Positions 1-64,000 of a DNA stretch of 64,000 nucleotides are shown piece by piece; position 1 is the stretch's first letter, and each line of letters begins with the position of its first letter. Under the pieces are notes generated by a model. The model had not been told where the DNA came from. It searched no databases and was given only the letters and a program-made list of their open reading frames with translations. Location of the stretch: positions 1-64,000 of IMG/VR virus record IMGVR_UViG_3300045391_000992. The stretch is one strand, 5' to 3'. A program made the position numbers and the translations under genes. The stretch is from a virus.

Positions 1-258
1 CGAGTCGGAGCCGATGAAACGGTGCATGTAGACGTCATACCCGTAGTGCTCATAATCGTCCCACGTCGCAGGGAGAATACGGATCACGTTCTCCCCGTTC
101 TGCGGCCGCCACATATCGATCCCCGACTTGACCGGGGAATCGAAATTGCCGCCGCGTTGATCTGCGCGCTTCTTCACGTCCTCAGCCGAACGCTTGCGAT
201 ACTTGAAGCCTGAGCTTCCGCCCTTGGCCTTGTTCTTCTTGCCTACTCTGGCAATCAT
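1..258 (-). CDS. ssDNA-binding protein, T4 gp32-like (first 86 codons only; gene runs off the left edge)
   Basis: Minus-strand ATG at 256-258, in an ATGA overlap with the upstream small ORF. My translation MIARVGKKNKAKGG..GENVIRILPATWDDYEHYGYDVYMHRF resembles the gp32 core (..VIRFLP..H..). Lies among replication genes. Confidence 0.4.
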   Translation of the reverse strand, partial: MIARVGKKNKAKGGSSGFKYRKRSAEDVKKRADQRGGNFDSPVKSGIDMWRPQNGENVIRILPATWDDYEHYGYDVYMHRFIGSDS

Positions 259-407
259 GACAGCTGCTCTCCTCTTGTAATGTCAGCCATGGTTTCATGG
301 AAATGGCGACGACGCGCAGCGAAGAACGCTGCGATCAGCAATCGACCCGTTGCATAGATGACTAGCGCCGTCGCCAGTAACGCAATGATATAGTCACCCA
401 AACTCAT
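255..407 (-). CDS. small hydrophobic protein (50 aa)
   Basis: ATG at 405-407 directly follows the stop of 408-950. MSLGDYIIALLATALVIYATGRLLIAAFFAARRRHF.. gives one TM helix plus a basic anchor. Below the ORF-track size cutoff. Confidence 0.3.
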   Translation of the reverse strand: MSLGDYIIALLATALVIYATGRLLIAAFFAARRRHFHETMADITRGEQLS

Positions 408-950
408 TCAGTCCTCCTTTTCCCTGCGCTTGCGTTCGGCCTGCATGGCCTCACGACCGCTCGCGCCTTTCCGATCCCGGGCGTCGCGCGCTGCGCCCGA
501 GTTTGACGTGAAGTAACCACCCGTCCACAGGGTCGTCAGGTCCTGCAGCGCGTACCGGCGCTGATGGAACGAGTCCTTGAGTGCCGTGAGACGGGCCACA
601 TTCAATTCGTATGCCCGATGCTTGCGGAGCGCGGCCTTGTAAGACGCGTCCTGCTTGATCTCGTTCTTGATTGCGGTTTCCGTGGGCTTCTTGTCGTCGT
701 CCGCGTGGAGCTCGCGCACTTGGGTGTCGAGCTCGGCGCTGATGTCCGCAACGTCGTCCTTGGCCTGATCGCGAAGCGAGATCTCGAGGGCGAGACGTTC
801 GCCGATCTCCTGATAGATCTGCGGCTGTTCCAGCCACATGTCGTCCATGGCATGCTTGTCAATCTGGAGCTTGCCGCGGTATTCGTTGTAGAACGCATCG
901 ATCGACGGCGCGTCGTCATCGTCATCGAGTTTGGCACGTTTCTTGACCAC
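408..950 (-). CDS. hypothetical protein, possibly a UvsY-like recombination mediator
   Basis: 180-aa ORF, helical and charged. The C-terminal segment SFHQRRYALQDLTTLW and the position beside the gp32-like gene recall UvsY. Functional call is weak. Confidence 0.45.
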   Translation of the reverse strand: MVKKRAKLDDDDDAPSIDAFYNEYRGKLQIDKHAMDDMWLEQPQIYQEIGERLALEISLRDQAKDDVADISAELDTQVRELHADDDKKPTETAIKNEIKQDASYKAALRKHRAYELNVARLTALKDSFHQRRYALQDLTTLWTGGYFTSNSGAARDARDRKGASGREAMQAERKRREKED

Positions 951-985
951 CTTGACCTCCTTTTATGGTGTACCCTTATACATAC

Positions 986-1921
986 TCACCCGGCGAACAT
1001 CGTTCGCCCGATCGAAAGCAGAAAGGGCGCTGCTCCCTCGCTTTGATTGTACGGCGTGCTCCACGCCTCGAGTATCTCGAGTGCGCGCGTGGCCGCGTCG
1101 TCGTTCTTGGCTCCTTTCAACACTGAGCCCATGTAGTTGCAAACGATGATGCGGCGACCCTCATAGTTGCGGTCGTCCTCGGGGAACTTGTCAACGATCG
1201 CCATTGCCTTGACCCACGAACCAGGCTTGAGAAGGAACTGGCAGAGCTCACGGATCGGGTCGCTCTCGAGCACAGCTTGCAACGCCTTCGCAGCTTCCTT
1301 GCGATTGGTGCAGTGCTCAGCCGCCGCGAGGTTGACGAGCACCTGACGTGCGGAGCCATAGGCTTCATTGATGATGACGGACTTGACTCCATCATCGAGT
1401 TCGATCTGCTCCTTCTCGCACACCCGATTGATGATGCGCTCGAGCTCGCGGTCGGACAAGCTCTTGAGATCGACGCGCACACAACGCGTCATGATCGTCT
1501 TCGGCACCTTGGCTGGGTTCGTCGTGCAGAAAAACCAATAGGCCTTCTCGCCCGGTTCCTCGATTGTTTTGAGCAGGGTGTCCCACGCCTTCTGGCTGAG
1601 GCCGTGGCACTCGTCAATGATGATGGCGCGCTTGTCCCCGCCGCCGATCGGTCGAAAGGACATGACCTCTTGCAGTTTGCGCGTTTCGTCGGCGCCGGAG
1701 TTCGTCGCAGCGTCAACATCCACGACGTCTGCAGGGTCACAGCCAACGTGTTTTGCGACGATGCGCGCCAGCGTCGTCTTGCCGCAGCCGGACGGGCCCA
1801 CGAATATAAACGTGTGCGACGTGCCCTTGTCGAGCACGCTCTGTAACTTCTTCAGTTGCTCGTCCTGACCCCTGACGGTCTTGAACGACTTCGGTCGATA
1901 CGTCTCATGATAGGCTGGCAT
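986..1921 (-). CDS. AAA+ clamp-loader ATPase (DNA pol III gamma/tau-like)
   Basis: Start moved to ATG 1919-1921 (MPAYHETYRPKSF). Walker A GPSGCGKTT, Walker B IIIDECH, sensor-1 FFCTTN, and a TRC (SRC-like) motif. Confidence 0.8.
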   Translation of the reverse strand: MPAYHETYRPKSFKTVRGQDEQLKKLQSVLDKGTSHTFIFVGPSGCGKTTLARIVAKHVGCDPADVVDVDAATNSGADETRKLQEVMSFRPIGGGDKRAIIIDECHGLSQKAWDTLLKTIEEPGEKAYWFFCTTNPAKVPKTIMTRCVRVDLKSLSDRELERIINRVCEKEQIELDDGVKSVIINEAYGSARQVLVNLAAAEHCTNRKEAAKALQAVLESDPIRELCQFLLKPGSWVKAMAIVDKFPEDDRNYEGRRIIVCNYMGSVLKGAKNDDAATRALEILEAWSTPYNQSEGAAPFLLSIGRTMFAG

Positions 1922-1928
1922 GATGTCC

Positions 1929-2225
1929 TCAGTTGTTGGCGCGGAGTTGTTTGTACTTGCGTTCGCATGCCTTCTCGGCTTCGGCTTGCGTGTCGTATTG
2001 GCGGTGCTTTTCGCCGGGTCTGGGATTCTCGCAGGGCGTTGACGAGACGGATTTGCCAGACGGGTGTCGCGGTTGATACGTCGCGGCCCATGTACCGTGC
2101 AGCGTATCGTATGACACGACGAAGTTCCAATCGCCCGCCGCACAAGCATACATGCGCATAGGCGGCGTACCCGGTAACATTTGCGCGAATAGCCGCTCGC
2201 CCGCTTCGTGTCGCCTGAACCTCAT
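1929..2225 (-). CDS. hypothetical protein (98 aa)
   Basis: ATG at 2223-2225 forms an ATGA overlap with the polymerase stop. The ORF-track start at 2240 is less likely. Confidence 0.5.
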   Translation of the reverse strand: MRFRRHEAGERLFAQMLPGTPPMRMYACAAGDWNFVVSYDTLHGTWAATYQPRHPSGKSVSSTPCENPRPGEKHRQYDTQAEAEKACERKYKQLRANN

Positions 2226-4816
2226 TTGTGCTCCCTCCAATCGTCAGTGCCCACACTCTCGAACTCGCCAGCCTTCTCACAGCTGGCCCAGTCATCGCCG
2301 ATCGCGCGCTCCACGACCAACGGTACGTTGATCCAATCGAAGCGATGCTTGAGCATCTCCGTGATGACGATCTCCGAGTTTTTCTCGACGTCCTCCGCCT
2401 TCCACAGGAATGTGAGATCGTCGTGGATCTCCATCATCGGAACGATGCCACGCTTGACGAGCGCGATATGCGCAGACAGCACGATGATTGACTCGTCGCT
2501 TTGTATCGGGCTGTTAATCAGCTGGTTATACGAAATTGGCGCTCGTCGCTTGAAGCCCGAGTGCCCGGTCACATAGCCATGCTTGTCGTAAAATGCCTTG
2601 AGGCCGATCTGCCATTTGTGAATGCCCGGGAACTGTTCGAACAAATCGTCCTGCAACTCCTGCACCACCTCGACCGGCATGGCCTTGCGCACACCGGGGA
2701 TCGCATTGACCGAGACCGTGATGCTCTTGGCTTTCGCACCGAAGAACGATGGGAACACGAACCCGTTCTTGATTGACGAGCGAACGTCCTTGAACACCTT
2801 GGGGTCATTGAACTCGGCCGGGGCCCACTTCGGCATGCGCTCCTTGAAATTATTCGACCACTCGGTGTGAATATCGTACCAGTCGAAGAACGCCTGCATG
2901 AACGCGCGGTCCTCGGACTCCATCGCGATATTGCGCGCCTGGATGCCAGCGTAATCGAACTTGACGATCTTCCGCGCCTTCTTCTTGATGATACGCCGAA
3001 TGATGTAGTTCGGACCACGCACCGGCCAATTCTGAATGTTCGGGTCCTCGGACGACGTGCGCCACGTTTCGACCTTGTATGTCGAAATGATCGGATGGAT
3101 CATCGCGTCGTCCATCAGCTGGCAGTTCTCCGTGCCCGGCGTGACGGGATCACAGTACGTGCTCAGGAGCTTGGTCGGCTTGCGCCACTTGATCAACGCC
3201 TTGCCAAATGGGTGATCGATACGCTTGAGCTGTTTCTCGTCACCCCCGACCTTGCCGTGCCCGATCATGATCAGCATTTTCTTTACGTCATGATTTGACC
3301 CGGGATTGAACTCCTTGCCGTGGGTCTTCTCGTACTTGGCCCAACACTTCAGCGCCTTGAGTTTAGCGAGCGCGTCGGCCTGTGCCTTCTCATAAGGCGT
3401 CCGCAGCTTGCGGATCTCGTTCTGATCGATCGGGATGCCGTGCATTTGCGTTCGAACGAGCGCAGGTATGCGCGCGATCTGATGGGCATAAACATCTTCG
3501 AGGCCCTGCTCAATGATCAGGGGCGCCTGACGAATGAACAACTTGCGATGGAACTTGGAGTCCATGCCATTGTACGGCAGTATCCGCTTCAACGGCTCGT
3601 CCGCCATGCGTTTGCGATCGACGTTCGAAAGCGACTTGAGGTTGATGCCGTAGTGTTGCTGCGTGAGAACCTCGAGTGCGAGCATGCCCTGTTTCTCGTT
3701 GATGATGTACGCCTGCGAGATCGAGTCGCCCCACTTGCTGTCCATCACCTCGACCCCGAACTCGACCGCAGACCACTCGAGCTCGAATGCAAGCTGGTGC
3801 GCGATCTTCACGGGGCCTTTGTGGCACAGATACTCGGTCCACATGTCGTCCAACATGTCGCGATGCTTCGGACTCCACAACGCTTCCTTATGATCGAACG
3901 GGAACGCGAGCGTGCCGCCCTTGTGCGTCACTGACGCAGTCAGGATTTTCGAGTCGTCGTTGTACGGGCGCAGCACTGACGTCTCGTAGTCAACGCCGTT
4001 GATCTTGTCGTTAACGGCGTCCTCGAGATGTCGCTCAATGCGTCGCAGGTCGGCCTTGCCGTCGCCGAATACCCACTCGACTCCTGCCATCGCGTGCTTC
4101 TCTGTGAGCACGGTCGGGGCCTTGTCGTTCTTGTTGAGCTCGCGGAAGATCGCGCGAAAATGACGCGACCACGTCACTTCGCTATCGGGATTGTGCCCGT
4201 CCCAACGTCGGTCTTTCATCACGTCATAGGGGTGTGTCATCGGGTACACCCAGAACGTGTGCTCGTCCTCACCGTCCGTGATCGTCGCGGGGAAGCGACG
4301 ACCCTGCCACAGATAGACGTGCGTTTCGTTTGCGATCCATCGCAGGGCGACCGCGCCGATCACGATGATTGCTGACGGCTTGACGCGGAGAATGTCAGCG
4401 CGCACTTGTGGCCGGCAACACTCGATCTCGATATACTCAGGAGTGCGCACGTGTTGATAAACGCGATCGTCTTGTGACCTGACGTACTCGCCCATACCCG
4501 GGTAAGTTTTTATCACGTTGCCATAACGGACCATGTCGCGCCACGGGCCCGGGACACGAGTGCGAACGTATCGCCCCGCGTCGTCGCTGAACGGCTTGCC
4601 TTGCTTGTCATCGACCTTGCTGGGGGCCGTGCCCAGAATGTAAACCTCGGCCTCTTTCGCGCCGTTCGGTTTCATCTTGGGAGTATGACAACCCGCGTTA
4701 TTCAGCGGGCACATGTTGCACCCCTGCTCGTGCAGTGTCGATAGCTGCACGCCGCGCGGGGCGCCCTTCACCCGAGCACTAGGCTCGGGCTTGTCGTCCA
4801 TGCCGAAGAAGCCCAT
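2222..4816 (-). CDS. family-A DNA polymerase with 3'-5' exonuclease domain and N-terminal family-4 UDG-like domain
   Basis: N-terminus CNMCPL..VYILGTAPS..GKPFSDDAG..HPYDV (UDG family 4 pattern). Exo I GVDYET. Pol motif A DYAGIQARN, motif B RSSIKNGFVFPSFFG, motif C EIHDDL. Confidence 0.9.
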   Translation of the reverse strand: MGFFGMDDKPEPSARVKGAPRGVQLSTLHEQGCNMCPLNNAGCHTPKMKPNGAKEAEVYILGTAPSKVDDKQGKPFSDDAGRYVRTRVPGPWRDMVRYGNVIKTYPGMGEYVRSQDDRVYQHVRTPEYIEIECCRPQVRADILRVKPSAIIVIGAVALRWIANETHVYLWQGRRFPATITDGEDEHTFWVYPMTHPYDVMKDRRWDGHNPDSEVTWSRHFRAIFRELNKNDKAPTVLTEKHAMAGVEWVFGDGKADLRRIERHLEDAVNDKINGVDYETSVLRPYNDDSKILTASVTHKGGTLAFPFDHKEALWSPKHRDMLDDMWTEYLCHKGPVKIAHQLAFELEWSAVEFGVEVMDSKWGDSISQAYIINEKQGMLALEVLTQQHYGINLKSLSNVDRKRMADEPLKRILPYNGMDSKFHRKLFIRQAPLIIEQGLEDVYAHQIARIPALVRTQMHGIPIDQNEIRKLRTPYEKAQADALAKLKALKCWAKYEKTHGKEFNPGSNHDVKKMLIMIGHGKVGGDEKQLKRIDHPFGKALIKWRKPTKLLSTYCDPVTPGTENCQLMDDAMIHPIISTYKVETWRTSSEDPNIQNWPVRGPNYIIRRIIKKKARKIVKFDYAGIQARNIAMESEDRAFMQAFFDWYDIHTEWSNNFKERMPKWAPAEFNDPKVFKDVRSSIKNGFVFPSFFGAKAKSITVSVNAIPGVRKAMPVEVVQELQDDLFEQFPGIHKWQIGLKAFYDKHGYVTGHSGFKRRAPISYNQLINSPIQSDESIIVLSAHIALVKRGIVPMMEIHDDLTFLWKAEDVEKNSEIVITEMLKHRFDWINVPLVVERAIGDDWASCEKAGEFESVGTDDWREHK

Positions 4817-5071
4817 TCAGTCTGCCTCTTTGATTGTTTGATGCAAACGCGCGATCAAGGTTTCACGAGTCTTGAATGGCGGGAACGCCATAGCAGCCAG
4901 CCGAACAACCTCGACCAAAGCGTCGCTGCCCTCGACATAGTGATGTCCCTTGCATGGACCATCTTGTTCAAGTGCATTAGGGCACGTGAACACCGGTGCT
5001 ATGACCGCGCGAAGCGCATGACATACAGCCTCAGCAACCGCCCGATTCTTATAGTACAATCGCATTATCAA
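4817..5071 (-). CDS. hypothetical protein (84 aa)
   Basis: ORF fills the gap exactly between the clamp stop and the polymerase start. Its stop abuts the polymerase ATG. Confidence 0.5.
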   Translation of the reverse strand: MIMRLYYKNRAVAEAVCHALRAVIAPVFTCPNALEQDGPCKGHHYVEGSDALVEVVRLAAMAFPPFKTRETLIARLHQTIKEAD

Positions 5072-6135
5072 TCCCCAGATACGAAGAAGGAAATCGATTG
5101 ATCGGGGTTCGAGAGGATCGCCGCCTTGTCGGTGAATGACAACGAACCGAGTTCGAGGCCCTGCAACAATCGAGCCGGCGGCACACGGATCTCAACGTCG
5201 TGATGCTTCTGCCCTGACGGCGGAGCGATCACGTCTTCGACCACGCCGCGCGACGATTTGGAGTAGAAGCGGATCTTGTTGTCGGCAATAGTCACCTTGA
5301 GCTTGGTGCTCTCGACCGCGTCGGCCGAAATGATCACGCTGCGCTCGAGCATCATCGGGAACTTCTTCGCGAACTGCTTGTCGCTCGCGTCGATCGTTGA
5401 CTTCGCCTCCTTCTTGATATCGCGAGCTTGATCGACGAAGTCGCGGTTCTTGCGATCCTGATCCTCGAGCGCGCCCCAAAGCACGACACCGTTGCACTTC
5501 GCGAGCAGTATCTTCTCGTCAATCGCGAGTTCGATTTCCGTCGCCCCCTCACTGATGCGGATCAGCTGATCGACCACGGCGGTCGGCACCACGACACGAT
5601 CCCAGCCGATCTCACGACTGAGCTTGACCTGGCAATGCGTCAACGTCAGTCGGTCATAACTGAACATGTGCAGCGTCTTGCCATCAGGTATCATGGTGAT
5701 GCCCTTGAAGGCCGACTCCGATGTCTCCGAACCGAGCGATCGTTTACACGCCTTGAGCGCGATCAGGAACTTCGGCACGTCAACAATGCCGATGCCCTCG
5801 GTCGGAAACTTGGGCATCGTGAAATTGAATTTGTCCGCGGCCATCGTCAGGAGCTTGAACTTCGAGGCCCCGGCCTTGACCGTGACGCCCTTGTCGGTCT
5901 CCTCGAATACACACTCAGGGGCCGCCGACGATGCGAGCAAGGGGAACAGCGTCGCCTGCACCGCGCCGACGAAGTCACATGGGAATGGCACGGCAAGTGC
6001 CAGCCCGCCGTTGAACGCCATCACGCGTTTGCCCGTGAACCAGAACGTCTTCATAACCTCATTGCTGTTCGTCACCGAACGCGCGGGGTCGACGTTCCGC
6101 AGGGCTTCAATCAAGATCTTCCTGTCCATATGCAT
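5068..6135 (-). CDS. sliding clamp (DnaN/beta-clamp-like)
   Basis: Start moved to ATG 6133-6135 (MHMDRKILIEAL) with AAAGGA 4 nt upstream. About 355 aa with a repeated beta-rich pattern. Sits between polymerase and clamp-loader genes. Call rests on position and pattern. Confidence 0.5.
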   Translation of the reverse strand: MHMDRKILIEALRNVDPARSVTNSNEVMKTFWFTGKRVMAFNGGLALAVPFPCDFVGAVQATLFPLLASSAAPECVFEETDKGVTVKAGASKFKLLTMAADKFNFTMPKFPTEGIGIVDVPKFLIALKACKRSLGSETSESAFKGITMIPDGKTLHMFSYDRLTLTHCQVKLSREIGWDRVVVPTAVVDQLIRISEGATEIELAIDEKILLAKCNGVVLWGALEDQDRKNRDFVDQARDIKKEAKSTIDASDKQFAKKFPMMLERSVIISADAVESTKLKVTIADNKIRFYSKSSRGVVEDVIAPPSGQKHHDVEIRVPPARLLQGLELGSLSFTDKAAILSNPDQSISFFVSGD

Positions 6136-7321
6136 TGATCCTTTCGAGTTGTTGCATGGCGCGTTTAGAAATGAAGGTGTCGTTGTCCCAGTCGACGCGG
6201 GCCGACCGTGGCTTGTAGTTGAGGTCAACGGCCCCCTGCCTCACGAATTTCTCGAGGTCGGCTTCGTCGCGATCGATGACTTCCCAGTAGGAGATCAGTC
6301 GGTTCCACGATTGGGCGTCGTTGAGTATCATGGAGAACTGGCCATTATGCATCATGGTGGCCATGATCACTCGCATATGCGGCCAGAGCTTCGGCGGCTT
6401 GAGGTTCGACATGTCCGGCAGGGGATCGAGTAGACCATTGCTCGTGTGTCGATAGTCCTCGCTGAACGGCAGTATCTTGTAGTGATCGCCGAACTCCACG
6501 AAGTATTTAAGGCAGGCTTTGCGACGTGCGGCGCTCTTGTAGCGGGCTTCCTCTTGCGTGATACCCACATGCTTAAGCCATCGCTGCACCCACGCCAGAT
6601 CCTCGGGGTTCAGGCCTTCGTACTGACGACGCGCCGATGACCAAGCCTTCTGCGTGCGGCCCGACGTGATGATCCGCATTGGCAGTTTGGAGTAGTCGGG
6701 CACGTGGTCGTGATCGATGCCGGGGACATAAATCAGACCGAACCCTGCGGCGAGCGACCATGTCGTGGAGTCGACAGTGAACCACGGGTATCGCCACAGC
6801 AAGCTGATATTCGTGATGCCAAAGCCGTGGGTCTTGACGAAGGGTCGGCCCTTACTGTCCGTGATCACAGAGAACGCGCGATCGAGCCACTCACGCTGTT
6901 CAATCGCAGTCGTGTCCTTGATCGTCGCGATCCCGACATAGGGTTCGCCGTCGCGGACATATCGCTCGAGCCAATCGAATGACTCGCCCTGATGGAAGAT
7001 CGGGATCGGTGTACAGCCTAGCGACTTGAGCGTCTGCTGATTGTCGTATGACTTCTTCGCTGACTGCTCGACCTGCTTCTGGGTTCGTTTCGAGCCGAAC
7101 ACACCCGGGATCTCGTCCATCGTCGCGTAACACTCGAGCAGGTGCTCGTGGCGTTTGATGAACTTCGCGTAGCCCTTGACGTTGAGCACGCGCTTGACCT
7201 TGTCGCGTATCGCAGGGTCGAGGTCGGGCACGTCCTTGCGCGACCACGCGCTAAACACACCGGAGTCAAGGAACAGATTGACCTTGTTCTTCGGCGGCTC
7301 CATTCGTTCGCGCTTGCTCAT
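6107..7321 (-). CDS. dpdA: DpdA-like guanine transglycosylase (TGT superfamily) for inserting 7-deazaguanine into DNA
   Basis: Start at ATG 7319-7321, in an ATGA overlap with the folE stop. FLDSGVFSAW matches the TGT DSGGFQ-type motif, and a second Asp motif is FTVDSTTW. Adjacent to folE. Confidence 0.6.
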   Translation of the reverse strand: MSKRERMEPPKNKVNLFLDSGVFSAWSRKDVPDLDPAIRDKVKRVLNVKGYAKFIKRHEHLLECYATMDEIPGVFGSKRTQKQVEQSAKKSYDNQQTLKSLGCTPIPIFHQGESFDWLERYVRDGEPYVGIATIKDTTAIEQREWLDRAFSVITDSKGRPFVKTHGFGITNISLLWRYPWFTVDSTTWSLAAGFGLIYVPGIDHDHVPDYSKLPMRIITSGRTQKAWSSARRQYEGLNPEDLAWVQRWLKHVGITQEEARYKSAARRKACLKYFVEFGDHYKILPFSEDYRHTSNGLLDPLPDMSNLKPPKLWPHMRVIMATMMHNGQFSMILNDAQSWNRLISYWEVIDRDEADLEKFVRQGAVDLNYKPRSARVDWDNDTFISKRAMQQLERINAYGQEDLD

Positions 7322-7899
7322 CCGATACCCACCCCCTTGGCTTGATCGATCATTTTGTAGAACTCCGCGCGGGCGTCGCTCTCGGTCTTGAGCTTGCCCC
7401 GCAGTGCCGCGGTCGTCGTCACAGTGCCCGGGCGATTGATGCCGCGGGACTCCATGCACATATGCCGGGCCTGCAACACGACGCCGACACCGCGCGGCTT
7501 TAGCACCTTGTCGATCGTGTCGGCGACTTGCGTCGTGATGCGCTCTTGCACGCTGAGCCGTCGCGCGAATGCATCGACCAGTCTCGGCAATTTCGAGAGA
7601 CCGACGATCTTGCCGCTAGGGATGTAGCCGACATGAGCCACGCCGAAGAACGGAGCGAGGTGGTGCTCGCACGTCGAGTAAAACGGGATCGCGCCGACGA
7701 AGACCATCTCGTCATAGGAGTCAGCACCGTCCTTGAATGTTTTGAGGAGTGCCGCGGTATCAACGCTGTACCCCGCCGTCCATTCTTGAAGGGCTGCGCA
7801 GTAACGCTTGGGCGTGTCGTGCAAGCCCTCGCGATTGGGGTCTGGCTCGACCTGCTCGATCAGGGAGCGAACAGCGTCAATCGGGTGCATTTTGGGCAT
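7318..7899 (-). CDS. folE: GTP cyclohydrolase I
   Basis: REGLHDTPKR, STCEHHLAPF, VQERIT and HMCMESRG motifs; 193 aa. Confidence 0.9.
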   Translation of the reverse strand: MPKMHPIDAVRSLIEQVEPDPNREGLHDTPKRYCAALQEWTAGYSVDTAALLKTFKDGADSYDEMVFVGAIPFYSTCEHHLAPFFGVAHVGYIPSGKIVGLSKLPRLVDAFARRLSVQERITTQVADTIDKVLKPRGVGVVLQARHMCMESRGINRPGTVTTTAALRGKLKTESDARAEFYKMIDQAKGVGIG

Positions 7900-7904
7900 G
7901 GCAT

Positions 7905-7943
7905 GCTTTCAATTAGGAGCGGTTACAGGGTGATTGCGGGGGC
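7905..7943 (-). promoter_or_regulatory. conserved 39-nt promoter-like motif, copy A (GCCCCCGCAATC-N16-TAATTGAAAGC)
   Basis: 31/39 identical to 48086-48124. Both copies follow a GC hairpin and lie just upstream of a gene start. Confidence 0.35.
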
Positions 7944-8013
7944 AGGCCCTCCCCTTGTCACGTCGCGATCGTCGCGCCGCGTTGCTGGGGCCTGTTAATG
8001 GGAAATGGGAACC

Positions 8014-8048
8014 AAGAAAAAGGGCCGGGGCTGTTGCCTCCCCGGCCC
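8014..8048 (-). terminator. rho-independent terminator
   Basis: Minus strand reads GGGCCGGGG-AGGCAACAG-CCCCGGCCC followed by TTTTTCTTGG, 24 nt after the stop of 8072-8962. Confidence 0.75.
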
Positions 8049-8071
8049 TCACCGTCATTGCACGCGATGAC

Positions 8072-8962
8072 CTAGAGGTCGATGCCCTTGAGCTTGCCAA
8101 GGTCCTTGAGCACCCTGAGCGTGTGACGGAACTCGGCGCGAACGTTCGAGACCGTGACCTTGGAGACCGGCGCCCCGCCCTTGCCCAGCTTCTTGATCAG
8201 GGCATCGACGGTGATCTCCGGGTCTTCGACGATCGCGGTCTTGATCGCGACCTTGACGCCGGACGGCTTGGCTTCGACCTTGGCGGCCTTCTTCTTGGCC
8301 GGCTTCTCGTCGTCATCGTCGTCCTCGGCCGGTTTGGCCTTCTTCTTTTTCTTGGCCGGCTTCTCGTCCTCCTCGTCTTCGTCGGCCTCGTCTTCGTCGT
8401 CATCGTCGGCGGGCTTGGCCTTTTTCTTTTTCTTGGCCGGGGCCTCGTCCTCGTCGTCGTCGTCGTCTTCGTCTGCCGCCGGCTTGGCCTTTTTCTTTTT
8501 CTTGGGGGCCTCGTCCTCGTCCTCGTCATCCTCCGACTCGTCGTCGTCATCGGCGGCGGGCTTGGCCTTTTTCTTTTTCTTGGCCGGCTTCTCCTCCTCG
8601 TCTTCCTCGTCTTCGTCGGACTCGTCGTCCTCCGACTCGTCATCCTCCGACTCGTCAGCCTCGTCCTCGTCCTCGTCCTCGGCCGGCTTGGCCTTCTTCT
8701 TCTTGGCCGGCTTCTCGTCGTCCTCGTCCTTCGGCACGGAGCCGACGTCAGGGAACTCCGGCACGCGCTTCTTGGCCTTGACCGCTTTGATCGCGGCATT
8801 GACCCAGTCCTGCGCTTCCTCGCTGAGCTTGTCCCACTGCGGGTCCTTGAAGGTGTTGACCTTCTCGACCACGGCGGTCAGGAAGTCCTGACGACCCTCG
8901 TACTCGTCGGGGTCGACCTTCGTGGCCTTGACGAACTCAGCTTGCAGTTTCGACTTTGGCAT
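8072..8962 (-). CDS. acidic/lysine-rich tandem-repeat protein with small globular N- and C-terminal domains
   Basis: AGGAG 7 nt upstream of the ATG. Central ~160 aa consists of [D/E]8-20 blocks alternating with (K)PAKKKKKAKPA. Has its own terminator. Confidence 0.8.
   Translation of the reverse strand: MPKSKLQAEFVKATKVDPDEYEGRQDFLTAVVEKVNTFKDPQWDKLSEEAQDWVNAAIKAVKAKKRVPEFPDVGSVPKDEDDEKPAKKKKAKPAEDEDEDEADESEDDESEDDESDEDEEDEEEKPAKKKKKAKPAADDDDESEDDEDEDEAPKKKKKAKPAADEDDDDDEDEAPAKKKKKAKPADDDDEDEADEDEEDEKPAKKKKKAKPAEDDDDDEKPAKKKAAKVEAKPSGVKVAIKTAIVEDPEITVDALIKKLGKGGAPVSKVTVSNVRAEFRHTLRVLKDLGKLKGIDL
8257..8740 (-). repeat. in-frame tandem coding repeats (about 6 units, variable length)
   Basis: The DNA repeats gcctt(t)ttc(t)ttttcttggc(c)gg plus GAC/GAG runs. 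Protein units are DEDEDE..PAKKKKKAKPA. Confidence 0.7.
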
Positions 8963-9007
8963 TGGTAACTCCTGTTGATGCCCTAAAGTTTATGGTCGGC
9001 GCGTTGA

Positions 9008-9460
9008 TCACAAGGGTTCAGAGTATGAGGCGCTGTTGCCCTCATGCTCTGCGACCGTAACCTTTGCGAGTCTCACACGGGGGCGGACCCCCATGTCATC
9101 GAGCACCGCGAGAGCATGTTGGAACGCGTAGTACGCGAACGCTTCCATGCCGACGCGGGGCAATAACGTGTAGTCGCAGATCCTTCTGCCTTCGATCGTC
9201 GTCAGTTGTTGGATCGCGTCAATGTCATTCTCCGCGATCATTGTCTTGTGATCGAACATATCGACAAGGAACTGTTTCAACGGCTTGAGGCCGCCGAAGT
9301 CAATCACCCAGTTATTCTTGTCGAGCGTTTCGGCCTCGAACTCGAACGTGAACGCGAGCGCGTAGCCATGCAGGAAATGACAATGCGACTCCGCACGCGG
9401 CTGGCGAAAGCACGCGGACAGACCGAGCGAGTGCGGGTAATGCTTCGTGACGTGGTACAT
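9008..9460 (-). CDS. queD: QueD-like 6-carboxytetrahydropterin synthase (PTPS fold), divergent
   Basis: SHCHFLHGY..NWVIDFGGLK..FDHK matches the PTPS/QueD pattern. It reads LHGY where I expect LHGH, and the first Zn-ligand His seems to be absent. Confidence 0.6.
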   Translation of the reverse strand: MYHVTKHYPHSLGLSACFRQPRAESHCHFLHGYALAFTFEFEAETLDKNNWVIDFGGLKPLKQFLVDMFDHKTMIAENDIDAIQQLTTIEGRRICDYTLLPRVGMEAFAYYAFQHALAVLDDMGVRPRVRLAKVTVAEHEGNSASYSEPL

Positions 9461-9536
9461 GATTGCCCCTGTGATGATTAAGCAGGCTACCGCACCCGGC
9501 GATCTCGCGATCGTCAGGTGTCGGTGGCGCTCCTAC

Positions 9537-10088
9537 TTATTCATACTGCGGGTGCAATCGTGCTCCGGCCAGATACTGCACAAGCGCAGTGTGAATGTTG
9601 CGCTTGGCGGGATCGAGGCCTGCGAAACGGCACAGGCGTTCATTCGTCGTTTCGCGGGTGTGATCAAGGCGGAGACGGTAGGGGCCGTTGCTTTCGATCA
9701 TGCGAGTCAGCACCCGCATGAGCGCAGGCGGCAACTGCTTGATGACGAACGCGAGGTCGGGGTCGGAGGTCGGGTCCTCGCCCTCGAGCATGGCTTCCAT
9801 TGACGTGTCGAGATCAGCCTCGGCGACGAGTTCGAGCCGGCTGCGCTTCTTCGATAGGTCGTGGATGTGATTGGTGAAGGCAGTTTTGAAAAGCGCCATG
9901 CGGTGCTTTTGCTCTGTCACGTTCGGGTATCGATTGCACACTCGCACCCAAATCATGAAGCCGTCCTGCATAAGGTCGGCCAAATCGATATGGCTAGAGA
10001 CTCGCCATATATTCTCGCGTGCTGTTTTGAAAATCCAACCGCGGACTCCCTGATCCAAGTTTGTTTCCCCAGACATTCCCATTCCCAT
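9537..10088 (-). CDS. sigma-70-family (ECF-like) RNA polymerase sigma factor
   Basis: Region-2-like DLMQDGFMIWVRVCNRY..FKTAFTNHIHDLSKKRSR. C-terminal region-4-like HTH LPPALMRVL..TNERLCRFAGLD. Three candidate ATGs at 10074-10088. Confidence 0.5.
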   Translation of the reverse strand: MGMGMSGETNLDQGVRGWIFKTARENIWRVSSHIDLADLMQDGFMIWVRVCNRYPNVTEQKHRMALFKTAFTNHIHDLSKKRSRLELVAEADLDTSMEAMLEGEDPTSDPDLAFVIKQLPPALMRVLTRMIESNGPYRLRLDHTRETTNERLCRFAGLDPAKRNIHTALVQYLAGARLHPQYE

Positions 10089-10261
10089 TCCAAGTAGAGG
10101 TTTCAGCTAACGCGGTGATTTACAAAGTAAGGTCGGGGCTGAAGCGACGGGGCCCCGTATTCTCCGCTGATGATTGAAGCCGGTTGGAGAGCCGGCCCCA
10201 GTATCCGCTACTGATACATTCGGTGAGAGGTCGCGAATAAAGGCACGACCCCTCGCAATCG

Positions 10262-11254
10262 TCAAGGTACTATGTCGAGCAATGATTGCTCGTCCAAAAG
10301 GCCCGGGTCTTTAATGCGATCGGGCAATGTCAAGACCCTGTGGACGAGTGTGGACATGTCGATTTGAGTTCTCAGTGCCGTGGCGAGCGTGCCGCGATCG
10401 AGCATCAGGTATCGATACTTGAACACCGAGACGAGGTCACCAGCGAGATCGATTTGCGCCTGTGACGGCGACGCCGTGAAGAAGCACGTCGCCGCGATGC
10501 CATGGGGCCGACCGAGCACGTTGACCTTGAGCGCGTCAAATGGACCTTCGCAAAAGACAAGCGTGTCAGCGTCGGCTTTGTTGGCCATCAGCTTGTCGTA
10601 GAAGAGCAGGTAATCGGAGATAGGCCCAACGGCTGGCACCTCTTCCAACTCGGGGTCGTAACTAAGAGTCTTGTATCGGAGTTCCACGTCCGGGTAAATC
10701 GTTCGGCCCGTGTATGTCATCAGCTTCCCCTCGAATTTGACGGGGAAGATAATACGGCCTTTGAACTTGCCGACTGTCGCATAGCGCAGCCCGTAGCGTC
10801 GCGTCATGCGATCGATGTCCCGGGGTGTGAAGCCACGCCCCAACAGATACTGCTCATATCGTCGCGAGCTCGGCTTGCGCGTTCCGAACGATTTGAATTC
10901 CTCGGGCAGGGTGACCTGCCGTTGAACAGGGGCCTGCTGCGGAGCAATGAGGCCACGAACCGCCCCTAGGAAATCGTCGGGCAGAAACACGCCCTCCCCG
11001 ACGATCGCCTGTGCTCGCTCCCTTGAACAGGCTATCAGCGCTTGCACAAGGTAGACTGGGCTCTTGCCGGAGTGGTTGTCGTTGCGCCAGCAATTCCAGC
11101 CACCATGCTTAAGGTTGATGGACATATGCTGTGACGGATCTTGCGACCCGCAGAAGGGGCACTTCACCGCGACGTGGCCCCGGGACACGTTCGGTCCCGA
11201 GGTCGCGTAGTGGATATGGTGCGAGTCGAGGAACTGCACCCAGTTAAAGGCCAT
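10262..11254 (-). CDS. DNA primase (zinc finger + TOPRIM)
   Basis: CPFCGS..WNCWRNDNHSG zinc finger and TOPRIM LVFCEGPFDALK. Start moved to ATG 11252-11254 (MAFNW), preceded by GAGGAC. Confidence 0.75.
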   Translation of the reverse strand: MAFNWVQFLDSHHIHYATSGPNVSRGHVAVKCPFCGSQDPSQHMSINLKHGGWNCWRNDNHSGKSPVYLVQALIACSRERAQAIVGEGVFLPDDFLGAVRGLIAPQQAPVQRQVTLPEEFKSFGTRKPSSRRYEQYLLGRGFTPRDIDRMTRRYGLRYATVGKFKGRIIFPVKFEGKLMTYTGRTIYPDVELRYKTLSYDPELEEVPAVGPISDYLLFYDKLMANKADADTLVFCEGPFDALKVNVLGRPHGIAATCFFTASPSQAQIDLAGDLVSVFKYRYLMLDRGTLATALRTQIDMSTLVHRVLTLPDRIKDPGLLDEQSLLDIVP

Positions 11255-11401
11255 CGTCGTCCTCGTCCTCGTCATCAACCGGCGACGGCTTTTTACGAAG
11301 CACGAGTTTCTTTTTCGCCGGGGTCTCTTCTTCCACCGCCTTGCGTGGCTTGTCGCACTTCATGCGACTCGCGATAGCAGCGTAGTCAAATATGATCGCG
11401 G

Positions 11402-12199
11402 TCATGCCACACCCCCGATCATTGGCTTAGGCTCAGCACCGATCTGCGTGTCAAGCGACACATGCTTACCGGCGCGGTCACCGTCAAGCGCGCCTTCGTG
11501 CGACGTGTGCTTGCCCTTGTTCGGCCTGACCATGAGGTCAGCGTGGTTCTTCGACATGTAGTCGCTTACCTCCGCGCTCAGCTTGGTGTACAGGGCAGGC
11601 ACGTTCGATTTGACGAGCAGACCCACCGGCGTTGACGTTTGATCGTGGTAACGCTCCCAGAGACGGTTCTTGATCCGCACAGCACAGCCATATCGGAACG
11701 CATGCTCATATGCCTGCGCCGTGACGACCTCGCCTTCCACGCGAACCCGCGCGCCGTTCTTCTTGACCCACACTCGGCGCCCCTCCTTTGCGAGGCGTTC
11801 GACCGTGTCGACCAGGTACACAAACATCTCCTTGGCCACCACGACGTTGTGTGGCAGGCCGATGAAGTTATGCTTGTCGCCGCGAATGTAAGGCCGCTTG
11901 CGTTGCGGGGCCTCAAACCGCACGTGCTGCCAGTAGTAGTCGCAGAAGTACAATCGCGCACAAGCCAGCGCGAGATCGCGTCGCCAAGGGTTTGAACTCG
12001 AGGTCAGCAGATCGCCGTCCTCGATTACCTTACCCGTCGAGTCACGTTGCTCAACGTCATCAATCGATAGATTGAATTGCAGGAGTAGCTCCTGCACCTT
12101 GTTCGCAGCAATCGCTGACTCATTCTCGTTCGCGTTGCCCCGCGACATTGCGAGGAGTGCGCGAATACGTTTCAGTGTTGCTTCACTCAGATCCGCCAT
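11402..12199 (-). CDS. DUF2786-family phage protein
   Basis: N-terminus LKRIRALLAMSRGNANENESAIAANKVQELLLQF is the typical DUF2786 helix pair. Start at MADLSEA. Confidence 0.55.
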   Translation of the reverse strand: MADLSEATLKRIRALLAMSRGNANENESAIAANKVQELLLQFNLSIDDVEQRDSTGKVIEDGDLLTSSSNPWRRDLALACARLYFCDYYWQHVRFEAPQRKRPYIRGDKHNFIGLPHNVVVAKEMFVYLVDTVERLAKEGRRVWVKKNGARVRVEGEVVTAQAYEHAFRYGCAVRIKNRLWERYHDQTSTPVGLLVKSNVPALYTKLSAEVSDYMSKNHADLMVRPNKGKHTSHEGALDGDRAGKHVSLDTQIGAEPKPMIGGVA

Positions 12200-12444
12200 T
12201 TGTCGATACTCCAACTCTGATCATACGCTTTATCTACTGACTCGTTGACGGCCTCGGCAGTGCCGGGGACGGAGTAATCGGGGACCCAATTGCCGGACGG
12301 CGATCGCTTGTAGGCGACCCCGTTGATCGTACAATGAGTCATAACGTCGGGAGGGGTCTCACGCCCCGGCCGCCCATCACAATCCAATGGGCAGGTCGGC
12401 CACGTGCAGTGATGACCCCCGCGGTAGCAGGGGATCACACTCAT
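12187..12444 (-). CDS. hypothetical Cys-rich protein (85 aa)
   Basis: ATGA overlap with the upstream stop at 12441-12444. Confidence 0.5.
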   Translation of the reverse strand: MSVIPCYRGGHHCTWPTCPLDCDGRPGRETPPDVMTHCTINGVAYKRSPSGNWVPDYSVPGTAEAVNESVDKAYDQSWSIDKWRI

Positions 12445-13403
12445 TTCTTCGCGCTCTCCAATGCAATGTGCAGAGCGCGACGTTTGATATTGGCTTGGTT
12501 ACCCAGCCACGCGTTCTTCAAAGCAGTGTCGCGCGAGCGACCCTGCTCGTGATCGACGACATAGGTCACCGCGTTGACGGCGCCCCACCACGTTCCCTTT
12601 GCAGACGGGAGCATTGCCCCCGGTGCGTGCTCCAGTGCCGCCTTGTATTTCGGCAGGGCCGCAGGAGTGCGCGCGGCGTCGGGGCTCTTCTTGAGCACGT
12701 CAAGGAAGAACTTCTCGGTTTGCTCCTTGGTGATCTTCGCTTTCGCGAGCACCGCGGCCGCTTCCTTGAACTCTCCCGCCTGTTGCGTGATCAGGCCCAG
12801 CACCCGTTTGGCCTCTTCCTTCTCGACCTCGAAGTTCTTGGTGTGCGGCATGCGGAATGCATTACCACGCCCCTTGAGGTTCGCGCCGAGCGCCATGCTC
12901 AACGTATTCCAGCACACGACCCGAACGTTCGTATACTGCATGATCAGGGCCTTGCCGTGTTCGAACGGGCTGCACAACAGAAGGTAGTTGCGCATTTCGT
13001 CCTTCTTGCCCGTGCCGATCGCGAAGTCCTGACCGACGACGCGAGCCAAGGCCCACACATACTTGCCTTCCCAGAGCGAGCCGGCCGTCTCCATTTGCAT
13101 CTTCGCCGCAGCGACGAAGTCGTGGAAGAATTCGAAGACCTGCTTCGTCTGCACCGGCTTGTAGACCGAGCCGACGATGGACAACAGCTTGTCGTCGCTG
13201 TCCCGCACGAGCGCGAACTTGTTCTTGATCGCGATCTGCTTCTTCTGCTCGTCAGTGAAGTAGACCTGACGCTTCGACACGGTGTAGACTTGACCGGCCT
13301 CCTTCCGCATTTGCTCGGCGCTGAGCTTGTGCGAAACGGGGTTGCCAAGACCATGCCACGGAACCTGTCCGGCGTAGGCCATCTTCTCAACTGCACTAGT
13401 CAT
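12441..13403 (-). CDS. DUF932-family phage/plasmid protein
   Basis: MAYAGQVPWHGLG..ALVRDSD..LSIVGSVYKPVQ.. pattern. Start set to ATG 13401-13403 from the conserved GGAG-N7-ATG spacing of repeat R1. Confidence 0.55.
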   Translation of the reverse strand: MTSAVEKMAYAGQVPWHGLGNPVSHKLSAEQMRKEAGQVYTVSKRQVYFTDEQKKQIAIKNKFALVRDSDDKLLSIVGSVYKPVQTKQVFEFFHDFVAAAKMQMETAGSLWEGKYVWALARVVGQDFAIGTGKKDEMRNYLLLCSPFEHGKALIMQYTNVRVVCWNTLSMALGANLKGRGNAFRMPHTKNFEVEKEEAKRVLGLITQQAGEFKEAAAVLAKAKITKEQTEKFFLDVLKKSPDAARTPAALPKYKAALEHAPGAMLPSAKGTWWGAVNAVTYVVDHEQGRSRDTALKNAWLGNQANIKRRALHIALESAKK

Positions 13404-13482
13404 TTCCATACTCCATTTGGTTTGTCATCATCAGTGCAGGAGTAACCAGCTCCTGCAGACGGGCTTGGTAGCCCGTTTCGAC
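13404..13482 (-). repeat. structured intergenic element R1 (two hairpins + TGATGATGACA + SD)
   Basis: GTCGAAAC / ACGGGC-TACCAA-GCCCGT / GTCTG / TGCAGGAG-CTGGTTA-CTCCTGCA / CTGATGATGACAAACCAAATGGAG. Confidence 0.85.
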
Positions 13483-13913
13483 TATTCGTGCATTGCGTTT
13501 ATGCGCCGCGCTTCTTTGATGCGACGTTCGATCGATCGCTTTAAGACTCCGGGGTCGGAGTCAGGCATCAGGTTCAGGCTCTTGCCGTTGAGATAGGCCT
13601 CATAGGGTTGTCGCAAGCCTGGTCGCCTGACGGAGTAACGTCCGACCTTGTCAACATCGGTGTGCCACACGCTGCCCGTCTTGTCCCATCGCACGATCAC
13701 GGGGTCGGGTTCACATGAGCCGATGTTCTCGGTCGGGCCCAAGGGCCGTTCACCGTCAAGATACCTGTTCTCGATATCGATCAGCATATTGACGAGATCA
13801 CCCGCGCGACCCAAAGTTGCCGTGCTGCTGGCCTTGATCAGGTCAACGACCTCGATCGACAATTTGCGCAACTCATTGAATTGCTCGACCGTGATCGATA
13901 CTGCTTTCGTCAT
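13482..13913 (-). CDS. hypothetical protein (143 aa)
   Basis: Preceded by R2 with GGAG-N7-ATG. The stop TAG overlaps the first base of R1. Confidence 0.65.
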   Translation of the reverse strand: MTKAVSITVEQFNELRKLSIEVVDLIKASSTATLGRAGDLVNMLIDIENRYLDGERPLGPTENIGSCEPDPVIVRWDKTGSVWHTDVDKVGRYSVRRPGLRQPYEAYLNGKSLNLMPDSDPGVLKRSIERRIKEARRINAMHE

Positions 13914-13997
13914 GTTCGTTCTCCATTTGGCTTGTCATCATCAGTGACGCGGGAGCCACCCAACGTCAGACGGGAGCACGCGTGCTCCCGTTTCGAC
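13914..13997 (-). repeat. structured intergenic element R2
   Basis: Same architecture as R1. Hairpin 1 is ACGGGAGCAC/GTGCTCCCGT. Confidence 0.85.
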
Positions 13998-14005
13998 CGC
14001 AGAGA

Positions 14006-14194
14006 CTAATCGTCGTCGATTGGTTCATCGGCGTCGTAGTTCGCCTTCGTCAGAACCTCGGGACGATACGTCGCCATCTTCGCGTCGTGGCATGTTGGGC
14101 AGGTACGACACAAGGGGATGCCCCTTGCGTCGCTCTGCCAGGTCGAGGCCAAGCCCGAGCCACATGGGCAGGGCCTCGAGTCGTAGCGGCCCAT
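14006..14194 (-). CDS. small zinc-binding protein with SEC-C-like CPCGSG motif (62 aa)
   Basis: Start moved to MGRYDSRPCPCGSG. Also carries CRTCPTCH. Confidence 0.45.
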   Translation of the reverse strand: MGRYDSRPCPCGSGLASTWQSDARGIPLCRTCPTCHDAKMATYRPEVLTKANYDADEPIDDD

Positions 14195-14195
14195 A

Positions 14196-14564
14196 TTAAG
14201 CCGCCTCTTGCTTGCGCGGGTCAAGCTCCAAACCGATCTCCCACTTCTTGATAAGCTTGTCCATCAGCTTGTCGTATTGACGGTCGAGCCACGCCTGTTC
14301 CTCGGGCGTCGGCTTGATACCGACATGTGACCACTTCTTGACCACGTTGCCGATCGTCGTCAGCACCTGCGGGAACGTCATGCGTCCCTTACCTTCATGC
14401 AGCACGGTGACTGTGTCATCGACCATGGCGCCCACGATCACGAGTCGGGTCTTTTTGTCCTGACCCCATGACGTGACGATAATCAACTCACACTCCCCGT
14501 CATTGCCGGGCAGGTGGAGAGAGTAGCCATTGTCGCGCAGATGCTTCGCTTTGAACTTGATCAT
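14196..14564 (-). CDS. hypothetical protein (122 aa)
   Basis: Start moved to MIKFKAKHL (ATG 14562-14564), which follows the conserved AAGGAACGAAC of R3. Confidence 0.6.
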   Translation of the reverse strand: MIKFKAKHLRDNGYSLHLPGNDGECELIIVTSWGQDKKTRLVIVGAMVDDTVTVLHEGKGRMTFPQVLTTIGNVVKKWSHVGIKPTPEEQAWLDRQYDKLMDKLIKKWEIGLELDPRKQEAA

Positions 14565-14648
14565 GTTCGTTCCTTCTTTCACTTTGGTTTGTCATCATCA
14601 GTGCAGGAGTAACCACCTACCTGCAGACGGCCCGTAGGCCGTTTCGAC
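14565..14648 (-). repeat. structured intergenic element R3
   Basis: Hairpin 1 is ACGGCC-TACG-GGCCGT. Hairpin 2 is TGCAGG..CCTGCA. Confidence 0.85.
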
Positions 14649-14782
14649 TAAAAGAACTGCACGTAATCGCCATCAGTGAGGAAGCGGTACATTGCGTTGT
14701 GCTCCTCAGTGTAATGAAGGACGCGCGTCAACGGCTCGCCATCACCCCACCTGCGAAAATAAACTATGATAACCGTGGGCAT
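14648..14782 (-). CDS. hypothetical small protein (44 aa)
   Basis: MPTVIIVYFRRWGDGEPL.. The ATG overlaps the upstream stop by 1 nt. The stop TAG overlaps the first base of R3. Confidence 0.35.
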   Translation of the reverse strand: MPTVIIVYFRRWGDGEPLTRVLHYTEEHNAMYRFLTDGDYVQFF

Positions 14783-15387
14783 CACAGCTTCTCCCGTTTG
14801 GACTTCGCCTTCGGCGCGGCCTTGGGGATCGCGACGAGAAAGCGATTGATCACACATTCTTCCTGCGGACCCTTGGGCCGCTCCTTGACGTATCGAATGA
14901 TACATTGCTCGGGCCCAGCCTCGATTACCTTGGCCGCGCTGTTCGCAATGAATGCATCGTGGACGAGATCGCCCTTGCTGAACGTCGGGGGCGGTCCCCC
15001 GGGCTTGTAGTGCGAGGGCACGACGGCGAAACGGCCATCGGACTCGATCACGTGGAATGCATGTGACCGCATGCCGGTGCGGGTGCACATTGCTTCGTGC
15101 GCCCGATCGGCCGCGGCCCGTGACGTATACTTGAATGGATACTGTTCGTCGTCGGGTGTGACGACGCGCGTTTTGGTTTCAGGCTTGGGGGCCTTATCCT
15201 TGTTGGGCTTCGTCGTGCCCTTGAGCCACATGCTCGACCACGATCGAACTGTGCCTTCCTTGATGCCGACATCCTTCCGAGCCGCATACTTAAACGCGGC
15301 CTTTAAGCCCGCGTCGCCTCCGCCAGCCTTGCGGAACACGTCGTAGATCGCAGCCTTGCGGCTGCCTTCCTTGTATGGGTTACTCAC
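14782..15387 (-). CDS. hypothetical protein; N-terminal domain paralogous to the plus-strand H1-like protein; C-terminus KSKREKL
   Basis: Probable GTG start at 15385-15387, preceded by GAAAGG. NPYKEGSRKAAIYDVF..GTVRSWSSMW aligns with HQYKD..KVHEVF..STARTWCSSW of 19921-20217. Confidence 0.5.
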   Translation of the reverse strand: MSNPYKEGSRKAAIYDVFRKAGGGDAGLKAAFKYAARKDVGIKEGTVRSWSSMWLKGTTKPNKDKAPKPETKTRVVTPDDEQYPFKYTSRAAADRAHEAMCTRTGMRSHAFHVIESDGRFAVVPSHYKPGGPPPTFSKGDLVHDAFIANSAAKVIEAGPEQCIIRYVKERPKGPQEECVINRFLVAIPKAAPKAKSKREKL

Positions 15388-15388
15388 T

Positions 15389-15838
15389 TCAAAGCCTTTC
15401 ACGTTTACGCGACAGTCGCTCACGCGTTCGTCGCTTGGGTGTGCGCATTGTGTTGATGAAAGGAGCGAGGGGTTGGTTGTGAACGCCAATACCCCTGCAC
15501 CATGCATCGAGTAGTGATTGTGCGGCGTCCGCTGTTGCGTCATTGACGGGGACCCATTTGCGATCCTCGTTTTGATACGATCGACGCGGGAGTATCAGAG
15601 TCCCGCTCGTCGCAGACGCGCAATACATGATCGGACGCTGCTGCTGGTTGAACATGTGAATGAACACCGCGAGTGCCTGCGGGTACGTTCGATAGACTAG
15701 AGTGCTATTGAACTCCCCGACACGCGTCCCGACGGTGCACACAGTGAACGTGCCGCCCTTCTGGGCCGCATTGAACACCCGACGCTGATACTCCGCGTCA
15801 GATATCAAGCCGTCATCGTCAAACCAGCTATTGTGCAT
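15389..15838 (-). CDS. hypothetical protein ending RKRERL (149 aa)
   Basis: The ORF-track N-terminal extension looks non-coding. Start at MHNSWFDDDG (or at M 15856). No clear SD. Confidence 0.45.
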   Translation of the reverse strand: MHNSWFDDDGLISDAEYQRRVFNAAQKGGTFTVCTVGTRVGEFNSTLVYRTYPQALAVFIHMFNQQQRPIMYCASATSGTLILPRRSYQNEDRKWVPVNDATADAAQSLLDAWCRGIGVHNQPLAPFINTMRTPKRRTRERLSRKRERL

Positions 15839-16148
15839 ATCGCAACAAACGAGCATCGGCGTCTTGCATTTGCTCGATGTCCTCGGCCTCCTTCTCGTCA
15901 AGATAAGTGTGAACCCACTCGACGGGCACGGAGTAGATACAATTGCCCGTGTCGTCAAAGCCCTTGCTGCGTCCGTCGCCGACTTGCACGACGCCCGGGT
16001 ATTGCTCCATCGAGTAGCAGGCTGGGATGAACACATACTTGCCGACGTGCAGCAAGATATGGAACGGCCCGCCCTCCCAGATCCAACCGTGATCGGGGTG
16101 TTTGATCGCGACGAAGCAATGCACATTGGCATTATATTCGTTGGTCAT
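15828..16148 (-). CDS. hypothetical protein (106 aa)
   Basis: Start at ATG 16146-16148 (MTNEYNANVH), immediately after the R4 SD. Confidence 0.6.
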   Translation of the reverse strand: MTNEYNANVHCFVAIKHPDHGWIWEGGPFHILLHVGKYVFIPACYSMEQYPGVVQVGDGRSKGFDDTGNCIYSVPVEWVHTYLDEKEAEDIEQMQDADARLLRYAQ

Positions 16149-16224
16149 GTTTCGTCTCCATTGGCTTGTCATCATCAGTGTGCCGAGAGCCACTCGACAC
16201 AGACGGCCCGTAGGCCGTTTCGAC
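16149..16224 (-). repeat. structured intergenic element R4
   Basis: Hairpin 1 is ACGGCC-TACG-GGCCGT. Hairpin 2 is TGTGTCGAG..CTCGGCACA, containing one G-U pair. Confidence 0.85.
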
Positions 16225-16225
16225 T

Positions 16226-16456
16226 TTATTGGAACGCTTGATCAATTATGAACGCACCGGCAGGGAGTCGCTTGCGGCGTGCCCATTTGAGATAGGCCGC
16301 CCGGGCTTGCTCTTCCGTTGCGTGCTTGCCCTTGATCGGCCAATGGCCTTCATTGGGGATGTATATCGACCACTCACGGGGTTTTGGTTTGGCCATCGTC
16401 CCGGGGTGGTAGCCTGCGAGCTTGCGACGATTGCGGAGTATCTCTGCATTACGCAT
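16226..16456 (-). CDS. hypothetical basic protein (76 aa)
   Basis: Start at MRNAEILRNRRK. Overlaps the upstream stop by 8 nt. Confidence 0.45.
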   Translation of the reverse strand: MRNAEILRNRRKLAGYHPGTMAKPKPREWSIYIPNEGHWPIKGKHATEEQARAAYLKWARRKRLPAGAFIIDQAFQ

Positions 16457-16661
16457 TGTTGAGCTCCTCGCACTTCGCCGCGATTGCAGCAACCGACGCC
16501 TCGGTCGCGATCACCTTGAGCTTCGTGCCCTTGACGAAAGAGCCTGACTCTTTCATGTCGCGCATCTCTTGCTCGGCGACCTCACGATCGTAGTCCCCGA
16601 ATTGCGGGGCCCACGTCGAGTTGGGCAGCTTCTCAATCACGCTGTAGTATTTGCGTGTCAT
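16449..16661 (-). CDS. hypothetical protein (70 aa)
   Basis: Start at MTRKYYSVIEK, directly after the R5 SD. Confidence 0.55.
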   Translation of the reverse strand: MTRKYYSVIEKLPNSTWAPQFGDYDREVAEQEMRDMKESGSFVKGTKLKVIATEASVAAIAAKCEELNNA

Positions 16662-16739
16662 GTTCGTTCTCCATTTGTGACCTGTCATCATCAGCGCAAC
16701 GGGGTCAATCGTTGCAGACGGCCCGTAGGCCGTTTCGAC
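16662..16739 (-). repeat. structured intergenic element R5
   Basis: Hairpin 1 is ACGGCC-TACG-GGCCGT. Hairpin 2 is GCAACG..CGTTGC. Confidence 0.85.
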
Positions 16740-17152
16740 TATTCCTTCCAACCACGCACCCAAATGCAAAACTTGCCGCGATTAAGCTGCACAGCGCCCA
16801 TGTCGTCGCCGTCGCCAATCGTGAAAAGGTAGCCTTCGCAGGGGAGCCCGTCTTGCTCCCAACGCGTGAACTCCTCGAGACAGTCGGTGTAGTCGCCGAG
16901 CTTGTCGAGCGTGAGCACGTCGGGCACCTTGATCGAAAGCTCGAAGCGAATGCCCTTCGTGGCTTCCATCAATTCGACGAACTCGACATTGAGCTCAGCA
17001 GGGTTGTCCTCGCCGAGCACGCCCTTGACGATCGGAAAGAACTCATGCTCGATGAACCGGCGTATACGTTGCACCTGATCAAGAGCTTGCTTCATTTGAT
17101 CGCCAATCGGGATCACCTTCATATTGCCCGAGAGCTTCAAAACGTCAGTCAT
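16739..17152 (-). CDS. hypothetical protein (137 aa)
   Basis: Start follows the R6 SD. The stop TAG overlaps the first base of R5. Confidence 0.65.
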   Translation of the reverse strand: MTDVLKLSGNMKVIPIGDQMKQALDQVQRIRRFIEHEFFPIVKGVLGEDNPAELNVEFVELMEATKGIRFELSIKVPDVLTLDKLGDYTDCLEEFTRWEQDGLPCEGYLFTIGDGDDMGAVQLNRGKFCIWVRGWKE

Positions 17153-17233
17153 GTTTCATCTCCATTTGGTTTGTCATCATCAGTGACGCGGGGACCACCC
17201 AACGTCAGACGGGCTTTAGGAGCCCGTTTCGAC
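17153..17233 (-). repeat. structured intergenic element R6
   Basis: Hairpin 1 is ACGGGC-TCCTAAA-GCCCGT. Hairpin 2 is TGACG..CGTCA. Confidence 0.85.
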
Positions 17234-17395
17234 AATCTCTTGCTTCAAGATCTCCGACGGCACGTCGCCATGGGCAACCTGACGTTGCGCAATCTGCCAC
17301 GCGATGAAGTTCGCGTACTTCGTGCGACGTTCGCGCGGGCCGCCGTGAAGCTTGATCACCGACGCGTCGATCTTCGCAATTGAATTATCACACAT
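17216..17395 (-). CDS. hypothetical protein (59 aa) whose stop lies in the loop of R6 hairpin 1
   Basis: My translation MCDNSIAKIDASVIKLHGGPRERRTKYANFIAWQIAQRQVAHGDVPSEILKQEIVETGS. ATG at 17393-17395 follows the R7 SD. Below the ORF-track cutoff. Confidence 0.45.
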   Translation of the reverse strand: MCDNSIAKIDASVIKLHGGPRERRTKYANFIAWQIAQRQVAHGDVPSEILKQEIVETGS

Positions 17396-17475
17396 GTTCG
17401 TTCTCCATTGTTGGGCTTGTCATCATCAGTGACGCGAGAGCCATTCGCGTCAGACGGGCCGTGGCCCGTTTCGAC
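17396..17475 (-). repeat. structured intergenic element R7
   Basis: Hairpin 1 is ACGGGCC-AC-GGCCCGT. Hairpin 2 is TGACGCGA..TCGCGTCA. Confidence 0.85.
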
Positions 17476-17478
17476 TCT

Positions 17479-17682
17479 TTATGATTGTGCAGCGATTATG
17501 TCATTGATCACGAAGCCGTCCGCGATCACAGCCACACGATAGTGAGTGTAGGTGTCGGTCTCGACAGTGAACAACACAACCTGGTTAGCTCCGTGTGCCA
17601 TCATTTCCTCAACAGTCAATGCCCCCGCATTATGTCGCCTTTGCAAAAGATTAGCGATTGCTCCGAGGTCAAGCTCGCTCAT
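17479..17682 (-). CDS. hypothetical protein (67 aa), first gene of the small-gene operon
   Basis: Preceded by the degenerate element R8 (..CTGATGATGACAGCCACGGAGTAATCGAACATG). Confidence 0.55.
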   Translation of the reverse strand: MSELDLGAIANLLQRRHNAGALTVEEMMAHGANQVVLFTVETDTYTHYRVAVIADGFVINDIIAAQS

Positions 17683-17787
17683 GTTCGATTACTCCGTGGC
17701 TGTCATCATCAGTCGCATGCCGCCACACATGCGAGACCAATCACCCGTTGTCATTACGATGCCGACGCGTCAGTGGTTGGTTTCGAT
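17683..17787 (-). repeat. degenerate first copy (R8) of the structured element
   Basis: Retains ATCGAAAC, a CGCATG..CATGCG hairpin, CTGATGATGACA and GGAG-N7-ATG. The hairpin-1 region is expanded and diverged. Confidence 0.6.
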
Positions 17788-18020
17788 ATGGAGGGAAACA
17801 AACATGGATCAGGGAGTGTCGCGGAGATCGCGTGTGGACCGCGAGCTCGGCGTTTACCTCGACTGCCCACGTCATTTGCGACGCGCGAGGTCTCTGCCTG
17901 ATCAGCCATGCACGTCGTCTCGACGTTCACTAGAGGGGCTGCAACCGGGTCGTTGGGTCGGTCCCCTTAATCGATCGTCGGGGGCCTTGGGGCCACATGC
18001 GAGCGTCGATTACAGGGCCT

Positions 18021-18048
18021 ATTATAAACCCCTTGTTTTATAGGTCAA
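18021..18048 (-). promoter_or_regulatory. near-consensus sigma-70 promoter facing the small-gene operon
   Basis: Minus strand reads TTGACC-N16-TATAAT, in the AT-rich part of a 480-bp gap. Confidence 0.65.
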
Positions 18049-18086
18049 ACCCAATCGGCAGTGTCTCAAGCCCTATAAAACAAGGG
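18030..18086. promoter_or_regulatory. 15-bp perfect inverted repeat overlapping the promoter (candidate operator)
   Basis: CCCTTGTTTTATAGG (18030-18044) and CCTATAAAACAAGGG (18072-18086), separated by a 27-nt spacer. Confidence 0.55.
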
Positions 18087-18160
18087 CTTTCAAGCCATGT
18101 CCCCGTTATCCACACTCCCGAAATCGTTAAAATTGTATCATTTCCAGGAAATCCGAATTT

Positions 18161-19774
18161 TCAGGCCGCGAGACGCTCCCGTCGTCGTCGCGTTCGGAAC
18201 ACGGCCTCGGCCCCAGTGTTGAGTATGGCCTTCCACAGACTGCGCCCCTCAGCGTGAAAGCGCAGAATGCTTTCATCGACCGTGCCGCGAACGATCAGGT
18301 CATAGAGTATGACGGTGCGATGCAGCGAGTACTGGCGATCGAAACGCTTCTCGGTTTGTTTGCGCAGTATGGCCCCGACCGGCGACTCGTAGTAGATACC
18401 GTACTTCGCATTCTGCAAATTCAAACCGTACCCGCCCGCAGAATTTGACAACACGAGCGCTTGCACCTTGGGGTCATGTTTGAACGCGTGGCGTGCTGCG
18501 TCGCTCTTCTTCGTCGTGCCGTTGATCGCGACGTGACCGATGCCCAACTCCTTGAGCTTGGCGCATATAACGCGCGACGAATGCTGGAACTCGTGGAACA
18601 CGATGAACTTGTGTTCGGGCTTGAATGTCTGAACGAGCGACTCGAGGAGATCGAGCTTGGGGTTTGTTTCGAACTCGAACTTCACGCGGTCGCCTGTCTC
18701 GTCATCCTTGAAGCCGATGAAGCCGGAACTGATTTGACGCAATCGCAGGAACGCGTTCTTCAGAGCTTGGAAGTCGCCCTTGGCCTGCTTCATTGCTTCC
18801 TTTGCGCGCTCGATGTATTGATCGGCATTCTCAGGGAGTACGGCCTCCTTCTTCAATCGGGTCAAGTGTGGCATCACGGTTTCGTCGGCGGGGTACGCGA
18901 TCGATATGTTATCGAGTCGCGCGCTGATCGCGCGCTTGCCCGCCTTCGTCAGCTTATATTCCTTGCCGCCCCAGTACAATTCCTTCTCCTCAAAGAAGGC
19001 CGCACGAAACAGGCCGAGCGTTTCGCCGAGTGTCTCGCCACGATCGACAAGGAAGGCTTGGGCCCACACGTCTTCCACGTCACGCCCGAACGGGGTGGCC
19101 GTCAGTATGAAGAAGCAGTTCGCGCTCTTACTCAATTGATTGCAAAGACGCCACGGGAGCGCAGCCTTGTTTTTGACGTAGGTCGACTCGTCAAGGTACA
19201 CGCCGTCGAACCGTTTCATGAGTTCGCGGATCTTGCGCTTGTTCGGGACAAGCCTGTTGATCTCCACACTCTTGCCCTTGCGTTTGCGCTTGACCTTCTT
19301 GAGGTCGCAGCACATGCGCACGAAGCCCATATAGGTTTCCACGAACGCGTCGGCTTCGGTGTTGTCCTTGAGCGCCTGCCACTTCGACTCCGTACTGCCG
19401 TGCAACACCACGCATTGCATCGATGGCGTATGCTTCTGGAAGCCCTCTTCCAGCCACTCCCATTTGTTGATCTTGTTCGGGACGAGGATCAGGTTGCATT
19501 TTGTATCACCCGCGCGCTTGAAATACTTCATGAGCGAGAGTGACAGGAACGTCTTGCCCGTGCCGGTCTCGTTGAAGTATGCGAACCGACGCTTACGGGC
19601 CCCGATCACGAAGCAGACACGTTGGTCCGATCGGAGCTTGTTCCATATGGGCGGGCGACATTCGAGTTTCCGCATCCGACTATCAATGTCGTCCTCGGAT
19701 AGGTTTTTCCACAGGGAGTAATCGCGGTGGGGCCTCGCATGAAAAGCCTTTACTGCGCGGGGGGATAGGTTCAT
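18161..19774 (-). CDS. SNF2/DEAD-like superfamily-2 helicase
   Basis: GTGKT (motif I), YLDESTY (motif II), ILTATPF (motif III), LSNSAGGYGLNLQ (motif V), QTEKRFDRQ (motif VI). Confidence 0.8.
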   Translation of the reverse strand: MNLSPRAVKAFHARPHRDYSLWKNLSEDDIDSRMRKLECRPPIWNKLRSDQRVCFVIGARKRRFAYFNETGTGKTFLSLSLMKYFKRAGDTKCNLILVPNKINKWEWLEEGFQKHTPSMQCVVLHGSTESKWQALKDNTEADAFVETYMGFVRMCCDLKKVKRKRKGKSVEINRLVPNKRKIRELMKRFDGVYLDESTYVKNKAALPWRLCNQLSKSANCFFILTATPFGRDVEDVWAQAFLVDRGETLGETLGLFRAAFFEEKELYWGGKEYKLTKAGKRAISARLDNISIAYPADETVMPHLTRLKKEAVLPENADQYIERAKEAMKQAKGDFQALKNAFLRLRQISSGFIGFKDDETGDRVKFEFETNPKLDLLESLVQTFKPEHKFIVFHEFQHSSRVICAKLKELGIGHVAINGTTKKSDAARHAFKHDPKVQALVLSNSAGGYGLNLQNAKYGIYYESPVGAILRKQTEKRFDRQYSLHRTVILYDLIVRGTVDESILRFHAEGRSLWKAILNTGAEAVFRTRRRRERLAA

Positions 19775-19840
19775 TGGCTTGTCAGTTCCTGTATCTCAAA
19801 CCCGTTAATCGGAGGCCCTTTGACGATCATACTATGGGGA

Positions 19841-19870
19841 TTGTGCGCGCGGCGGAGTTGGCCCTATAAT
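19841..19870 (+). promoter_or_regulatory. candidate sigma-70 promoter for the lone plus-strand gene
   Basis: TTGTGC-N18-TATAAT. The -10 is perfect and the -35 is weak. Confidence 0.4.
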
Positions 19871-19877
19871 GCCCCGG

Positions 19878-19891
19878 CCGCAATATTGCGG
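19878..19891. promoter_or_regulatory. 14-bp perfect palindrome (candidate operator)
   Basis: CCGCAATATTGCGG begins 8 nt after the TATAAT box. Confidence 0.45.
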
Positions 19892-19920
19892 TTTGTTCAA
19901 CTCAGAGTAAGGTGGTTATC

Positions 19921-20217
19921 ATGTCACATCAGTATAAGGATCATCGTCCCGATTCCGCCAAGGGCAAGGTCCACGAAGTGTTCGATACGAAGGGCAAGGA
20001 CGCCGCGATCAAGAAAGCGGTCGCGCTCGATATCGCGGAGTCGACGGCCCGCACGTGGTGCTCGTCGTGGAAGAACGGCGGCAAGGCCAAGAAGGCGAAG
20101 GCTGCGAAAGCTGCTCCTGCAAAGAAGCCGGCTGCGAAGAAGGCGGCTGCGAAGAAGGCCCCCGCGAAGAAGGCGAAGGCCAAGCGCGAGTCGCTCGAGG
20201 CCTCAGCGGCAGCCTGA
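19921..20217 (+). CDS. histone H1-like Lys/Ala/Pro-rich DNA-binding protein (98 aa)
   Basis: AAGGTGG 6 nt upstream of ATG 19921. Tail is KAKKAKAAKAAPAKKPAAKKAAAKKAPAKKAKAKRESLE. Followed by a strong terminator. Confidence 0.7.
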   Translation: MSHQYKDHRPDSAKGKVHEVFDTKGKDAAIKKAVALDIAESTARTWCSSWKNGGKAKKAKAAKAAPAKKPAAKKAAAKKAPAKKAKAKRESLEASAAA

Positions 20218-20247
20218 TCGTCAACGCGGCTACTTCAACTACAAACA

Positions 20248-20273
20248 CCCGGGGGTGCGGCCCCCGGGTTTTT
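20248..20273. terminator. bidirectional rho-independent terminator between convergent genes
   Basis: CCCGGGGG-TGCGG-CCCCCGGG, followed by TTTTTATTT on the plus strand and TGTTTGT on the minus strand. Confidence 0.8.
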
Positions 20274-20279
20274 ATTTGC

Positions 20280-20480
20280 CTAATCGTCATCGTCAAATAA
20301 ATCGAGACGTTCACGCTTGCGCTTGCGTGGCGGCTCAGGCTCGGGCAATCGCTCCCTGATGCGCCCGGGCGGGTCAGGGTGATATCGCAGAGGGAACACC
20401 CAACCGCACGGGCATACGCCCGGGTGCTTGGGGCTATAAGTCTTGTCGGGGAAGCCACACCAGAGCCTATTCGTCATCAT
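20280..20480 (-). CDS. hypothetical protein (66 aa) with RKRKRERL..DDDD tail
   Basis: Start at MMTNRLWCGF, overlapping the helicase stop. Confidence 0.45.
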   Translation of the reverse strand: MMTNRLWCGFPDKTYSPKHPGVCPCGWVFPLRYHPDPPGRIRERLPEPEPPRKRKRERLDLFDDDD

Positions 20481-21903
20481 CGTCGTCCCCTGCTTCGTCC
20501 TCTGTGCCCGCAAAGTCTTCGAATGCCTGCTTATACTCGCGATGCATGTACATTGAGTCGAGTGCGAATTGCCCGACCGCGTAGGCTTGGGTGACGACGA
20601 TTTGAAAACGATCCTTGTCTGATCGGTTCTTGCTGACGAACATGCGGCCCAGCCCGTGCTCGAACTCGAGGTCGGTGCAAGAGTACGTCACGACCGCGTC
20701 GCACGTGCCCATGATCGACCAGTCTTCCGCAAGGTGCACCCCCTTGGCCATCACTGCGAGCTCGCCAGCCTTTGACAATTGATGGGCCGTCACACCCGCG
20801 GCGTTGCGTTCGATCATGAGACCGCGCAGATCCTCGCAGTTCATGCTCATGCTGCCGCGAACGTTCTTGATGTCTTTCTTCAACAGGCCGAGGTAGTCGA
20901 CTATGATCACGTCGGGCACGAAGCCCTCGGTCTGCTCGAGCATGTCAAGGTATGCGCGAATGTGACTGACCGTCCACTCGTTCGGCTTGAAGCGTTTGAC
21001 GACAAGGTTCTCAGACTTCTTGCCGAATGACACCATGTGCTGTTCGAGTTCGAGGCTGGCCAAATCGTCCTCGAGCGAGAACATCGGCTTGTAGTCGCTG
21101 CGGCTCAGACCCGTGAACTCCTCGAGATCGCGTTCAAACTCCGTGATCTCGACTGGCTCGCGACGCTTCGACACGCTGAAGATCGACTGGTAATAGCGAC
21201 CAATCACCTCCTCTTCATCGATTTCCCCCGACAAGTGCGCGACCTTCTTGCGGTCCATCAGCGCGTGCTTGCCGATGTTCACAAGGAACCACGTCTTGCC
21301 ACGACCCGCGGCGCCACCGAACAGCATGAGCTTGCCGCGGGCGGGTACAAAGTGTCGCCTGTCGAGCTCAGCGACTCCCGTGCGGAACTCCGCCTGCAAT
21401 TGTTGGAGTCGTGCGAGGACAGGGGCGATCTCGTTCAGTCGCATGCCCGGTTGGAAATCGATCTCGCGCGTTCGCAGGAGTTTGTCCCATAGCTCCTCGA
21501 TCTCAGGCAGAGCCATTTGCTGGATGTTGTTGATCTTCTCTGCCGACTCGACGATCGCGCTTTTAAAACGCTGCACGCGGTGTAGGTCACGGAGTTGATC
21601 CATGACGTACTTGGTATTGAGGTTGTCGGACAGCGCGATCATGTTTCGCAGGAGTCTGCGGATCGTGTTGCCACGTCGATTGTGCTTGTCCTCGAGAATG
21701 TCGCCGAACATGTCGGCGGTGTGATCGCCCGGGGCCGCACCATACTTGCGCCAATAGTCGACGGCGCGTTCCGCAATCATACGGTAGTCGCCTTCAAGCA
21801 ACTGCACGTTGAGCATATTCGAAACGACCTTACCCTGCTCGTTGTTGTAACAGAGCAGGGTGATGACGTTCTCCTGTAGCGCGTGGTTCATCGTGTCGGT
21901 CAT
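20467..21903 (-). CDS. DnaB-like replicative helicase
   Basis: Start at MTDTMNHAL (ATG 21901-21903). DnaB-type N-terminal domain, Walker A GGAAGRGKT, and RecA-like C-terminal domain. Confidence 0.7.
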   Translation of the reverse strand: MTDTMNHALQENVITLLCYNNEQGKVVSNMLNVQLLEGDYRMIAERAVDYWRKYGAAPGDHTADMFGDILEDKHNRRGNTIRRLLRNMIALSDNLNTKYVMDQLRDLHRVQRFKSAIVESAEKINNIQQMALPEIEELWDKLLRTREIDFQPGMRLNEIAPVLARLQQLQAEFRTGVAELDRRHFVPARGKLMLFGGAAGRGKTWFLVNIGKHALMDRKKVAHLSGEIDEEEVIGRYYQSIFSVSKRREPVEITEFERDLEEFTGLSRSDYKPMFSLEDDLASLELEQHMVSFGKKSENLVVKRFKPNEWTVSHIRAYLDMLEQTEGFVPDVIIVDYLGLLKKDIKNVRGSMSMNCEDLRGLMIERNAAGVTAHQLSKAGELAVMAKGVHLAEDWSIMGTCDAVVTYSCTDLEFEHGLGRMFVSKNRSDKDRFQIVVTQAYAVGQFALDSMYMHREYKQAFEDFAGTEDEAGDDDDDE

Positions 21904-22154
21904 CACTTCCACTCCAGCGCTTTGATTTCTGCGCTCGTGTAGAGCTTGAGATTTGTCATCTTGCCCCCGGGTCGCATGTCGATTATTTCGACGCGCGACA
22001 CCTCGCCCCGATCGATGCGAGCCGCCCACGCCAGCGTCTCCGTTTGCGCAGACGATATGCCGCGGTGCGACGTTTCAACGAGCATCACGCCGAACGGCGC
22101 TTTACCCGGGTGCTTCGAGCCTGCGAAGCCTCGTACCCGAAAATCCCAATTCAT
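21903..22154 (-). CDS. hypothetical protein (83 aa)
   Basis: Start at MNWDFRVRG, in an ATGA overlap with the queE stop. Confidence 0.5.
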   Translation of the reverse strand: MNWDFRVRGFAGSKHPGKAPFGVMLVETSHRGISSAQTETLAWAARIDRGEVSRVEIIDMRPGGKMTNLKLYTSAEIKALEWK

Positions 22155-22867
22155 GGCACATCCACCAGCTTGTGCACCTGCAGCGAAAGGCGATACCCGT
22201 GCTCGAGGCACAGGTCGCGCGCCCACTCCCTGTTGCGCTGATTGGGGCCATACTCCTGCTCATCCATCGGGCTGATCCAAATCTGCACGACCGGATGTTT
22301 GGGATAGAACACGACGGAGTCCCGACCCTGATGCTGCGTTGACTTCGTCGGCATGCCCCATTTATCGCCCTCGCCATGCCTGACGACGTATTTCCACGCG
22401 CCGACGAGTCGCTCCAAGTAGGGATGAACCTTCGGCGTCTTGGGACTGCACACGATCAGGTTGCCCGCGATCGTGCGCAACGGATCGAATACAGTGTGCA
22501 GTTCGGGCAGCGTGACGGTGCCCGCAGTTTCGATCGAGCACGAGATACCGAACTCGTTCATGCGTCGCACGAAAGGCACAATGTTCTGCAGGAGCGGTTC
22601 GCCGCCCGTGATCACGACGAGCGAACATTGCTTCCGTCGCGCTATCACGAGCACGTCGTCGACCAAGGCGTGGAGCTCGATCTCCTCGCCCGTCTCAAAC
22701 TCCGTATCACAGAAGTAGCAGCGCAGGTTACACTTCGCGAGGCGCACGAATATGGCGGGGCGGCCGGAGTCCGGTCCCTCCCCCTGCAGTGTGTAGAACA
22801 CTTCGTTCACCAGCAGGTGTGTCCCGCTCTCGTTGAACGATCCGCTCACCTTGTTCTGACCGAACAT
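22151..22867 (-). CDS. queE: 7-carboxy-7-deazaguanine synthase (radical SAM)
   Basis: FYTLQGEGPDSGRPAIFVRLAKCNLRCYFCDT and ITGGEPLL. Start at ATG 22865-22867, with AAGGAAG 6 nt upstream. Confidence 0.85.
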   Translation of the reverse strand: MFGQNKVSGSFNESGTHLLVNEVFYTLQGEGPDSGRPAIFVRLAKCNLRCYFCDTEFETGEEIELHALVDDVLVIARRKQCSLVVITGGEPLLQNIVPFVRRMNEFGISCSIETAGTVTLPELHTVFDPLRTIAGNLIVCSPKTPKVHPYLERLVGAWKYVVRHGEGDKWGMPTKSTQHQGRDSVVFYPKHPVVQIWISPMDEQEYGPNQRNREWARDLCLEHGYRLSLQVHKLVDVP

Positions 22868-23351
22868 GTTTGTCTTCCTTTCTGATGATAAGTTTGAGTA
22901 AGCCATTAGCGGCGTACCCGGGGAACTCCCGATTGATCAGCCCGGGAATGCGGTGTAGCTCGTTCATGAATGACATGTAAGACGGAGCCACCCGCCGCAT
23001 CATCATGTCACGCTCGAGCAGGACCAGCCCGACCTTGAACAGGGCGCGCTGGGCAGTCTTTGAACCGACCTGTGAGATGTAGGCTCTCACACGTGGCAGT
23101 TTGTTTTTGAATGAGTCGTATTGTCGCGCGTGCATAAGGTCGGTAGTGGGGACCGGACGACCCCCTCTATCGCGCCCATGCTCCGCGATCATAACTAACT
23201 CTTCTGGTGCATCAGGGAATGCTACCGCACGATCGGCGCTGCCCGGGCCCAGTTGCAGGAGAACGGTTATGTGGTTCCGTAACTCCTGCAACTCTTGTGA
23301 CGTGAGCCCTTTGGTCGCGCGGATCGCTTTTGCGAGACTGTCTGTCGTCAT
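22728..23351 (-). CDS. hypothetical protein (207 aa); last ~46 codons overlap queE out of frame
   Basis: ORF track. The C-terminal tail is R/P-rich. Confidence 0.5.
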   Translation of the reverse strand: MTTDSLAKAIRATKGLTSQELQELRNHITVLLQLGPGSADRAVAFPDAPEELVMIAEHGRDRGGRPVPTTDLMHARQYDSFKNKLPRVRAYISQVGSKTAQRALFKVGLVLLERDMMMRRVAPSYMSFMNELHRIPGLINREFPGYAANGLLKLIIRKEDKHVRSEQGERIVQRERDTPAGERSVLHTAGGGTGLRPPRHIRAPREV

Positions 23352-23382
23352 GTAACGACATACTGCCCCGCATAGCAGTGTC

Positions 23383-23925
23383 TCAGGCGTCGGGCAGTTC
23401 CACGCCGATCAGCGTGCCTTGATCGTCGATATACACGCCCTTTGGCAATGCGTGGCCGCGCGATCGGAGCGTGACGGCAGACAGGTGTTTGTCGAAGTAC
23501 GGGATGTCCTTCACACCCAACCGAACCATGTGCATCACATTGTTAATTGCGAGCGTATTGTCCCAGCCGCCGGGCGGAGGCGCGAGGCCCCACCGAAGGC
23601 TGAACTTCTTCCACAACGATTGATCGTTGATTGCCATCAGGGCCTCGAAGCGATCGGCATCATATTGCTCGCGACGTTCGACCGCGAGCTGCTGCGCGAT
23701 CGGGGGCGGGGCCACGGGCTTGCCTTGGGCGTCGAGCACAATCGATTTGAGATGCCCGCGACCGGGGACCTGCGCCGGCGTGCGCAGACGTTCGATCTCG
23801 GCCGCAAGCTCCGCAAGCATGACAGCCATCTTCGTGATATCGTCGACTGCAATGTCGGCCACCTTCTTGCCGTGCAGTGCAGCGGTGAATGTTTTGATCT
23901 CGTCAAATCGATTAGCGGTCAGCAT
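23383..23925 (-). CDS. hypothetical protein (180 aa)
   Basis: ORF track. Overlaps the upstream stop by 14 nt. Confidence 0.55.
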   Translation of the reverse strand: MLTANRFDEIKTFTAALHGKKVADIAVDDITKMAVMLAELAAEIERLRTPAQVPGRGHLKSIVLDAQGKPVAPPPIAQQLAVERREQYDADRFEALMAINDQSLWKKFSLRWGLAPPPGGWDNTLAINNVMHMVRLGVKDIPYFDKHLSAVTLRSRGHALPKGVYIDDQGTLIGVELPDA

Positions 23926-24628
23926 TTACGAACTCCTCGAGCAAGACCGAGTGTGGCTTGCGGTTGTCGGGTTGAATGAATTGCCAGTCCGGCCCTGATG
24001 ACGGGTCGAAGTTTAGATCGCTCTGCTCGAGCGCCTCCGCAACGTCGACCCATATCGGGTGATGATGGTTCGCGCGGGTCCACACTTTCGCGTTGTGAGT
24101 GACGAAAGCCCGGAACAGCCGCAACAGGTGCTCAACACTCCTTTGATCGACGGGCAGCAACGGGGGCACGGGAGCGGTTTGGGGTTCGGGGCGTCGTTGT
24201 GCAGGGGGCGTCACTCCCGCGCTCTGTTGCCCGCTCCCTGCTGACTGAGGCCCCTTGCGATCGGACCACATTTTGAGCACGTCGGACACCCGACGAATGT
24301 GCCACGTGTCATCGTCATCGGCGAATGCCGCTTCAACGTCGCGCTTGCGCGCGAAGTGCAGGGCGTCCCCGATGGAGTCAGTCCAGAAGTAGCCCTCCTC
24401 GTTGATCGCGCGTGCTTTCGAGTCGTCACCGTTCATGGCGACCCAGCCGTCAGGCGTGCTATCGAATAGTTCGAGCACGAAGTGCGCAGCGCGGAGCAGC
24501 TGGGCCTGCTCCTGCGATTTGAGTCGGCCCCACCTGAGATCCTGCAGTTCGCGCAGTTTGTCGGGCCCGATATGTTTGACTTCATTCGGGCCCACGATGG
24601 TCTTGGCGATTTGGTTAAGCGTCGGCAT
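23912..24628 (-). CDS. hypothetical protein (238 aa)
   Basis: ORF track. The start abuts the upstream stop. Confidence 0.55.
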   Translation of the reverse strand: MPTLNQIAKTIVGPNEVKHIGPDKLRELQDLRWGRLKSQEQAQLLRAAHFVLELFDSTPDGWVAMNGDDSKARAINEEGYFWTDSIGDALHFARKRDVEAAFADDDDTWHIRRVSDVLKMWSDRKGPQSAGSGQQSAGVTPPAQRRPEPQTAPVPPLLPVDQRSVEHLLRLFRAFVTHNAKVWTRANHHHPIWVDVAEALEQSDLNFDPSSGPDWQFIQPDNRKPHSVLLEEFVNADR

Positions 24629-25396
24629 TTATGCGTTCTCCTCTTCTTCAATATCAATTTCGTAGTTATGTTCCTTTAACCACATCCTGAGTCCTTGGCG
24701 CAAAACTTCGTGCATAGTCAGATGCTGATCAAATGCAGCTTGCCGCAACACGCGGTGTAGGTCTTCGCTGATTATAAAATTCACCGTCCGCATTTGTTTT
24801 CGATACGACGGTTCAAGCGTGATGCCGACGCCCCCTTTCGGTGTCTTATCAATAGCTGCTTGCGCTTGTGCAAGACGTTCACGCTCCGCTGCCTCGGCTA
24901 TATTTCTTTCACGCTGGGCCAACACGTCAGGGGTGTTGTCAAAGAAATTGCCTAGCGAACCCGTCAGAGGACGGTTCTCCATCGTATCTTCAAAATCTTT
25001 CTTCGACACCTGTGACAGTTTGATCAATTCCAAGATCCGCATGTCACTCATTCCTGCCGTAGCCTTCTCGTCGAACGATTTTCTAATTCGCTCAACTTTC
25101 CTTTTGGTTGTTATTCCATAGTGCTCTTGCCCAGCACTCTTATATTTTTCTGGCTTGAGGCCCTTGAGCGCATTTGCAAATAGTTCAGAGATGCGCCGCC
25201 AAGCCCGGAGCCTGATCTCAATAAACTTTCGTTCGGTCTCCTCGTCCTTGATTTGTTTATAGTACGCCGTCAATGCGATTGACTTGTCCACAATGTCGGA
25301 GCATAGATCGACCGTGTGACACTTATCGATAGCCGCGGCCATGGCGTTATACAAAACCAACGCCTTATTAACCGTTGTAGGCACCACCATATGCAA
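24629..25396 (-). CDS. DNA-binding protein with C-terminal ribbon-helix-helix domain
   Basis: C-terminus RTVNFIISEDLHRVLRQAAFDQHLTMHEVLRQGL has the RHH pattern. Visibly AT-richer than the flanks. Confidence 0.5.
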   Translation of the reverse strand: MHMVVPTTVNKALVLYNAMAAAIDKCHTVDLCSDIVDKSIALTAYYKQIKDEETERKFIEIRLRAWRRISELFANALKGLKPEKYKSAGQEHYGITTKRKVERIRKSFDEKATAGMSDMRILELIKLSQVSKKDFEDTMENRPLTGSLGNFFDNTPDVLAQRERNIAEAAERERLAQAQAAIDKTPKGGVGITLEPSYRKQMRTVNFIISEDLHRVLRQAAFDQHLTMHEVLRQGLRMWLKEHNYEIDIEEEENA

Positions 25397-25456
25397 TACT
25401 CCTGAAAAGGTTCGAGGCCCGCGACCACCACGGGCCCCGCGTCACACAATCATACT

Positions 25457-25999
25457 TCACACTCGACGCGTGCCGTTCCCGATCAAGCCGGCCAGCGCTG
25501 AGAGCTCCTGCCGATCGGCCTCAGCGACGAAAGGCCCCATAGGCAATCGAGGGTCGCGGCTCGCAAGCGTCGTGTCGATCACCGGGGGACTTGTCGGAAG
25601 TTTGGATGGTCCCATTTCATTCCGGGGTCTGGGAGCAGTCTGATCTTGATCGTCCTCGTCTCGTTGAAGTGACCTCCGTTCGTCGGGAGCCTGTTCCTCG
25701 GTCACCTGCTCCTGCCCGCGCTGCTTCATGGCGCGTTCGACCGCGCGCTCGCGCGTCATCACGTTGAGCGACTCGACCATGCCCGCGGCGACCTGACGAA
25801 TGATCGTCTCCATCGTCGTCGCCTTGACAAGGTTATCCCGCGATTGCCCCGCAAGCATCGCGTTCTCGATCTGCAAACGCGATCGATCGGCGCTGACGAT
25901 TGCAAGCTGGCGGTGCAGCTGCTCGTTCTCGTTTCGCAGAATCTCCACCTCAGTTTCGAGCTGGGCGACCTCATTCGCAGTGCGTTGTCCATTAGCCAT
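25457..25999 (-). CDS. coiled-coil protein (180 aa)
   Basis: Heptad-like N-terminus EVAQLETEVEILRNENEQLHRQL. Confidence 0.5.
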   Translation of the reverse strand: MANGQRTANEVAQLETEVEILRNENEQLHRQLAIVSADRSRLQIENAMLAGQSRDNLVKATTMETIIRQVAAGMVESLNVMTRERAVERAMKQRGQEQVTEEQAPDERRSLQRDEDDQDQTAPRPRNEMGPSKLPTSPPVIDTTLASRDPRLPMGPFVAEADRQELSALAGLIGNGTRRV

Positions 26000-26501
26000 T
26001 GTCGTTCTCCATTGCTAGTTTGATACCGTCGAGACGGGCTTTGCCCGCCATTCGATCGCAGTACTCGTTCCACACATGGCCGGCATGACCCTTGACGTGT
26101 TGGAACTTCAAACTCTTGCATCGTTCAGCGTGACGGTGCAGGAGTAACCAAATCTCCTTGTTAGGAGCATCGATCAGGCCATCGGCGAGTTGGTGTCGGA
26201 ACTGCGACTCCATCCCGTTGATGACATACATGGAGTCGGTGTGTACCACGATGGAATAAGACCGCAGGCCGAAATCCTTGACGTAGCGCAGGGCATTGAG
26301 CACAGCCATGAGCTCCATCGTTTGGTTCGTCTGCGGGGGTTCGCAATGCCCTGACCGATACACATTCGACTCGTTGCCCTCGGGGTCTGACAGCACGATG
26401 AATGCCCAGCCCCCGTGAGTCCTCTTCTTGGAGCGATGCCACGCACAAGACCCATCCGTGTAGATGTGGATCGGCGGCTTGTCAGCGTTGCGTCGGCTCA
26501 T
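25992..26501 (-). CDS. rnhA: ribonuclease HI
   Basis: IYTDGSC, ELMAVLNAL, VHTDSMYV and HVKGHAGHVWNEYCD motifs. Start in an ATGA overlap at 26498-26501. Confidence 0.85.
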   Translation of the reverse strand: MSRRNADKPPIHIYTDGSCAWHRSKKRTHGGWAFIVLSDPEGNESNVYRSGHCEPPQTNQTMELMAVLNALRYVKDFGLRSYSIVVHTDSMYVINGMESQFRHQLADGLIDAPNKEIWLLLHRHAERCKSLKFQHVKGHAGHVWNEYCDRMAGKARLDGIKLAMENDNG

Positions 26502-26680
26502 TTCTTGCCTCGCTTGAGATGCAGGAAGTTCGGGCAAGACTCCTTGCTCCTGTCCGAGCATGGCTTGATGTAGAAGTGTTTGCAGAACGTGCACTGCTTC
26601 GCCTGCGACACGACCTGACCATATTGACGATCAGGTTCGGCAGGTTCCTCGAGTCGTTCGCGTTTGACGGACTTTTTCAT
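26498..26680 (-). CDS. small Cys-rich (zinc-finger-like) protein (60 aa)
   Basis: MKKSVKRERLEEP..CTFCKHFYIKPCSDRSKESCPNF. Start in an ATGA overlap. Confidence 0.45.
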   Translation of the reverse strand: MKKSVKRERLEEPAEPDRQYGQVVSQAKQCTFCKHFYIKPCSDRSKESCPNFLHLKRGKK

Positions 26681-27039
26681 TGCTCCGGCAACTCCGCCCA
26701 CGCGATCGGATCGGGGATGTAATGTGGGGCCGCGCCGTCACGCGTGATGAACTGCAACTCGTCAATCACCCTGTTGGCGCGCCAAATGATCACGGAGTAT
26801 CTCCCTTCCGGGCTGTCATAAAGGCCGAGGAAGGGTTTGCTATGTGAAGGGAAGTTCGTGTCGTATGTGTATCGATAGGGTGTCACGTCACGCTTGCGCC
26901 CGACCGGCACGTTCACGAAGCCATGCCCGTCACCGTATATGTCACGTCGATTGGTCATCATAATCTCCATTGCGATTTTGAGGGCAGCGAGGAGTCCAAG
27001 GCCGTCAACAATGAGAATGAACTCCTCGGTCTTGATCAT
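26677..27039 (-). CDS. hypothetical protein (120 aa)
   Basis: ATGA overlap with the upstream stop. Confidence 0.55.
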   Translation of the reverse strand: MIKTEEFILIVDGLGLLAALKIAMEIMMTNRRDIYGDGHGFVNVPVGRKRDVTPYRYTYDTNFPSHSKPFLGLYDSPEGRYSVIIWRANRVIDELQFITRDGAAPHYIPDPIAWAELPEQ

Positions 27040-27593
27040 CCGAACATCCCCGGGAACTCGACTCCGTCCAACTCACTCTCGATTTCTTCGAGTGCGTTTG
27101 TGAGCTCATTGGCAACGTTCTGCTTGCTCTCGTCCCATTGCAGGACCTTCTTCTCCTCATTGAGTGCGTCAATGATGATCTGCAAACGACCCTGCACATG
27201 GCTGAGTCGTTGCGATCGTGAGAAGCCCCTGCGACGCGGGGTCGGGTCTTGGATCGTGACCTTGACCTCGTTGATAAACGACATGGTCTCGGGCGTCACA
27301 GGGTCGTTGCCGGCCTGCTCCTCGAGTGTGTCGGCCGCCTGCTCGATCTCAGAGTGCTTGTCACCGCCTTGCTGATTCTCGGGCATGTTATCGGCCCAAT
27401 CGCGCATCTCCTGAGCAAGCTCCTCGATATCGGCCATGCACTCACCGATCGCGTCAAGCACGCCGACTTGACGCGGCGCCGGGGGCGCGGCCCTTGGGGT
27501 TCGCTTTCGTCGCGCGGGCGGCTTGCCCTTTGCTGGTCGGTGTCGAATGTTCCCGACCTTCTTTTTGAACGTGCTTCGTTTTGTCTTTGCCAT
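27036..27593 (-). CDS. hypothetical acidic protein with basic N-terminus (185 aa)
   Basis: Start at ATG 27591-27593, with AAGGAG 7 nt upstream. Confidence 0.55.
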   Translation of the reverse strand: MAKTKRSTFKKKVGNIRHRPAKGKPPARRKRTPRAAPPAPRQVGVLDAIGECMADIEELAQEMRDWADNMPENQQGGDKHSEIEQAADTLEEQAGNDPVTPETMSFINEVKVTIQDPTPRRRGFSRSQRLSHVQGRLQIIIDALNEEKKVLQWDESKQNVANELTNALEEIESELDGVEFPGMFG

Positions 27594-27849
27594 TTGGTAA
27601 CTCCTTAATCGCAGCACCCACGCTGCATTCGATATGTGCGTTTCGAATGGTCCACTTACTGCGTTGCAGCGATGACCACCACCGTTGCGCGTCGTCGTCG
27701 TTGAGCAGGATGCCTCCGCGCATATCAACATACTCGCTCAGCGCCCTGTTGATTGACGACGCAACAAAGACGGGAAGGCCCCGCGGATCGCACAACGCGA
27801 ACCGCAGGACCTTTGACGAGTACGTGTTGAGACGCTCCCTAGCCGCCAT
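27454..27849 (-). CDS. hypothetical protein (131 aa); 3' end overlaps the next gene by 140 nt
   Basis: ORF track. The start overlaps the XRE-regulator stop. Confidence 0.4.
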   Translation of the reverse strand: MAARERLNTYSSKVLRFALCDPRGLPVFVASSINRALSEYVDMRGGILLNDDDAQRWWSSLQRSKWTIRNAHIECSVGAAIKELPNGKDKTKHVQKEGREHSTPTSKGQAARATKANPKGRAPGAASSRRA

Positions 27850-28225
27850 GCGCCGTCATTGACTCGAGGAGTCCCACGACGCGGTACCGGGTCTCCATGT
27901 CCGCAATCTTGTGGAACGCGACGAGCAGGCGCTGGCTGGGCCGATCGGTGAACAGCGACAACATCTTCGTTTGCTCGCCCGAGTTCTCGCCCGTGAAGTA
28001 CGACATCTCGGTATTGTCGAGCGCCTTTGCAATTTGCGCGAGACGTGGGACCGACACGCGGTTGACGCCCTTCTCGTACTTCTGCACCTGTTGAAACGAC
28101 ACACCGATATGTTCGCCGAGTTCGGCCTGCGACATGCTGATCTCGATGCGGCGCGCGCGGATCTTGTCGCCCAGTTCCTTGTCGGCCTTCGTTGCGGAAC
28201 GTTGTTTAATCTTCTTGGCTTTCAT
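27839..28225 (-). CDS. XRE-family helix-turn-helix transcriptional regulator
   Basis: LGDKIRARRIEISMSQAELGEHIGVSFQQVQKYEKGVNRVS is a classic Cro/CI-type HTH. Confidence 0.85.
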   Translation of the reverse strand: MKAKKIKQRSATKADKELGDKIRARRIEISMSQAELGEHIGVSFQQVQKYEKGVNRVSVPRLAQIAKALDNTEMSYFTGENSGEQTKMLSLFTDRPSQRLLVAFHKIADMETRYRVVGLLESMTAHGG

Positions 28226-28240
28226 AATAGATACTCCTGT

Positions 28241-28444
28241 TTACTTGTTGGGGTTCATCTTGTTCAGTAGGTCGCGTGACACGGCGGCGCCCTGATTAAA
28301 ATCGGGGTGCAGTCGTGCCCTCTTCTCGATGGCGTCGGCGACACGTCGAAACATGTCGCGGTGGCTTGTGGTATCGCTGAAGCCACCACAGGCCTCATTG
28401 ATCGCTTCTGCGATCTCCTGCAGCACGTTCATTCGATGCTCCAC
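28241..28444 (-). CDS. hypothetical protein (67 aa)
   Basis: ORF track. Confidence 0.45.
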   Translation of the reverse strand: MEHRMNVLQEIAEAINEACGGFSDTTSHRDMFRRVADAIEKRARLHPDFNQGAAVSRDLLNKMNPNK

Positions 28445-28683
28445 TTCATTCTTGCAATGCTCCCGCCCGGCATGTGGCCGGTCAGGATCAACCCTTTTAT
28501 GGACCCCAGTTTGCGATCCCTCTTGAGATTATCGATGACCTCTTGAAGGGAGCGCGGCGTCGTGAGCGTCCAATATTCTCCCGTGTCCTGCTGCAGAACG
28601 AGATAAAGAGGATGCTCTTCAACGACGCAAAAAATCTTTTTCACGCCGTCGAAGAATTCGCGATAGTGGAGTTGTGGGTGCAT
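28429..28683 (-). CDS. hypothetical protein (84 aa)
   Basis: ORF track. Confidence 0.45.
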   Translation of the reverse strand: MHPQLHYREFFDGVKKIFCVVEEHPLYLVLQQDTGEYWTLTTPRSLQEVIDNLKRDRKLGSIKGLILTGHMPGGSIARMKWSIE

Positions 28684-28686
28684 CGA

Positions 28687-29067
28687 TCAGGCCACTCCCT
28701 TGACGAGACGGAGCTTGGTCTTCTTGACCCGTTTCTTCTTGGGCGGCGACTCCTTCGCCATACGGGCCCGCTCGGCCTTGATGTACAGCTTGGCGTCGAT
28801 CAGTTGCGTCTCGAGATCGAACTTGTTGGTCGTGCGCTGCCACTTGCGCTCGAACCCGAGTGCGGTCGCGATCGACATGACGGTCGCGTTCTGCGGCCGC
28901 TTCGTGTCGCCGTACAGGATGCCGTAAACGGTCCCATATGCGAGCGTGGAGAGTTGGGCAATACGGCCAATGTGGGCCTTGCCCTTCAAGCCCGACTCGT
29001 CGACCATCATCATGATCTCGTCGTTGACGGGGTCCTTGTTCGTGAAACGGTAGGTACGTGACTTCAT
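28687..29067 (-). CDS. putative DNA-binding protein (126 aa)
   Basis: Start moved to MKSRTYRF (ATG 29065-29067). IGRIAQLSTLAYGTVYGILYG looks HTH-like, with a basic tail. Confidence 0.45.
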   Translation of the reverse strand: MKSRTYRFTNKDPVNDEIMMMVDESGLKGKAHIGRIAQLSTLAYGTVYGILYGDTKRPQNATVMSIATALGFERKWQRTTNKFDLETQLIDAKLYIKAERARMAKESPPKKKRVKKTKLRLVKGVA

Positions 29068-29081
29068 GGTGTGTTGCCCCC

Positions 29082-29477
29082 TCAGAGCGTGCAGTGTTCT
29101 TGTGCGAATTTGCGGCCGGCTGCAGTAATGCGGTAACCACCGCCCGCAGCAGCCACGACGACCTTGTCCTTCTTCAACCGATCGAGAAGGGAGCCGACGT
29201 GCGGCGAACGCCCTGCGGCGACCATCGCGTCGGAGATCATTTTGGTCGTCATCGTCGCGCCGTGCGCAAGCAATGCGTTGAGCACGATGCACTTGCCCGA
29301 TGACCCCTCGGTGTCCTTACCCCGAACCCGGGTCTTGGTTTCGGGCTTCGCGTGGCCGTTGACGCGAACGGCTGGCAGTATCTCCGCGCCGTCGATCGTG
29401 CGCATGAGATTCCAGAAGCGTCCCCATGCCTCTTCCGGCACGCGGAACGATCCCGTTATGTCAGTCTGTTTTGGCAT
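29082..29477 (-). CDS. putative winged-helix DNA-binding protein (131 aa)
   Basis: AAGGAG 8 nt upstream. C-terminal half IVLNALLAHGATMTTKMISDAMV..LLDRLKKDKVV looks MarR-like. Confidence 0.5.
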   Translation of the reverse strand: MPKQTDITGSFRVPEEAWGRFWNLMRTIDGAEILPAVRVNGHAKPETKTRVRGKDTEGSSGKCIVLNALLAHGATMTTKMISDAMVAAGRSPHVGSLLDRLKKDKVVVAAAGGGYRITAAGRKFAQEHCTL

Positions 29478-29521
29478 TCGTCAGTCTCCTTTGCTTCCCA
29501 GTGTCTATTACTGGGTTTGGC

Positions 29522-29550
29522 ATTATAGCGTGCAAAGGAGCGTGACGCAA
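29522..29550 (-). promoter_or_regulatory. candidate sigma-70 promoter for the regulator block
   Basis: Minus strand reads TTGCGT-N17-TATAAT, 45 nt upstream of ATG 29477. Confidence 0.5.
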
Positions 29551-29610
29551 TCACACTACAATCCCCGCGATATTCGCATGTCCTATGGCAGTGTGAGTTC
29601 TCACACCTTA

Positions 29611-29988
29611 CTAACACAATTGCGGATGTTTCAGACGCAGTGTCTCGAATACTCGAGTCTTGCGTCCCTTGAATGTGGAGAAAGGCACGTCGCAATCAAG
29701 CTTGAGTCTGATCACGGGCAGCTTGAGTCTGCGCTCACACTCGCGCAAATGATGCTCGCATATCAATTCATGCTCGGGGAGCTTGAGGTATTGCTTGATC
29801 GCAAGGTCTATCGTGAATTTGCGAACCTTGCGTTTATCACGCTTGCGCTGCGCGCTTGCGTAGCCTTTGCGACGTTTCGTTTTATGTCGCGGAGCTTGAT
29901 CGGGATAGCTCAACGCTTTCGAGTAGGGTTTGCGCACAAGCTTCTTATTCACACCCCATGCCGCGTACTTTCTCAACGTATACTTCAT
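29611..29988 (-). CDS. highly basic hypothetical protein (125 aa), AT-richer gene
   Basis: AAGGAG 8 nt upstream. K/R-rich with a CEHHLRECE motif. Confidence 0.5.
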   Translation of the reverse strand: MKYTLRKYAAWGVNKKLVRKPYSKALSYPDQAPRHKTKRRKGYASAQRKRDKRKVRKFTIDLAIKQYLKLPEHELICEHHLRECERRLKLPVIRLKLDCDVPFSTFKGRKTRVFETLRLKHPQLC

Positions 29989-30031
29989 TTCTCACACTCC
30001 TTACTATTTACCCAGATCCTAGGTGCAACAT

Positions 30032-30073
30032 CTCCACAACACAGCAGTCACTCAGTGTGAAAGTGTTGTGGAG
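30032..30073. promoter_or_regulatory. 11-bp perfect inverted repeat in the leader of 29611-29988
   Basis: CTCCACAACAC-N20-GTGTTGTGGAG, with a nested CACTCAGTG. Confidence 0.5.
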
Positions 30074-30560
30074 CTTTTACCCGTCACCTTTTGGTTGGGT
30101 CTGATTTTTCTAGATGCCATAGGCTTGCAGATCTGCCTATGTCGCTTTTGGCATTATCTCCATTGTAGCGACTTGATCGTTTGATCATTTGCGTCGGACC
30201 CAATTTGATACTGGTGAGCTCATAAAGTCCAGACGGTCAGAGTAAACTGACATAGTTTGCGTTGGTCAACGCATTTGAGGTTTACCAGCGACCGTTTGGC
30301 TAACGGCTGTGAAACTGACCTCACCCGACAGACGGGATGACCTATGGTGTTGCGTGATGGGATCGGGGATGTGCGGATTTGCAATGTTGATCACGTCGCG
30401 CATTGACACATACTGCACGACATTTTCACACTCGTTAGGGCCTCGAGCAACAGGGGGTCATGCGGGGGGCCCGTGTTCGGGGGCGTCGATCGCCCCGCGC
30501 GCTCTGTATCCGCGTTTATTTGAATGTGTGCCGCCCTCGGGCACGGGGGCGAGCAGGCCC

Positions 30561-30594
30561 CAAAACAGCGAAGGCGGAGGCTTTCGCCCCCGCC
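30561..30594 (-). terminator. possible rho-independent terminator after the late operon
   Basis: Minus strand reads GGCGGGGGC-GAAA-GCCTCCGCC, then TTCGCTGTTTTGG. There is a 7-nt gap before the T-run. Confidence 0.4.
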
Positions 30595-30682
30595 CTCACC
30601 TCGGCCCACACTCCCGCGCCAGAGACTGCGGCCGATATACGCGCTCACACGTGGCGGTGGTCAGACCACGGGGCGCGAACTC

Positions 30683-31102
30683 TTAGGTGTCGGAACCAAT
30701 GTTGAACGTGATCCCGCCCGATTGGAATTTGACGGACGAGTTGACGAGCACTGACACCGTGCCGCCGCTAACGACTTTCGACGCGTACAGGTTGCCCGAA
30801 CCCGGGGTCGCGTTGTCGTAAAGGGCGACGTGAGTAAACGTCGCAGCGCCCTCGGCATTGCCGAAGTCAACGGCGATGTCTGAGGTCAACAAGTGTGACG
30901 CGCCCGACGCGATGTCTGCGAACGTCACTTCCTGACGCGGAGCGCCGCTGTTGATCGTCGCGCCGACCTCGGTACCCGACGTCTTCGGGTTCCCGTTGAA
31001 AAGCGCAATGTAGAGATTGGTCGGGCGCGACGGCATGTCGGCTTGATTGTTGAGCCACCGGCAAATCTTGTTGCCGAAGTATGGAGACAGGTCAGAGCTC
31101 AT
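30683..31102 (-). CDS. virion/fibre-associated protein (139 aa), same size class as 59106-59525
   Basis: LYIALFNGNP..GTEV..RQEVTFA..VALYD pattern, common in small phage fibre-associated proteins. Confidence 0.45.
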   Translation of the reverse strand: MSSDLSPYFGNKICRWLNNQADMPSRPTNLYIALFNGNPKTSGTEVGATINSGAPRQEVTFADIASGASHLLTSDIAVDFGNAEGAATFTHVALYDNATPGSGNLYASKVVSGGTVSVLVNSSVKFQSGGITFNIGSDT

Positions 31103-31592
31103 CTATGTAGATCCTGATCAGGAGTGAAAGGAACGAGGGCATCGCGCAGAACAGCAACGCCCCGATAGCGGAGTATACCCACACCTTGCTTTTCCATTCG
31201 GGCGGTGTGAATATGTAGATCGCCCTTAGCAGGCCAAGATTGAGCGCGATGCCTGCCAGCAGATATCCGTATGACGTAATCAAACTATGGTTCACGTTGA
31301 AGAAGACGCCGACGTCGCCGTGGGCCTTACCCATTTGGTAAAGCACCCACACGGCGCCCGATCGATAAGTCTCGGCGGCGAACACCCACCACAACGCGCA
31401 AGCCGTCTGCACACCCGGACCCTTGGTCCACGATCGTCCGCGCGGTCTCTCGATCTGCGAGTACCAATCGAGGGCAGTGTCCCACATGAAGATTGATATC
31501 ATGCAGGTCAGGGTCAGGCAGAGAATCATTGAAGAGCCATTGATCCATTCGCGGATCAACGCTTGGTGCTGCACTACAATATCAATCATCAC
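31092..31592 (-). CDS. integral membrane protein (about 4-5 TM)
   Basis: Multiple hydrophobic helices. Adjacent to the lysis genes. Confidence 0.5.
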   Translation of the reverse strand: MMIDIVVQHQALIREWINGSSMILCLTLTCMISIFMWDTALDWYSQIERPRGRSWTKGPGVQTACALWWVFAAETYRSGAVWVLYQMGKAHGDVGVFFNVNHSLITSYGYLLAGIALNLGLLRAIYIFTPPEWKSKVWVYSAIGALLFCAMPSFLSLLIRIYIDEL

Positions 31593-31833
31593 GTCTCCTC
31601 ACCAAGTACCGTTCGAACTGTTCGAACGAGGTAGTGCGCTTCTGCGCTATTTTGATTGAGTCGCGCAATTTTCTGTTGGTGGAAAGACGCTTTCCGATTG
31701 CTTCATGCAATCGGTCAATCATGTTTTCGTGGTCGCGCGCTTGGTTCTCGATCTCCGCATTGATCACGTCGTCCTCCGTGAACGGTTGGATGAGCCCCCA
31801 TCGCCTGAATAATTTTTCGATACGCTCGATCAT
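31582..31833 (-). CDS. hypothetical protein (83 aa)
   Basis: Start at MIERIEKLF, in an ATGA overlap at 31830-31833. Confidence 0.5.
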   Translation of the reverse strand: MIERIEKLFRRWGLIQPFTEDDVINAEIENQARDHENMIDRLHEAIGKRLSTNRKLRDSIKIAQKRTTSFEQFERYLVRRRDD

Positions 31834-32444
31834 ACGGTCTTGGGCCTCCGCTTCCCGCGGTTGACTACTCTGACATTTCCCAGTGCCGCGCGGATCGCCG
31901 ACAGGCTCTGCTCGCCTTGCTCCCTTAGCGCTTTGATTTGCGCGTCTGAGCACTCGCGAAGAACCTTCCGCAACTCTTCGCCCTGCGCATTCATGGTTGC
32001 GCGGACGTCTTGGACGTGACCTTGCGCGATCGTGCGGTTCTCCGTGACGATCGTGGTCAGCTGCCGTATCGCGTCGGCCATGGCGGTGACGGCCATTGCC
32101 GAAGCGTCGTTGTGATCCTTGATGTTCTCATACTGAGCAAGGATCGTGACCTTGAGGAGTTCGAACGCATGGGCCTGCTGAGCGATCAGCTTGGCCTGCT
32201 CCTCGGTCAGTTCGTTGCGCTCCTCCGTCACCTTGAGCATATCACGCAAGACGCCCGCGGTGTCGGATAGCGTTTTGTTGAGTGTGTCACGTTCGGCGAG
32301 TCGGTAGCCATACACCTTGTCCGCCTTGTTCTGAAGCGACTTGATATAGGCAACGAGTCCCGCGCAGACCATGAACTCCATGAAGATCACGACACCCGGG
32401 AAACCCATGTCCCCGAGTATCTTCGTGACCCACTCCGGCAACAT
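31830..32444 (-). CDS. N-terminal TM + coiled-coil protein (i-spanin-like)
   Basis: TM segment FPGVVIFMEFMVCAGLVAYI followed by a long helical region. Confidence 0.5.
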   Translation of the reverse strand: MLPEWVTKILGDMGFPGVVIFMEFMVCAGLVAYIKSLQNKADKVYGYRLAERDTLNKTLSDTAGVLRDMLKVTEERNELTEEQAKLIAQQAHAFELLKVTILAQYENIKDHNDASAMAVTAMADAIRQLTTIVTENRTIAQGHVQDVRATMNAQGEELRKVLRECSDAQIKALREQGEQSLSAIRAALGNVRVVNRGKRRPKTV

Positions 32445-32674
32445 TAGAAGAACCTACCCTTCGGTTTGAACGCGGGGCAATGAAGGCTGGCCCCGTATTC
32501 GTCATGCTTGAGAATCTGCCGGGCCGTGCCGTCTGTGAGCTTGTCGTCCTTGCTCACGGTAATCGGCCCCCAGCCCGTGCAGACGCTACCAGCGCAGCCG
32601 GCCAAGCTAATCGCGCTGCCAACGATCACGCAGATCCTTGTCGACCTGCGAATTGCTTTTGTTATCGACGTCAC
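32444..32674 (-). CDS. small lipoprotein (o-spanin-like), partly embedded in the holin-like gene
   Basis: GTG at 32672-32674, preceded by GAGGTGG. Signal peptide with lipobox ISLAGC. Confidence 0.5.
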   Translation of the reverse strand: MTSITKAIRRSTRICVIVGSAISLAGCAGSVCTGWGPITVSKDDKLTDGTARQILKHDEYGASLHCPAFKPKGRFF

Positions 32675-32951
32675 GATCCACCTCGTTTCGTTTCTGCAAT
32701 GCCTGCGCATTGCGTCGGCGCTCTTCATCTTCCGCATTTGCGCGGCCGCGGTACCGCCCACCCATGAACGCGAGGAACACACCCCCGATAAAGATCAGCG
32801 TCACCTTTAGCCACTTGGGCAACGCATTCCAAATCGGTATCAGGATGGGAGAGAAGAAGTACAGGAGCGCACCGATAGGGATGCCGATGATCAGAACCCA
32901 ACCCCAGATCGGGATATGATCAATGATCGCGTTCCAAATCATGTCAGCCAT
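32607..32951 (-). CDS. holin-like protein (3 TM + charged C-terminus)
   Basis: Three hydrophobic helices followed by RGRANAEDEERRRNAQALQKRNE. Confidence 0.55.
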   Translation of the reverse strand: MADMIWNAIIDHIPIWGWVLIIGIPIGALLYFFSPILIPIWNALPKWLKVTLIFIGGVFLAFMGGRYRGRANAEDEERRRNAQALQKRNEVDRDVDNKSNSQVDKDLRDRWQRD

Positions 32952-32969
32952 GGCGCGCTCCTTTAATAT

Positions 32970-33998
32970 TTAAGCCGCCCGCTTGTCAGCGGGAACAGGG
33001 CTCGGGGGATTGACACGGACTTCCGTGTCACCGTTCGTTCGGCCGGAGGCGGTGACGACGCCCACGGCGATATTGCCAGTCTCCGAACCCCGCGCATTGG
33101 GGTCTTCGTACTGGGCCTTGACCTCATCCGGCACCACGTTGTTGTCGTTGGCGCCGATCGGAATACCGAGACCGAGATCGTCGGACAGGGTCTTGTTGCG
33201 ATTGCGCGCCCAATAGGCATACGCAAAGCCGAACGCAGTCGCGAGGCCGCCGAGTACGAGCAAGCCGACCAAGACCTGATCGACGAAGTGAGACGAGCCC
33301 TGCAACGGGGACAGCGTCTGCTGCGCGGTGGTGAGCGCGGTCGTGATCGTGCCACCAGCTGCGGTTGCGTCTGCGGGAGCCGTCGAGACGAGCGGCTTCG
33401 CATCCACGATCGTCGCCTTCTTGTTCATGTTGGATTCCCACACGACCGCGGGACCAATTGAACCCATCGCCCACGCCTGACCAATCCTCTTGAGCTGGTT
33501 CACCCTCGAGATCCAGCCCTTGCCGAAGTGCCAGAACGTCTTCAACGCCCGCAGGAACGCTTCGCGGAACTGCAGGATCTTGGCGATCAACACGTCATGA
33601 TCAGGGTAGTCGAGTGTGGCTTGCATCGTCACATTGCCCAACACACCGTCAGGTGAAAGGCCGAGTGCGCGTTGCAGCCACTTGACCGATTGACCCGGAC
33701 CCGAATTGATCGCGCCATCGCCGAGAACGATATCGACGCCGGGCGGCAATTCGTTGAACCTGATCTTCTGGCCGTAGCCTTCCCAATAGATCTCGTCGCG
33801 CTCGGTGTCTTCCATGAGAAAAACGTCGCGAGCCGGCAAGCCTTTGCGCTTGCGGTAGGCGGCGTATTCACGCTGAATGATGCCTTGGTTCGTGCGGCCG
33901 CCTGGATCGATCGGATCATCGTCCTTGCCGCCCTCGAACTTCAGGTAGACTTTCATGGCGTCGTGCCATGAATGCTCTTTCCCAGTTGTAGGGTCCAT
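32970..33998 (-). CDS. GH108-type muramidase with PG_binding_3-like domain and C-terminal TM segment (endolysin)
   Basis: FEGGKDDDPIDPGGRTNQGI (GH108 motif), LGLSPDGVLGNVT, and TM segment VLVGLLVLGGLATAFGFAYAYW. Start at ATG 33996-33998 with an AGGAAGG SD. Confidence 0.75.
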   Translation of the reverse strand: MDPTTGKEHSWHDAMKVYLKFEGGKDDDPIDPGGRTNQGIIQREYAAYRKRKGLPARDVFLMEDTERDEIYWEGYGQKIRFNELPPGVDIVLGDGAINSGPGQSVKWLQRALGLSPDGVLGNVTMQATLDYPDHDVLIAKILQFREAFLRALKTFWHFGKGWISRVNQLKRIGQAWAMGSIGPAVVWESNMNKKATIVDAKPLVSTAPADATAAGGTITTALTTAQQTLSPLQGSSHFVDQVLVGLLVLGGLATAFGFAYAYWARNRNKTLSDDLGLGIPIGANDNNVVPDEVKAQYEDPNARGSETGNIAVGVVTASGRTNGDTEVRVNPPSPVPADKRAA

Positions 33999-34000
33999 AT

Positions 34001-35740
34001 TTACCTTCCTGTTGAAACGACCACAGTCTGCACCACCACCGATGGGTACAGATCTGACCACGTGTCGAACTGCCCTTCGTCAGTGAAGGCAACAGTCAAC
34101 AGCGGGTTCGGTGTGTTGGTCGGAGTCAGAGTGCCGAAGCCATCGTCCGAACCATCAGAGAACTTGACGACATAGGGGTCGCCGGGCGGCCCGATCGTGA
34201 CGGTCGCCGGCACGCCATCGGTGTCGTCGGAGAATGCGATAACGAGGGGAGGCGCAAGGCCCGAGGTATCGAATAGATCAAACTGGATTTGCACGAGCGA
34301 TCGGCCACCGAATGCAGGCCCCGAGTCGAGAACCATGCGCCAATGCGGCGCACCATCGGTGGGCATTCCGGGCAGGAAGAACCCGCCGGACTGTGGCGCG
34401 ATCATGTACATACATTGATCGCGGAAGAACCATGGGTCGCCGACCGACGTCCACGGGCCCGACGACGAGTCCGCGTACTCCCAATGCCACGTGCCGTAGT
34501 GATCGGGCAGGCCCCCGGTGTAAGTCTCCTTCGTATTGTTGAAGTTCACGAACAGAAGATGGTTCGGCATCACGGGACGCGGGAAATCGAATTGGAACCA
34601 CGCTCCCGCCGTGCTCACCGGGTTATCAGTATTCGACGCGGCGCCGATCGTTGCGATCTTCTTGCCCGTCGACCCATGCCACAGGCCATCAAACAAAGCT
34701 TGCTGCGGCGTATCGTGCGAGCTATCAGGAGCCACGCTGCCCCAATCAGACGACATGCTGAACGCAACACGTCGCTCGGGAGCTGCCGAAGGCCTGCGGT
34801 CGCCGCCATCAAGATTGGAGTGCGCGACCTTGAGCCAGATCTCATTCGAGAAACGCGCGTTCGTTCGAGTGCCCGCGAGGTACACGAATTCCCAGTGACG
34901 ATACTGCACATACTGGCGCGGCTCGAATGTGTATTCGGTCTTGTAGTAGGTGAAGCTGACAGACGAGTCAAGCGTCTCTTGCGTGTTGTTAAAGCCGTCA
35001 AATCCCGCGGTGTAGGGCTCCGGCGCTATCGCACCGGGGATACCACCAAACATCGACCACATGCCATTGTAGTCTTGCAGTTGCGCGCCGCCGCCCAGCT
35101 GGAAGCCCCGAATATCGATCAGGTCTTCTGTCTCAAACCAGAGCGCGGCCCCATGATTGTCGCCTGAGGTCGCAGGCCCGTCGCCAAGACCCACGCCATA
35201 GTCGTTGTTGAAACCATCAGCCATTGGCCCGAACACTGCGGACCACCCATACGCCCCCGAATCCGTGATCAGGCCCGAGGCCGCACGATCGCCTCGACCC
35301 CAAATCGAGTCATAGTCGACGCTCTGGTAAACCTTCGTCGCGACTTGCGACGTGTAGAATTCATAAATCGCGCCGCCGTCGATCGGCTTGGTAGTCGGCA
35401 CTCCCTCGAGTGCAAGCGATGCGGTGATCGTGAGCGTCTGGCCCGGGATCGGCGTGAAGATGTCGGTCGTGATCGTGACCGTTGAGCCAGTCGCGTTGCC
35501 ATCGATCGCAGGAGCACCCGCGATCAGACTCGTGGTGACGGTGACTGTATCGCCGCTGGCATTGCCGGGGATCGAAGCATCGGCGACCGTGCGCAGCACT
35601 TCGACCGCGAGCTCGGTCGCTCGAACGCTCGTCGTGCCGCCAGCATGCAGAACCTCGGCCCCCACCTCGGTGGTGCGGACCGATGCCGCACCGTTGCTGA
35701 GGACTTCAACTGCGAGTTCGGTGACTTGGTTCTGTGCCAT
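34001..35740 (-). CDS. tail fibre / receptor-binding-like protein (579 aa)
   Basis: The N-terminus carries the 22-aa GxTVTVTTSLIAG repeat shared with 56446-57588. Lies in the tail-tip module. Confidence 0.55.
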   Translation of the reverse strand: MAQNQVTELAVEVLSNGAASVRTTEVGAEVLHAGGTTSVRATELAVEVLRTVADASIPGNASGDTVTVTTSLIAGAPAIDGNATGSTVTITTDIFTPIPGQTLTITASLALEGVPTTKPIDGGAIYEFYTSQVATKVYQSVDYDSIWGRGDRAASGLITDSGAYGWSAVFGPMADGFNNDYGVGLGDGPATSGDNHGAALWFETEDLIDIRGFQLGGGAQLQDYNGMWSMFGGIPGAIAPEPYTAGFDGFNNTQETLDSSVSFTYYKTEYTFEPRQYVQYRHWEFVYLAGTRTNARFSNEIWLKVAHSNLDGGDRRPSAAPERRVAFSMSSDWGSVAPDSSHDTPQQALFDGLWHGSTGKKIATIGAASNTDNPVSTAGAWFQFDFPRPVMPNHLLFVNFNNTKETYTGGLPDHYGTWHWEYADSSSGPWTSVGDPWFFRDQCMYMIAPQSGGFFLPGMPTDGAPHWRMVLDSGPAFGGRSLVQIQFDLFDTSGLAPPLVIAFSDDTDGVPATVTIGPPGDPYVVKFSDGSDDGFGTLTPTNTPNPLLTVAFTDEGQFDTWSDLYPSVVVQTVVVSTGR

Positions 35741-35744
35741 GTTA

Positions 35745-36758
35745 CTAGCTGACTACCTCATAACCCAGCTGCATTGCGTTCACATTCGACGCTGTGAACG
35801 CCGCCGACGTATCGGGGTTCGTTTCGTAGATGTCGTTCCACAGGCCATAGGTCGACGCCATGCTGCGCGTCGTGCCGTTCGTCGTCGTCGAACCATTCTT
35901 CATGTTGACGCGGGCGGTGCGGGTCGTCGCGTCGTCCTTGCGCGCGACGAACACGGTCTGCACTGCCTTGATCGACGATGGCGTGCTCGAGAGGTCCGCG
36001 AGATCGAACAGATCCTTATGACCGACCGTCGCGTCAGCGTTGTAGCTGGTATCGTCGTCAAAGGTCGTATTGTTCACACGGCTGTAGTTGTTCGCACCGC
36101 TGTTCGGCGTCCAATCCTTCTGAGCGGTGTCGGCAGTCGGGCGGAGCGTTTCGATCTTGCACTCGCCCAACTTGGTGTTGGTGTTGACGATATAGAAGTC
36201 GTCGATCCAACGGTTACCCGAGGATGCAGCCTCGGTCGTAATGGCGATGTTATCGATGCTCGAGGCGCCGGTGTTCGTGCTCGAAGCATTCGCGACGAGC
36301 GCTCCGTTCAAGTAAACGTTGACGGAGCCGCCCGATCCGGTCGCTCGCACAAGCTCGACTTCGATGTAATTCCACGCGCCGGCCACGATCGCACCATTGG
36401 ACGACGAGCAGACGTTGTTGGTCGTGAAGTCGCCACGTCCGAACTTCAACGCGCCATTCTGGTCTACACCCAGCTTGCAAATTTCGGTCGAGCCATTGCG
36501 AAACGTCATCATGGCCTTACCGGTCGAGTAGTTGCTGTTGACGTTCTGCTGCTGATAGGCAAAGCCGATCGCGATGCTGTCAATAGCAGTGAACGTCGGC
36601 GTAGTCATCGGGTTAGCATTGGAGTCGGCCTTCCACGACTGCCCGCTGAACCGCCCGGTGTCCACGTTGTTCGGCGAACCGGGAGTGCCGCCGTAGCCTT
36701 TGCGCGCGACGGTCGATTGTGTATACATATCGAAACCGTCCATAAAGATGATAGCCAT
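35745..36758 (-). CDS. tail-associated protein with LamG/concanavalin-like features
   Basis: MAIIFMDGFD.. N-terminus and ..VNVYLNGALVA..IDDFYI pattern. Confidence 0.45.
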   Translation of the reverse strand: MAIIFMDGFDMYTQSTVARKGYGGTPGSPNNVDTGRFSGQSWKADSNANPMTTPTFTAIDSIAIGFAYQQQNVNSNYSTGKAMMTFRNGSTEICKLGVDQNGALKFGRGDFTTNNVCSSSNGAIVAGAWNYIEVELVRATGSGGSVNVYLNGALVANASSTNTGASSIDNIAITTEAASSGNRWIDDFYIVNTNTKLGECKIETLRPTADTAQKDWTPNSGANNYSRVNNTTFDDDTSYNADATVGHKDLFDLADLSSTPSSIKAVQTVFVARKDDATTRTARVNMKNGSTTTNGTTRSMASTYGLWNDIYETNPDTSAAFTASNVNAMQLGYEVVS

Positions 36759-36767
36759 TTGATCTCC

Positions 36768-37889
36768 TCAGGTCCAAGAGAAACGAACGCGGCCGGGTGC
36801 GCCCCGACCGTCGCCGTCAGTCGACACGCCACCCGCGCCGACATGATAAGCAATGAAGTCGCCCGGCTCAGCGTCTCCTGAACCACGCGTGATCTCGTGT
36901 CGGGCATAGCCACCCGAGCCGCCACCCGGGCACTTGAAGAAGTAGGGACCACCGACTGGCGCCCAGAAGGAGTGTCCGCTACCGCCAGCCCCGGGCGATT
37001 GCCCAGCCTTGCCATAGTAGAAGTTCTGGCCGGGATAGGCCGCAGCTACTGAAACTCCCTCACCCCCGAGGCCCCCGTTCGGGGCGTCGCCCCCTGCCCC
37101 GCTAGAGCCCACCGCGCCGGTGTTATTAGACGGCACAGAGCCGGCCCCGCCCGTGACGTTGCTTACATTCGCCCCCGACGCCGTGCCGCCTGTGCCGGCG
37201 CCCGTTAGAGTGTTCGGCGCTGTGGCAGTTGCCTTGACTCCCCCGTTAGCCGTGATCAGGAACGGGACCACGTCGCGCGCTGCGGTCGTCGCGCCTCCGT
37301 TCTGGGCTTTCGAGGAGATGCCGCCCGACGCACCGCCGCCCCACGTTTCGATTATGAGCTTGGTCGAGTAGTTCACGACCTGCCATGCACCCTCGCCGTC
37401 GTCATAGGTAACGGAGTTTGCAGGCCCGGGCGTCGGAGCCACGACCGAAGGGTCAGACGATCGCTGCAGGAAGCGCAGGAAGCGCTTGCGGATATCGGCG
37501 TCGCGCATCACGGGCACGACGAGAAAGCCATTGCTGCACATCTCCGCGCCCGAATACTGCCCGAGCAGTATGTCGCTTGACTGCAACGTGTCGGCCGGCG
37601 ACGTCGCGCCGACGTCCGAACCGATCAGGATCGACGGGCCAAGCGTGAGCATGGTTTGGGTTTTGAACAGGAACTGCGGCACGCGTTGTGCCTCACCCAA
37701 ATCGAACTCGAGGGCGGGGAACGATGCGCCCACATTGAGAGTGACCTTGTCCGACAAAAAGAACTGGGCCGAGTATGCAGCGAAGTCTGTGGCGAGCGGC
37801 CGCCAATACGTGACGAGATCGCCGTCGACCATGTTGGCGACAACACCCGACGCAGTAGCGAAGCCAAACTGTTTGGCTGTGATCGTCAT
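36768..37889 (-). CDS. tail fibre-like protein with glycine-rich C-terminal domain
   Basis: WGGGASGG..GAGGDAPNGGLGGEG..PGAGGSGH..GGGSGGY glycine-rich motifs. Confidence 0.55.
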   Translation of the reverse strand: MTITAKQFGFATASGVVANMVDGDLVTYWRPLATDFAAYSAQFFLSDKVTLNVGASFPALEFDLGEAQRVPQFLFKTQTMLTLGPSILIGSDVGATSPADTLQSSDILLGQYSGAEMCSNGFLVVPVMRDADIRKRFLRFLQRSSDPSVVAPTPGPANSVTYDDGEGAWQVVNYSTKLIIETWGGGASGGISSKAQNGGATTAARDVVPFLITANGGVKATATAPNTLTGAGTGGTASGANVSNVTGGAGSVPSNNTGAVGSSGAGGDAPNGGLGGEGVSVAAAYPGQNFYYGKAGQSPGAGGSGHSFWAPVGGPYFFKCPGGGSGGYARHEITRGSGDAEPGDFIAYHVGAGGVSTDGDGRGAPGRVRFSWT

Positions 37890-38704
37890 CAGAACGTCCT
37901 GACTAGCTTGAAGCTTACCGAGAGCTCGCGCGCATCGGTGTCAACGCCTGCGGTTGGCTTCAAGACCGTCAAGCGATCGCCGATCGCGAACGATGCGTCC
38001 GCAGCGAGCGTGAATGTGCCCGTGTTCGATCCGGCGACGAAGTCCACGGTGCCGATGTCCGTTCCGTTCTTCTGGATCTTCATCGACATGCTGGACGCGG
38101 GATCGGTCTTGAGGAACGCTTCCGAGCCTGGCAGCGTCGCAGGAGCACTCACGGGGTGCACGAAAACATGCCCGAACATTGCGGAGCCATCGTCCACGCC
38201 GATGCCGGGGCGCCCGGGGAAGAAGAAGCCCACGTCGTAGATGTAGTCTTGCTCGCCATACACGATCTGGTATAGCGGCTGGCCGAACGTCGGAGAGCCC
38301 GAGTCCTCGTCCACGGCATCGGGATCGAACGTCGCAGGCGCGGACGGCGTGGTGTGCGCGATCAGCACGCGATATAACCCGAAGCCCGGCGAGTTGATCA
38401 GGTCAAGCGGCGCCAACGGCATGTCGTTGACCCATGTGCCCTGATCATGGAACGTTGCGATCGGCAGGGTATACGGGCCATGATGCGACCCGTCAGTCAT
38501 GTTGATCTGGAACTGCGAGCCGATAATGGTGAAGCCGGAAATCGATACGGCTTCCGGCGGATCGTTCTCGAGGGCTTGAATGCGAGTGAGGAATGCCCAC
38601 TTGTTCTCATCCTCTTGAAGCGCCGTGATGTTGCCACCCGTGCCAGAGCCACCACCTGCGCCCCAGCGAGTGTTGTCTGTAGTCCTGAAAACAATGCCGT
38701 CCAT
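37889..38704 (-). CDS. tail-tip/baseplate-associated hypothetical protein (271 aa)
   Basis: ORF track. 1-nt overlaps with neighbours. Call is position-based. Confidence 0.5.
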   Translation of the reverse strand: MDGIVFRTTDNTRWGAGGGSGTGGNITALQEDENKWAFLTRIQALENDPPEAVSISGFTIIGSQFQINMTDGSHHGPYTLPIATFHDQGTWVNDMPLAPLDLINSPGFGLYRVLIAHTTPSAPATFDPDAVDEDSGSPTFGQPLYQIVYGEQDYIYDVGFFFPGRPGIGVDDGSAMFGHVFVHPVSAPATLPGSEAFLKTDPASSMSMKIQKNGTDIGTVDFVAGSNTGTFTLAADASFAIGDRLTVLKPTAGVDTDARELSVSFKLVRTF

Positions 38705-38717
38705 AGTCTGTGACCCC

Positions 38718-39113
38718 TTATGGCGACGGCACGTTGCTCTTCCGGATGTTGCCGGTCGAGATCACTTCCGTGTCGTCAGTGTTGGTGTTGGTGGCGAACC
38801 GCAGTGTGATGCGATCCTTGCCGATCTTGTTGCGCGCCTGGTACTCCGTCATCTGCTCGGTATCGACGAACTGCGAGTGATCGTCGGGGTTGAACACGCG
38901 CACCACGTCATAGGTGCGCGACTCCTCCCACTTGGGCTGCGGCAGCTCGACCTGCGACGACGCATTGGAACTGAACACGCTGTCTCCAGAACTGCCCCAG
39001 ACGATCGGGTCATTGACGACGATCTTGGGTGTGGCAAAGATCTGCGTCGGCACGCCCGGCCTGATTTGCGGAGCTTGTGAAGGCCGGACGACGAACTCGA
39101 GGTGATTAGGCAT
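38718..39113 (-). CDS. tail-tip hypothetical protein (131 aa)
   Basis: ORF track. Call is position-based. Confidence 0.5.
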   Translation of the reverse strand: MPNHLEFVVRPSQAPQIRPGVPTQIFATPKIVVNDPIVWGSSGDSVFSSNASSQVELPQPKWEESRTYDVVRVFNPDDHSQFVDTEQMTEYQARNKIGKDRITLRFATNTNTDDTEVISTGNIRKSNVPSP

Positions 39114-40950
39114 TGGATGGCGCCTCCAAATTGATCTGCTGCGGAATGACGAGATCGGACACCGAGACCACGACCTCGTCTTGGAAGGGACCGCCTTCCA
39201 TGGGGATCATTTTGAAACTGAACTGCGTCGGAGCATTGGACAACACGCTCGAGATCGCGGCCTGATCAGTGAGCGGGCCTGCGCTTGCAGCGAGTATCAG
39301 ACCACGCTGGGTGTCAGAGTCGTTGATGATTGAAGCAGCCATCACCGCGTTGCCGACGTTGAGGCCACGCGCGAAGTCCACACCATCGTCAAACTGCGAT
39401 GGCACGGGGATCGTCCACGCGATGTCCTCGGTATCGGTAACGACGATCTGGTTCTCGTACTGCTGGTAGTCGTCGATATAGCCCTCGTCCCAAATGGTCG
39501 GAGTGCCCGGCGATGCAGTGTAGGAGCCGCCATATCCGACTGACGACGCGATAGTGATGGTGCCAGTCGCTTCACCGTCGTCACCATTGACCGAAAGCTT
39601 GGCGCCAATGATCTTGCCATTGGCCTGACCCCCGGGCAAACGATGGTCGTGTAACAGCCCGTTCTTGCGCAGGTTGTTCAGACGGAGCGCGTCGCGGAAG
39701 CCCATTTTGAATGACGTCTCGACTGCGCGCGACTTCGCAATGAGGTGCGCGCGAGCGACTAACAGGCCGTACTGGATCGAGAGCAGGCCCCGTTCAGTGT
39801 GCGTATAGTTGCGCAGGCGCACGTCGCCAAGCGGGATAGACCCATCCTCGGTCGGATCGGATACCTTGTTCGCGTTCAGCGTCAGCGCCAAGGACTCGTC
39901 ATCACCAGGCAGCGTGACAATCGATTGCTGATCGCTGCGGAGCGTGAACGTCACGATCTGAGCAAACTCGCGACCCGCAGTGTATGAGACCGAGAGCGAC
40001 GGCACGCCATAACCAATCGGAGCCGCTACGATCTCGAATTGGAAATTGAAGCCCGCGGTCTCGCCCGAGTGATATTCGCCCGTGGCCTTCAAGGGGAACA
40101 CGACTGAGCCTTCCGGAAGGATCGGTACCGATCCATTCCAATAGAAGATATCGGGCAGCTTCATGGTGCCTTGCTCGCCCGACAGATCGACAAGCTGGCC
40201 ACCCGTGACATCCCAGCCTGATCCGAAACCATCGCCTGACTTGGGCCACGACGAGATCAGACCGGGCAGCGTGAATGACGAGAGCAAGTAGCCATTCGTG
40301 AGCCTGCGGAAGATTCCCGTGAGGTCTAGGCCGCCCGCATCCGACTGCGTCCACGGGATGGTCATCGTCATCGTGACGGCCCGTAGCGGCGTCGAGTTTA
40401 ACGTGACTTGCATATCGTCGTAGAAGTGCTCGTCCTCGGTGACCTCCTCGACCCCGTCCTCGCCGACCAGAATGTCGGAGGCGGTGACGACCAAAGTCAC
40501 GGGATCGATATGCCACAGGCGCGAATAAGCTTCGAGCACCACGTCCGGATCGCCCCATGAGTCGGGACTAACAAAAATGGAGTCGTAATAGGGCAGCACC
40601 TTGAGCGACTCAGCGAGCGTTGTCTTCTGCGCGACGAAGTCAGACGGCCGCGCGGTGAAGCTCAGGGTGACCAGCGTGTCGAAGATGTTGGTCGGCACGC
40701 CGACAAGCCGACCACGGAAGATCGGTGTGATGCCCGAGTCGTTACCGTAAGACAGGATCGCCCAGACCTTGCGGCCCGTGTTGAGCAAGCCGATCCGCGG
40801 GTTCTTGATCACGACGGTGAGCGCAGCGAAGTCGCCTTCCGAGTGCTCAAAATCGAACGAGAAGACGTCCTCATCCTCGCGATTGTGGATCGCGGGATTG
40901 AACGTCTCCCCATCATTCACCCATGCGAAGTAGATACGATCGTGCGCCAT
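39106..40950 (-). CDS. large tail-tip/hub protein (614 aa)
   Basis: Second gene after the tape measure. Call rests on size and position. Confidence 0.5.
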   Translation of the reverse strand: MAHDRIYFAWVNDGETFNPAIHNREDEDVFSFDFEHSEGDFAALTVVIKNPRIGLLNTGRKVWAILSYGNDSGITPIFRGRLVGVPTNIFDTLVTLSFTARPSDFVAQKTTLAESLKVLPYYDSIFVSPDSWGDPDVVLEAYSRLWHIDPVTLVVTASDILVGEDGVEEVTEDEHFYDDMQVTLNSTPLRAVTMTMTIPWTQSDAGGLDLTGIFRRLTNGYLLSSFTLPGLISSWPKSGDGFGSGWDVTGGQLVDLSGEQGTMKLPDIFYWNGSVPILPEGSVVFPLKATGEYHSGETAGFNFQFEIVAAPIGYGVPSLSVSYTAGREFAQIVTFTLRSDQQSIVTLPGDDESLALTLNANKVSDPTEDGSIPLGDVRLRNYTHTERGLLSIQYGLLVARAHLIAKSRAVETSFKMGFRDALRLNNLRKNGLLHDHRLPGGQANGKIIGAKLSVNGDDGEATGTITIASSVGYGGSYTASPGTPTIWDEGYIDDYQQYENQIVVTDTEDIAWTIPVPSQFDDGVDFARGLNVGNAVMAASIINDSDTQRGLILAASAGPLTDQAAISSVLSNAPTQFSFKMIPMEGGPFQDEVVVSVSDLVIPQQINLEAPSNA

Positions 40951-41432
40951 TATGACGGAACCTCGATTTCCTCAACGTCCATTGTCCAATTGCAAGCGGC
41001 ATCGTACTCGTCGGTATCGGTTGATAGCGTCAGGATCTTGCACGTCAGACGCGGGCGATAAACCGCGTGCGCTCCTTCCATGCGCCATGACCCGGGCACC
41101 GCAGGTCGCTGCTGCGTCTCGCCCTCATCCGGCGTATATGAGAGCTCGGCAATGCAATCGATCACGACGGTCAGGCCGGGCCACTTCCCGTCAAAGTTCG
41201 GCGGGCGTTGGTCGGAGCAAGAGATCGTGCTCTTGTAGACCTTGAAGCCCGAGAACGAAATGTCCTTGAGCTTGCCGTTGCATGTGCGTTTGAGGTTGGT
41301 GGCCTGATCGATCGCGGTCAGCGTCTGCTTCGCGCCGCGGCACGAATATGGCGGAACCCCGACTCCCACCATGCGGAGCACGGTGAAGGAGTTCGGGGCA
41401 ATGGGATCGTCGTGACTTGCATCAACGGGCAT
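40950..41432 (-). CDS. distal-tail-like protein (160 aa)
   Basis: Immediately downstream of the tape measure, with 1-nt overlaps. Confidence 0.45.
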   Translation of the reverse strand: MPVDASHDDPIAPNSFTVLRMVGVGVPPYSCRGAKQTLTAIDQATNLKRTCNGKLKDISFSGFKVYKSTISCSDQRPPNFDGKWPGLTVVIDCIAELSYTPDEGETQQRPAVPGSWRMEGAHAVYRPRLTCKILTLSTDTDEYDAACNWTMDVEEIEVPS

Positions 41433-43792
41433 CAGTTACGTCCTTTTCCAACCCAAGCCGGTTTCCGGCCTGCAGATCGATTACCCTTCGCGACTGCGAA
41501 CTTGGTCAGACGCTCGCCCACATCCTCAGGAGCAAGCAGCCCCGAGAACTGTTCGCCGAACAATGTCAGACTCAAAGGCCGCAGGGCGGGCGGTGTTGCG
41601 ATCTCACCACCGCTTGCGTAACCCAATCGCGGCACGACCGATGCCATGCTCGAGGAGATCAGGCCCCCGATGTTGAATTTCGGCACGCGGAGCGTGCCGT
41701 TGTTGATCGCGTGGAGCATGCCGAGACCGTACTTGGCGACCGACTTGGCCTTGACCATGAACTCGCCAGCCGACGCCCAGATCGGGATCGAGTCTGACGT
41801 GCCGGTACCCGGACCTCGAATGTGCCCACCGCCCGCGAAGCCCTGCGCTCCTTGGAGCTCGCCACCCCCAAGCGCTGACGACACGAGCGATGCAATCGCG
41901 TTGAGCAGGTCAAGGATCGGCTGGAGCTTGGCCTTTGCGTCGGCCAATAGGCCCGCGAAGAAGCCTTTGACCGTATCGATCGCGCCCGAGATCGCAGTCG
42001 TAATACGCGTGCCGAGGTCGACGAAGAACTGGCTGACCTTGTCGACCAAGCCCTTGAAGAAATCGACGATCGAGTTCCATGTGTCGGTGACGAACTTGAC
42101 CGTCGCCGTCACCCCGTCCATCACGAACTGCCACGCCGCTGTGAATATACCACCGATCTGCGTACCCAGATCAGTGAAAGTTTGGATCAGCAGGGTCCAG
42201 GCATCGGAGACCGCCTGTGCGATATTGACTGCGCCCTGCCCCAACTGCTTGAAGAAATTGACCACGCCAATGATCGCAGCCTGCGCCCGCGCAAGGAACG
42301 CGTTCCAATCAACCTTCGATAGCAAGAAGATCAGAGCGGCAGTGACCGCGGCGATCGCGATTGCAGCAGCGCCGAATGAGATGCCGAACGCGGCCGCAAC
42401 GACCTCGGCCAAGGTGATGAAGATCGGGATGCCCGATCGCGCGATTGACAGGAACGTTTTGAGGATGCCGCCCGTGGACGTCAGCGCCGAACCAAATCGA
42501 ATGAGGCCAGTGACTGCGGCGCCACGCCCGAACAATACGCCGAGCGACCCACCAACCGCTTCGATCACACCGCCGACCGCGGCCCATGACGCCTTGAAGA
42601 TGCCGAGCAGGGAGATCATTAGGCGGATCGATCCCGTCATCTGCGCGAACAGAACGAGCACGACGGCGCCGCCTGCGGAGATGTTCGTTCCGAATACGCT
42701 ATTGATGACCGTCGCAAGGCCGCTGAAGAAGTTCCCGATCTTCTCGAGCGCAGGGAACAGCTTGTTATTGAAGAAGTCGAGAATGCCCGGGGCGCCGTCA
42801 ATCAGCGCGTTGAAAATCGATCCGAACAGCGTTGCAAGCTTTACCGCGAACGTCTGCAGCGCGGGGCCTTGCGTCTTGACCAGATTGTCGATCTTCGACG
42901 CGGCATCATTGAAAAACTTTTGGATGTTGCCGAAGTTCTTGGTGATCGTCGCATCGATCAGGTCGAAGACCTTGGCGACTGACGGGCCCAGAGTCTGCAC
43001 GAAGGCCACACGAACCTGCTCGACCGAGCGCCCGAACGCAGTCAGCGACGTCAGGAGCGGGCCGCCGAACTTGTCAATCAGTTCATTGAAAGCCTTCTGA
43101 TCCGCGACCTGCTTCTGCAAGCGCTCGTTCGCGAGCCGGACACGCTCCTGAGCATTCGCGACCTCATTGGCGACGACCTGCTGCTCGCGATATGCGTTAT
43201 TGCTATCGATAATGCCCTGCTGATACTGCTCGAGCGTGATCTTGCCCTGAGCGTATTCGGTCAGTAGCTTGCGTTGATCGGCCGCGAGATTGATCGCGGC
43301 GACCTGACCCTCGAGCATGCGGTCATTGGCTTGGGTCTGGGCCTTGGCGTTGTCCTCGAGTGCGGTGCTCTGCCCGTCGACCGACTTCGCGATATTGCGC
43401 GCAGCGATCGCGAGACCCGCGCCAGCCGCAGCTGCAGCAGCACCCGCGGTCGCCATGCGGGCCGTGAAGCGTCCGACTGCTGTGATGAGGGCCGGGAACT
43501 TGCTCGTGACGTTCGAGATCGCAGACTGAACGTCGCCGAGCGTGGAGCCGAATTCCTTGAGTCGACTCTGGAATCCGGACGGGACAACGTTGTTGAGGCC
43601 CTGTCCGGCCTTGGCGCCCGCTGCCTGGATCTGTGTCGCGGAGGCTGCGACTCCTGCAGCAGCTCCTGCGGCAGCCTTGTCGATCTTCTCGAAAGCTGCG
43701 GCGCCCTTCTGTGCGAAGGTATCAAGCTTCGCGTTTGCTTCCTCTGTCCCTTCAATGCGGACATTGGAAACGAGATCGTCTTCATTTGCCAC
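41432..43792 (-). CDS. tail tape measure protein
   Basis: 786 aa, helical and Ala/Gly-rich with hydrophobic stretches. C-terminal GGHIRGPGTGTSDSIPIWASAGEFMV motif. Confidence 0.85.
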   Translation of the reverse strand: MANEDDLVSNVRIEGTEEANAKLDTFAQKGAAAFEKIDKAAAGAAAGVAASATQIQAAGAKAGQGLNNVVPSGFQSRLKEFGSTLGDVQSAISNVTSKFPALITAVGRFTARMATAGAAAAAAGAGLAIAARNIAKSVDGQSTALEDNAKAQTQANDRMLEGQVAAINLAADQRKLLTEYAQGKITLEQYQQGIIDSNNAYREQQVVANEVANAQERVRLANERLQKQVADQKAFNELIDKFGGPLLTSLTAFGRSVEQVRVAFVQTLGPSVAKVFDLIDATITKNFGNIQKFFNDAASKIDNLVKTQGPALQTFAVKLATLFGSIFNALIDGAPGILDFFNNKLFPALEKIGNFFSGLATVINSVFGTNISAGGAVVLVLFAQMTGSIRLMISLLGIFKASWAAVGGVIEAVGGSLGVLFGRGAAVTGLIRFGSALTSTGGILKTFLSIARSGIPIFITLAEVVAAAFGISFGAAAIAIAAVTAALIFLLSKVDWNAFLARAQAAIIGVVNFFKQLGQGAVNIAQAVSDAWTLLIQTFTDLGTQIGGIFTAAWQFVMDGVTATVKFVTDTWNSIVDFFKGLVDKVSQFFVDLGTRITTAISGAIDTVKGFFAGLLADAKAKLQPILDLLNAIASLVSSALGGGELQGAQGFAGGGHIRGPGTGTSDSIPIWASAGEFMVKAKSVAKYGLGMLHAINNGTLRVPKFNIGGLISSSMASVVPRLGYASGGEIATPPALRPLSLTLFGEQFSGLLAPEDVGERLTKFAVAKGNRSAGRKPAWVGKGRN

Positions 43793-44336
43793 TGCGTCGT
43801 GCCTCTCGGTAGAATTGCTGCATTTGGCCTGCTACCTGCCTGACGATCGCGCGCAGTGACCACTTCTTGGGAATGCGGACGAAGGTCTTGCCGAAATACT
43901 GGGGACCCGTGTCGTCGAGCAGGAGCGGGGCCTTGCCCGGGCGCTCCACACGAAACAACGGTTTGGGATATTCACGTGCTCGAACGTTGAGCGACCCTGC
44001 CGTCGCAAACGACAAGGGAATCCAGAGCATGGGCTTGCCGCGGATCGTGCGGCCTTCTTCGAACACCTTCCAATAGGGCACCGCGTGGGTCACGCGAATG
44101 TTGATCGCACCACCCGACGCAAACGAGAGCTTGGCTTGGAAGCCTTCTTGCCAACGTGCGGAACCGAAGTTGCCGCCGGCCCTGATGTTCTCACGTCCTC
44201 GAGTTTCGATCTCAGACGCTGCACGTCGGGCGGCGGCAAGCTGCGCTTGCTGTATGTCCTTCGAGAACTTCTGGACGCGCGTTTTGAATTGCGCGCCCAG
44301 CTTGTCCCCGTTCTCATATTTGAAGGTGACGGTCAT
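43782..44336 (-). CDS. HK97 gp10-like virion protein
   Basis: ..VTHAVPYWKVFEEGRTIRGKPMLWIP resembles the gp10-family YA..VE.G......PF motif. Confidence 0.45.
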   Translation of the reverse strand: MTVTFKYENGDKLGAQFKTRVQKFSKDIQQAQLAAARRAASEIETRGRENIRAGGNFGSARWQEGFQAKLSFASGGAINIRVTHAVPYWKVFEEGRTIRGKPMLWIPLSFATAGSLNVRAREYPKPLFRVERPGKAPLLLDDTGPQYFGKTFVRIPKKWSLRAIVRQVAGQMQQFYREARRSGK

Positions 44337-44940
44337 TGCCCCTGTTCCCGCAGCTTCTTTGCGAGACCGCGATACCCTTTCTTGTCGGCGTGGTATGCGG
44401 CTCGCATGAGACCTAACTGCGAGTCATCGTGATTGAGCTGATCGCGTCCGATCAGTTCGCACCACGCAGCGAGTTGTCTGGGAGTTGAGTTCCAGCAGTC
44501 TCGCTCGCTTCGTCCTGCTCGGACGTTTGTGAGGATTGCGCGGGCGATTTCGTAGCCTGATCCCATCCACGCACGCCGGCCGAGTCCAGCGCTGCGTTGA
44601 CCCCGTCGAGAAAAGACTTGACGCCTTTTGGGAATGTCAGTTCCATCAGCTTCGAGAGAATCTCATACTGCTCGCCGACGCCGAGAGTCATCGCGACCTT
44701 GATCGTCGCATCGTCGCCTTCCTTGCCGGTGCCTGCCGCGATGATCATAGCGACCGCAAGGGGGAATTGAGAGATCAGCATTTGGAGGTCCGCTTCCCGC
44801 TGAGCGAGAATTTTGCGGACCTCCGGGAATGCTGTGAGGATGCCAACGATATGACTTGCCGTCAGGCCGTTGAGCTCCACAGACTGACCACGCACTTCGA
44901 CCGATCCGACGGAAGGGCCGATGTCTACCAATGATACCAT
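44333..44940 (-). CDS. tail assembly chaperone G-T-like fusion produced by -1 frameshift
   Basis: The -1 frame is open from the slippery site through ORF 44333-44566. The T-frame stop forms an ATGA overlap with the next gene. Confidence 0.5.
44452..44940 (-). CDS. tail assembly chaperone (G-like, 0-frame product)
   Basis: Located between the tube and tape measure genes. Acidic C-terminus. Confidence 0.6.
   Translation of the reverse strand: MVSLVDIGPSVGSVEVRGQSVELNGLTASHIVGILTAFPEVRKILAQREADLQMLISQFPLAVAMIIAAGTGKEGDDATIKVAMTLGVGEQYEILSKLMELTFPKGVKSFLDGVNAALDSAGVRGWDQATKSPAQSSQTSEQDEASETAGTQLPDNSLRGAN
44626..44632 (-). other. candidate -1 slippery heptamer C_CCA_AAA
   Basis: 0-frame reads TTC CCA AAA GGC. 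I translated the -1 frame from here to the ATG at 44566 and found no stops. Confidence 0.5.
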
Positions 44941-44983
44941 AGTCTATTTCCTTAAGTTGGCGCGTTGTTGAAGTGGTCGTGTA

Positions 44984-45535
44984 TTACGAACCGACCACCA
45001 TGTTCGTGAACTTGGCAAGGCCGAACTTGCCGGAGTTCGGTCCCGACGTCGCCGCCAGCACGTCGGCAGTGACCTCCATGTCGTTGAACTCGTCGGAAAT
45101 CATGCCGAGGTCGCCGGTGGGCGTGAACGAGACGTTGTAGAGGTCGACGGTGATCTTCGGACCAACGTCGTTGGTGCCGACGAACCGCAACGCTCCAGTG
45201 ATGGACGAGTTCGCGAAGATCTCGACCTCGGGGCCGCCGACCGCGGCCTCGTCCACGTCGCCGTAGACCATGAGGGCGAAGTTCGCCGGCGTCCATTCCT
45301 GCATTGTGATCTTGCATTCACACTTCTGCTCGATCACGATCACGAGATCCTTCTTCTTCGTGCCCTCACGGGACGAGAAGTGCTCGAGCGTGTCGACCGA
45401 AGGCGTGATCACCATCGCGGACACGTTACCGAGATCGCGATATTCGGAGTCGCCGTCCTTCAAGAAGGAGACGATCCCCTTGCCGACTTGCAGGTTCTTG
45501 ACGTTCGGCGAGATCGTGGTGGGTGTGGTGGGCAT
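44984..45535 (-). CDS. major tail tube protein
   Basis: 183 aa and beta-rich. Lies directly upstream of the chaperone pair. Confidence 0.6.
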   Translation of the reverse strand: MPTTPTTISPNVKNLQVGKGIVSFLKDGDSEYRDLGNVSAMVITPSVDTLEHFSSREGTKKKDLVIVIEQKCECKITMQEWTPANFALMVYGDVDEAAVGGPEVEIFANSSITGALRFVGTNDVGPKITVDLYNVSFTPTGDLGMISDEFNDMEVTADVLAATSGPNSGKFGLAKFTNMVVGS

Positions 45536-45547
45536 TGTAGTCCTTCC

Positions 45548-46012
45548 TTAGGTGGGAATAAACGGGTAGTTCATGACGAAGTCCAGTCGCATCTGACCTG
45601 ACATTGCGGACCCGGACTTCAGATCGGTCTCGCAACCGTAGTACACAAGGGTACCATTCGAGCCGAGAAGACCAGCCAGTGTCTCGTCGGCCCAAAGCTT
45701 TTCGAAGAACGCGATGCGGAACGCGTTGAGTTGTGTTCCGGTCTCCTCGGTATTCGGTCGGGCCTCCTTTAGCAGAATGTAAACCTCAGGGCGGCACGAT
45801 ATGATCTGCGGAGCCAGCAGCGCCTGCCTGCCCTTGATACGGTTCGTGTCGACCGATAGGCGCGGGATCTCGTCGCCGTCGAGCAATACCATGGCCGGAC
45901 GTTTGTCAGTCGTCAGCATGCCCATGTTGCGTCTCGTCGTCTCGATCCCGGGCACCGTGCCCATGATCGTGAACACTCGAGCGAGAATGTTCTCGCGCTT
46001 ATCGTCGGACAT
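45548..46012 (-). CDS. tail terminator / neck protein (position-based)
   Basis: 154 aa, directly upstream of the tube gene. Confidence 0.4.
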   Translation of the reverse strand: MSDDKRENILARVFTIMGTVPGIETTRRNMGMLTTDKRPAMVLLDGDEIPRLSVDTNRIKGRQALLAPQIISCRPEVYILLKEARPNTEETGTQLNAFRIAFFEKLWADETLAGLLGSNGTLVYYGCETDLKSGSAMSGQMRLDFVMNYPFIPT

Positions 46013-46298
46013 TGGACCACTCCTTTTGAAGCTTCGCCGCGGCCGACGATCGCTTCTTCGTTTTGCGAGCAGGCTTGGGCTCGGACTTGATTGCAGGGGT
46101 CGCCGTCGACTTGGGCGTTTCGACGTTCACGACCGGCGCGTCCTGCTTAGGCACGTTAATGATGGGCGCGTCCACGGCCGGGCATGATAGCTCGACCTTG
46201 GGCGCAGGCACGACGACCGATGTCTCGTGACGATAAACGAGGCCGCCCATTGCCGCCGCGCAAAGGAACAGGCCCACTCCGATAAACCAGTTACCCAA
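45999..46298 (-). CDS. small membrane-anchored protein (about 99 aa), start uncertain
   Basis: Possible TTG start at 46296-46298 after GGAGGG. TM segment WFIGVGLFLCAAAMGGLVY. Confidence 0.3.
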   Translation of the reverse strand: MGNWFIGVGLFLCAAAMGGLVYRHETSVVVPAPKVELSCPAVDAPIINVPKQDAPVVNVETPKSTATPAIKSEPKPARKTKKRSSAAAKLQKEWSNVRR

Positions 46299-47337
46299 TT
46301 GCTGGCCCTCCGCCGCCTGCTGCACCCGTGATCTCGACCTGAGGTGCGGTCTTGCCCGCGCCAAAAGTGATCTTCACGTCAGCGGAGACGACGCCGGTGA
46401 CGTTATCATTCGAGTAACCTGTCTGCGGCCACGGCGTCCAATCGGGCACGTGGTACTCGGCGGGTGTCGTCGTACCCGCCGCAGTGTCCTTAAGCGGGTA
46501 GTCCCTGCGCTCGTCAGCTTTGGGCCCGCCTTGATTGGCAGGCGTCAACCGCGACTTGTACGCTGCACCCTCGACCTTCCACTTCAGGGTACCGTTGCCC
46601 GGCGTCGTCGGGCCCCCGATCGTGAACGTAAAGGTCGCGGGCTTCTTACCCGTCTGCGGATTCTTCGGCAGCGACGCGTACAGCTTGCCGAGGTTGAGCA
46701 GTATCACGGTCGCGTCGTCGGCCTGATACCCAGTCGCAGGAGCACCCGGCTCCACATGATAGGTCCAGCCCCCGCTCGCAGCCATCGAGAAGAAGGTCGG
46801 CGATGGAATCTCCACAGTCTGGAAAGTATTCGTGAAGATGCCCACGCCAACGAGGTTCGGGTCCTGCCCATCGAGCAGGCCGAAAGGCGGGGTCTTGAAG
46901 AACGTCAATGCCTGATCGCGTGTCCACACTGGGGTCAATCGCGCAGTGACGACGTGGTCATAGATCTCGTTCCAGTTCGCGGTGTCGACTATGAACACGT
47001 CGATACCCGGGGTCGTCACGGTCTTCTGATCGTGCGCAGGCCTCACGGGCAACCACCATCGATACTTCGCGAGCATCTTGTCGCTAACAGGATTGACGAT
47101 CGGCACAGACCCGGGCGTCGCACTCGGGTCAACACCATCGGTGCTCCCTGCGGTTGACCAGTCAGGCGATCCCCAACCGGACGGCAGGCCAGTCGCCTGC
47201 GCCTTGGCCGCAGGTGGAGCCGCGTTGCCGGTCCAATGCTGCGACACCCGCAGGAACACCAAGCCCCCGACGCTCGGGAAGCTGATCTTCTTGATGACAT
47301 TATTGAAGACCTGTCGCGGACCCGGCTGACCAACCAC
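46291..47337 (-). CDS. virion-associated hypothetical protein (348 aa)
   Basis: GTG start directly after the upstream TAA. Lies in the neck module. Confidence 0.5.
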   Translation of the reverse strand: MVGQPGPRQVFNNVIKKISFPSVGGLVFLRVSQHWTGNAAPPAAKAQATGLPSGWGSPDWSTAGSTDGVDPSATPGSVPIVNPVSDKMLAKYRWWLPVRPAHDQKTVTTPGIDVFIVDTANWNEIYDHVVTARLTPVWTRDQALTFFKTPPFGLLDGQDPNLVGVGIFTNTFQTVEIPSPTFFSMAASGGWTYHVEPGAPATGYQADDATVILLNLGKLYASLPKNPQTGKKPATFTFTIGGPTTPGNGTLKWKVEGAAYKSRLTPANQGGPKADERRDYPLKDTAAGTTTPAEYHVPDWTPWPQTGYSNDNVTGVVSADVKITFGAGKTAPQVEITGAAGGGGPAIG

Positions 47338-47673
47338 TTAGGAATTGCCCCCGTCAACAAGCATGCACTCGCAGTCGTAATAAACGAACTCCCCAGCAGG
47401 GCGCGGCCCAGTGACGGGGAGTATGATGTTGAACATCTCGCCTTGGTAGGCAATCTGATCGCGCTCGTGATCAGGCTCGGGCGCCGTGAGGTCATAGGCA
47501 GACACCCGAATGCGCGACGCCTTGTCGCCAAACAGGCCACGCTCTGCGGGCTTGTACTCGATGCGTGCCATGGTGACGTCGCGCGGCGTGCCGTTGCGCA
47601 CGAGTTGGCCGACGCCACCCCAGCGCGCAATCATTTCGTGCGCGGACTTGCGCAGTTCGTCGGTGATGCTCAT
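47338..47673 (-). CDS. head-tail joining protein (position-based)
   Basis: Start at MSITDELRK, in an ATGA overlap at 47670-47673. Confidence 0.45.
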   Translation of the reverse strand: MSITDELRKSAHEMIARWGGVGQLVRNGTPRDVTMARIEYKPAERGLFGDKASRIRVSAYDLTAPEPDHERDQIAYQGEMFNIILPVTGPRPAGEFVYYDCECMLVDGGNS

Positions 47674-48059
47674 GCGACGACGACCGCCGGCTTGTTCTTG
47701 CGCAGGAGATCGAGATAGCGACGTCCGTAGAACGTCGTGCCCCACATCTCCGACTGCGAAAGCGTGCCGTTGTTCTGCACCGACCACGATCGCGCCATTC
47801 CCGAGAACGATTCCGAGGTCAGCGTTTTGATGACGCCGATTTCGCTATCGGCCTTGGACGCCGTGGCCTCGGTCGCGATCACATGAGCAGTCATGTACAT
47901 GATCGCGGGTTGGTAGTCGGCCTCAACCCAAGTATTGTCAATATTGTTCGCCATCTCCGCGAGCACGGCCTCGACCATGCTCTGGGGGTACGTGATCGCG
48001 TTATCGAATACGGGGAAGCGGGTGATGAAATCCGCATATGTGGGCGTCGTGTAGGGCAT
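47670..48059 (-). CDS. DUF4054-like head-tail connector protein
   Basis: MPYTTPTYADFITRFPVFDN.. N-terminus is typical of this family. Confidence 0.5.
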   Translation of the reverse strand: MPYTTPTYADFITRFPVFDNAITYPQSMVEAVLAEMANNIDNTWVEADYQPAIMYMTAHVIATEATASKADSEIGVIKTLTSESFSGMARSWSVQNNGTLSQSEMWGTTFYGRRYLDLLRKNKPAVVVA

Positions 48060-48085
48060 CGGGGTCCTCGTTTCAGGGGCGGCGA

Positions 48086-48124
48086 CGTTTCAATTAGGGG
48101 CGGCAACAGCGCGATTGCGGGGCC
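48086..48124 (-). promoter_or_regulatory. conserved 39-nt promoter-like motif, copy B (GGCCCCGCAATC-N16-TAATTGAAACG)
   Basis: 31/39 identical to 7905-7943. Preceded by the hairpin GGGGCCC..GGGCCCC. Confidence 0.35.
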
Positions 48125-48160
48125 CTGACGTGTTCGGGCCCCACCCGCGCGTTGCTGCGC

Positions 48161-48736
48161 TCACAGCCGCTCGCGTTTGCGGGTGCTCGGCGCTCGTTTT
48201 GCGACTGGCTTTTTCGAGGGTTTCGCGCTCTTGGCTTTCTTGGCTGGCTCGCGCGGCGCCTTGTCCTTGCGATCGGGCGACTCGATCTTCTCGGGCGGGG
48301 GCTGCTTGGGGATCTCCTGACGTGTCACAGCGTCGCCCTGCTCGTGGATCACGACCTTGGACTGCATCTGCAGGGCCTTGGCGACTTCGGTGCGTGCGAC
48401 GCCGCGCAATGTCAACCGCATGTGATCGCGCGTCGGGCGCAGCGTCACGTTCTCCGGCGTCTCCACGATCTCATTGTAGCGCTGAAGCACTTCCTCATAG
48501 GGATCTTCGGCGATGCCCTTGAGCAGAGCCATGATGGCCTCAAGACGTTCGGTCTTGCGGATCTCCTTGGGCACGACGAGTAGGGTCTCAGTCGCGATGC
48601 CCCTGCGGATCATGTGGTAGTGGACGTCGTGGATGTCACACTCTTTGAGCTCGCCGATGCCGATCGAGAAAGCAGTGTTGGAACTGTCGTTGACCACTCG
48701 GGTGTTGTCCCCGAAATTCATGATGTAAGCTTGCAT
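48161..48736 (-). CDS. hypothetical protein with Lys/Pro-rich tail ending RKRERL (191 aa)
   Basis: Start at ATG 48734-48736, with AGGAG 8-9 nt upstream. Confidence 0.55.
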   Translation of the reverse strand: MQAYIMNFGDNTRVVNDSSNTAFSIGIGELKECDIHDVHYHMIRRGIATETLLVVPKEIRKTERLEAIMALLKGIAEDPYEEVLQRYNEIVETPENVTLRPTRDHMRLTLRGVARTEVAKALQMQSKVVIHEQGDAVTRQEIPKQPPPEKIESPDRKDKAPREPAKKAKSAKPSKKPVAKRAPSTRKRERL

Positions 48737-48766
48737 GTGTTGAACTCCTGTGCTGGCGCGCACTGT

Positions 48767-48807
48767 GAAAACGATAAGAGGGGTGGGCCCTCGGGGGAGC
48801 CCACCCC
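48767..48807 (-). terminator. rho-independent terminator after the capsid gene
   Basis: Minus strand reads GGGGTGGGC..GCCCACCCC followed by TCTTATCGTTTTC. Confidence 0.6.
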
Positions 48808-48843
48808 AATCTCCCTAAAAGCCGCCGGGCAGATTGGCTGCGA

Positions 48844-49797
48844 TTAGGAGAGCTGGTCCGACGTGTAGATGCCGTCCACGTAGCGGACAGCCTTCGGACG
48901 ACGGATCTCGAGGCCGGCAACGCGGAAGATGCCGGGGATGTCGTAGATCAGCGGGCCGGTCTGCCACACGGGCAGGAACCGGTGGGTCATCGGGATGTGC
49001 ATCTTCAGCACCTGCGGATCGCGACGATATGCGATCATGCGGCCCGACCCGTTCTGACCTGCGGTCTCCAGACCACGCACACCACGGATCGTCAGCGGCT
49101 GGCCGGTGACCTGGGTGTAGACGTTCTTCGTGGTCAGGTATTCGAGCACCGACGCCGTGGTGTTCGGAATACGCTTGGTGGAGATGATCGTCAGGCAGGG
49201 GATCGGAAGCAGGATCGTGTCCGCCATCTCGACAGTCAGCGACTCGGTGTAGACGCCGGTGATGGCGTTGTTCACGTCGTCGATGATGCCGTCCGCCGAC
49301 TTCAAATTCCAGACCGTGTGGCCTGCTTCGATGCCGGCGAGCACCGCCGTGATGCCCGGGTAGTCGAGGATGCCCGACATGTTCTTCTCGGCCTTGCCGC
49401 GAAGCGCAATGTCGTCCATGAACTCCTCGTATGCACGAAGAGCCGCGGCCGCGCGATCGGGACCCAGGTTGGTACCCGGGATCATCATCGCCTGACCGAG
49501 CTCTTCCAGCGTCCATCGGTAACCGATGTCCGCCATCTCGATGCCGACCTCGTTCTTCGAACGCTCGATATCGGCGACGTGGATGTCCTTCGCGTAGTGA
49601 TGGAACCATCCAGCGCGACCGACCTTGTCGCTCGAGTAGTAGGTCACGGACTTCGCCCACTCGTTCGCAGACGTGTCCACGGGGATCAGCGCCGGGTACT
49701 GAATGTCCGGGTACTGGATCTCGTAGACCTGCTGCTCGATGTAGGCAGTCTGGCTGACAGCGAAGCCAAGGGCTTGCTGTGCGTCGACCATTCGCAT
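48844..49797 (-). CDS. major capsid protein (DUF2184/encapsulin-like class)
   Basis: 317 aa with an AGGAG SD. Follows the scaffold and decoration-like genes and is followed by a terminator. Confidence 0.7.
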   Translation of the reverse strand: MRMVDAQQALGFAVSQTAYIEQQVYEIQYPDIQYPALIPVDTSANEWAKSVTYYSSDKVGRAGWFHHYAKDIHVADIERSKNEVGIEMADIGYRWTLEELGQAMMIPGTNLGPDRAAAALRAYEEFMDDIALRGKAEKNMSGILDYPGITAVLAGIEAGHTVWNLKSADGIIDDVNNAITGVYTESLTVEMADTILLPIPCLTIISTKRIPNTTASVLEYLTTKNVYTQVTGQPLTIRGVRGLETAGQNGSGRMIAYRRDPQVLKMHIPMTHRFLPVWQTGPLIYDIPGIFRVAGLEIRRPKAVRYVDGIYTSDQLS

Positions 49798-49870
49798 CTT
49801 GTAGTCTCCTGATGCCTAGTGTCTTACGCTAGGACTTGGGGGTTTGGTTTGTGTAGTCGAGAGACTACGG

Positions 49871-50356
49871 TTAGGCCGCGCGACCACCCTGCGGGATGGA
49901 CACGATGGCACGACCGCCGACGCCGCAAGACGTCTTCCAGTACGCGCCCGGGATCGGGCCGACAGCACCCGACGCATTGTCGGAGAAGATGCCGGTCGCC
50001 GCGACGAAGTAGACCGCCGCATGTGCGGTGACTGCCTCGTTCGGCTCGACCCAGATATCGCCCGACTCCATGCAGCCGACCGAGTTCGGCGGCAGATAGT
50101 GGTCGAGGTCAGCAGACGCGACGTCGCCCCGGAGGGTGATATCGCGGATGGACACACCACGGAAGCCGGCCAGCGACCCGCCGAGGACAACGCCCTCGTC
50201 CGACAGCGTGCCCTGCGACACGGCGCGACCGAACGGAATGCCCGGCGACGCAGTCTCGCAAATGCCCGTGGTGATCCGCGCCTCGTTCACCTGACCAGCA
50301 AGGGTGCCCGGCGACGGAGGTGCCATACGCTCAGAATAGCTCGTTTGGGTGGTCAT
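49871..50356 (-). CDS. head decoration/cement-like protein (161 aa)
   Basis: Lies between scaffold and capsid genes. AGGAG SD. Gly/Ala-rich and beta-rich. Confidence 0.45.
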   Translation of the reverse strand: MTTQTSYSERMAPPSPGTLAGQVNEARITTGICETASPGIPFGRAVSQGTLSDEGVVLGGSLAGFRGVSIRDITLRGDVASADLDHYLPPNSVGCMESGDIWVEPNEAVTAHAAVYFVAATGIFSDNASGAVGPIPGAYWKTSCGVGGRAIVSIPQGGRAA

Positions 50357-50451
50357 GTTGTCTCCTGTTATGACCGGTTAGAAACTGGTACGCCTTACTC
50401 GAGGCCGCGACGTATCGCGGCCCTTATTCGTTGTCGGGGGCTCCGTTCCCG

Positions 50452-51930
50452 TTAGTTCGCCCGGCCGGCGCCCTTGTATGCGTTCTGCAGACGCTGGTCG
50501 CGCGCAGCGATCGCAGCATCGGCCTTCGCACGAGCATCGCCCGAGTCGTGGGTCGGGGTCGAGAACGCAGCGACCGTGGCCGCAAGGCCCGAGGTCTGCG
50601 CATCGGTCGGCTTGACGCCCGCGGTCAGCGTGTCGAATGACACCTTGACCTCGGCATCGCCCCAACCCTTCGCCGCATCGCCGAGCTTGGCATCGACGAC
50701 CTGGCGCATGATCTCCGTGTCGGTCTTGCTGTCCACGACGAGCTTGTCGCCGAGGATCGAGCGAGCCTTGCCGGCGATCACGGCACGATCCTTGACCAGC
50801 TGGTCGAGCTTGGCCGGCGTGATCTTGGCGTCCTCGACTTGCTTCTTCAGGGTCGCGATCTCCGCGTCCTTCGTGGCCATCTCGGTCACGTGCTTCGCAG
50901 AGTCCTCCGACATCTTCTTCTTGTTGGTCTCGTTCTCCGTGTTCGCCTTGGTGAAAGCGTCCTCAGCAGTCTTGACACGCTGGGCGGCGGTGTCGAGAGC
51001 CTTCTGGATGATCTGGGCAGCCTGATCATTCATGACTTCGACGCTGATGCCGTCAACGGACATGATCTTCGACATATTCACTTCCTTCTGGTGTTGCCCG
51101 TCAGCGACGGTGCTGGTGGTGGTCGTTTCGAGGAGCGACAGCATCGAGTCGACGGCGGCGAGAATGTCGCCATCACCCTTTGCGATCGCATTCGCCTTGC
51201 AAGCCCGGAGACCGGCAAGGGATACTACCCCGTCCGCGCTTGCGAACGGGTACTCTTTATCTGCGAGGCATCGCGGAAGCGATCCCTCGGCAAAGCCGGC
51301 ATAGTCTTTCTTGTCGACCTTGCCGTCCATGATGGCCCGCAGACCATCGGCATGCGCCGCGACGATGACCTTCTTTCCGGTGCCATCGCCGATACGCAAT
51401 TGTCCGCCACCACGTGCAGCGTCCACGACTGCAATGTGGTTGGCTCGAATGTTCTTCTGCATGGCATCGTACTGGGTGCCATCGGGTGCAGTGCCCGGGG
51501 AGAAATCGATCTCACACTCGTATCCGACTGAGAGCTCAGCCTTCCCGTCCTTGAACTTCTTGATCGTGCCGCCGTCCATGACGACCATCGGCACTCGAAT
51601 GAAGTCGCCATCGCGAACGACCTCGTCCCCGGCCTGACCCTTCGCATACTGCGACCAGTTGTCGGCCGTAACATTCACAGGCGGGTGGTCGTCAGTGATC
51701 GGCTTGTGAGGGAACGACTGCAGCGACGATGACTTGAACACCTCGTCCTGCGATCGATAAACTTTCATCACCTTCTTGGCGTCCTGCCCGGTCATGCCGA
51801 GCTCGGAGCCGTAGTAGAGTTGAATACCGGTGCGCGCGACACGGGGCATTGCCACCATGTAGCCATCAGTCGTGTACCGTACCTTGGCGGCGTCGTCGAG
51901 ATCGTATCGATCGCAAAGCAGCATTGTCAT
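50452..51930 (-). CDS. capsid scaffolding/prohead core protein (DUF2213-like)
   Basis: N-terminus VRYTTDGYMVAMPRVARTGIQLY..ELSVGY..ANHIAVV, followed by a long coiled coil. Start at ATG 51928-51930 after GGAG. Confidence 0.55.
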   Translation of the reverse strand: MTMLLCDRYDLDDAAKVRYTTDGYMVAMPRVARTGIQLYYGSELGMTGQDAKKVMKVYRSQDEVFKSSSLQSFPHKPITDDHPPVNVTADNWSQYAKGQAGDEVVRDGDFIRVPMVVMDGGTIKKFKDGKAELSVGYECEIDFSPGTAPDGTQYDAMQKNIRANHIAVVDAARGGGQLRIGDGTGKKVIVAAHADGLRAIMDGKVDKKDYAGFAEGSLPRCLADKEYPFASADGVVSLAGLRACKANAIAKGDGDILAAVDSMLSLLETTTTSTVADGQHQKEVNMSKIMSVDGISVEVMNDQAAQIIQKALDTAAQRVKTAEDAFTKANTENETNKKKMSEDSAKHVTEMATKDAEIATLKKQVEDAKITPAKLDQLVKDRAVIAGKARSILGDKLVVDSKTDTEIMRQVVDAKLGDAAKGWGDAEVKVSFDTLTAGVKPTDAQTSGLAATVAAFSTPTHDSGDARAKADAAIAARDQRLQNAYKGAGRAN

Positions 51931-52039
51931 GGTCTCCAATATCCTAACGTTGAAGCACGCGCCCAACGCGGTTTGTGTTACCCAACATAGCGGCCGCTAT
52001 GCGGGCTTTGTGAACGTCGCTAAACTTACGCCCTGCGGT

Positions 52040-52768
52040 TCATGGACGCCAGTACCTCGCGATCCATTTGGTCTGGCCCTGTGCTTCAACGTCCCACGGC
52101 TTCTGCGAGCCATGGAAGAAAATGATGCGCGTCGCCGCCCTGAGCTCGCCCATGATGCGGTTCTGCAATGGGTAGGAGCTCACGAGCGGATAACCCAAGC
52201 CGACGCTCCCCGGCCGAGTGATCAGGTGCATGGACAGCCACGCCTGATCAGAACCCTTGAACCCCGCAGCGGCTGCAACCTTGGGTGACGTGGTCGGATC
52301 GAAACCCGACCATATGTGTTGCAGCGTGCCCGCCGTAAACATTTGCAGTGAGCCATTGAACACGGTCTGTCCGTCCTGACGCCTCAAGTGCCAGCCGACA
52401 AACTCGCCCTCAGTTTTGACGAGCTCGCGCAAGTCGCCGGTGATCAAGGTATCGAGATCGATCGACATGATCCGGTCGCCCTTGTCGATCCCGATATCCT
52501 TCTGCGTGTCACGATCGTAAAGCTTCAAGCGTCGATAGCACGACGGCAGATGCTTGCCCGAGGCGTTCGGCAAATCGTTTGCGTCACGCCACAGGGGCGC
52601 AGTCTCGCACTCGTGTATGCCCTCCTGCCGATCGGTCACGCAGACGATGCGATGCGGCGTTGCCTGCAGATTGCGTCGGAGCATCAACGCCATGATGTCC
52701 ACGTACTCGGGCAGGTAGTGACGTTTGGTGCCCGGCTGCTCCCACTTCCACAACACGATCTGCAACAT
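52040..52768 (-). CDS. nucleotide-sugar-dependent glycosyltransferase-like protein
   Basis: Start at MLQIVLWKWEQPG. Also carries ..IVCVTD.. and ..IMSIDLDTLI. TGATG overlap with the GT2 stop. Confidence 0.45.
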   Translation of the reverse strand: MLQIVLWKWEQPGTKRHYLPEYVDIMALMLRRNLQATPHRIVCVTDRQEGIHECETAPLWRDANDLPNASGKHLPSCYRRLKLYDRDTQKDIGIDKGDRIMSIDLDTLITGDLRELVKTEGEFVGWHLRRQDGQTVFNGSLQMFTAGTLQHIWSGFDPTTSPKVAAAAGFKGSDQAWLSMHLITRPGSVGLGYPLVSSYPLQNRIMGELRAATRIIFFHGSQKPWDVEAQGQTKWIARYWRP

Positions 52769-53496
52769 CAGACCACCACCTGATAATACTCGAACCGAAT
52801 ATGGTTCTTGGCCTTGTAGGCCGGGCCCTTCGCCTTCGCCTCGATCTTCGGGAACTGCGATCGATGGAACGGCGACTCCTTGCGACCCCAGTCCTTGGTG
52901 TTCGCGTCGGAGATTTGATCCGAACCCCAACGCGTCAGCTTGAAGTCGTGAGTCGGCAGCTCCTTCAAGCCCGCTCTCATGCACTTGCGGAAGTTGCCAT
53001 CGGAGCCATACGCCCCCGCGAAGTCTTCGTCGTACCCGCCCATCGTCCAGAAGTCATCCTTCCGCATGATGTAGGAGTTCGCGTGCGGATGGTTCTGCTT
53101 CCCGTCCCAATCGACGCGGTCGGGCATGTAGTAACAGCCCTGCACTGCCTTGTGCGAAACGAAGTCAAGCATCTTGCCGACCTCGAGTCGCGAGAGCATG
53201 TGATCCATGTCCGTCAGGAGCGCCCACTCCGTGTTGACGTGCATCATCGCGAGGTTGCGCGCGCCGTCCTGGTTCCACGGAATGTTCGGCACGATGCGGA
53301 ACAGTCTGATCTGGAACCCGACGTTGCCATACTCCCTGATGACAGGCTCAGCCGGATTGCGCGGCGACCCATCGTCCACGACGATCGCCTGCAACACCAT
53401 ATTCTCGGCTGGCCGGAACATGCGCCATTCGTGCAGCTGCAGACGCAGCATCTTCGGGTTCTCGTAGTAGGGCATCACAATCGTTACTGGAGCCAT
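52768..53496 (-). CDS. family-2 glycosyltransferase
   Basis: VTIVMPYYEN, IVVDDGS, DGARNLA and LLTDMDH motifs. Confidence 0.8.
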   Translation of the reverse strand: MAPVTIVMPYYENPKMLRLQLHEWRMFRPAENMVLQAIVVDDGSPRNPAEPVIREYGNVGFQIRLFRIVPNIPWNQDGARNLAMMHVNTEWALLTDMDHMLSRLEVGKMLDFVSHKAVQGCYYMPDRVDWDGKQNHPHANSYIMRKDDFWTMGGYDEDFAGAYGSDGNFRKCMRAGLKELPTHDFKLTRWGSDQISDANTKDWGRKESPFHRSQFPKIEAKAKGPAYKAKNHIRFEYYQVVV

Positions 53497-53502
53497 GGCG
53501 CG

Positions 53503-54192
53503 CTATCCTTGGAAGTATCGGGTCTTGAGTTCAGGCCGGTCGGGCTTGTAGCCAAGGCTCGAATTCCCATCACCGAAAGTGTGATCGACAAGGCAGGGAA
53601 TGCGGTACATGATCTCCCGGCCTTTTGATGCGAGCACCTGAGCGACTAGGTGATCGACGTTCTTATCCCACCGTGGATCTTGCAAGTAGGCATTCAACAA
53701 ACTCGAGTGCAAGATCAGCGCTGCCCACGAGCGATGATAGACTTGGCACTGAGCTCCCCACGTGCCCCGCCCGAGGTTCAATTGATAGAAGCCCTGCACG
53801 AGCGGCAGCCCGTACTTCTTCTCGAGAACCTTGCTCACGCGGATCGGGCAATAGAGTGAGATGGCTCCGACCCTATCGTCCTTGGACCAGTGTGCAAGGT
53901 CCCACGTCAATGCCGCCGCTGCGTCGCGTGCCCATTGGATATCATCCTCGCAGATCATGATCCAATCGAACGTGGTTTGATCGAACAACTGCCGCAGCGC
54001 GTGAATGTAGTTGCGGAAGTTGCCGCGTTTGATCGCGTTTTGCTCGGTGTGAACACCGTCAGCAACGCATGCCTCGGAGCCGGGCTCCGCGAACACGACC
54101 GCAGTCTGGAAGCCCGCAGCCTTGAACGACTCGACCGAACGGACGAGCGTGGGGCGCTCACGTGGCGCCGTGATGATCCCCACTGCAATCAT
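53503..54192 (-). CDS. GT-A-fold glycosyltransferase-like protein
   Basis: Start at MIAVGIITAPRERP, in an ATGA overlap. MICEDDI is a DxD-type motif. Confidence 0.5.
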   Translation of the reverse strand: MIAVGIITAPRERPTLVRSVESFKAAGFQTAVVFAEPGSEACVADGVHTEQNAIKRGNFRNYIHALRQLFDQTTFDWIMICEDDIQWARDAAAALTWDLAHWSKDDRVGAISLYCPIRVSKVLEKKYGLPLVQGFYQLNLGRGTWGAQCQVYHRSWAALILHSSLLNAYLQDPRWDKNVDHLVAQVLASKGREIMYRIPCLVDHTFGDGNSSLGYKPDRPELKTRYFQG

Positions 54193-54857
54193 GGCAGTTG
54201 CGTCCAGCAGTACGCGACTGACATCTTGTAGTCGCGATGCGTGCTCTTGATGACGGGCCGCAGCTTGTCGCCGAAGCGTTCGTCGAATGCACGATTGACG
54301 CCCGGCCACAAGTAATCATCGCCTGCGATCACACCGCGCGGCTTCATCTTCGGCAACCACGCGTCAAGGTCGGCTTTCACTGCCTCATAAGAGTGGTCGC
54401 CGTCGAGCATCAGGAAGTCGACGGACTGGTCTGCGAACTTCGTCGCGGCCTCGACCGAAGTCATCCGCATCGGTGTGATCTGATGACGCACCGGCCGAAT
54501 GTTATCGATGAAAGTCTCGTAGACCGGCTTCTTCAAATCGGTGAAGTAGGTCGTGTCGCGCAGATCGGGGCCGCCATCGATCCACGGGTCCACGCAACAG
54601 AACTCCACGTTCATGCCCGTATTGATCAGCTCGACCGCCATCAGGGACGCCGAGCGACCAAGCCACGAACCGACTTCGACGAACACCATACCGTGCTTGG
54701 CCTTCGCAGCCATCGCAGTGTAGAGATCGCCGAACGATGCCCACCCGGGCAGACTCTCATAGAAATGTTTCACTGGCGCGTTTCCGTTAGCATACCCCAG
54801 ATTGACGATGCCACGAGTCGGGGCTTGCTCGTGCCAATCACGACGACAACGATCCAA
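54189..54857 (-). CDS. class I SAM-dependent methyltransferase (Methyltransf_24-like)
   Basis: FVEVGSWLGRSA (motif I) and DFLMLDGDHSYE. Confidence 0.7.
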   Translation of the reverse strand: MDRCRRDWHEQAPTRGIVNLGYANGNAPVKHFYESLPGWASFGDLYTAMAAKAKHGMVFVEVGSWLGRSASLMAVELINTGMNVEFCCVDPWIDGGPDLRDTTYFTDLKKPVYETFIDNIRPVRHQITPMRMTSVEAATKFADQSVDFLMLDGDHSYEAVKADLDAWLPKMKPRGVIAGDDYLWPGVNRAFDERFGDKLRPVIKSTHRDYKMSVAYCWTQLP

Positions 54858-54864
54858 CGCTGCT

Positions 54865-56028
54865 TCACGCGTCTTCGAGAGATCGAAGCGCTGCGCGGGT
54901 ATCCCTCGCGAAACGAGCGTCGTCCGCAGGAACGAACACGCAACGACAGTGTGGGTGCGCGGGTATCAAGGAGCGCGCAGTGTCGATGCTGTATGGTCCC
55001 TCCTCGGAGATCGCTTCGCAGACTGGGCATACGTCGTCATCTCCTGCGGTACGCACATTGACATTCTCGCCGAGTCGACGAGCAACGTTGAGTTCAGCAG
55101 CTCGAATACGTCCAATGGTTCGAGCGGAAGGGGTCTGCTTACGTGATACCCGGGACCCCGGACCTGTTCTGCGCGCATCCTTAGTCTTCTTCGAAGTCGC
55201 CTTCTGCGGTTTCGCCTGCGCATCTGTGACCACCTTTGCCTGCGCTCGCGACTCAGGGAGCAGCCCCACACTCTTGAGGCCTGAGGCCTCGTAGATGTCG
55301 AGTGAGGCCTCGGCGTGTGCTCTGATCACGAGCAGTTCAATCATCGCATTGGCCCGGACCACCCCGACCTTCTCGATGATGTTCAGTATCTGCCGCGTGA
55401 TCTGCATGGGCTTCGACCCATTGAGCAAACCATTCGACACGGCGCGAACGGCCTGCTGACTGACGGCTTCTATGATCCCCTCGAGTTCGACACGCGCCAG
55501 CGATTGCAGTGCCGCTTCACGATGCCCCGACAAGGGGTTGGTGACTTGGGTCTTGGCCTGCGCCTGCCCGAACTTCACACCGGCACCATAGGCTTCGTTC
55601 AAGAAAGGTCGCATGAACGACCCATCCTTCTGCAGCACTGCGTTCTGCAATGCCATGTCGAACCAACGCTGGAACACGTCGATCTTCGAACCGGCGCCCG
55701 TGATGGTAGGCGAGTTCAGGTTTGTCAGGCCGCCATTCTTGATCGACAGAAGGTCTTGTTTGTTGACCATCTGTTTCGTGAGCTCGCGCAATTGGTTCCA
55801 GCGTTGACGCAACGCCATGCGGAACTTCGAGCGGAGCTTGCCCGTGTTCGTCGGGTCGACGAGCACGACGCGTTTGGCATCGTTCGCCTGACAACACGCG
55901 CAGCGCGCGGAGTCGGTGAACGTGTGGCCGTGATACTTCAACATGAACTGACGCCTGTTCTCGTTCGCCGTCTTCAGCCGAAGACGAGCTTGAGGTACAA
56001 AGAAGCGGCCGCCGTGCCCAGCAACCAT
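54865..56028 (-). CDS. head morphogenesis protein (SPP1 gp7 / Mu F-like)
   Basis: C-terminus VCPVCEAISEEGPYSIDTARSLIPAHPHCRCVFVP. Start at ATG 56026-56028 after GGGGAG. Confidence 0.75.
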   Translation of the reverse strand: MVAGHGGRFFVPQARLRLKTANENRRQFMLKYHGHTFTDSARCACCQANDAKRVVLVDPTNTGKLRSKFRMALRQRWNQLRELTKQMVNKQDLLSIKNGGLTNLNSPTITGAGSKIDVFQRWFDMALQNAVLQKDGSFMRPFLNEAYGAGVKFGQAQAKTQVTNPLSGHREAALQSLARVELEGIIEAVSQQAVRAVSNGLLNGSKPMQITRQILNIIEKVGVVRANAMIELLVIRAHAEASLDIYEASGLKSVGLLPESRAQAKVVTDAQAKPQKATSKKTKDARRTGPGSRVSRKQTPSARTIGRIRAAELNVARRLGENVNVRTAGDDDVCPVCEAISEEGPYSIDTARSLIPAHPHCRCVFVPADDARFARDTRAALRSLEDA

Positions 56029-56143
56029 CGCCACTCCCCGGTAACGAGAGCGGTAAGCAACGTGATCGGTATCGCCGCAATCGAGACGATCATCAGCAGC
56101 GTGAAAAACGCCGTCAGCGCCTGATCGGCGGGTGACCCCTGCT

Positions 56144-56446
56144 TCACTTGCATGGCTGCGCCTTGCCCAAGTCATATGCCTCGCGCATCGCATCGTACCG
56201 CGCGGAGCCTTGACACATCTGCTTCCATCGACGCTCATAGTATTGGTCGCCAAACTTCTCGTCACTCGGCTCGAACCGATCGCAATGTGACTTGCCACAC
56301 TTGATCAGGTTTGGCAGAGCTAGGTCTGCGCCATGAGCTTGAACGTAGAACATCAAACTCACGAACGCGACCAAGACCCCGAACATGGCGAATATGCGCC
56401 CGCCGCGCGGCCCCGCCTGGTTTGCGTTATAAGTGTCGAGTAGCAT
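56144..56446 (-). CDS. small membrane-anchored Cys-containing protein (100 aa)
   Basis: TM segment IFAMFGVLVAFVSLMFYV. 1-nt overlap with the upstream stop. Confidence 0.5.
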   Translation of the reverse strand: MLLDTYNANQAGPRGGRIFAMFGVLVAFVSLMFYVQAHGADLALPNLIKCGKSHCDRFEPSDEKFGDQYYERRWKQMCQGSARYDAMREAYDLGKAQPCK

Positions 56447-57588
56447 CAGATGAGCTCCAGCATAACGAGTGTGTTCTCATATGCAGTCCGATCAATCTGC
56501 TTGATCGACTGCGGTTCGATTTGTTGCACGTCGTCACGACGCACGATTATTTCAGGCTCAGGCTTCACAGCCTCGGGCACAATCGAGGGCGGGTCCCATG
56601 TCAGCGCGGGAGCCACGACCTCAGGCACTTGCTCGAACGCGTGTGGTGTCAGATCAGCAAGCGGTTCGGTTTTGATGACACCCGACGCACCGCCCGACAC
56701 GATGCCGACTGCAATCGTGACGACCTGACCCTGCGCTACAGCATCACGCCCCTTGCGATAACCAACGCCAACACCCGCAACGCGACGCGCAACGATCTCA
56801 CCAGTCGCCTTGCCTGCGATGACAGACCACGTCCCCGTGATCGTGTCGCCGTTTGCAGTCGCGTCTCCTGCCTCGCCACCCGTCGCCGTGCCTGCTTCAA
56901 TCGACAAGCCGACTTCGATCGTCTCGCCCTCGACCGTTGCTCCTGCAGTCGCGGTGCCTGCGATCAGACTGGAGTCGACCGCGATCGTGTCGCCTTGCGG
57001 GTTTGCATCACCCGTTGCAACGCCTTCGAGAACCTCGAGCACAGTGGCGAGTACATCGCCCCCTACATTCGCGTCGCCTGAGGCCTGCCCGTCAATGACG
57101 GCGACTGTGCTCGTGAGGACGGCCCCGTTCGCGGCCCCGTCCCCGATCGCGCCCCCTGCGACGATCGACGTGGCAGTCGTAAGCACTGCCCCCGCGATCG
57201 ACGCGCCACCCGTTGCGGCCCCTGTTGCGATCGACGTCGCAACAGTAAGGGTCGCTCCGCTTGCATTCGCAGCGCCCGATGCTGACCCCGCGATAATCGA
57301 GGTCGCGTCCGTGATCGTCGTACCCGACGCATTGGCGGCGCCTGATGCAGCGCCCGCGGCCAGCGACGTTGTGACTACGTTGGTCGTCCCGCTGACGTTC
57401 GCCGTGCCAGTCGCAGCGCCCGCGATCACGGAGCTTGCAACCGTGAGGGTCGCGCCCGGTTCGGTGATCGCGGTCGTCCCTGCGATCAGGGACGCAGTGA
57501 CTGTGAGTGTTACGCCCGACGCATTGCCGTTGACCTCAGCGAACGTGCCAAGCGGTATTACGCCAAGCGATTCTCCGCCTAGTATCAC
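56446..57588 (-). CDS. fibre-like protein built from about eleven 22-aa repeats
   Basis: Probable GTG start. Repeat units read G-x-T-L-T-V-x-S-S-(L/V)-I-A-G-x-A-x-G-x-A-N-x-S. Confidence 0.55.
   Translation of the reverse strand: MILGGESLGVIPLGTFAEVNGNASGVTLTVTASLIAGTTAITEPGATLTVASSVIAGAATGTANVSGTTNVVTTSLAAGAASGAANASGTTITDATSIIAGSASGAANASGATLTVATSIATGAATGGASIAGAVLTTATSIVAGGAIGDGAANGAVLTSTVAVIDGQASGDANVGGDVLATVLEVLEGVATGDANPQGDTIAVDSSLIAGTATAGATVEGETIEVGLSIEAGTATGGEAGDATANGDTITGTWSVIAGKATGEIVARRVAGVGVGYRKGRDAVAQGQVVTIAVGIVSGGASGVIKTEPLADLTPHAFEQVPEVVAPALTWDPPSIVPEAVKPEPEIIVRRDDVQQIEPQSIKQIDRTAYENTLVMLELI
56809..57519 (-). repeat. 66-nt in-frame tandem repeats (about 11 units, diverged)
   Basis: Periodic protein units, for example GATLTVASSVIAGAATGTANVS and GTTITDATSIIAGSASGAANAS. 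Confidence 0.7.
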
Positions 57589-57658
57589 GGCTTGGACTTC
57601 TTCGGCGGCTCGGCCTTCGGATCGGCCGGCGGGGTCGACGCCATGATGACTGCAGCGC

Positions 57659-59104
57659 TCATGTCAGGTTCGTTCCGTTGATGATCCATTCGGTCGTCGT
57701 GATCTTGATCGCCGTCGCGATACCGTTCGCCGTCAGTGTTCTGCTGCCGGTCGTGCCAGCGCCAGCCAAGCGCATTGTGTCGCTCGTGATAGCGATCGTG
57801 AGTGTCCCTGCTCCATTCTGATTGACAAACGTCAGCGTCGTTCCGACTGGGTGTGAGACGTTCGCGTTGCTGTCAATCGTGAACGTGCGGGCGGTAGTGT
57901 CCGCAGACGGGTGAAGCAGCGTACCATTCGCATCGACCGCCCGCGTCGTGTAGTCCGCAGACTTACTGGCAAACGGCATCGGTGCCGTGATCGTGTTCCA
58001 CACGCCGTCGCCGCTTATCGTGCCGTCAACGCTTCCGGTAAACGGCCGGTAGCCGGTCGTGCTTGCGCGAATAAAGGCATTGTCCGCGACGCTGAAGTGC
58101 TTTCCGGTGAACGAACCAGAAGTCGTCAGACCGGTGAGGTCCATCCGCCCATGACCCTGCGCCAACACGAACGCGCTGGAGAAAGTCGGTGTCCCGGTCA
58201 CTGTGATGGCGCCGACCGCTGACGGCAGATCGAGCGACGCAGTGTTGATCAGGCCACTGGTGTCTACGACGAGATGGAACGCCGCGCCGCCGATGATCTG
58301 GTTCGTACCGTACGGCTCGACTGTGCCGCCGTTCGCGGCGACGACGTGCAGAACAGGAGCCACGTCAAATACGATATTGGTGTACTGCAAACGCCCCGGC
58401 GAGCGAGACGCGATATGGAACCCGCTCGTCGTCGTCTTGGTCTTCATATCCTTGATGCGAACGATGCCAGTGAGTACGCCATATGACGCGTCCCAAATGT
58501 TCGCACCAGTCACGTTGAAGAACACGTTCGCCGGTGTGGACGAGTTGCCCTGAAAGACAATGACGCCGCCACCGATCCACGTTTTGATCTGCGTGCCACC
58601 AGTGTATGTGCCGTCAGCAATCTGCACCGTTACCGTGAAGCCCGCGACGTCGAGCGTGGCGGCGATGGTGTCCATTGCCTTCTGCGTCGTGAGAAACGCG
58701 CCACCGCTCGCGTTGGTCAGGCCGTTGTTACTATCGCTGCCATCGGTACGAACGTAGTAAGTTCGATCGGCCGTCAGCTTCTCGCGCATCCGCATGTCCT
58801 CGGCGAGGAGGATCACGCCGACAACAGGCGCCGCAGTGAAGTTGATCTTCGACGTGGTGCCCGACGAATTGTAGAGCACGGTCGTTCGGGTCAGTGTGCT
58901 GGACGCCGAGGTCCACGTGCCGACGCCGATCTCCCACTGAGTTCTGTCCGCACTCTCGGCGCGATAGGAGAACTGTTGACCAGTAACGCCCCCGGCCGCC
59001 GCGACAGACTGATAGCCGGTCGAGACGGTCGAGACGACGAAGTCGCCAGTTCCCGAGGACGCGGCCTGAAACTTGACCGCGTCGAGTTGGACAGAGACCG
59101 TCAT
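57659..59104 (-). CDS. tailspike/fibre with pectate-lyase-like beta-helix signature
   Basis: DRTYYVRTDGSDSNNGLTNASGGAFLTTQKAMD is a typical beta-helix N-cap motif. Ser/Thr/Gly-rich and beta-rich. Confidence 0.55.
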   Translation of the reverse strand: MTVSVQLDAVKFQAASSGTGDFVVSTVSTGYQSVAAAGGVTGQQFSYRAESADRTQWEIGVGTWTSASSTLTRTTVLYNSSGTTSKINFTAAPVVGVILLAEDMRMREKLTADRTYYVRTDGSDSNNGLTNASGGAFLTTQKAMDTIAATLDVAGFTVTVQIADGTYTGGTQIKTWIGGGVIVFQGNSSTPANVFFNVTGANIWDASYGVLTGIVRIKDMKTKTTTSGFHIASRSPGRLQYTNIVFDVAPVLHVVAANGGTVEPYGTNQIIGGAAFHLVVDTSGLINTASLDLPSAVGAITVTGTPTFSSAFVLAQGHGRMDLTGLTTSGSFTGKHFSVADNAFIRASTTGYRPFTGSVDGTISGDGVWNTITAPMPFASKSADYTTRAVDANGTLLHPSADTTARTFTIDSNANVSHPVGTTLTFVNQNGAGTLTIAITSDTMRLAGAGTTGSRTLTANGIATAIKITTTEWIINGTNLT

Positions 59105-59105
59105 A

Positions 59106-59525
59106 TCAGTTCTGGAACCGCAGGGTCGAGGCGGTCAGGGCGAAGGTGCCAGCGCTCGAGGAAATGTCCGAACCGAAGTCGATGTAAGCGACCAGTTCGT
59201 CGGCCGAGCTCGCACCGCCACGCGACTTGTAGTAGACGGCGCCGCGCGCAGTGATGGTCGAGGTCGGCCACGACACAGCGCCCAGTGTGATCTCGATGCG
59301 GTCGTTTGTCGTGTCGATCGCGTTGACTGTGAACGTCGCAGCCGCGCCCCCGGCCGTGTAGCCTGTGCCGGACACCTCGTTGGTGACGTCGTTGCGGAAG
59401 TCGTCGGTGTCCTTGTTCGGGGTATATGACGACGTAACGAGCATGCACTTGAAGGTGTCGCTGTCAAAGTCGATATTGCCCTTGACCTGGTTCCAGATCG
59501 CGTTGTTGTAGATGATCGACGCCAT
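59106..59525 (-). CDS. small virion protein (139 aa)
   Basis: Same length and general pattern as 30683-31102. Lies directly after the portal gene. Confidence 0.45.
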   Translation of the reverse strand: MASIIYNNAIWNQVKGNIDFDSDTFKCMLVTSSYTPNKDTDDFRNDVTNEVSGTGYTAGGAAATFTVNAIDTTNDRIEITLGAVSWPTSTITARGAVYYKSRGGASSADELVAYIDFGSDISSSAGTFALTASTLRFQN

Positions 59526-59530
59526 TGGTA

Positions 59531-61777
59531 TTAATCCTCAGCTGGGGTTTCAGTGATAGTCTTGACACGACCATGCTCGTCGTGCTCGACCTGCTTCGTG
59601 ACCTTGCCGCTCTTCACATGGACATCCACGTGAACGACTGGGGCCGGAACGACAATCGGAGCCGGCGGTGTGGTAACTACGTCAGTCGCTAGCTCCTTCG
59701 GCGCGTTGAAGAAGCCATCATCGGGCTTGATCTCCTCGAACTCCTCGGGTCCGAGCATGATCGGTCCGGTGTAGGCCGGGAGCGTCAAGGGATTGATCGC
59801 ACCCGCGTCGGCCGAGATCGACACGTGCGGTGTGTAGTCGTCATAGTCCCAAGTGCCGCCCGTGCGGTCGAGGATCGAGCAGTGCCGCCACGACAGGTCG
59901 GAGTTCGCGAACGCGAGCACCAGATACTTGCCGAACTGTTCGTTGACGCGCGGACCACCAGCCTTGACCGTGAGGTTGCCGTTCTGGTCGTTGCCCCAAG
60001 TGTCTTCGCCAACCTTGAGCCAATCGACCGGGGTCTTCGAATAACACACCGTCACATGCATGTCGGCGCCCATGACGTTCTGCACACCCGCGTCCTTGTA
60101 GAACTTTGCAATGTCGCGCCAGTTCAGCACGGGGCGGTTGATGTACAGTGTCCGCGGCGTGCTCGCGTCGATCAGCTGTGCGTCGCGAATACGGGTCGCC
60201 ATGGCTTCGATCGCAGCATCCTGCCCCACTACCTTCTTCTTGGGAGGCGGCACGGACTTGCTGGGAGACGGCACAGGCGGTTCGTTCGCGTTCGCCGGGG
60301 CAGGAGGCGCATTCGGATCGGGAATTGCTCGTGCCATCGCCTCGGGATCGTTCGGATCGGGAGCCTGCCCGGTCTGCGGATCGATCATGGGCGTCGCCGC
60401 AGGAGCAGCAGGCGTCTCACGCTCATTGATGTCCGTACCGTACTCTTCAATGATCTGCTCGATGCCCGGGTAGAAGCCAGACTCGATCAGCTGGTTCTCG
60501 CGTGCCTTCTGCAGAACCATCGGGTCCATGAGGCCAGCAGTGACGTCGGCAGTCATAACGTTTGCCTGCTGCACGGCGATAGCGGCCTTGGCGGCATCGT
60601 CCATCTGCCATAGCGGGTTCCAATTGTAGAACATGCCATCGGGCGCTTTGCCGAAGGCCGAGATCTGGAGCAGTGTGTCGAGCGGGGAGATCGTCGGTGC
60701 GATCTCGATCTTCTGCTCGGTGCTGACGCGGTCGTAGTAATTGCGGGTATCGGAGTCACCGGTCGCATTCATGCCCTTGGGCGCCTGACCAAGGAAGCGT
60801 GTCGCGGGAATGTCGGCCGCGCCGCACACTACAAGGAAGAACTCCTGCATCACCTCGGGCATGCCGGTGAAGATCTGATTGACGCGCGTCCATTCCTCTT
60901 CCTTGTCGATCAACAGCACGCTGTAAATCGACTTCATCACACCCGCCATGGCGAAGCGAGTCTTCAGTCGGTTCTCGTACTCGGTGCTGCTGATGCGCTC
61001 GGAGAGTTCGGGGATCTTGACGATATCGACCTTGGCTTCTTGAATGAGCGAGGTCATCGACTGCATGACGGTGCCGGTCGCGATCACGGCATCAGCGACG
61101 ATCTGCAACACCGAGTCACCCCAGCCCATCGACTGATTGATGTCCGGAACCTCGGCCCCGACGAAGCGGCAGATGCGCGATGGGTGAATACGAACCACGG
61201 TCTGCCCCGGCACCGAACGATCGTAGTATGAGGGGGTGCCGAAGTAGGGCGACGTGATGTCCCAATCGATTTGACCGGCGCTGATCTCGTAGCGATTGAC
61301 GACATGCACGAACTTGAGACAGCCTTCACCGAGCTTGTCCATGTCGAGCGGCTCTTCCGGCTTGCCCTGATCAACGCCGAGCACGAGCGCAGCGCCTCCG
61401 TACAGACGGGCACGCTGCAGGACCGACATGACCTTGCGCTGAATGCCCAGCGACTCCTCGAGATCTGAGATCTTCGCGATGTCCTCGGAGTCGGCCTGCC
61501 ATGTGCGCCACTCGCGTGTCGCGTCGAATGACGGGATGTCGATCACCTTACGGCTGATCCAGTCACCGCGGTATGCGGCCTCGGCCTGCGCTCGATCGAG
61601 CGCATTGAACGCAAACTGCGTCGCGATCGACTTGTCCTTGCCCGTGCCCATACCCGTCACGAGATTGACGAGCGAGTCTTGCGCGCGGAACAACGGATGC
61701 ACGTTGCCACCACTGACCCGCTGAACCGCAGGAGCTGCGGGCTTCGTGTCCGCAGTCCGCTTTGCCGTCTTGCCCAT
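59531..61777 (-). CDS. portal protein (DUF1073 type) fused to a C-terminal 2H-phosphoesterase-like domain
   Basis: Portal body with LVTGMGTGKDK. Pro/Ala linker at aa ~455-520. C-terminal domain with HVTV and HVSI motifs 77 aa apart. Confidence 0.75.
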   Translation of the reverse strand: MGKTAKRTADTKPAAPAVQRVSGGNVHPLFRAQDSLVNLVTGMGTGKDKSIATQFAFNALDRAQAEAAYRGDWISRKVIDIPSFDATREWRTWQADSEDIAKISDLEESLGIQRKVMSVLQRARLYGGAALVLGVDQGKPEEPLDMDKLGEGCLKFVHVVNRYEISAGQIDWDITSPYFGTPSYYDRSVPGQTVVRIHPSRICRFVGAEVPDINQSMGWGDSVLQIVADAVIATGTVMQSMTSLIQEAKVDIVKIPELSERISSTEYENRLKTRFAMAGVMKSIYSVLLIDKEEEWTRVNQIFTGMPEVMQEFFLVVCGAADIPATRFLGQAPKGMNATGDSDTRNYYDRVSTEQKIEIAPTISPLDTLLQISAFGKAPDGMFYNWNPLWQMDDAAKAAIAVQQANVMTADVTAGLMDPMVLQKARENQLIESGFYPGIEQIIEEYGTDINERETPAAPAATPMIDPQTGQAPDPNDPEAMARAIPDPNAPPAPANANEPPVPSPSKSVPPPKKKVVGQDAAIEAMATRIRDAQLIDASTPRTLYINRPVLNWRDIAKFYKDAGVQNVMGADMHVTVCYSKTPVDWLKVGEDTWGNDQNGNLTVKAGGPRVNEQFGKYLVLAFANSDLSWRHCSILDRTGGTWDYDDYTPHVSISADAGAINPLTLPAYTGPIMLGPEEFEEIKPDDGFFNAPKELATDVVTTPPAPIVVPAPVVHVDVHVKSGKVTKQVEHDEHGRVKTITETPAED

Positions 61778-63271
61778 TTAGAGTGCTCCTACCCAGCCCA
61801 TGCTGGCGTCATATTTGTAAGTCTTGGCGACACACTTCGCGAACGCACCGGCGGTGCTGTCCACCTGATCCTTGTACTTGCCGTTCGGCCAGACTTCATG
61901 CTCGTCAATGAAGTCCTGAGTCCACGGCGCAGCTAGCACGATCACGTGACCAGCCTGTTGCTGCGCGGCGTAGGGCTCGGCCCTGATCTCCTTCGACCCC
62001 GTGACCTTGTCGGCCTTGGCGGGGAAGCCAGCGAGCATCGCGATCGAACGTTCCGCAGACTCCTTACCACCGGAGCCGGGTTCCTGCTCGAGCCAGATCT
62101 CAACACGGCCCCAATCGGCTTGATCGTTCTTCGCGGTCTGCAGAATGGCCTGCTCACGCTCGAGGCTCGACCACTGACCGCGCGTGATGTTCGCCACGAA
62201 GAACGTGCCATTCTTCAGCCAGAGCATGAGCGTGCCCGACGTGTAGGCGCCACCACCTGCAGTGCCGGCCTTGTCCCAGTAACGAACCGCCTTCTTGACT
62301 TCCTCGCGAGTCGGCAGCACGTCCGATCGCTTGAACTTCACGACCGGGAACATGCCCCCGCCCGACACGACCGGCATCTGTTGATACAGCGATGCCCACG
62401 ACGACGCAGTGTATGATTCCTTGCGTTCCATCAAGAAGTCATACGACTTGTACTCAGGGAACAATGGCTCGTCCACGTCGCGAGGATCGATCGCGTCGTT
62501 CTTCCAGCCCTCGGGCGTGTCGCAGTATAGCGCAGGGAACTTCAGCACCCGGGTGTTCGGGAACTTCTGCAACCAGCGTCCGGCCGGGTCGTCAACATGC
62601 CAACGCGTCAGCGTCATGATGAACCCAGCATCGTCAGTGAAGCGGCTGAGGAAGTCGTCCATCAGCCAGTTCCACGTCTTGTCGCGCACCACCTTGGACT
62701 GCGCTTCTTCACGGCCCTTGATCGGATCGTCCACGACACCGAGGCCGGCCGTCTTACCAGTAACCTGTCCGCGAACGGTCGTGTTCCTGAAGTAGCCCCT
62801 GTGCCCCGGGAACTCAATGAAGCTCGAGTTCTTCGCATACTCGGTCTCGTGATCGAACGCCATGCGCATGTCGGGGAATACACGCCCGAACTTCTCGCGG
62901 TCACCCCATATACGCTGCAGGCTCGAGTTCGCGACGTCGCCAAGGTCGTTCGAGAACGAACCGTAGATCGTCTTCAGCGACGGGCGACGCCCCATTGCCC
63001 ATGCCATCGCATCGATCAGGCCGCGCGACTTACCATGCTGCGGCGGCGCTTCAATCACAAGCTTGGGCCGCTGCCCCTGCTCCATGCGCTGGAAGAAGTC
63101 TTGAAACTCCTGCGACATGTAGGCGACCCACCACCCCTTGACGATAGTCGGATCGATGTACTGCCGAAAGGCCCAGAGCGATTGACGCGCTTCATAGGCC
63201 CAGTAATCTTCCATCAGGTCGAGATCTTCCTCGCTGATGGGTGTGAATTCTTTCGCCTTGCGGTGCTTCAT
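61778..63271 (-). CDS. terL: terminase large subunit
   Basis: Start at MKHRKAKEF, in an ATGA overlap. Walker A-like PPQHGKS, LGVVDDP, and nuclease-domain YWDKAGTAGGGAYTSG. Confidence 0.8.
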   Translation of the reverse strand: MKHRKAKEFTPISEEDLDLMEDYWAYEARQSLWAFRQYIDPTIVKGWWVAYMSQEFQDFFQRMEQGQRPKLVIEAPPQHGKSRGLIDAMAWAMGRRPSLKTIYGSFSNDLGDVANSSLQRIWGDREKFGRVFPDMRMAFDHETEYAKNSSFIEFPGHRGYFRNTTVRGQVTGKTAGLGVVDDPIKGREEAQSKVVRDKTWNWLMDDFLSRFTDDAGFIMTLTRWHVDDPAGRWLQKFPNTRVLKFPALYCDTPEGWKNDAIDPRDVDEPLFPEYKSYDFLMERKESYTASSWASLYQQMPVVSGGGMFPVVKFKRSDVLPTREEVKKAVRYWDKAGTAGGGAYTSGTLMLWLKNGTFFVANITRGQWSSLEREQAILQTAKNDQADWGRVEIWLEQEPGSGGKESAERSIAMLAGFPAKADKVTGSKEIRAEPYAAQQQAGHVIVLAAPWTQDFIDEHEVWPNGKYKDQVDSTAGAFAKCVAKTYKYDASMGWVGAL

Positions 63272-63471
63272 GCGTCGCCCCGATTGACCCGAGCATACAG
63301 CTGCTCGAGGGTTTCGTTTTCGTCGTGGGCCAGAACGCAATCGTCGCACGGCTTAGCAGACGTGCGATACTTGTTGCGCGTGCATCCCTTGCCCACACCA
63401 CGACATGCCCATAGCTTGAGCTTGCCATCCGTGTCGCGGTACAAGATCGTTTGAATGTTCAGTGTGGTCAT
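63268..63471 (-). CDS. small Cys-containing protein (67 aa)
   Basis: ORF track. Coupled to terL. Confidence 0.45.
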   Translation of the reverse strand: MTTLNIQTILYRDTDGKLKLWACRGVGKGCTRNKYRTSAKPCDDCVLAHDENETLEQLYARVNRGDA

Positions 63472-63527
63472 GTGGAACAGGCCGAGGCGGTTAGACCCCG
63501 GCCTCCCATTCCAACCAGGCGCTTCGA

Positions 63528-63941
63528 TCAGGACGCCGGCTCGACCGGAGTGCCGGCAGTCACCGCATCGGCGACGGTCTGGGCATTCGAGGTCTCGGTC
63601 GCCAGGATCGAGTCGATCGTGTCCGACAGCTTCTGCAAGGCCGCCGGATCGTTCTGCGACTGCAGGTCCTTGATCTGCTGCTGCAGCGCCGCCAGCACGT
63701 CGTTCTGATGGAGCACCACGGTCTTGACGCTGTTGGCAACGTCGGTATCGGCCTGCACCTTCTGCAGGGTGGTATCGGCTTTCGCTTGGAGGTCAGCAAC
63801 GTTCATGGCTATCACACTTTCTCTGTTCAACACTTGAGCCAACATTGTTTCGATGTTGTCGAGTCGATCGAGAACATCACCGACCCAGCCTGGCTCTTCG
63901 CTGGGTTGATTTACGAAATGGACGAATATGTCGAGACGCAT
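63528..63941 (-). CDS. coiled-coil hypothetical protein (137 aa)
   Basis: AAAGGAAA upstream of the ATG. Heptad-like LQAKADTTLQKVQ..LQQQIKDLQ. Confidence 0.5.
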   Translation of the reverse strand: MRLDIFVHFVNQPSEEPGWVGDVLDRLDNIETMLAQVLNRESVIAMNVADLQAKADTTLQKVQADTDVANSVKTVVLHQNDVLAALQQQIKDLQSQNDPAALQKLSDTIDSILATETSNAQTVADAVTAGTPVEPAS

Positions 63942-64000
63942 GTTACGGTTTCCTTTCGTTATTACGCGCTGACCACGTATCGAACCAACGCTTGCGCGCT

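Follow-up and report, generated by a model that had tools for sequence, protein, structure and literature searches.

Organization and integrity of the portal gene

The DNA analyzed here, referred to as the window, comprises 64,000 nucleotides of the viral record IMGVR_UViG_3300045391_000992. Its minus strand carries at positions 59531-61777 a single open reading frame (ORF) of 748 aa, with an ATG start and a stop codon at 59531-59533, located directly downstream of the gene for the large terminase subunit (61778-63349, minus strand; phrog_38, E=6.9e-70). Further downstream we find genes for a MuF-like head morphogenesis protein (54865-56298, minus strand; phrog_758, E=2.2e-11), a head maturation protease/scaffold of the DUF2213 type (50452-51966, minus strand; phrog_530, E=1e-87; PF09979, E=1.2e-56) and the major head protein. 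The portal gene is consequently situated next to the terminase gene and within the head-morphogenesis module. The tape measure protein counts 786 aa, which at 1.5 A per residue gives an estimated tail length of about 118 nm; judged by its genes, the phage is siphovirus-like with a long non-contractile tail. The window also carries genes of the 7-deazaguanine pathway, which probably serve DNA modification.

The first part of the ORF (aa 1-455; 60413-61777, minus strand) is a portal body. Phage_portal_3 (PF06381, the former DUF1073) matches aa 64-408 (60554-61588, minus strand) at E=1.6e-99, with 333.5 bits against a cut-off of 33.8 and coverage of profile positions 2-355 out of 357; this bears out the DUF1073-type portal recognized in the initial annotation. 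The body furthermore matches the portal family phrog_146 (E=2.7e-134), shares approximately 40% identity with portals of cultured phages and ends in the conserved crown segment ...ESGFYPGIEQIIEEYG. By homology to gp3 of phage Pam3, for which the dodecamer has been solved, the protein would form a dodecameric ring at the unique capsid vertex.

The portal body is followed by a linker (aa 456-535; 60173-60412, minus strand), recognizable by its composition, its conservation in the close clade and its low pLDDT in the AlphaFold model. The stretch up to approximately aa 520 is of low complexity and contains 19 Pro and 15 Ala per 70 residues, in agreement with the Pro/Ala-rich linker of about 65 aa noticed earlier (aa ~455-520). 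A motif IDPxTG...PDPNDPEAMARA.PDPNAP is conserved in part within the close clade, and the Pro/Ala stretch is succeeded by a short predicted helix (AAIEAMATRIRDAQ; model residues 2-12). Beyond the enzymatic domain discussed below, the protein ends with a tail module of about 58 aa (aa 690-748, TTPPAPIVVPAPVVHVDVHVKSGKVTKQVEHDEHGRVKTITETPAED; 59534-59710, minus strand). The model predicts a small beta unit with three strands (model residues 194-225, pLDDT ~74), and homologues of the module occur in the closest relatives only; searches for a Pfam or PHROG family and for a structural match to this module gave none. Taken together, sequence comparison confirms that the gene encodes a Phage_portal_3/DUF1073 portal, a putatively disordered Pro/Ala tether, an Acb1-family 2H domain and a short beta tail.

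Such a composite protein might consist of two ordinary genes that were joined through an overlooked stop codon, a frameshift or chimeric assembly. Two relatives seem to point in this direction: portal and Acb1 parts are split by an in-frame TAA in one of them (L007) and by a frameshift with overlapping ORFs in Synechococcus phage Yong-M3-232. However, two independent Logan assemblies (SRR33756995 and SRR33761162) contain the same continuous ORF. Each differs from the window by 18-19 substitutions within the ORF, all of which are synonymous, and the encoded 748-aa protein is identical. Because the protein is identical in two assemblies that differ by synonymous substitutions, the stop or frameshift at 60200-60420 that the initial annotation considered as a possible source of the fusion is not present. 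Fused homologues moreover number in the hundreds and include complete genomes of cultured phages, and the portal of Pam3 has been deposited (8HDS, 621 aa) with the same C-terminal domain in its sequence. We therefore reject the artefact, whose probability is practically negligible.

The C-terminal Acb1-family domain

Between linker and tail module lies a globular domain (aa 542-686; 59720-60154, minus strand) that matches the Acb1 family PF23474 at E=1.2e-28. The score of 100.1 bits compares to a gathering cut-off of 27 and the match spans profile positions 1-140 out of 144; as for the portal profile, this is far beyond what chance would give. A sequence search against solved structures returned the C-terminal region of Pam3 gp3 (E=1e-31) and Acb1 (7T26, E=1.5e-6). 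The AlphaFold2 model of the domain, with a core pLDDT of ~90, finds its best PDB fold matches in Acb1 of Erwinia phage FBB1 (7T26/7T27; E=5e-7, target-normalised TM 0.75), followed by LigT and then a phage phosphodiesterase. Among viral proteins, those named Acb1 match the fold best, at TM values of up to 0.84. The C-terminal globular domain of about 150 aa, initially read as a 2H fold, is accordingly identified by sequence and predicted structure as a 2H phosphoesterase, specifically of the Acb1 family.

Both catalytic motifs are found exactly where the initial annotation had placed them: HVTV at aa 574-577 (60047-60058, minus strand) and HVSI at aa 651-654 (59816-59827, minus strand), with their histidines 77 residues apart. 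They are accompanied by the segments LYINRP (aa 544-549), GKYLVLAF (aa 616-623) and YTPHVSIS (aa 648-655). An HxS/T motif by itself is weak evidence, since the ORF contains two more (HPSR at 198 and HCSI at 632). Alignment with FBB1 Acb1 is more informative. The catalytic tetrad of Acb1 consists of H44, T46, H113 and T115 (Hobbs et al. 2022); H574 and T576 align with H44/T46, and H651 and S653 with the second HxT, even though identity to characterised Acb1 is only ~27%. By this alignment the active site of the domain is intact; its last position is occupied by Ser instead of Thr, as is also the case in 33 out of 167 relatives.

These relatives are the representatives of the 167 nearest clusters at 50% identity. 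His and Thr of the HVTV motif are invariant (167/167), whereas in the HVSI motif the His and the S/T are each found in 166. The full tetrad is intact in 165 of the 167 representatives, which argues for selection on catalysis.

The picture is more varied for the residues that contact the ligand. In Acb1 the nucleobase-stacking aromatics, the adenine-contacting Glu and the C-terminal lid have been described as Y12, W74, F107, W147 and E141 (Hobbs et al. 2022 numbering). The equivalences given here are those that best fit the published positions, as the numbers in the paper deviate by about one position from the GenBank numbering in the second half of the protein. Y545 aligns with FBB1 Y12 and is invariant among the relatives; W643/Y645 take the positions of the aromatics Y106/Y108 in FBB1 (GenBank-protein numbering); E681 aligns with FBB1 E142 (GenBank numbering, which we infer to be E141 of the paper), with Glu in 126/167 relatives. 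The aromatic residue at FBB1 position 74, on the other hand, is replaced by the aliphatic V611. The lid tryptophan is likewise absent in the clade of the window, which shows GFF in a flexible segment of low confidence, and is kept in 73 of 138 relatives. Given V611 and the missing lid Trp, the substrate range may differ from that of T4 and FBB1 Acb1.

Acb1 is not the only 2H enzyme with which the domain can be compared. LigT and other bacterial and viral 2H phosphoesterases (5LDI etc.) share the superfamily fold and the two HxT/S motifs, and a role in RNA repair could be imagined, in which the domain opens 2',3'-cyclic phosphate ends on tRNAs cut by anticodon nucleases, in the manner of LigT or a cyclic phosphodiesterase. 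LigT is indeed the next-best fold match, phrog_755 carries the legacy label 'RNA ligase' and such end-healing chemistry is common among 2H enzymes (PMC5512222). The fold match to the LigT type is weaker, however (TM ~0.5), and in Pfam the protein matches Acb1 at 100 bits but not LigT_PEase. No family of RNA ligases or polynucleotide kinases was found among the ~60 ORFs scanned in the window, a set that takes in all minus-strand ORFs of 220 aa or more in what may be less than the whole genome, nor were tRNA genes found in the window. According to Iyer et al. (PMC5512222), these versions of the 2H domain never associate with RNA ligases. With no ligase or kinase partner among the scanned ORFs we set RNA repair aside as very unlikely.

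A second option, one of two that Iyer et al. 2017 (PMC5512222) put forward for 2H domains fused to portal or MuF proteins, is that of a Usb1-like ribonuclease that would be injected and cleave host RNA, comparable to the PBECR RNase domains on MuF and portal proteins. The toxin-type partners (ART, Zeta) that occur in relatives of the window protein speak in favor of this option. Nonetheless, the nearest relatives in both sequence and structure are Acb1 enzymes, for which activity on cyclic oligonucleotides has been shown, and the residues aligned with the ligand-contact positions of Acb1 are conserved in part. We regard an offensive RNase as highly improbable.

Relatives of the fusion and earlier descriptions

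The fusion of portal and Acb1 domain is by no means restricted to the window. Among the 167 nearest clusters at least 129 are portal fusions: 124 match the portal body of the window by sequence, and five further clusters with an N-terminal extension of at least 300 aa are portals according to Pfam. Part of the remaining clusters are truncated portal fragments (for instance P0040). The portal partners belong to three Pfam families (PF06381, PF04860 and PF06074), and prohead proteases (Peptidase_S78 and XkdF type) likewise occur as fusion partners of this Acb1 subfamily, with records in phages DSS3P8 and V10. In total the architecture extends over hundreds of sequence clusters and around 30 records of cultured phages, including Pam3, phiPSA1 and the RHEph04 group. 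One relative (L008) carries a free-standing Acb1 gene within the head module, between the MuF and protease/scaffold genes. Such free-standing homologues in head modules indicate that covalent attachment is inessential for function. In view of the at least 129 portal fusions out of 167, the three portal families, the protease fusions and the stand-alone gene in a head module, these comparisons indicate that head linkage of Acb1 is selected and not accidental.

Related portals lacking the Acb1 domain are found in RHph_N28_2 and Kintu. Two candidates for a relative with separate portal and Acb1 genes were rejected: in L007 both parts lie in the same reading frame, broken behind the portal crown by the single TAA, and Yong-M3-232 has a frameshifted version of what is a single ORF in a sister phage.

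A relative with a solved virion structure is the gp3 portal of the cultured Pseudanabaena phage Pam3 (8HDS; PMC9942802). Its homology extends across portal and Acb1 part alike (aa 34-687, 38% identity), but Pam3 is a myovirus whose portal, with 621 aa in total, has a shorter linker and lacks the tail module. The paper on the structure does not mention an Acb1-like domain (PMC9942802). While the sequence deposited in 8HDS includes the domain, it is absent from the solved model of the virion portal, and the fold matches to the Acb1 domain of the window include no chain of 8HDS. Its absence from the model fits flexibility as well as removal and proves neither.

The initial annotation was not aware of a described portal-2H fusion. 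This view has to be abandoned: besides being abundant in databases and cultured phages, fusions of a 2H domain with a portal or MuF domain were described by Iyer et al. in 2017 (PMC5512222) and 2022 (PMC9503650). The authors predict that these proteins are packaged and injected and break down immune (oligo)nucleotide signals, and the role that we propose below is shared with this class. Their 'polyvalent proteins' have the architecture seen here, in which a conflict-related enzyme, the 2H domain, is C-terminal to the portal of a phage with terminase-portal packaging. The pattern is further matched by relatives of the window protein that extend the same C-terminus with ADP-ribosyltransferase (Alt-like ART) or Zeta-toxin domains; by sequence, these extensions correspond to the portal- and MuF-fused 'polyvalent' effectors. 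Both papers are comparative-genomic surveys that do not include the phage of the window and that either precede the Acb1 assignment or make no use of it. Apart from these descriptions, we found no experimental, biochemical or virion-proteomic work on portal-fused Acb1 in the searchable literature. The window protein is hence a fresh example of a known and widespread design, for which the earlier descriptions are computational.

Proposed coupling of the enzyme to head assembly

What could be the use of an Acb1 enzyme on a portal? The characterised Acb1 proteins (T4 gp57B and that of FBB1; 7T26/7T27) share with the window domain the family (PF23474), the compact 2H fold and the HxT/HxT(S) tetrad, but they are free-standing proteins of ~150 aa from T4-like myoviruses, whereas here the enzyme forms the C-terminal domain of a portal in a siphovirus-like phage. 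The explanation that we consider probable, with some reserve, is that fusion to the portal couples a signal nuclease of the anti-CBASS type to head assembly. By homology, the domain would cleave 3'-5'-linked cyclic di- and trinucleotide signals of the CBASS type and possibly related ones. Cleavage would proceed by metal-independent His/Thr acid-base catalysis via a 2',3'-cyclic phosphate intermediate, and as a result the abortive-infection effector of the host would not be activated.

The fusion would have two consequences. First, it puts Acb1 under the late head-morphogenesis operon, so that it would be made together with the head proteins, notably with prohead protease or scaffold. CBASS is reported to be activated late, by just these proteins, and the DUF2213-type protein of the window falls within this broad functional class, the triggers tested being T4 gp21 and T1-like protease-scaffold fusions and not DUF2213 proteins (PMC12991175; 10.1101/2023.05.21.541620). 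The DUF2213-type protease/scaffold is also a candidate for the enzyme that would release the C-terminal domain inside the prohead.

Second, because portal C-termini point into the capsid, every head would contain 12 copies of Acb1 as a result of the fusion (with the tether, ~31 kDa per copy). Should the head protease set these copies free, they could exit together with the DNA and be active in the next host ahead of any phage gene expression. A virion in which Acb1 is pre-installed and active at genome entry, as the initial annotation proposed, is plausible. Delivery would require proteolysis: as portal C-termini face the capsid interior and the tail is long, a domain on a tether of ~65-85 residues cannot reach the cytoplasm, and therefore it would have to be released. 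Clipping during maturation, which had been put forward as an alternative, would not compete with injection but be a precondition for it. A point against injection is that the domain, folded and ~17 kDa in size, has to lose its fold before it can traverse the portal and tail channel.

These constraints lend some weight to another possibility, namely that the enzyme acts late only: on newly made, unassembled or assembling portal in the producing cell's cytoplasm it would destroy the CBASS signals that head assembly provokes, and the copies in the capsid would be an undelivered dead end. The late triggering of CBASS by prohead protease or scaffold agrees with this, as does the fact that co-expression with head proteins is the constant feature once the stand-alone Acb1 genes in head modules and the fusions to prohead proteases are considered. 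A tether far too short for a long tail, and a domain that is not seen in the virion portal of Pam3, point the same way. Co-expression, however, needs no covalent fusion, and yet the fusion recurs across three portal families; moreover, sister architectures carry at the same position Alt-like ART or Zeta-toxin domains, which are classically pre-packaged early effectors. All in all we judge an exclusively late action possible but on the unlikely side.

The signal nuclease coupled to head assembly that we favor has its closest functional parallels in T4 Alt, an ADP-ribosyltransferase, and the MuF-fused toxins, which likewise are effectors physically coupled to the head and presumed to enter with the DNA. 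T4 Alt is a free protein that a capsid-targeting sequence directs into the head and that the prohead protease cleaves, whereas the effector of the window is covalently part of the portal. In relatives, Alt-like ART domains are even present on the same chain as portal and Acb1. Alt is virion-borne and enters the cell with the DNA (background in Iyer et al.).

A more far-reaching version would tie the antidote to its trigger. Acb1 has its fusion partners in three portal families and two families of prohead protease. Perhaps CBASS senses head assembly, and the attachment of Acb1 to head-assembly proteins has its reason there: the nuclease would then be present in a fixed proportion, at the same time and place as the cyclase-activating protease or procapsid. 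The same protease would free the encapsidated copies, which could serve as a ready-made first dose in the next cell. We offer this combination of an antidote tied to the trigger and virion copies released as a first dose tentatively, and consider it rather unlikely as a whole. If true, it would represent the first case of an enzyme delivered by the virion to erase a bacterial second-messenger alarm. To our knowledge, every anti-CBASS enzyme or sponge characterised so far is a free protein whose synthesis follows the start of infection.

For the window itself, the analysis mainly provides a confident annotation, namely that the portal of this uncultured siphovirus-like phage bears an anti-defence domain. 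Since the architecture is abundant and includes Pam3, phiPSA1 and the RHEph04 group, its role can be tested directly with existing phages. If portal-tethered Acb1 is indeed packaged and released, virions would carry a pre-made eraser of cyclic-nucleotide alarms, and the timing of CBASS, and possibly of type III CRISPR and related signalling defences, would need rethinking.

Domain layout and integrity of the reading frame

The window contains one ATG-started ORF of 748 aa (59531..61777, minus strand), directly adjoining the gene of the large terminase (61778..63349; phrog_38, E=6.9e-70). A Pfam search of this ORF returned Phage_portal_3 (formerly DUF1073) at aa 64-408 (E=1.6e-99) and Acb1 (PF23474) at aa 542-686 (E=1.2e-28; score 100 bits, curated cut-off 27). 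In PHROGs the ORF matches the portal family phrog_146, whose profile reaches over part of the C-terminal domain, and also phrog_755, a 2H family whose legacy label reads 'RNA ligase'. The initial annotation had described a portal with a C-terminal 2H domain, and the Pfam portal and Acb1 matches show this to be correct. All of its motif coordinates were reproduced, namely HVTV (aa 574-577, nt 60047-60058) and HVSI (aa 651-654, nt 59816-59827), with the motif histidines 77 residues apart, as well as LYINRP, GKYLVLAF and YTPHVSIS; so was the Pro/Ala-rich linker (19 Pro and 15 Ala per 70 residues). The HxS/T motif by itself carries little evidential weight because the ORF holds two more such strings elsewhere. 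The predicted domain identity is settled by the profile searches.

The exact 748-aa protein is also encoded on metagenomic contigs from two further runs (SRR33756995 and SRR33761162) that share about 99.5% identity with the window. Within the portal-Acb1 gene the window differs from these contigs by 18-19 substitutions, 100% of them synonymous. Since the same protein is retained throughout, the reading frame across 60173-60412 is independently reproduced and purifying selection acts on the protein. A stop or frameshift splitting the ORF, which the initial annotation had considered, is ruled out by the identical frame in both contigs, and an artefact is an unlikely explanation of the fusion.

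The differences in the portal gene are restricted to body codons 42-433 (60479-61652). There are none in the linker, the Acb1 domain or the tail, and few in the adjoining genes; the pattern looks like a small recombinant patch of the portal body.

Fold, active site and flanking segments

An AlphaFold2 model of aa 521-748, built from 20 homologues, shows a 2H core with a pLDDT of about 90 and an N-terminal helix and lid region of low confidence. Foldseek ranked Acb1 of phage FBB1 first among PDB structures, in apo and cGAMP-bound form (7T26/7T27; E=5e-7, target-normalised TM 0.75), followed by a Burkholderia phage phosphodiesterase and E. coli LigT. The best matches among predicted viral structures are Acb1-like or Acb1-named, including a 1134-aa protein with the UniProt name 'Anti-CBASS protein Acb1'. 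The fold comparison agrees with the 2H assignment and, together with the PF23474 score, sharpens it from 'LigT/Acb1-like' to the Acb1 family. That the domain is an offensive RNase is unlikely.

The catalytic tetrad of FBB1 Acb1 is H44/T46/H113/T115, and its ligand contacts are Y12, W74, F107, W147 and E141 (Hobbs et al. 2022, PMC9117128). In an alignment with the GenBank protein from the FBB1 genome, H574/T576 and H651/S653 of the window protein fall at the tetrad positions. Because the second half of the GenBank protein is numbered about one position off the published scheme, the ligand-contact equivalences are those we infer: Y545 aligns with Y12, W643/Y645 with the FBB1 pair Y106/Y108, and E681 with FBB1 E142. 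The window protein has Val at FBB1 position 74 and GFF in place of the lid tryptophan; its substrate range may differ in detail from that of T4 and FBB1 Acb1.

Past the 2H domain lies a C-terminal tail module (VHVDVHVKSGKVTKQVEHDEHGRVKTITETPAED; aa 690-748, ~58 aa; 59534-59710, minus strand), absent from the initial annotation. It is predicted to form a three-stranded beta unit with moderate confidence (pLDDT about 74), is kept in the closest relatives only and matched no known family. Also kept among the closest relatives is a linker motif, IDPxTG...PDPNDPEAMARA.PDPNAP (aa ~460-510; 60250-60400, minus strand). Judged by this conservation, the linker is not a freely drifting spacer, and the motif could be a processing or interaction site.

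Distribution and gene arrangements

A domain-only exhaustive HMMER search over 1.84 billion cluster representatives yielded 1,596 clusters at E<=0.001, of which 66 reached E<=1e-30. The best 150, combined with matches from a second search, gave a set of 167 sequences. In 124 of these the N-terminus is homologous to the window portal body, and the five long-N-terminus sequences lacking a body match are also portals, including members of Phage_portal (PF04860) and Mu portal (PF06074). Portal fusions thus make up at least 129 of the 167 and come from three portal families. The first His and first Thr of the tetrad occur in 167/167, the second His in 166/167, and the whole tetrad is intact in 165/167, which shows that selection maintains the domain as an enzyme and that it is no decayed relic.

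At least 100 aa follow Acb1 in 25 fusions; of the seven looked at, an ADP-ribosyltransferase exoenzyme domain is present in three, a Zeta-toxin domain in one and no further Pfam domain in three. Longer relatives (P0070, P0152, P0039, P0038 and P0099) include portal-Acb1-ADP-ribosyltransferase and portal-Acb1-Zeta-toxin chains, and one 1188-aa protein with Acb1 followed by three ART repeats, without a portal. The same subfamily also occurs as an N-terminal fusion with prohead proteases (Peptidase_S78; XkdF-type S78_2) and as a C-terminal one with ChaB. Protease fusions were seen in proteins P0019, P0020, P0026 and P0049 and in phage records KT870145.1 and MH015255.1.

Among GenBank phages the subfamily is found in 36 records, about 30 times within the portal gene. 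Those with the domain in the portal gene are Rhizobium phages of the RHEph04/05/06 and RHph groups, Pseudomonas phages phiPSA1, MR15 and psageK9, Synechococcus phages Ssp-JY39 and Yong-M2-251, Pseudanabaena phage Pam3, Sinorhizobium phage HMSP1-Susan and Aminobacter phage Erebus; in two roseophages it resides in the prohead protease gene. The window portal is at most about 41% identical to cultured-phage portals. For Pam3 the deposited portal sequence (PDB 8HDS) includes a homologous Acb1-type domain (E=1e-31), whereas the domain is missing from the structural model.

The initial belief that no portal-2H fusion had been described does not hold: Iyer et al. (2017, PMC5512222; 2022, PMC9503650) had already reported 2H domains joined to portal or MuF domains and predicted that these are packaged, injected and degrade immune nucleotide signals, and the inference drawn from the window is therefore essentially their published prediction. 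Our literature search found no experimental test of it for portal-fused Acb1. That the virion would deliver the portal-tethered enzyme is a reasonable hypothesis. This domain arrangement was known before and occurs widely, and the window protein adds one further example.

The initial annotation had asked whether the two parts are separate genes elsewhere. In another phage (L008) a true stand-alone Acb1 of 182 aa lies between the MuF and DUF2213 protease/scaffold genes of the head module. In the close relative L007 (GCA_013565735.1) the annotated 463-aa portal and 288-aa Acb1 gene share a frame: a single TAA replaces the first Glu of EQIIEEYG and homology runs through the gap. This TAA may have arisen by a recent nonsense mutation, or it may be a site of read-through. 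At L007 3845-4120, homologous residues span 13 codons ahead of the annotated TTG start. Synechococcus phage Yong-M3-232 (L006 158-2144) has portal and Acb1 ORFs in different frames with a 26-nt overlap, whereas in its sister Ssp-JY40 one ORF covers both and matches as one piece; the frameshift either reflects an error of sequencing or truly decouples the two parts. Another Acb1 variant (L009) sits directly upstream of the protease/scaffold gene, and some related portals lack the domain altogether. Residence in the head-morphogenesis module is constant in these cases, while covalent attachment is frequent but not obligatory.

Genomic setting and possible role

The genes of the window, nearly all of them on the minus strand, form a phage genome. 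Its head module comprises the large terminase, portal-Acb1, a phrog_644 protein, two no-family proteins, a MuF-like protein, a methyltransferase, glycosyltransferases, a DUF2213 head protease/scaffold, a head structural protein and the major head protein. For the tail there are a major tail protein with an Ig-like domain and a tape measure protein of 786 aa, and for lysis an endolysin. No tail-sheath family was matched by any ORF scanned in the window, which makes a siphovirus-like morphology likely. Replication genes encode a polymerase, sliding clamp, clamp loader, DnaB-like helicase and primase. RNA repair is an unlikely role for the 2H domain; no tRNA genes were found in the window, and its scanned ORFs included no member of an RNA ligase or kinase family.

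Between the MuF-like and protease/scaffold genes the head module is interrupted (52040-54857, minus strand) by genes for a Methyltransf_24 protein, a GT2 glycosyltransferase and another glycosyltransferase-like protein and by a no-family ORF; these may serve to modify the virion or host surface. A 380-aa ORF (56446-57588, minus strand) without a family match has degenerate Ala/Gly/Thr-rich repeats (…GAATG…ANASG…), and related contigs differ from the window by an indel of about 55 nt inside it (57358-57413); the product is therefore a variable repeat protein, encoded between portal and MuF.

Genes for a TGT/DpdA-like ribosyltransferase (6107-7459), GTP cyclohydrolase FolE (7318-7899) and a QueE-like radical-SAM protein (22151-22906), all on the minus strand, look like a 7-deazaguanine (queuosine-precursor) DNA-modification pathway. 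Such modification would give the phage another anti-defence trait besides Acb1.

The portal carries a tethered, intact Acb1-type active site, and the tie of this enzyme to head-assembly proteins is recurrent and selected. Portal C-termini (crown and barrel) point to the capsid interior; 12 copies of the ~293-residue extension would therefore sit inside the head. We estimate that an extended tether of 65-85 residues reaches at most about 25-30 nm, against a tail of about 118 nm estimated from the tape measure protein. Consequently the tethered domain cannot reach the cytoplasm, and delivery requires release and unfolded passage. The phage-encoded head protease would be a candidate for freeing the domain. 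Delivered or not, the fusion ensures Acb1 synthesis alongside the late head proteins. Prohead protease or scaffold proteins have been reported as late-infection CBASS triggers (PMC12991175; 10.1101/2023.05.21.541620), and prohead proteases belong to a protein class for which proteolytic activation of CBASS cyclases was recently reported (PMC12991175). Our preferred reading is therefore a nuclease of CBASS-type signals that is tied to head assembly, for which packaging is probable and injection possible; its main rival is an enzyme that acts late only.
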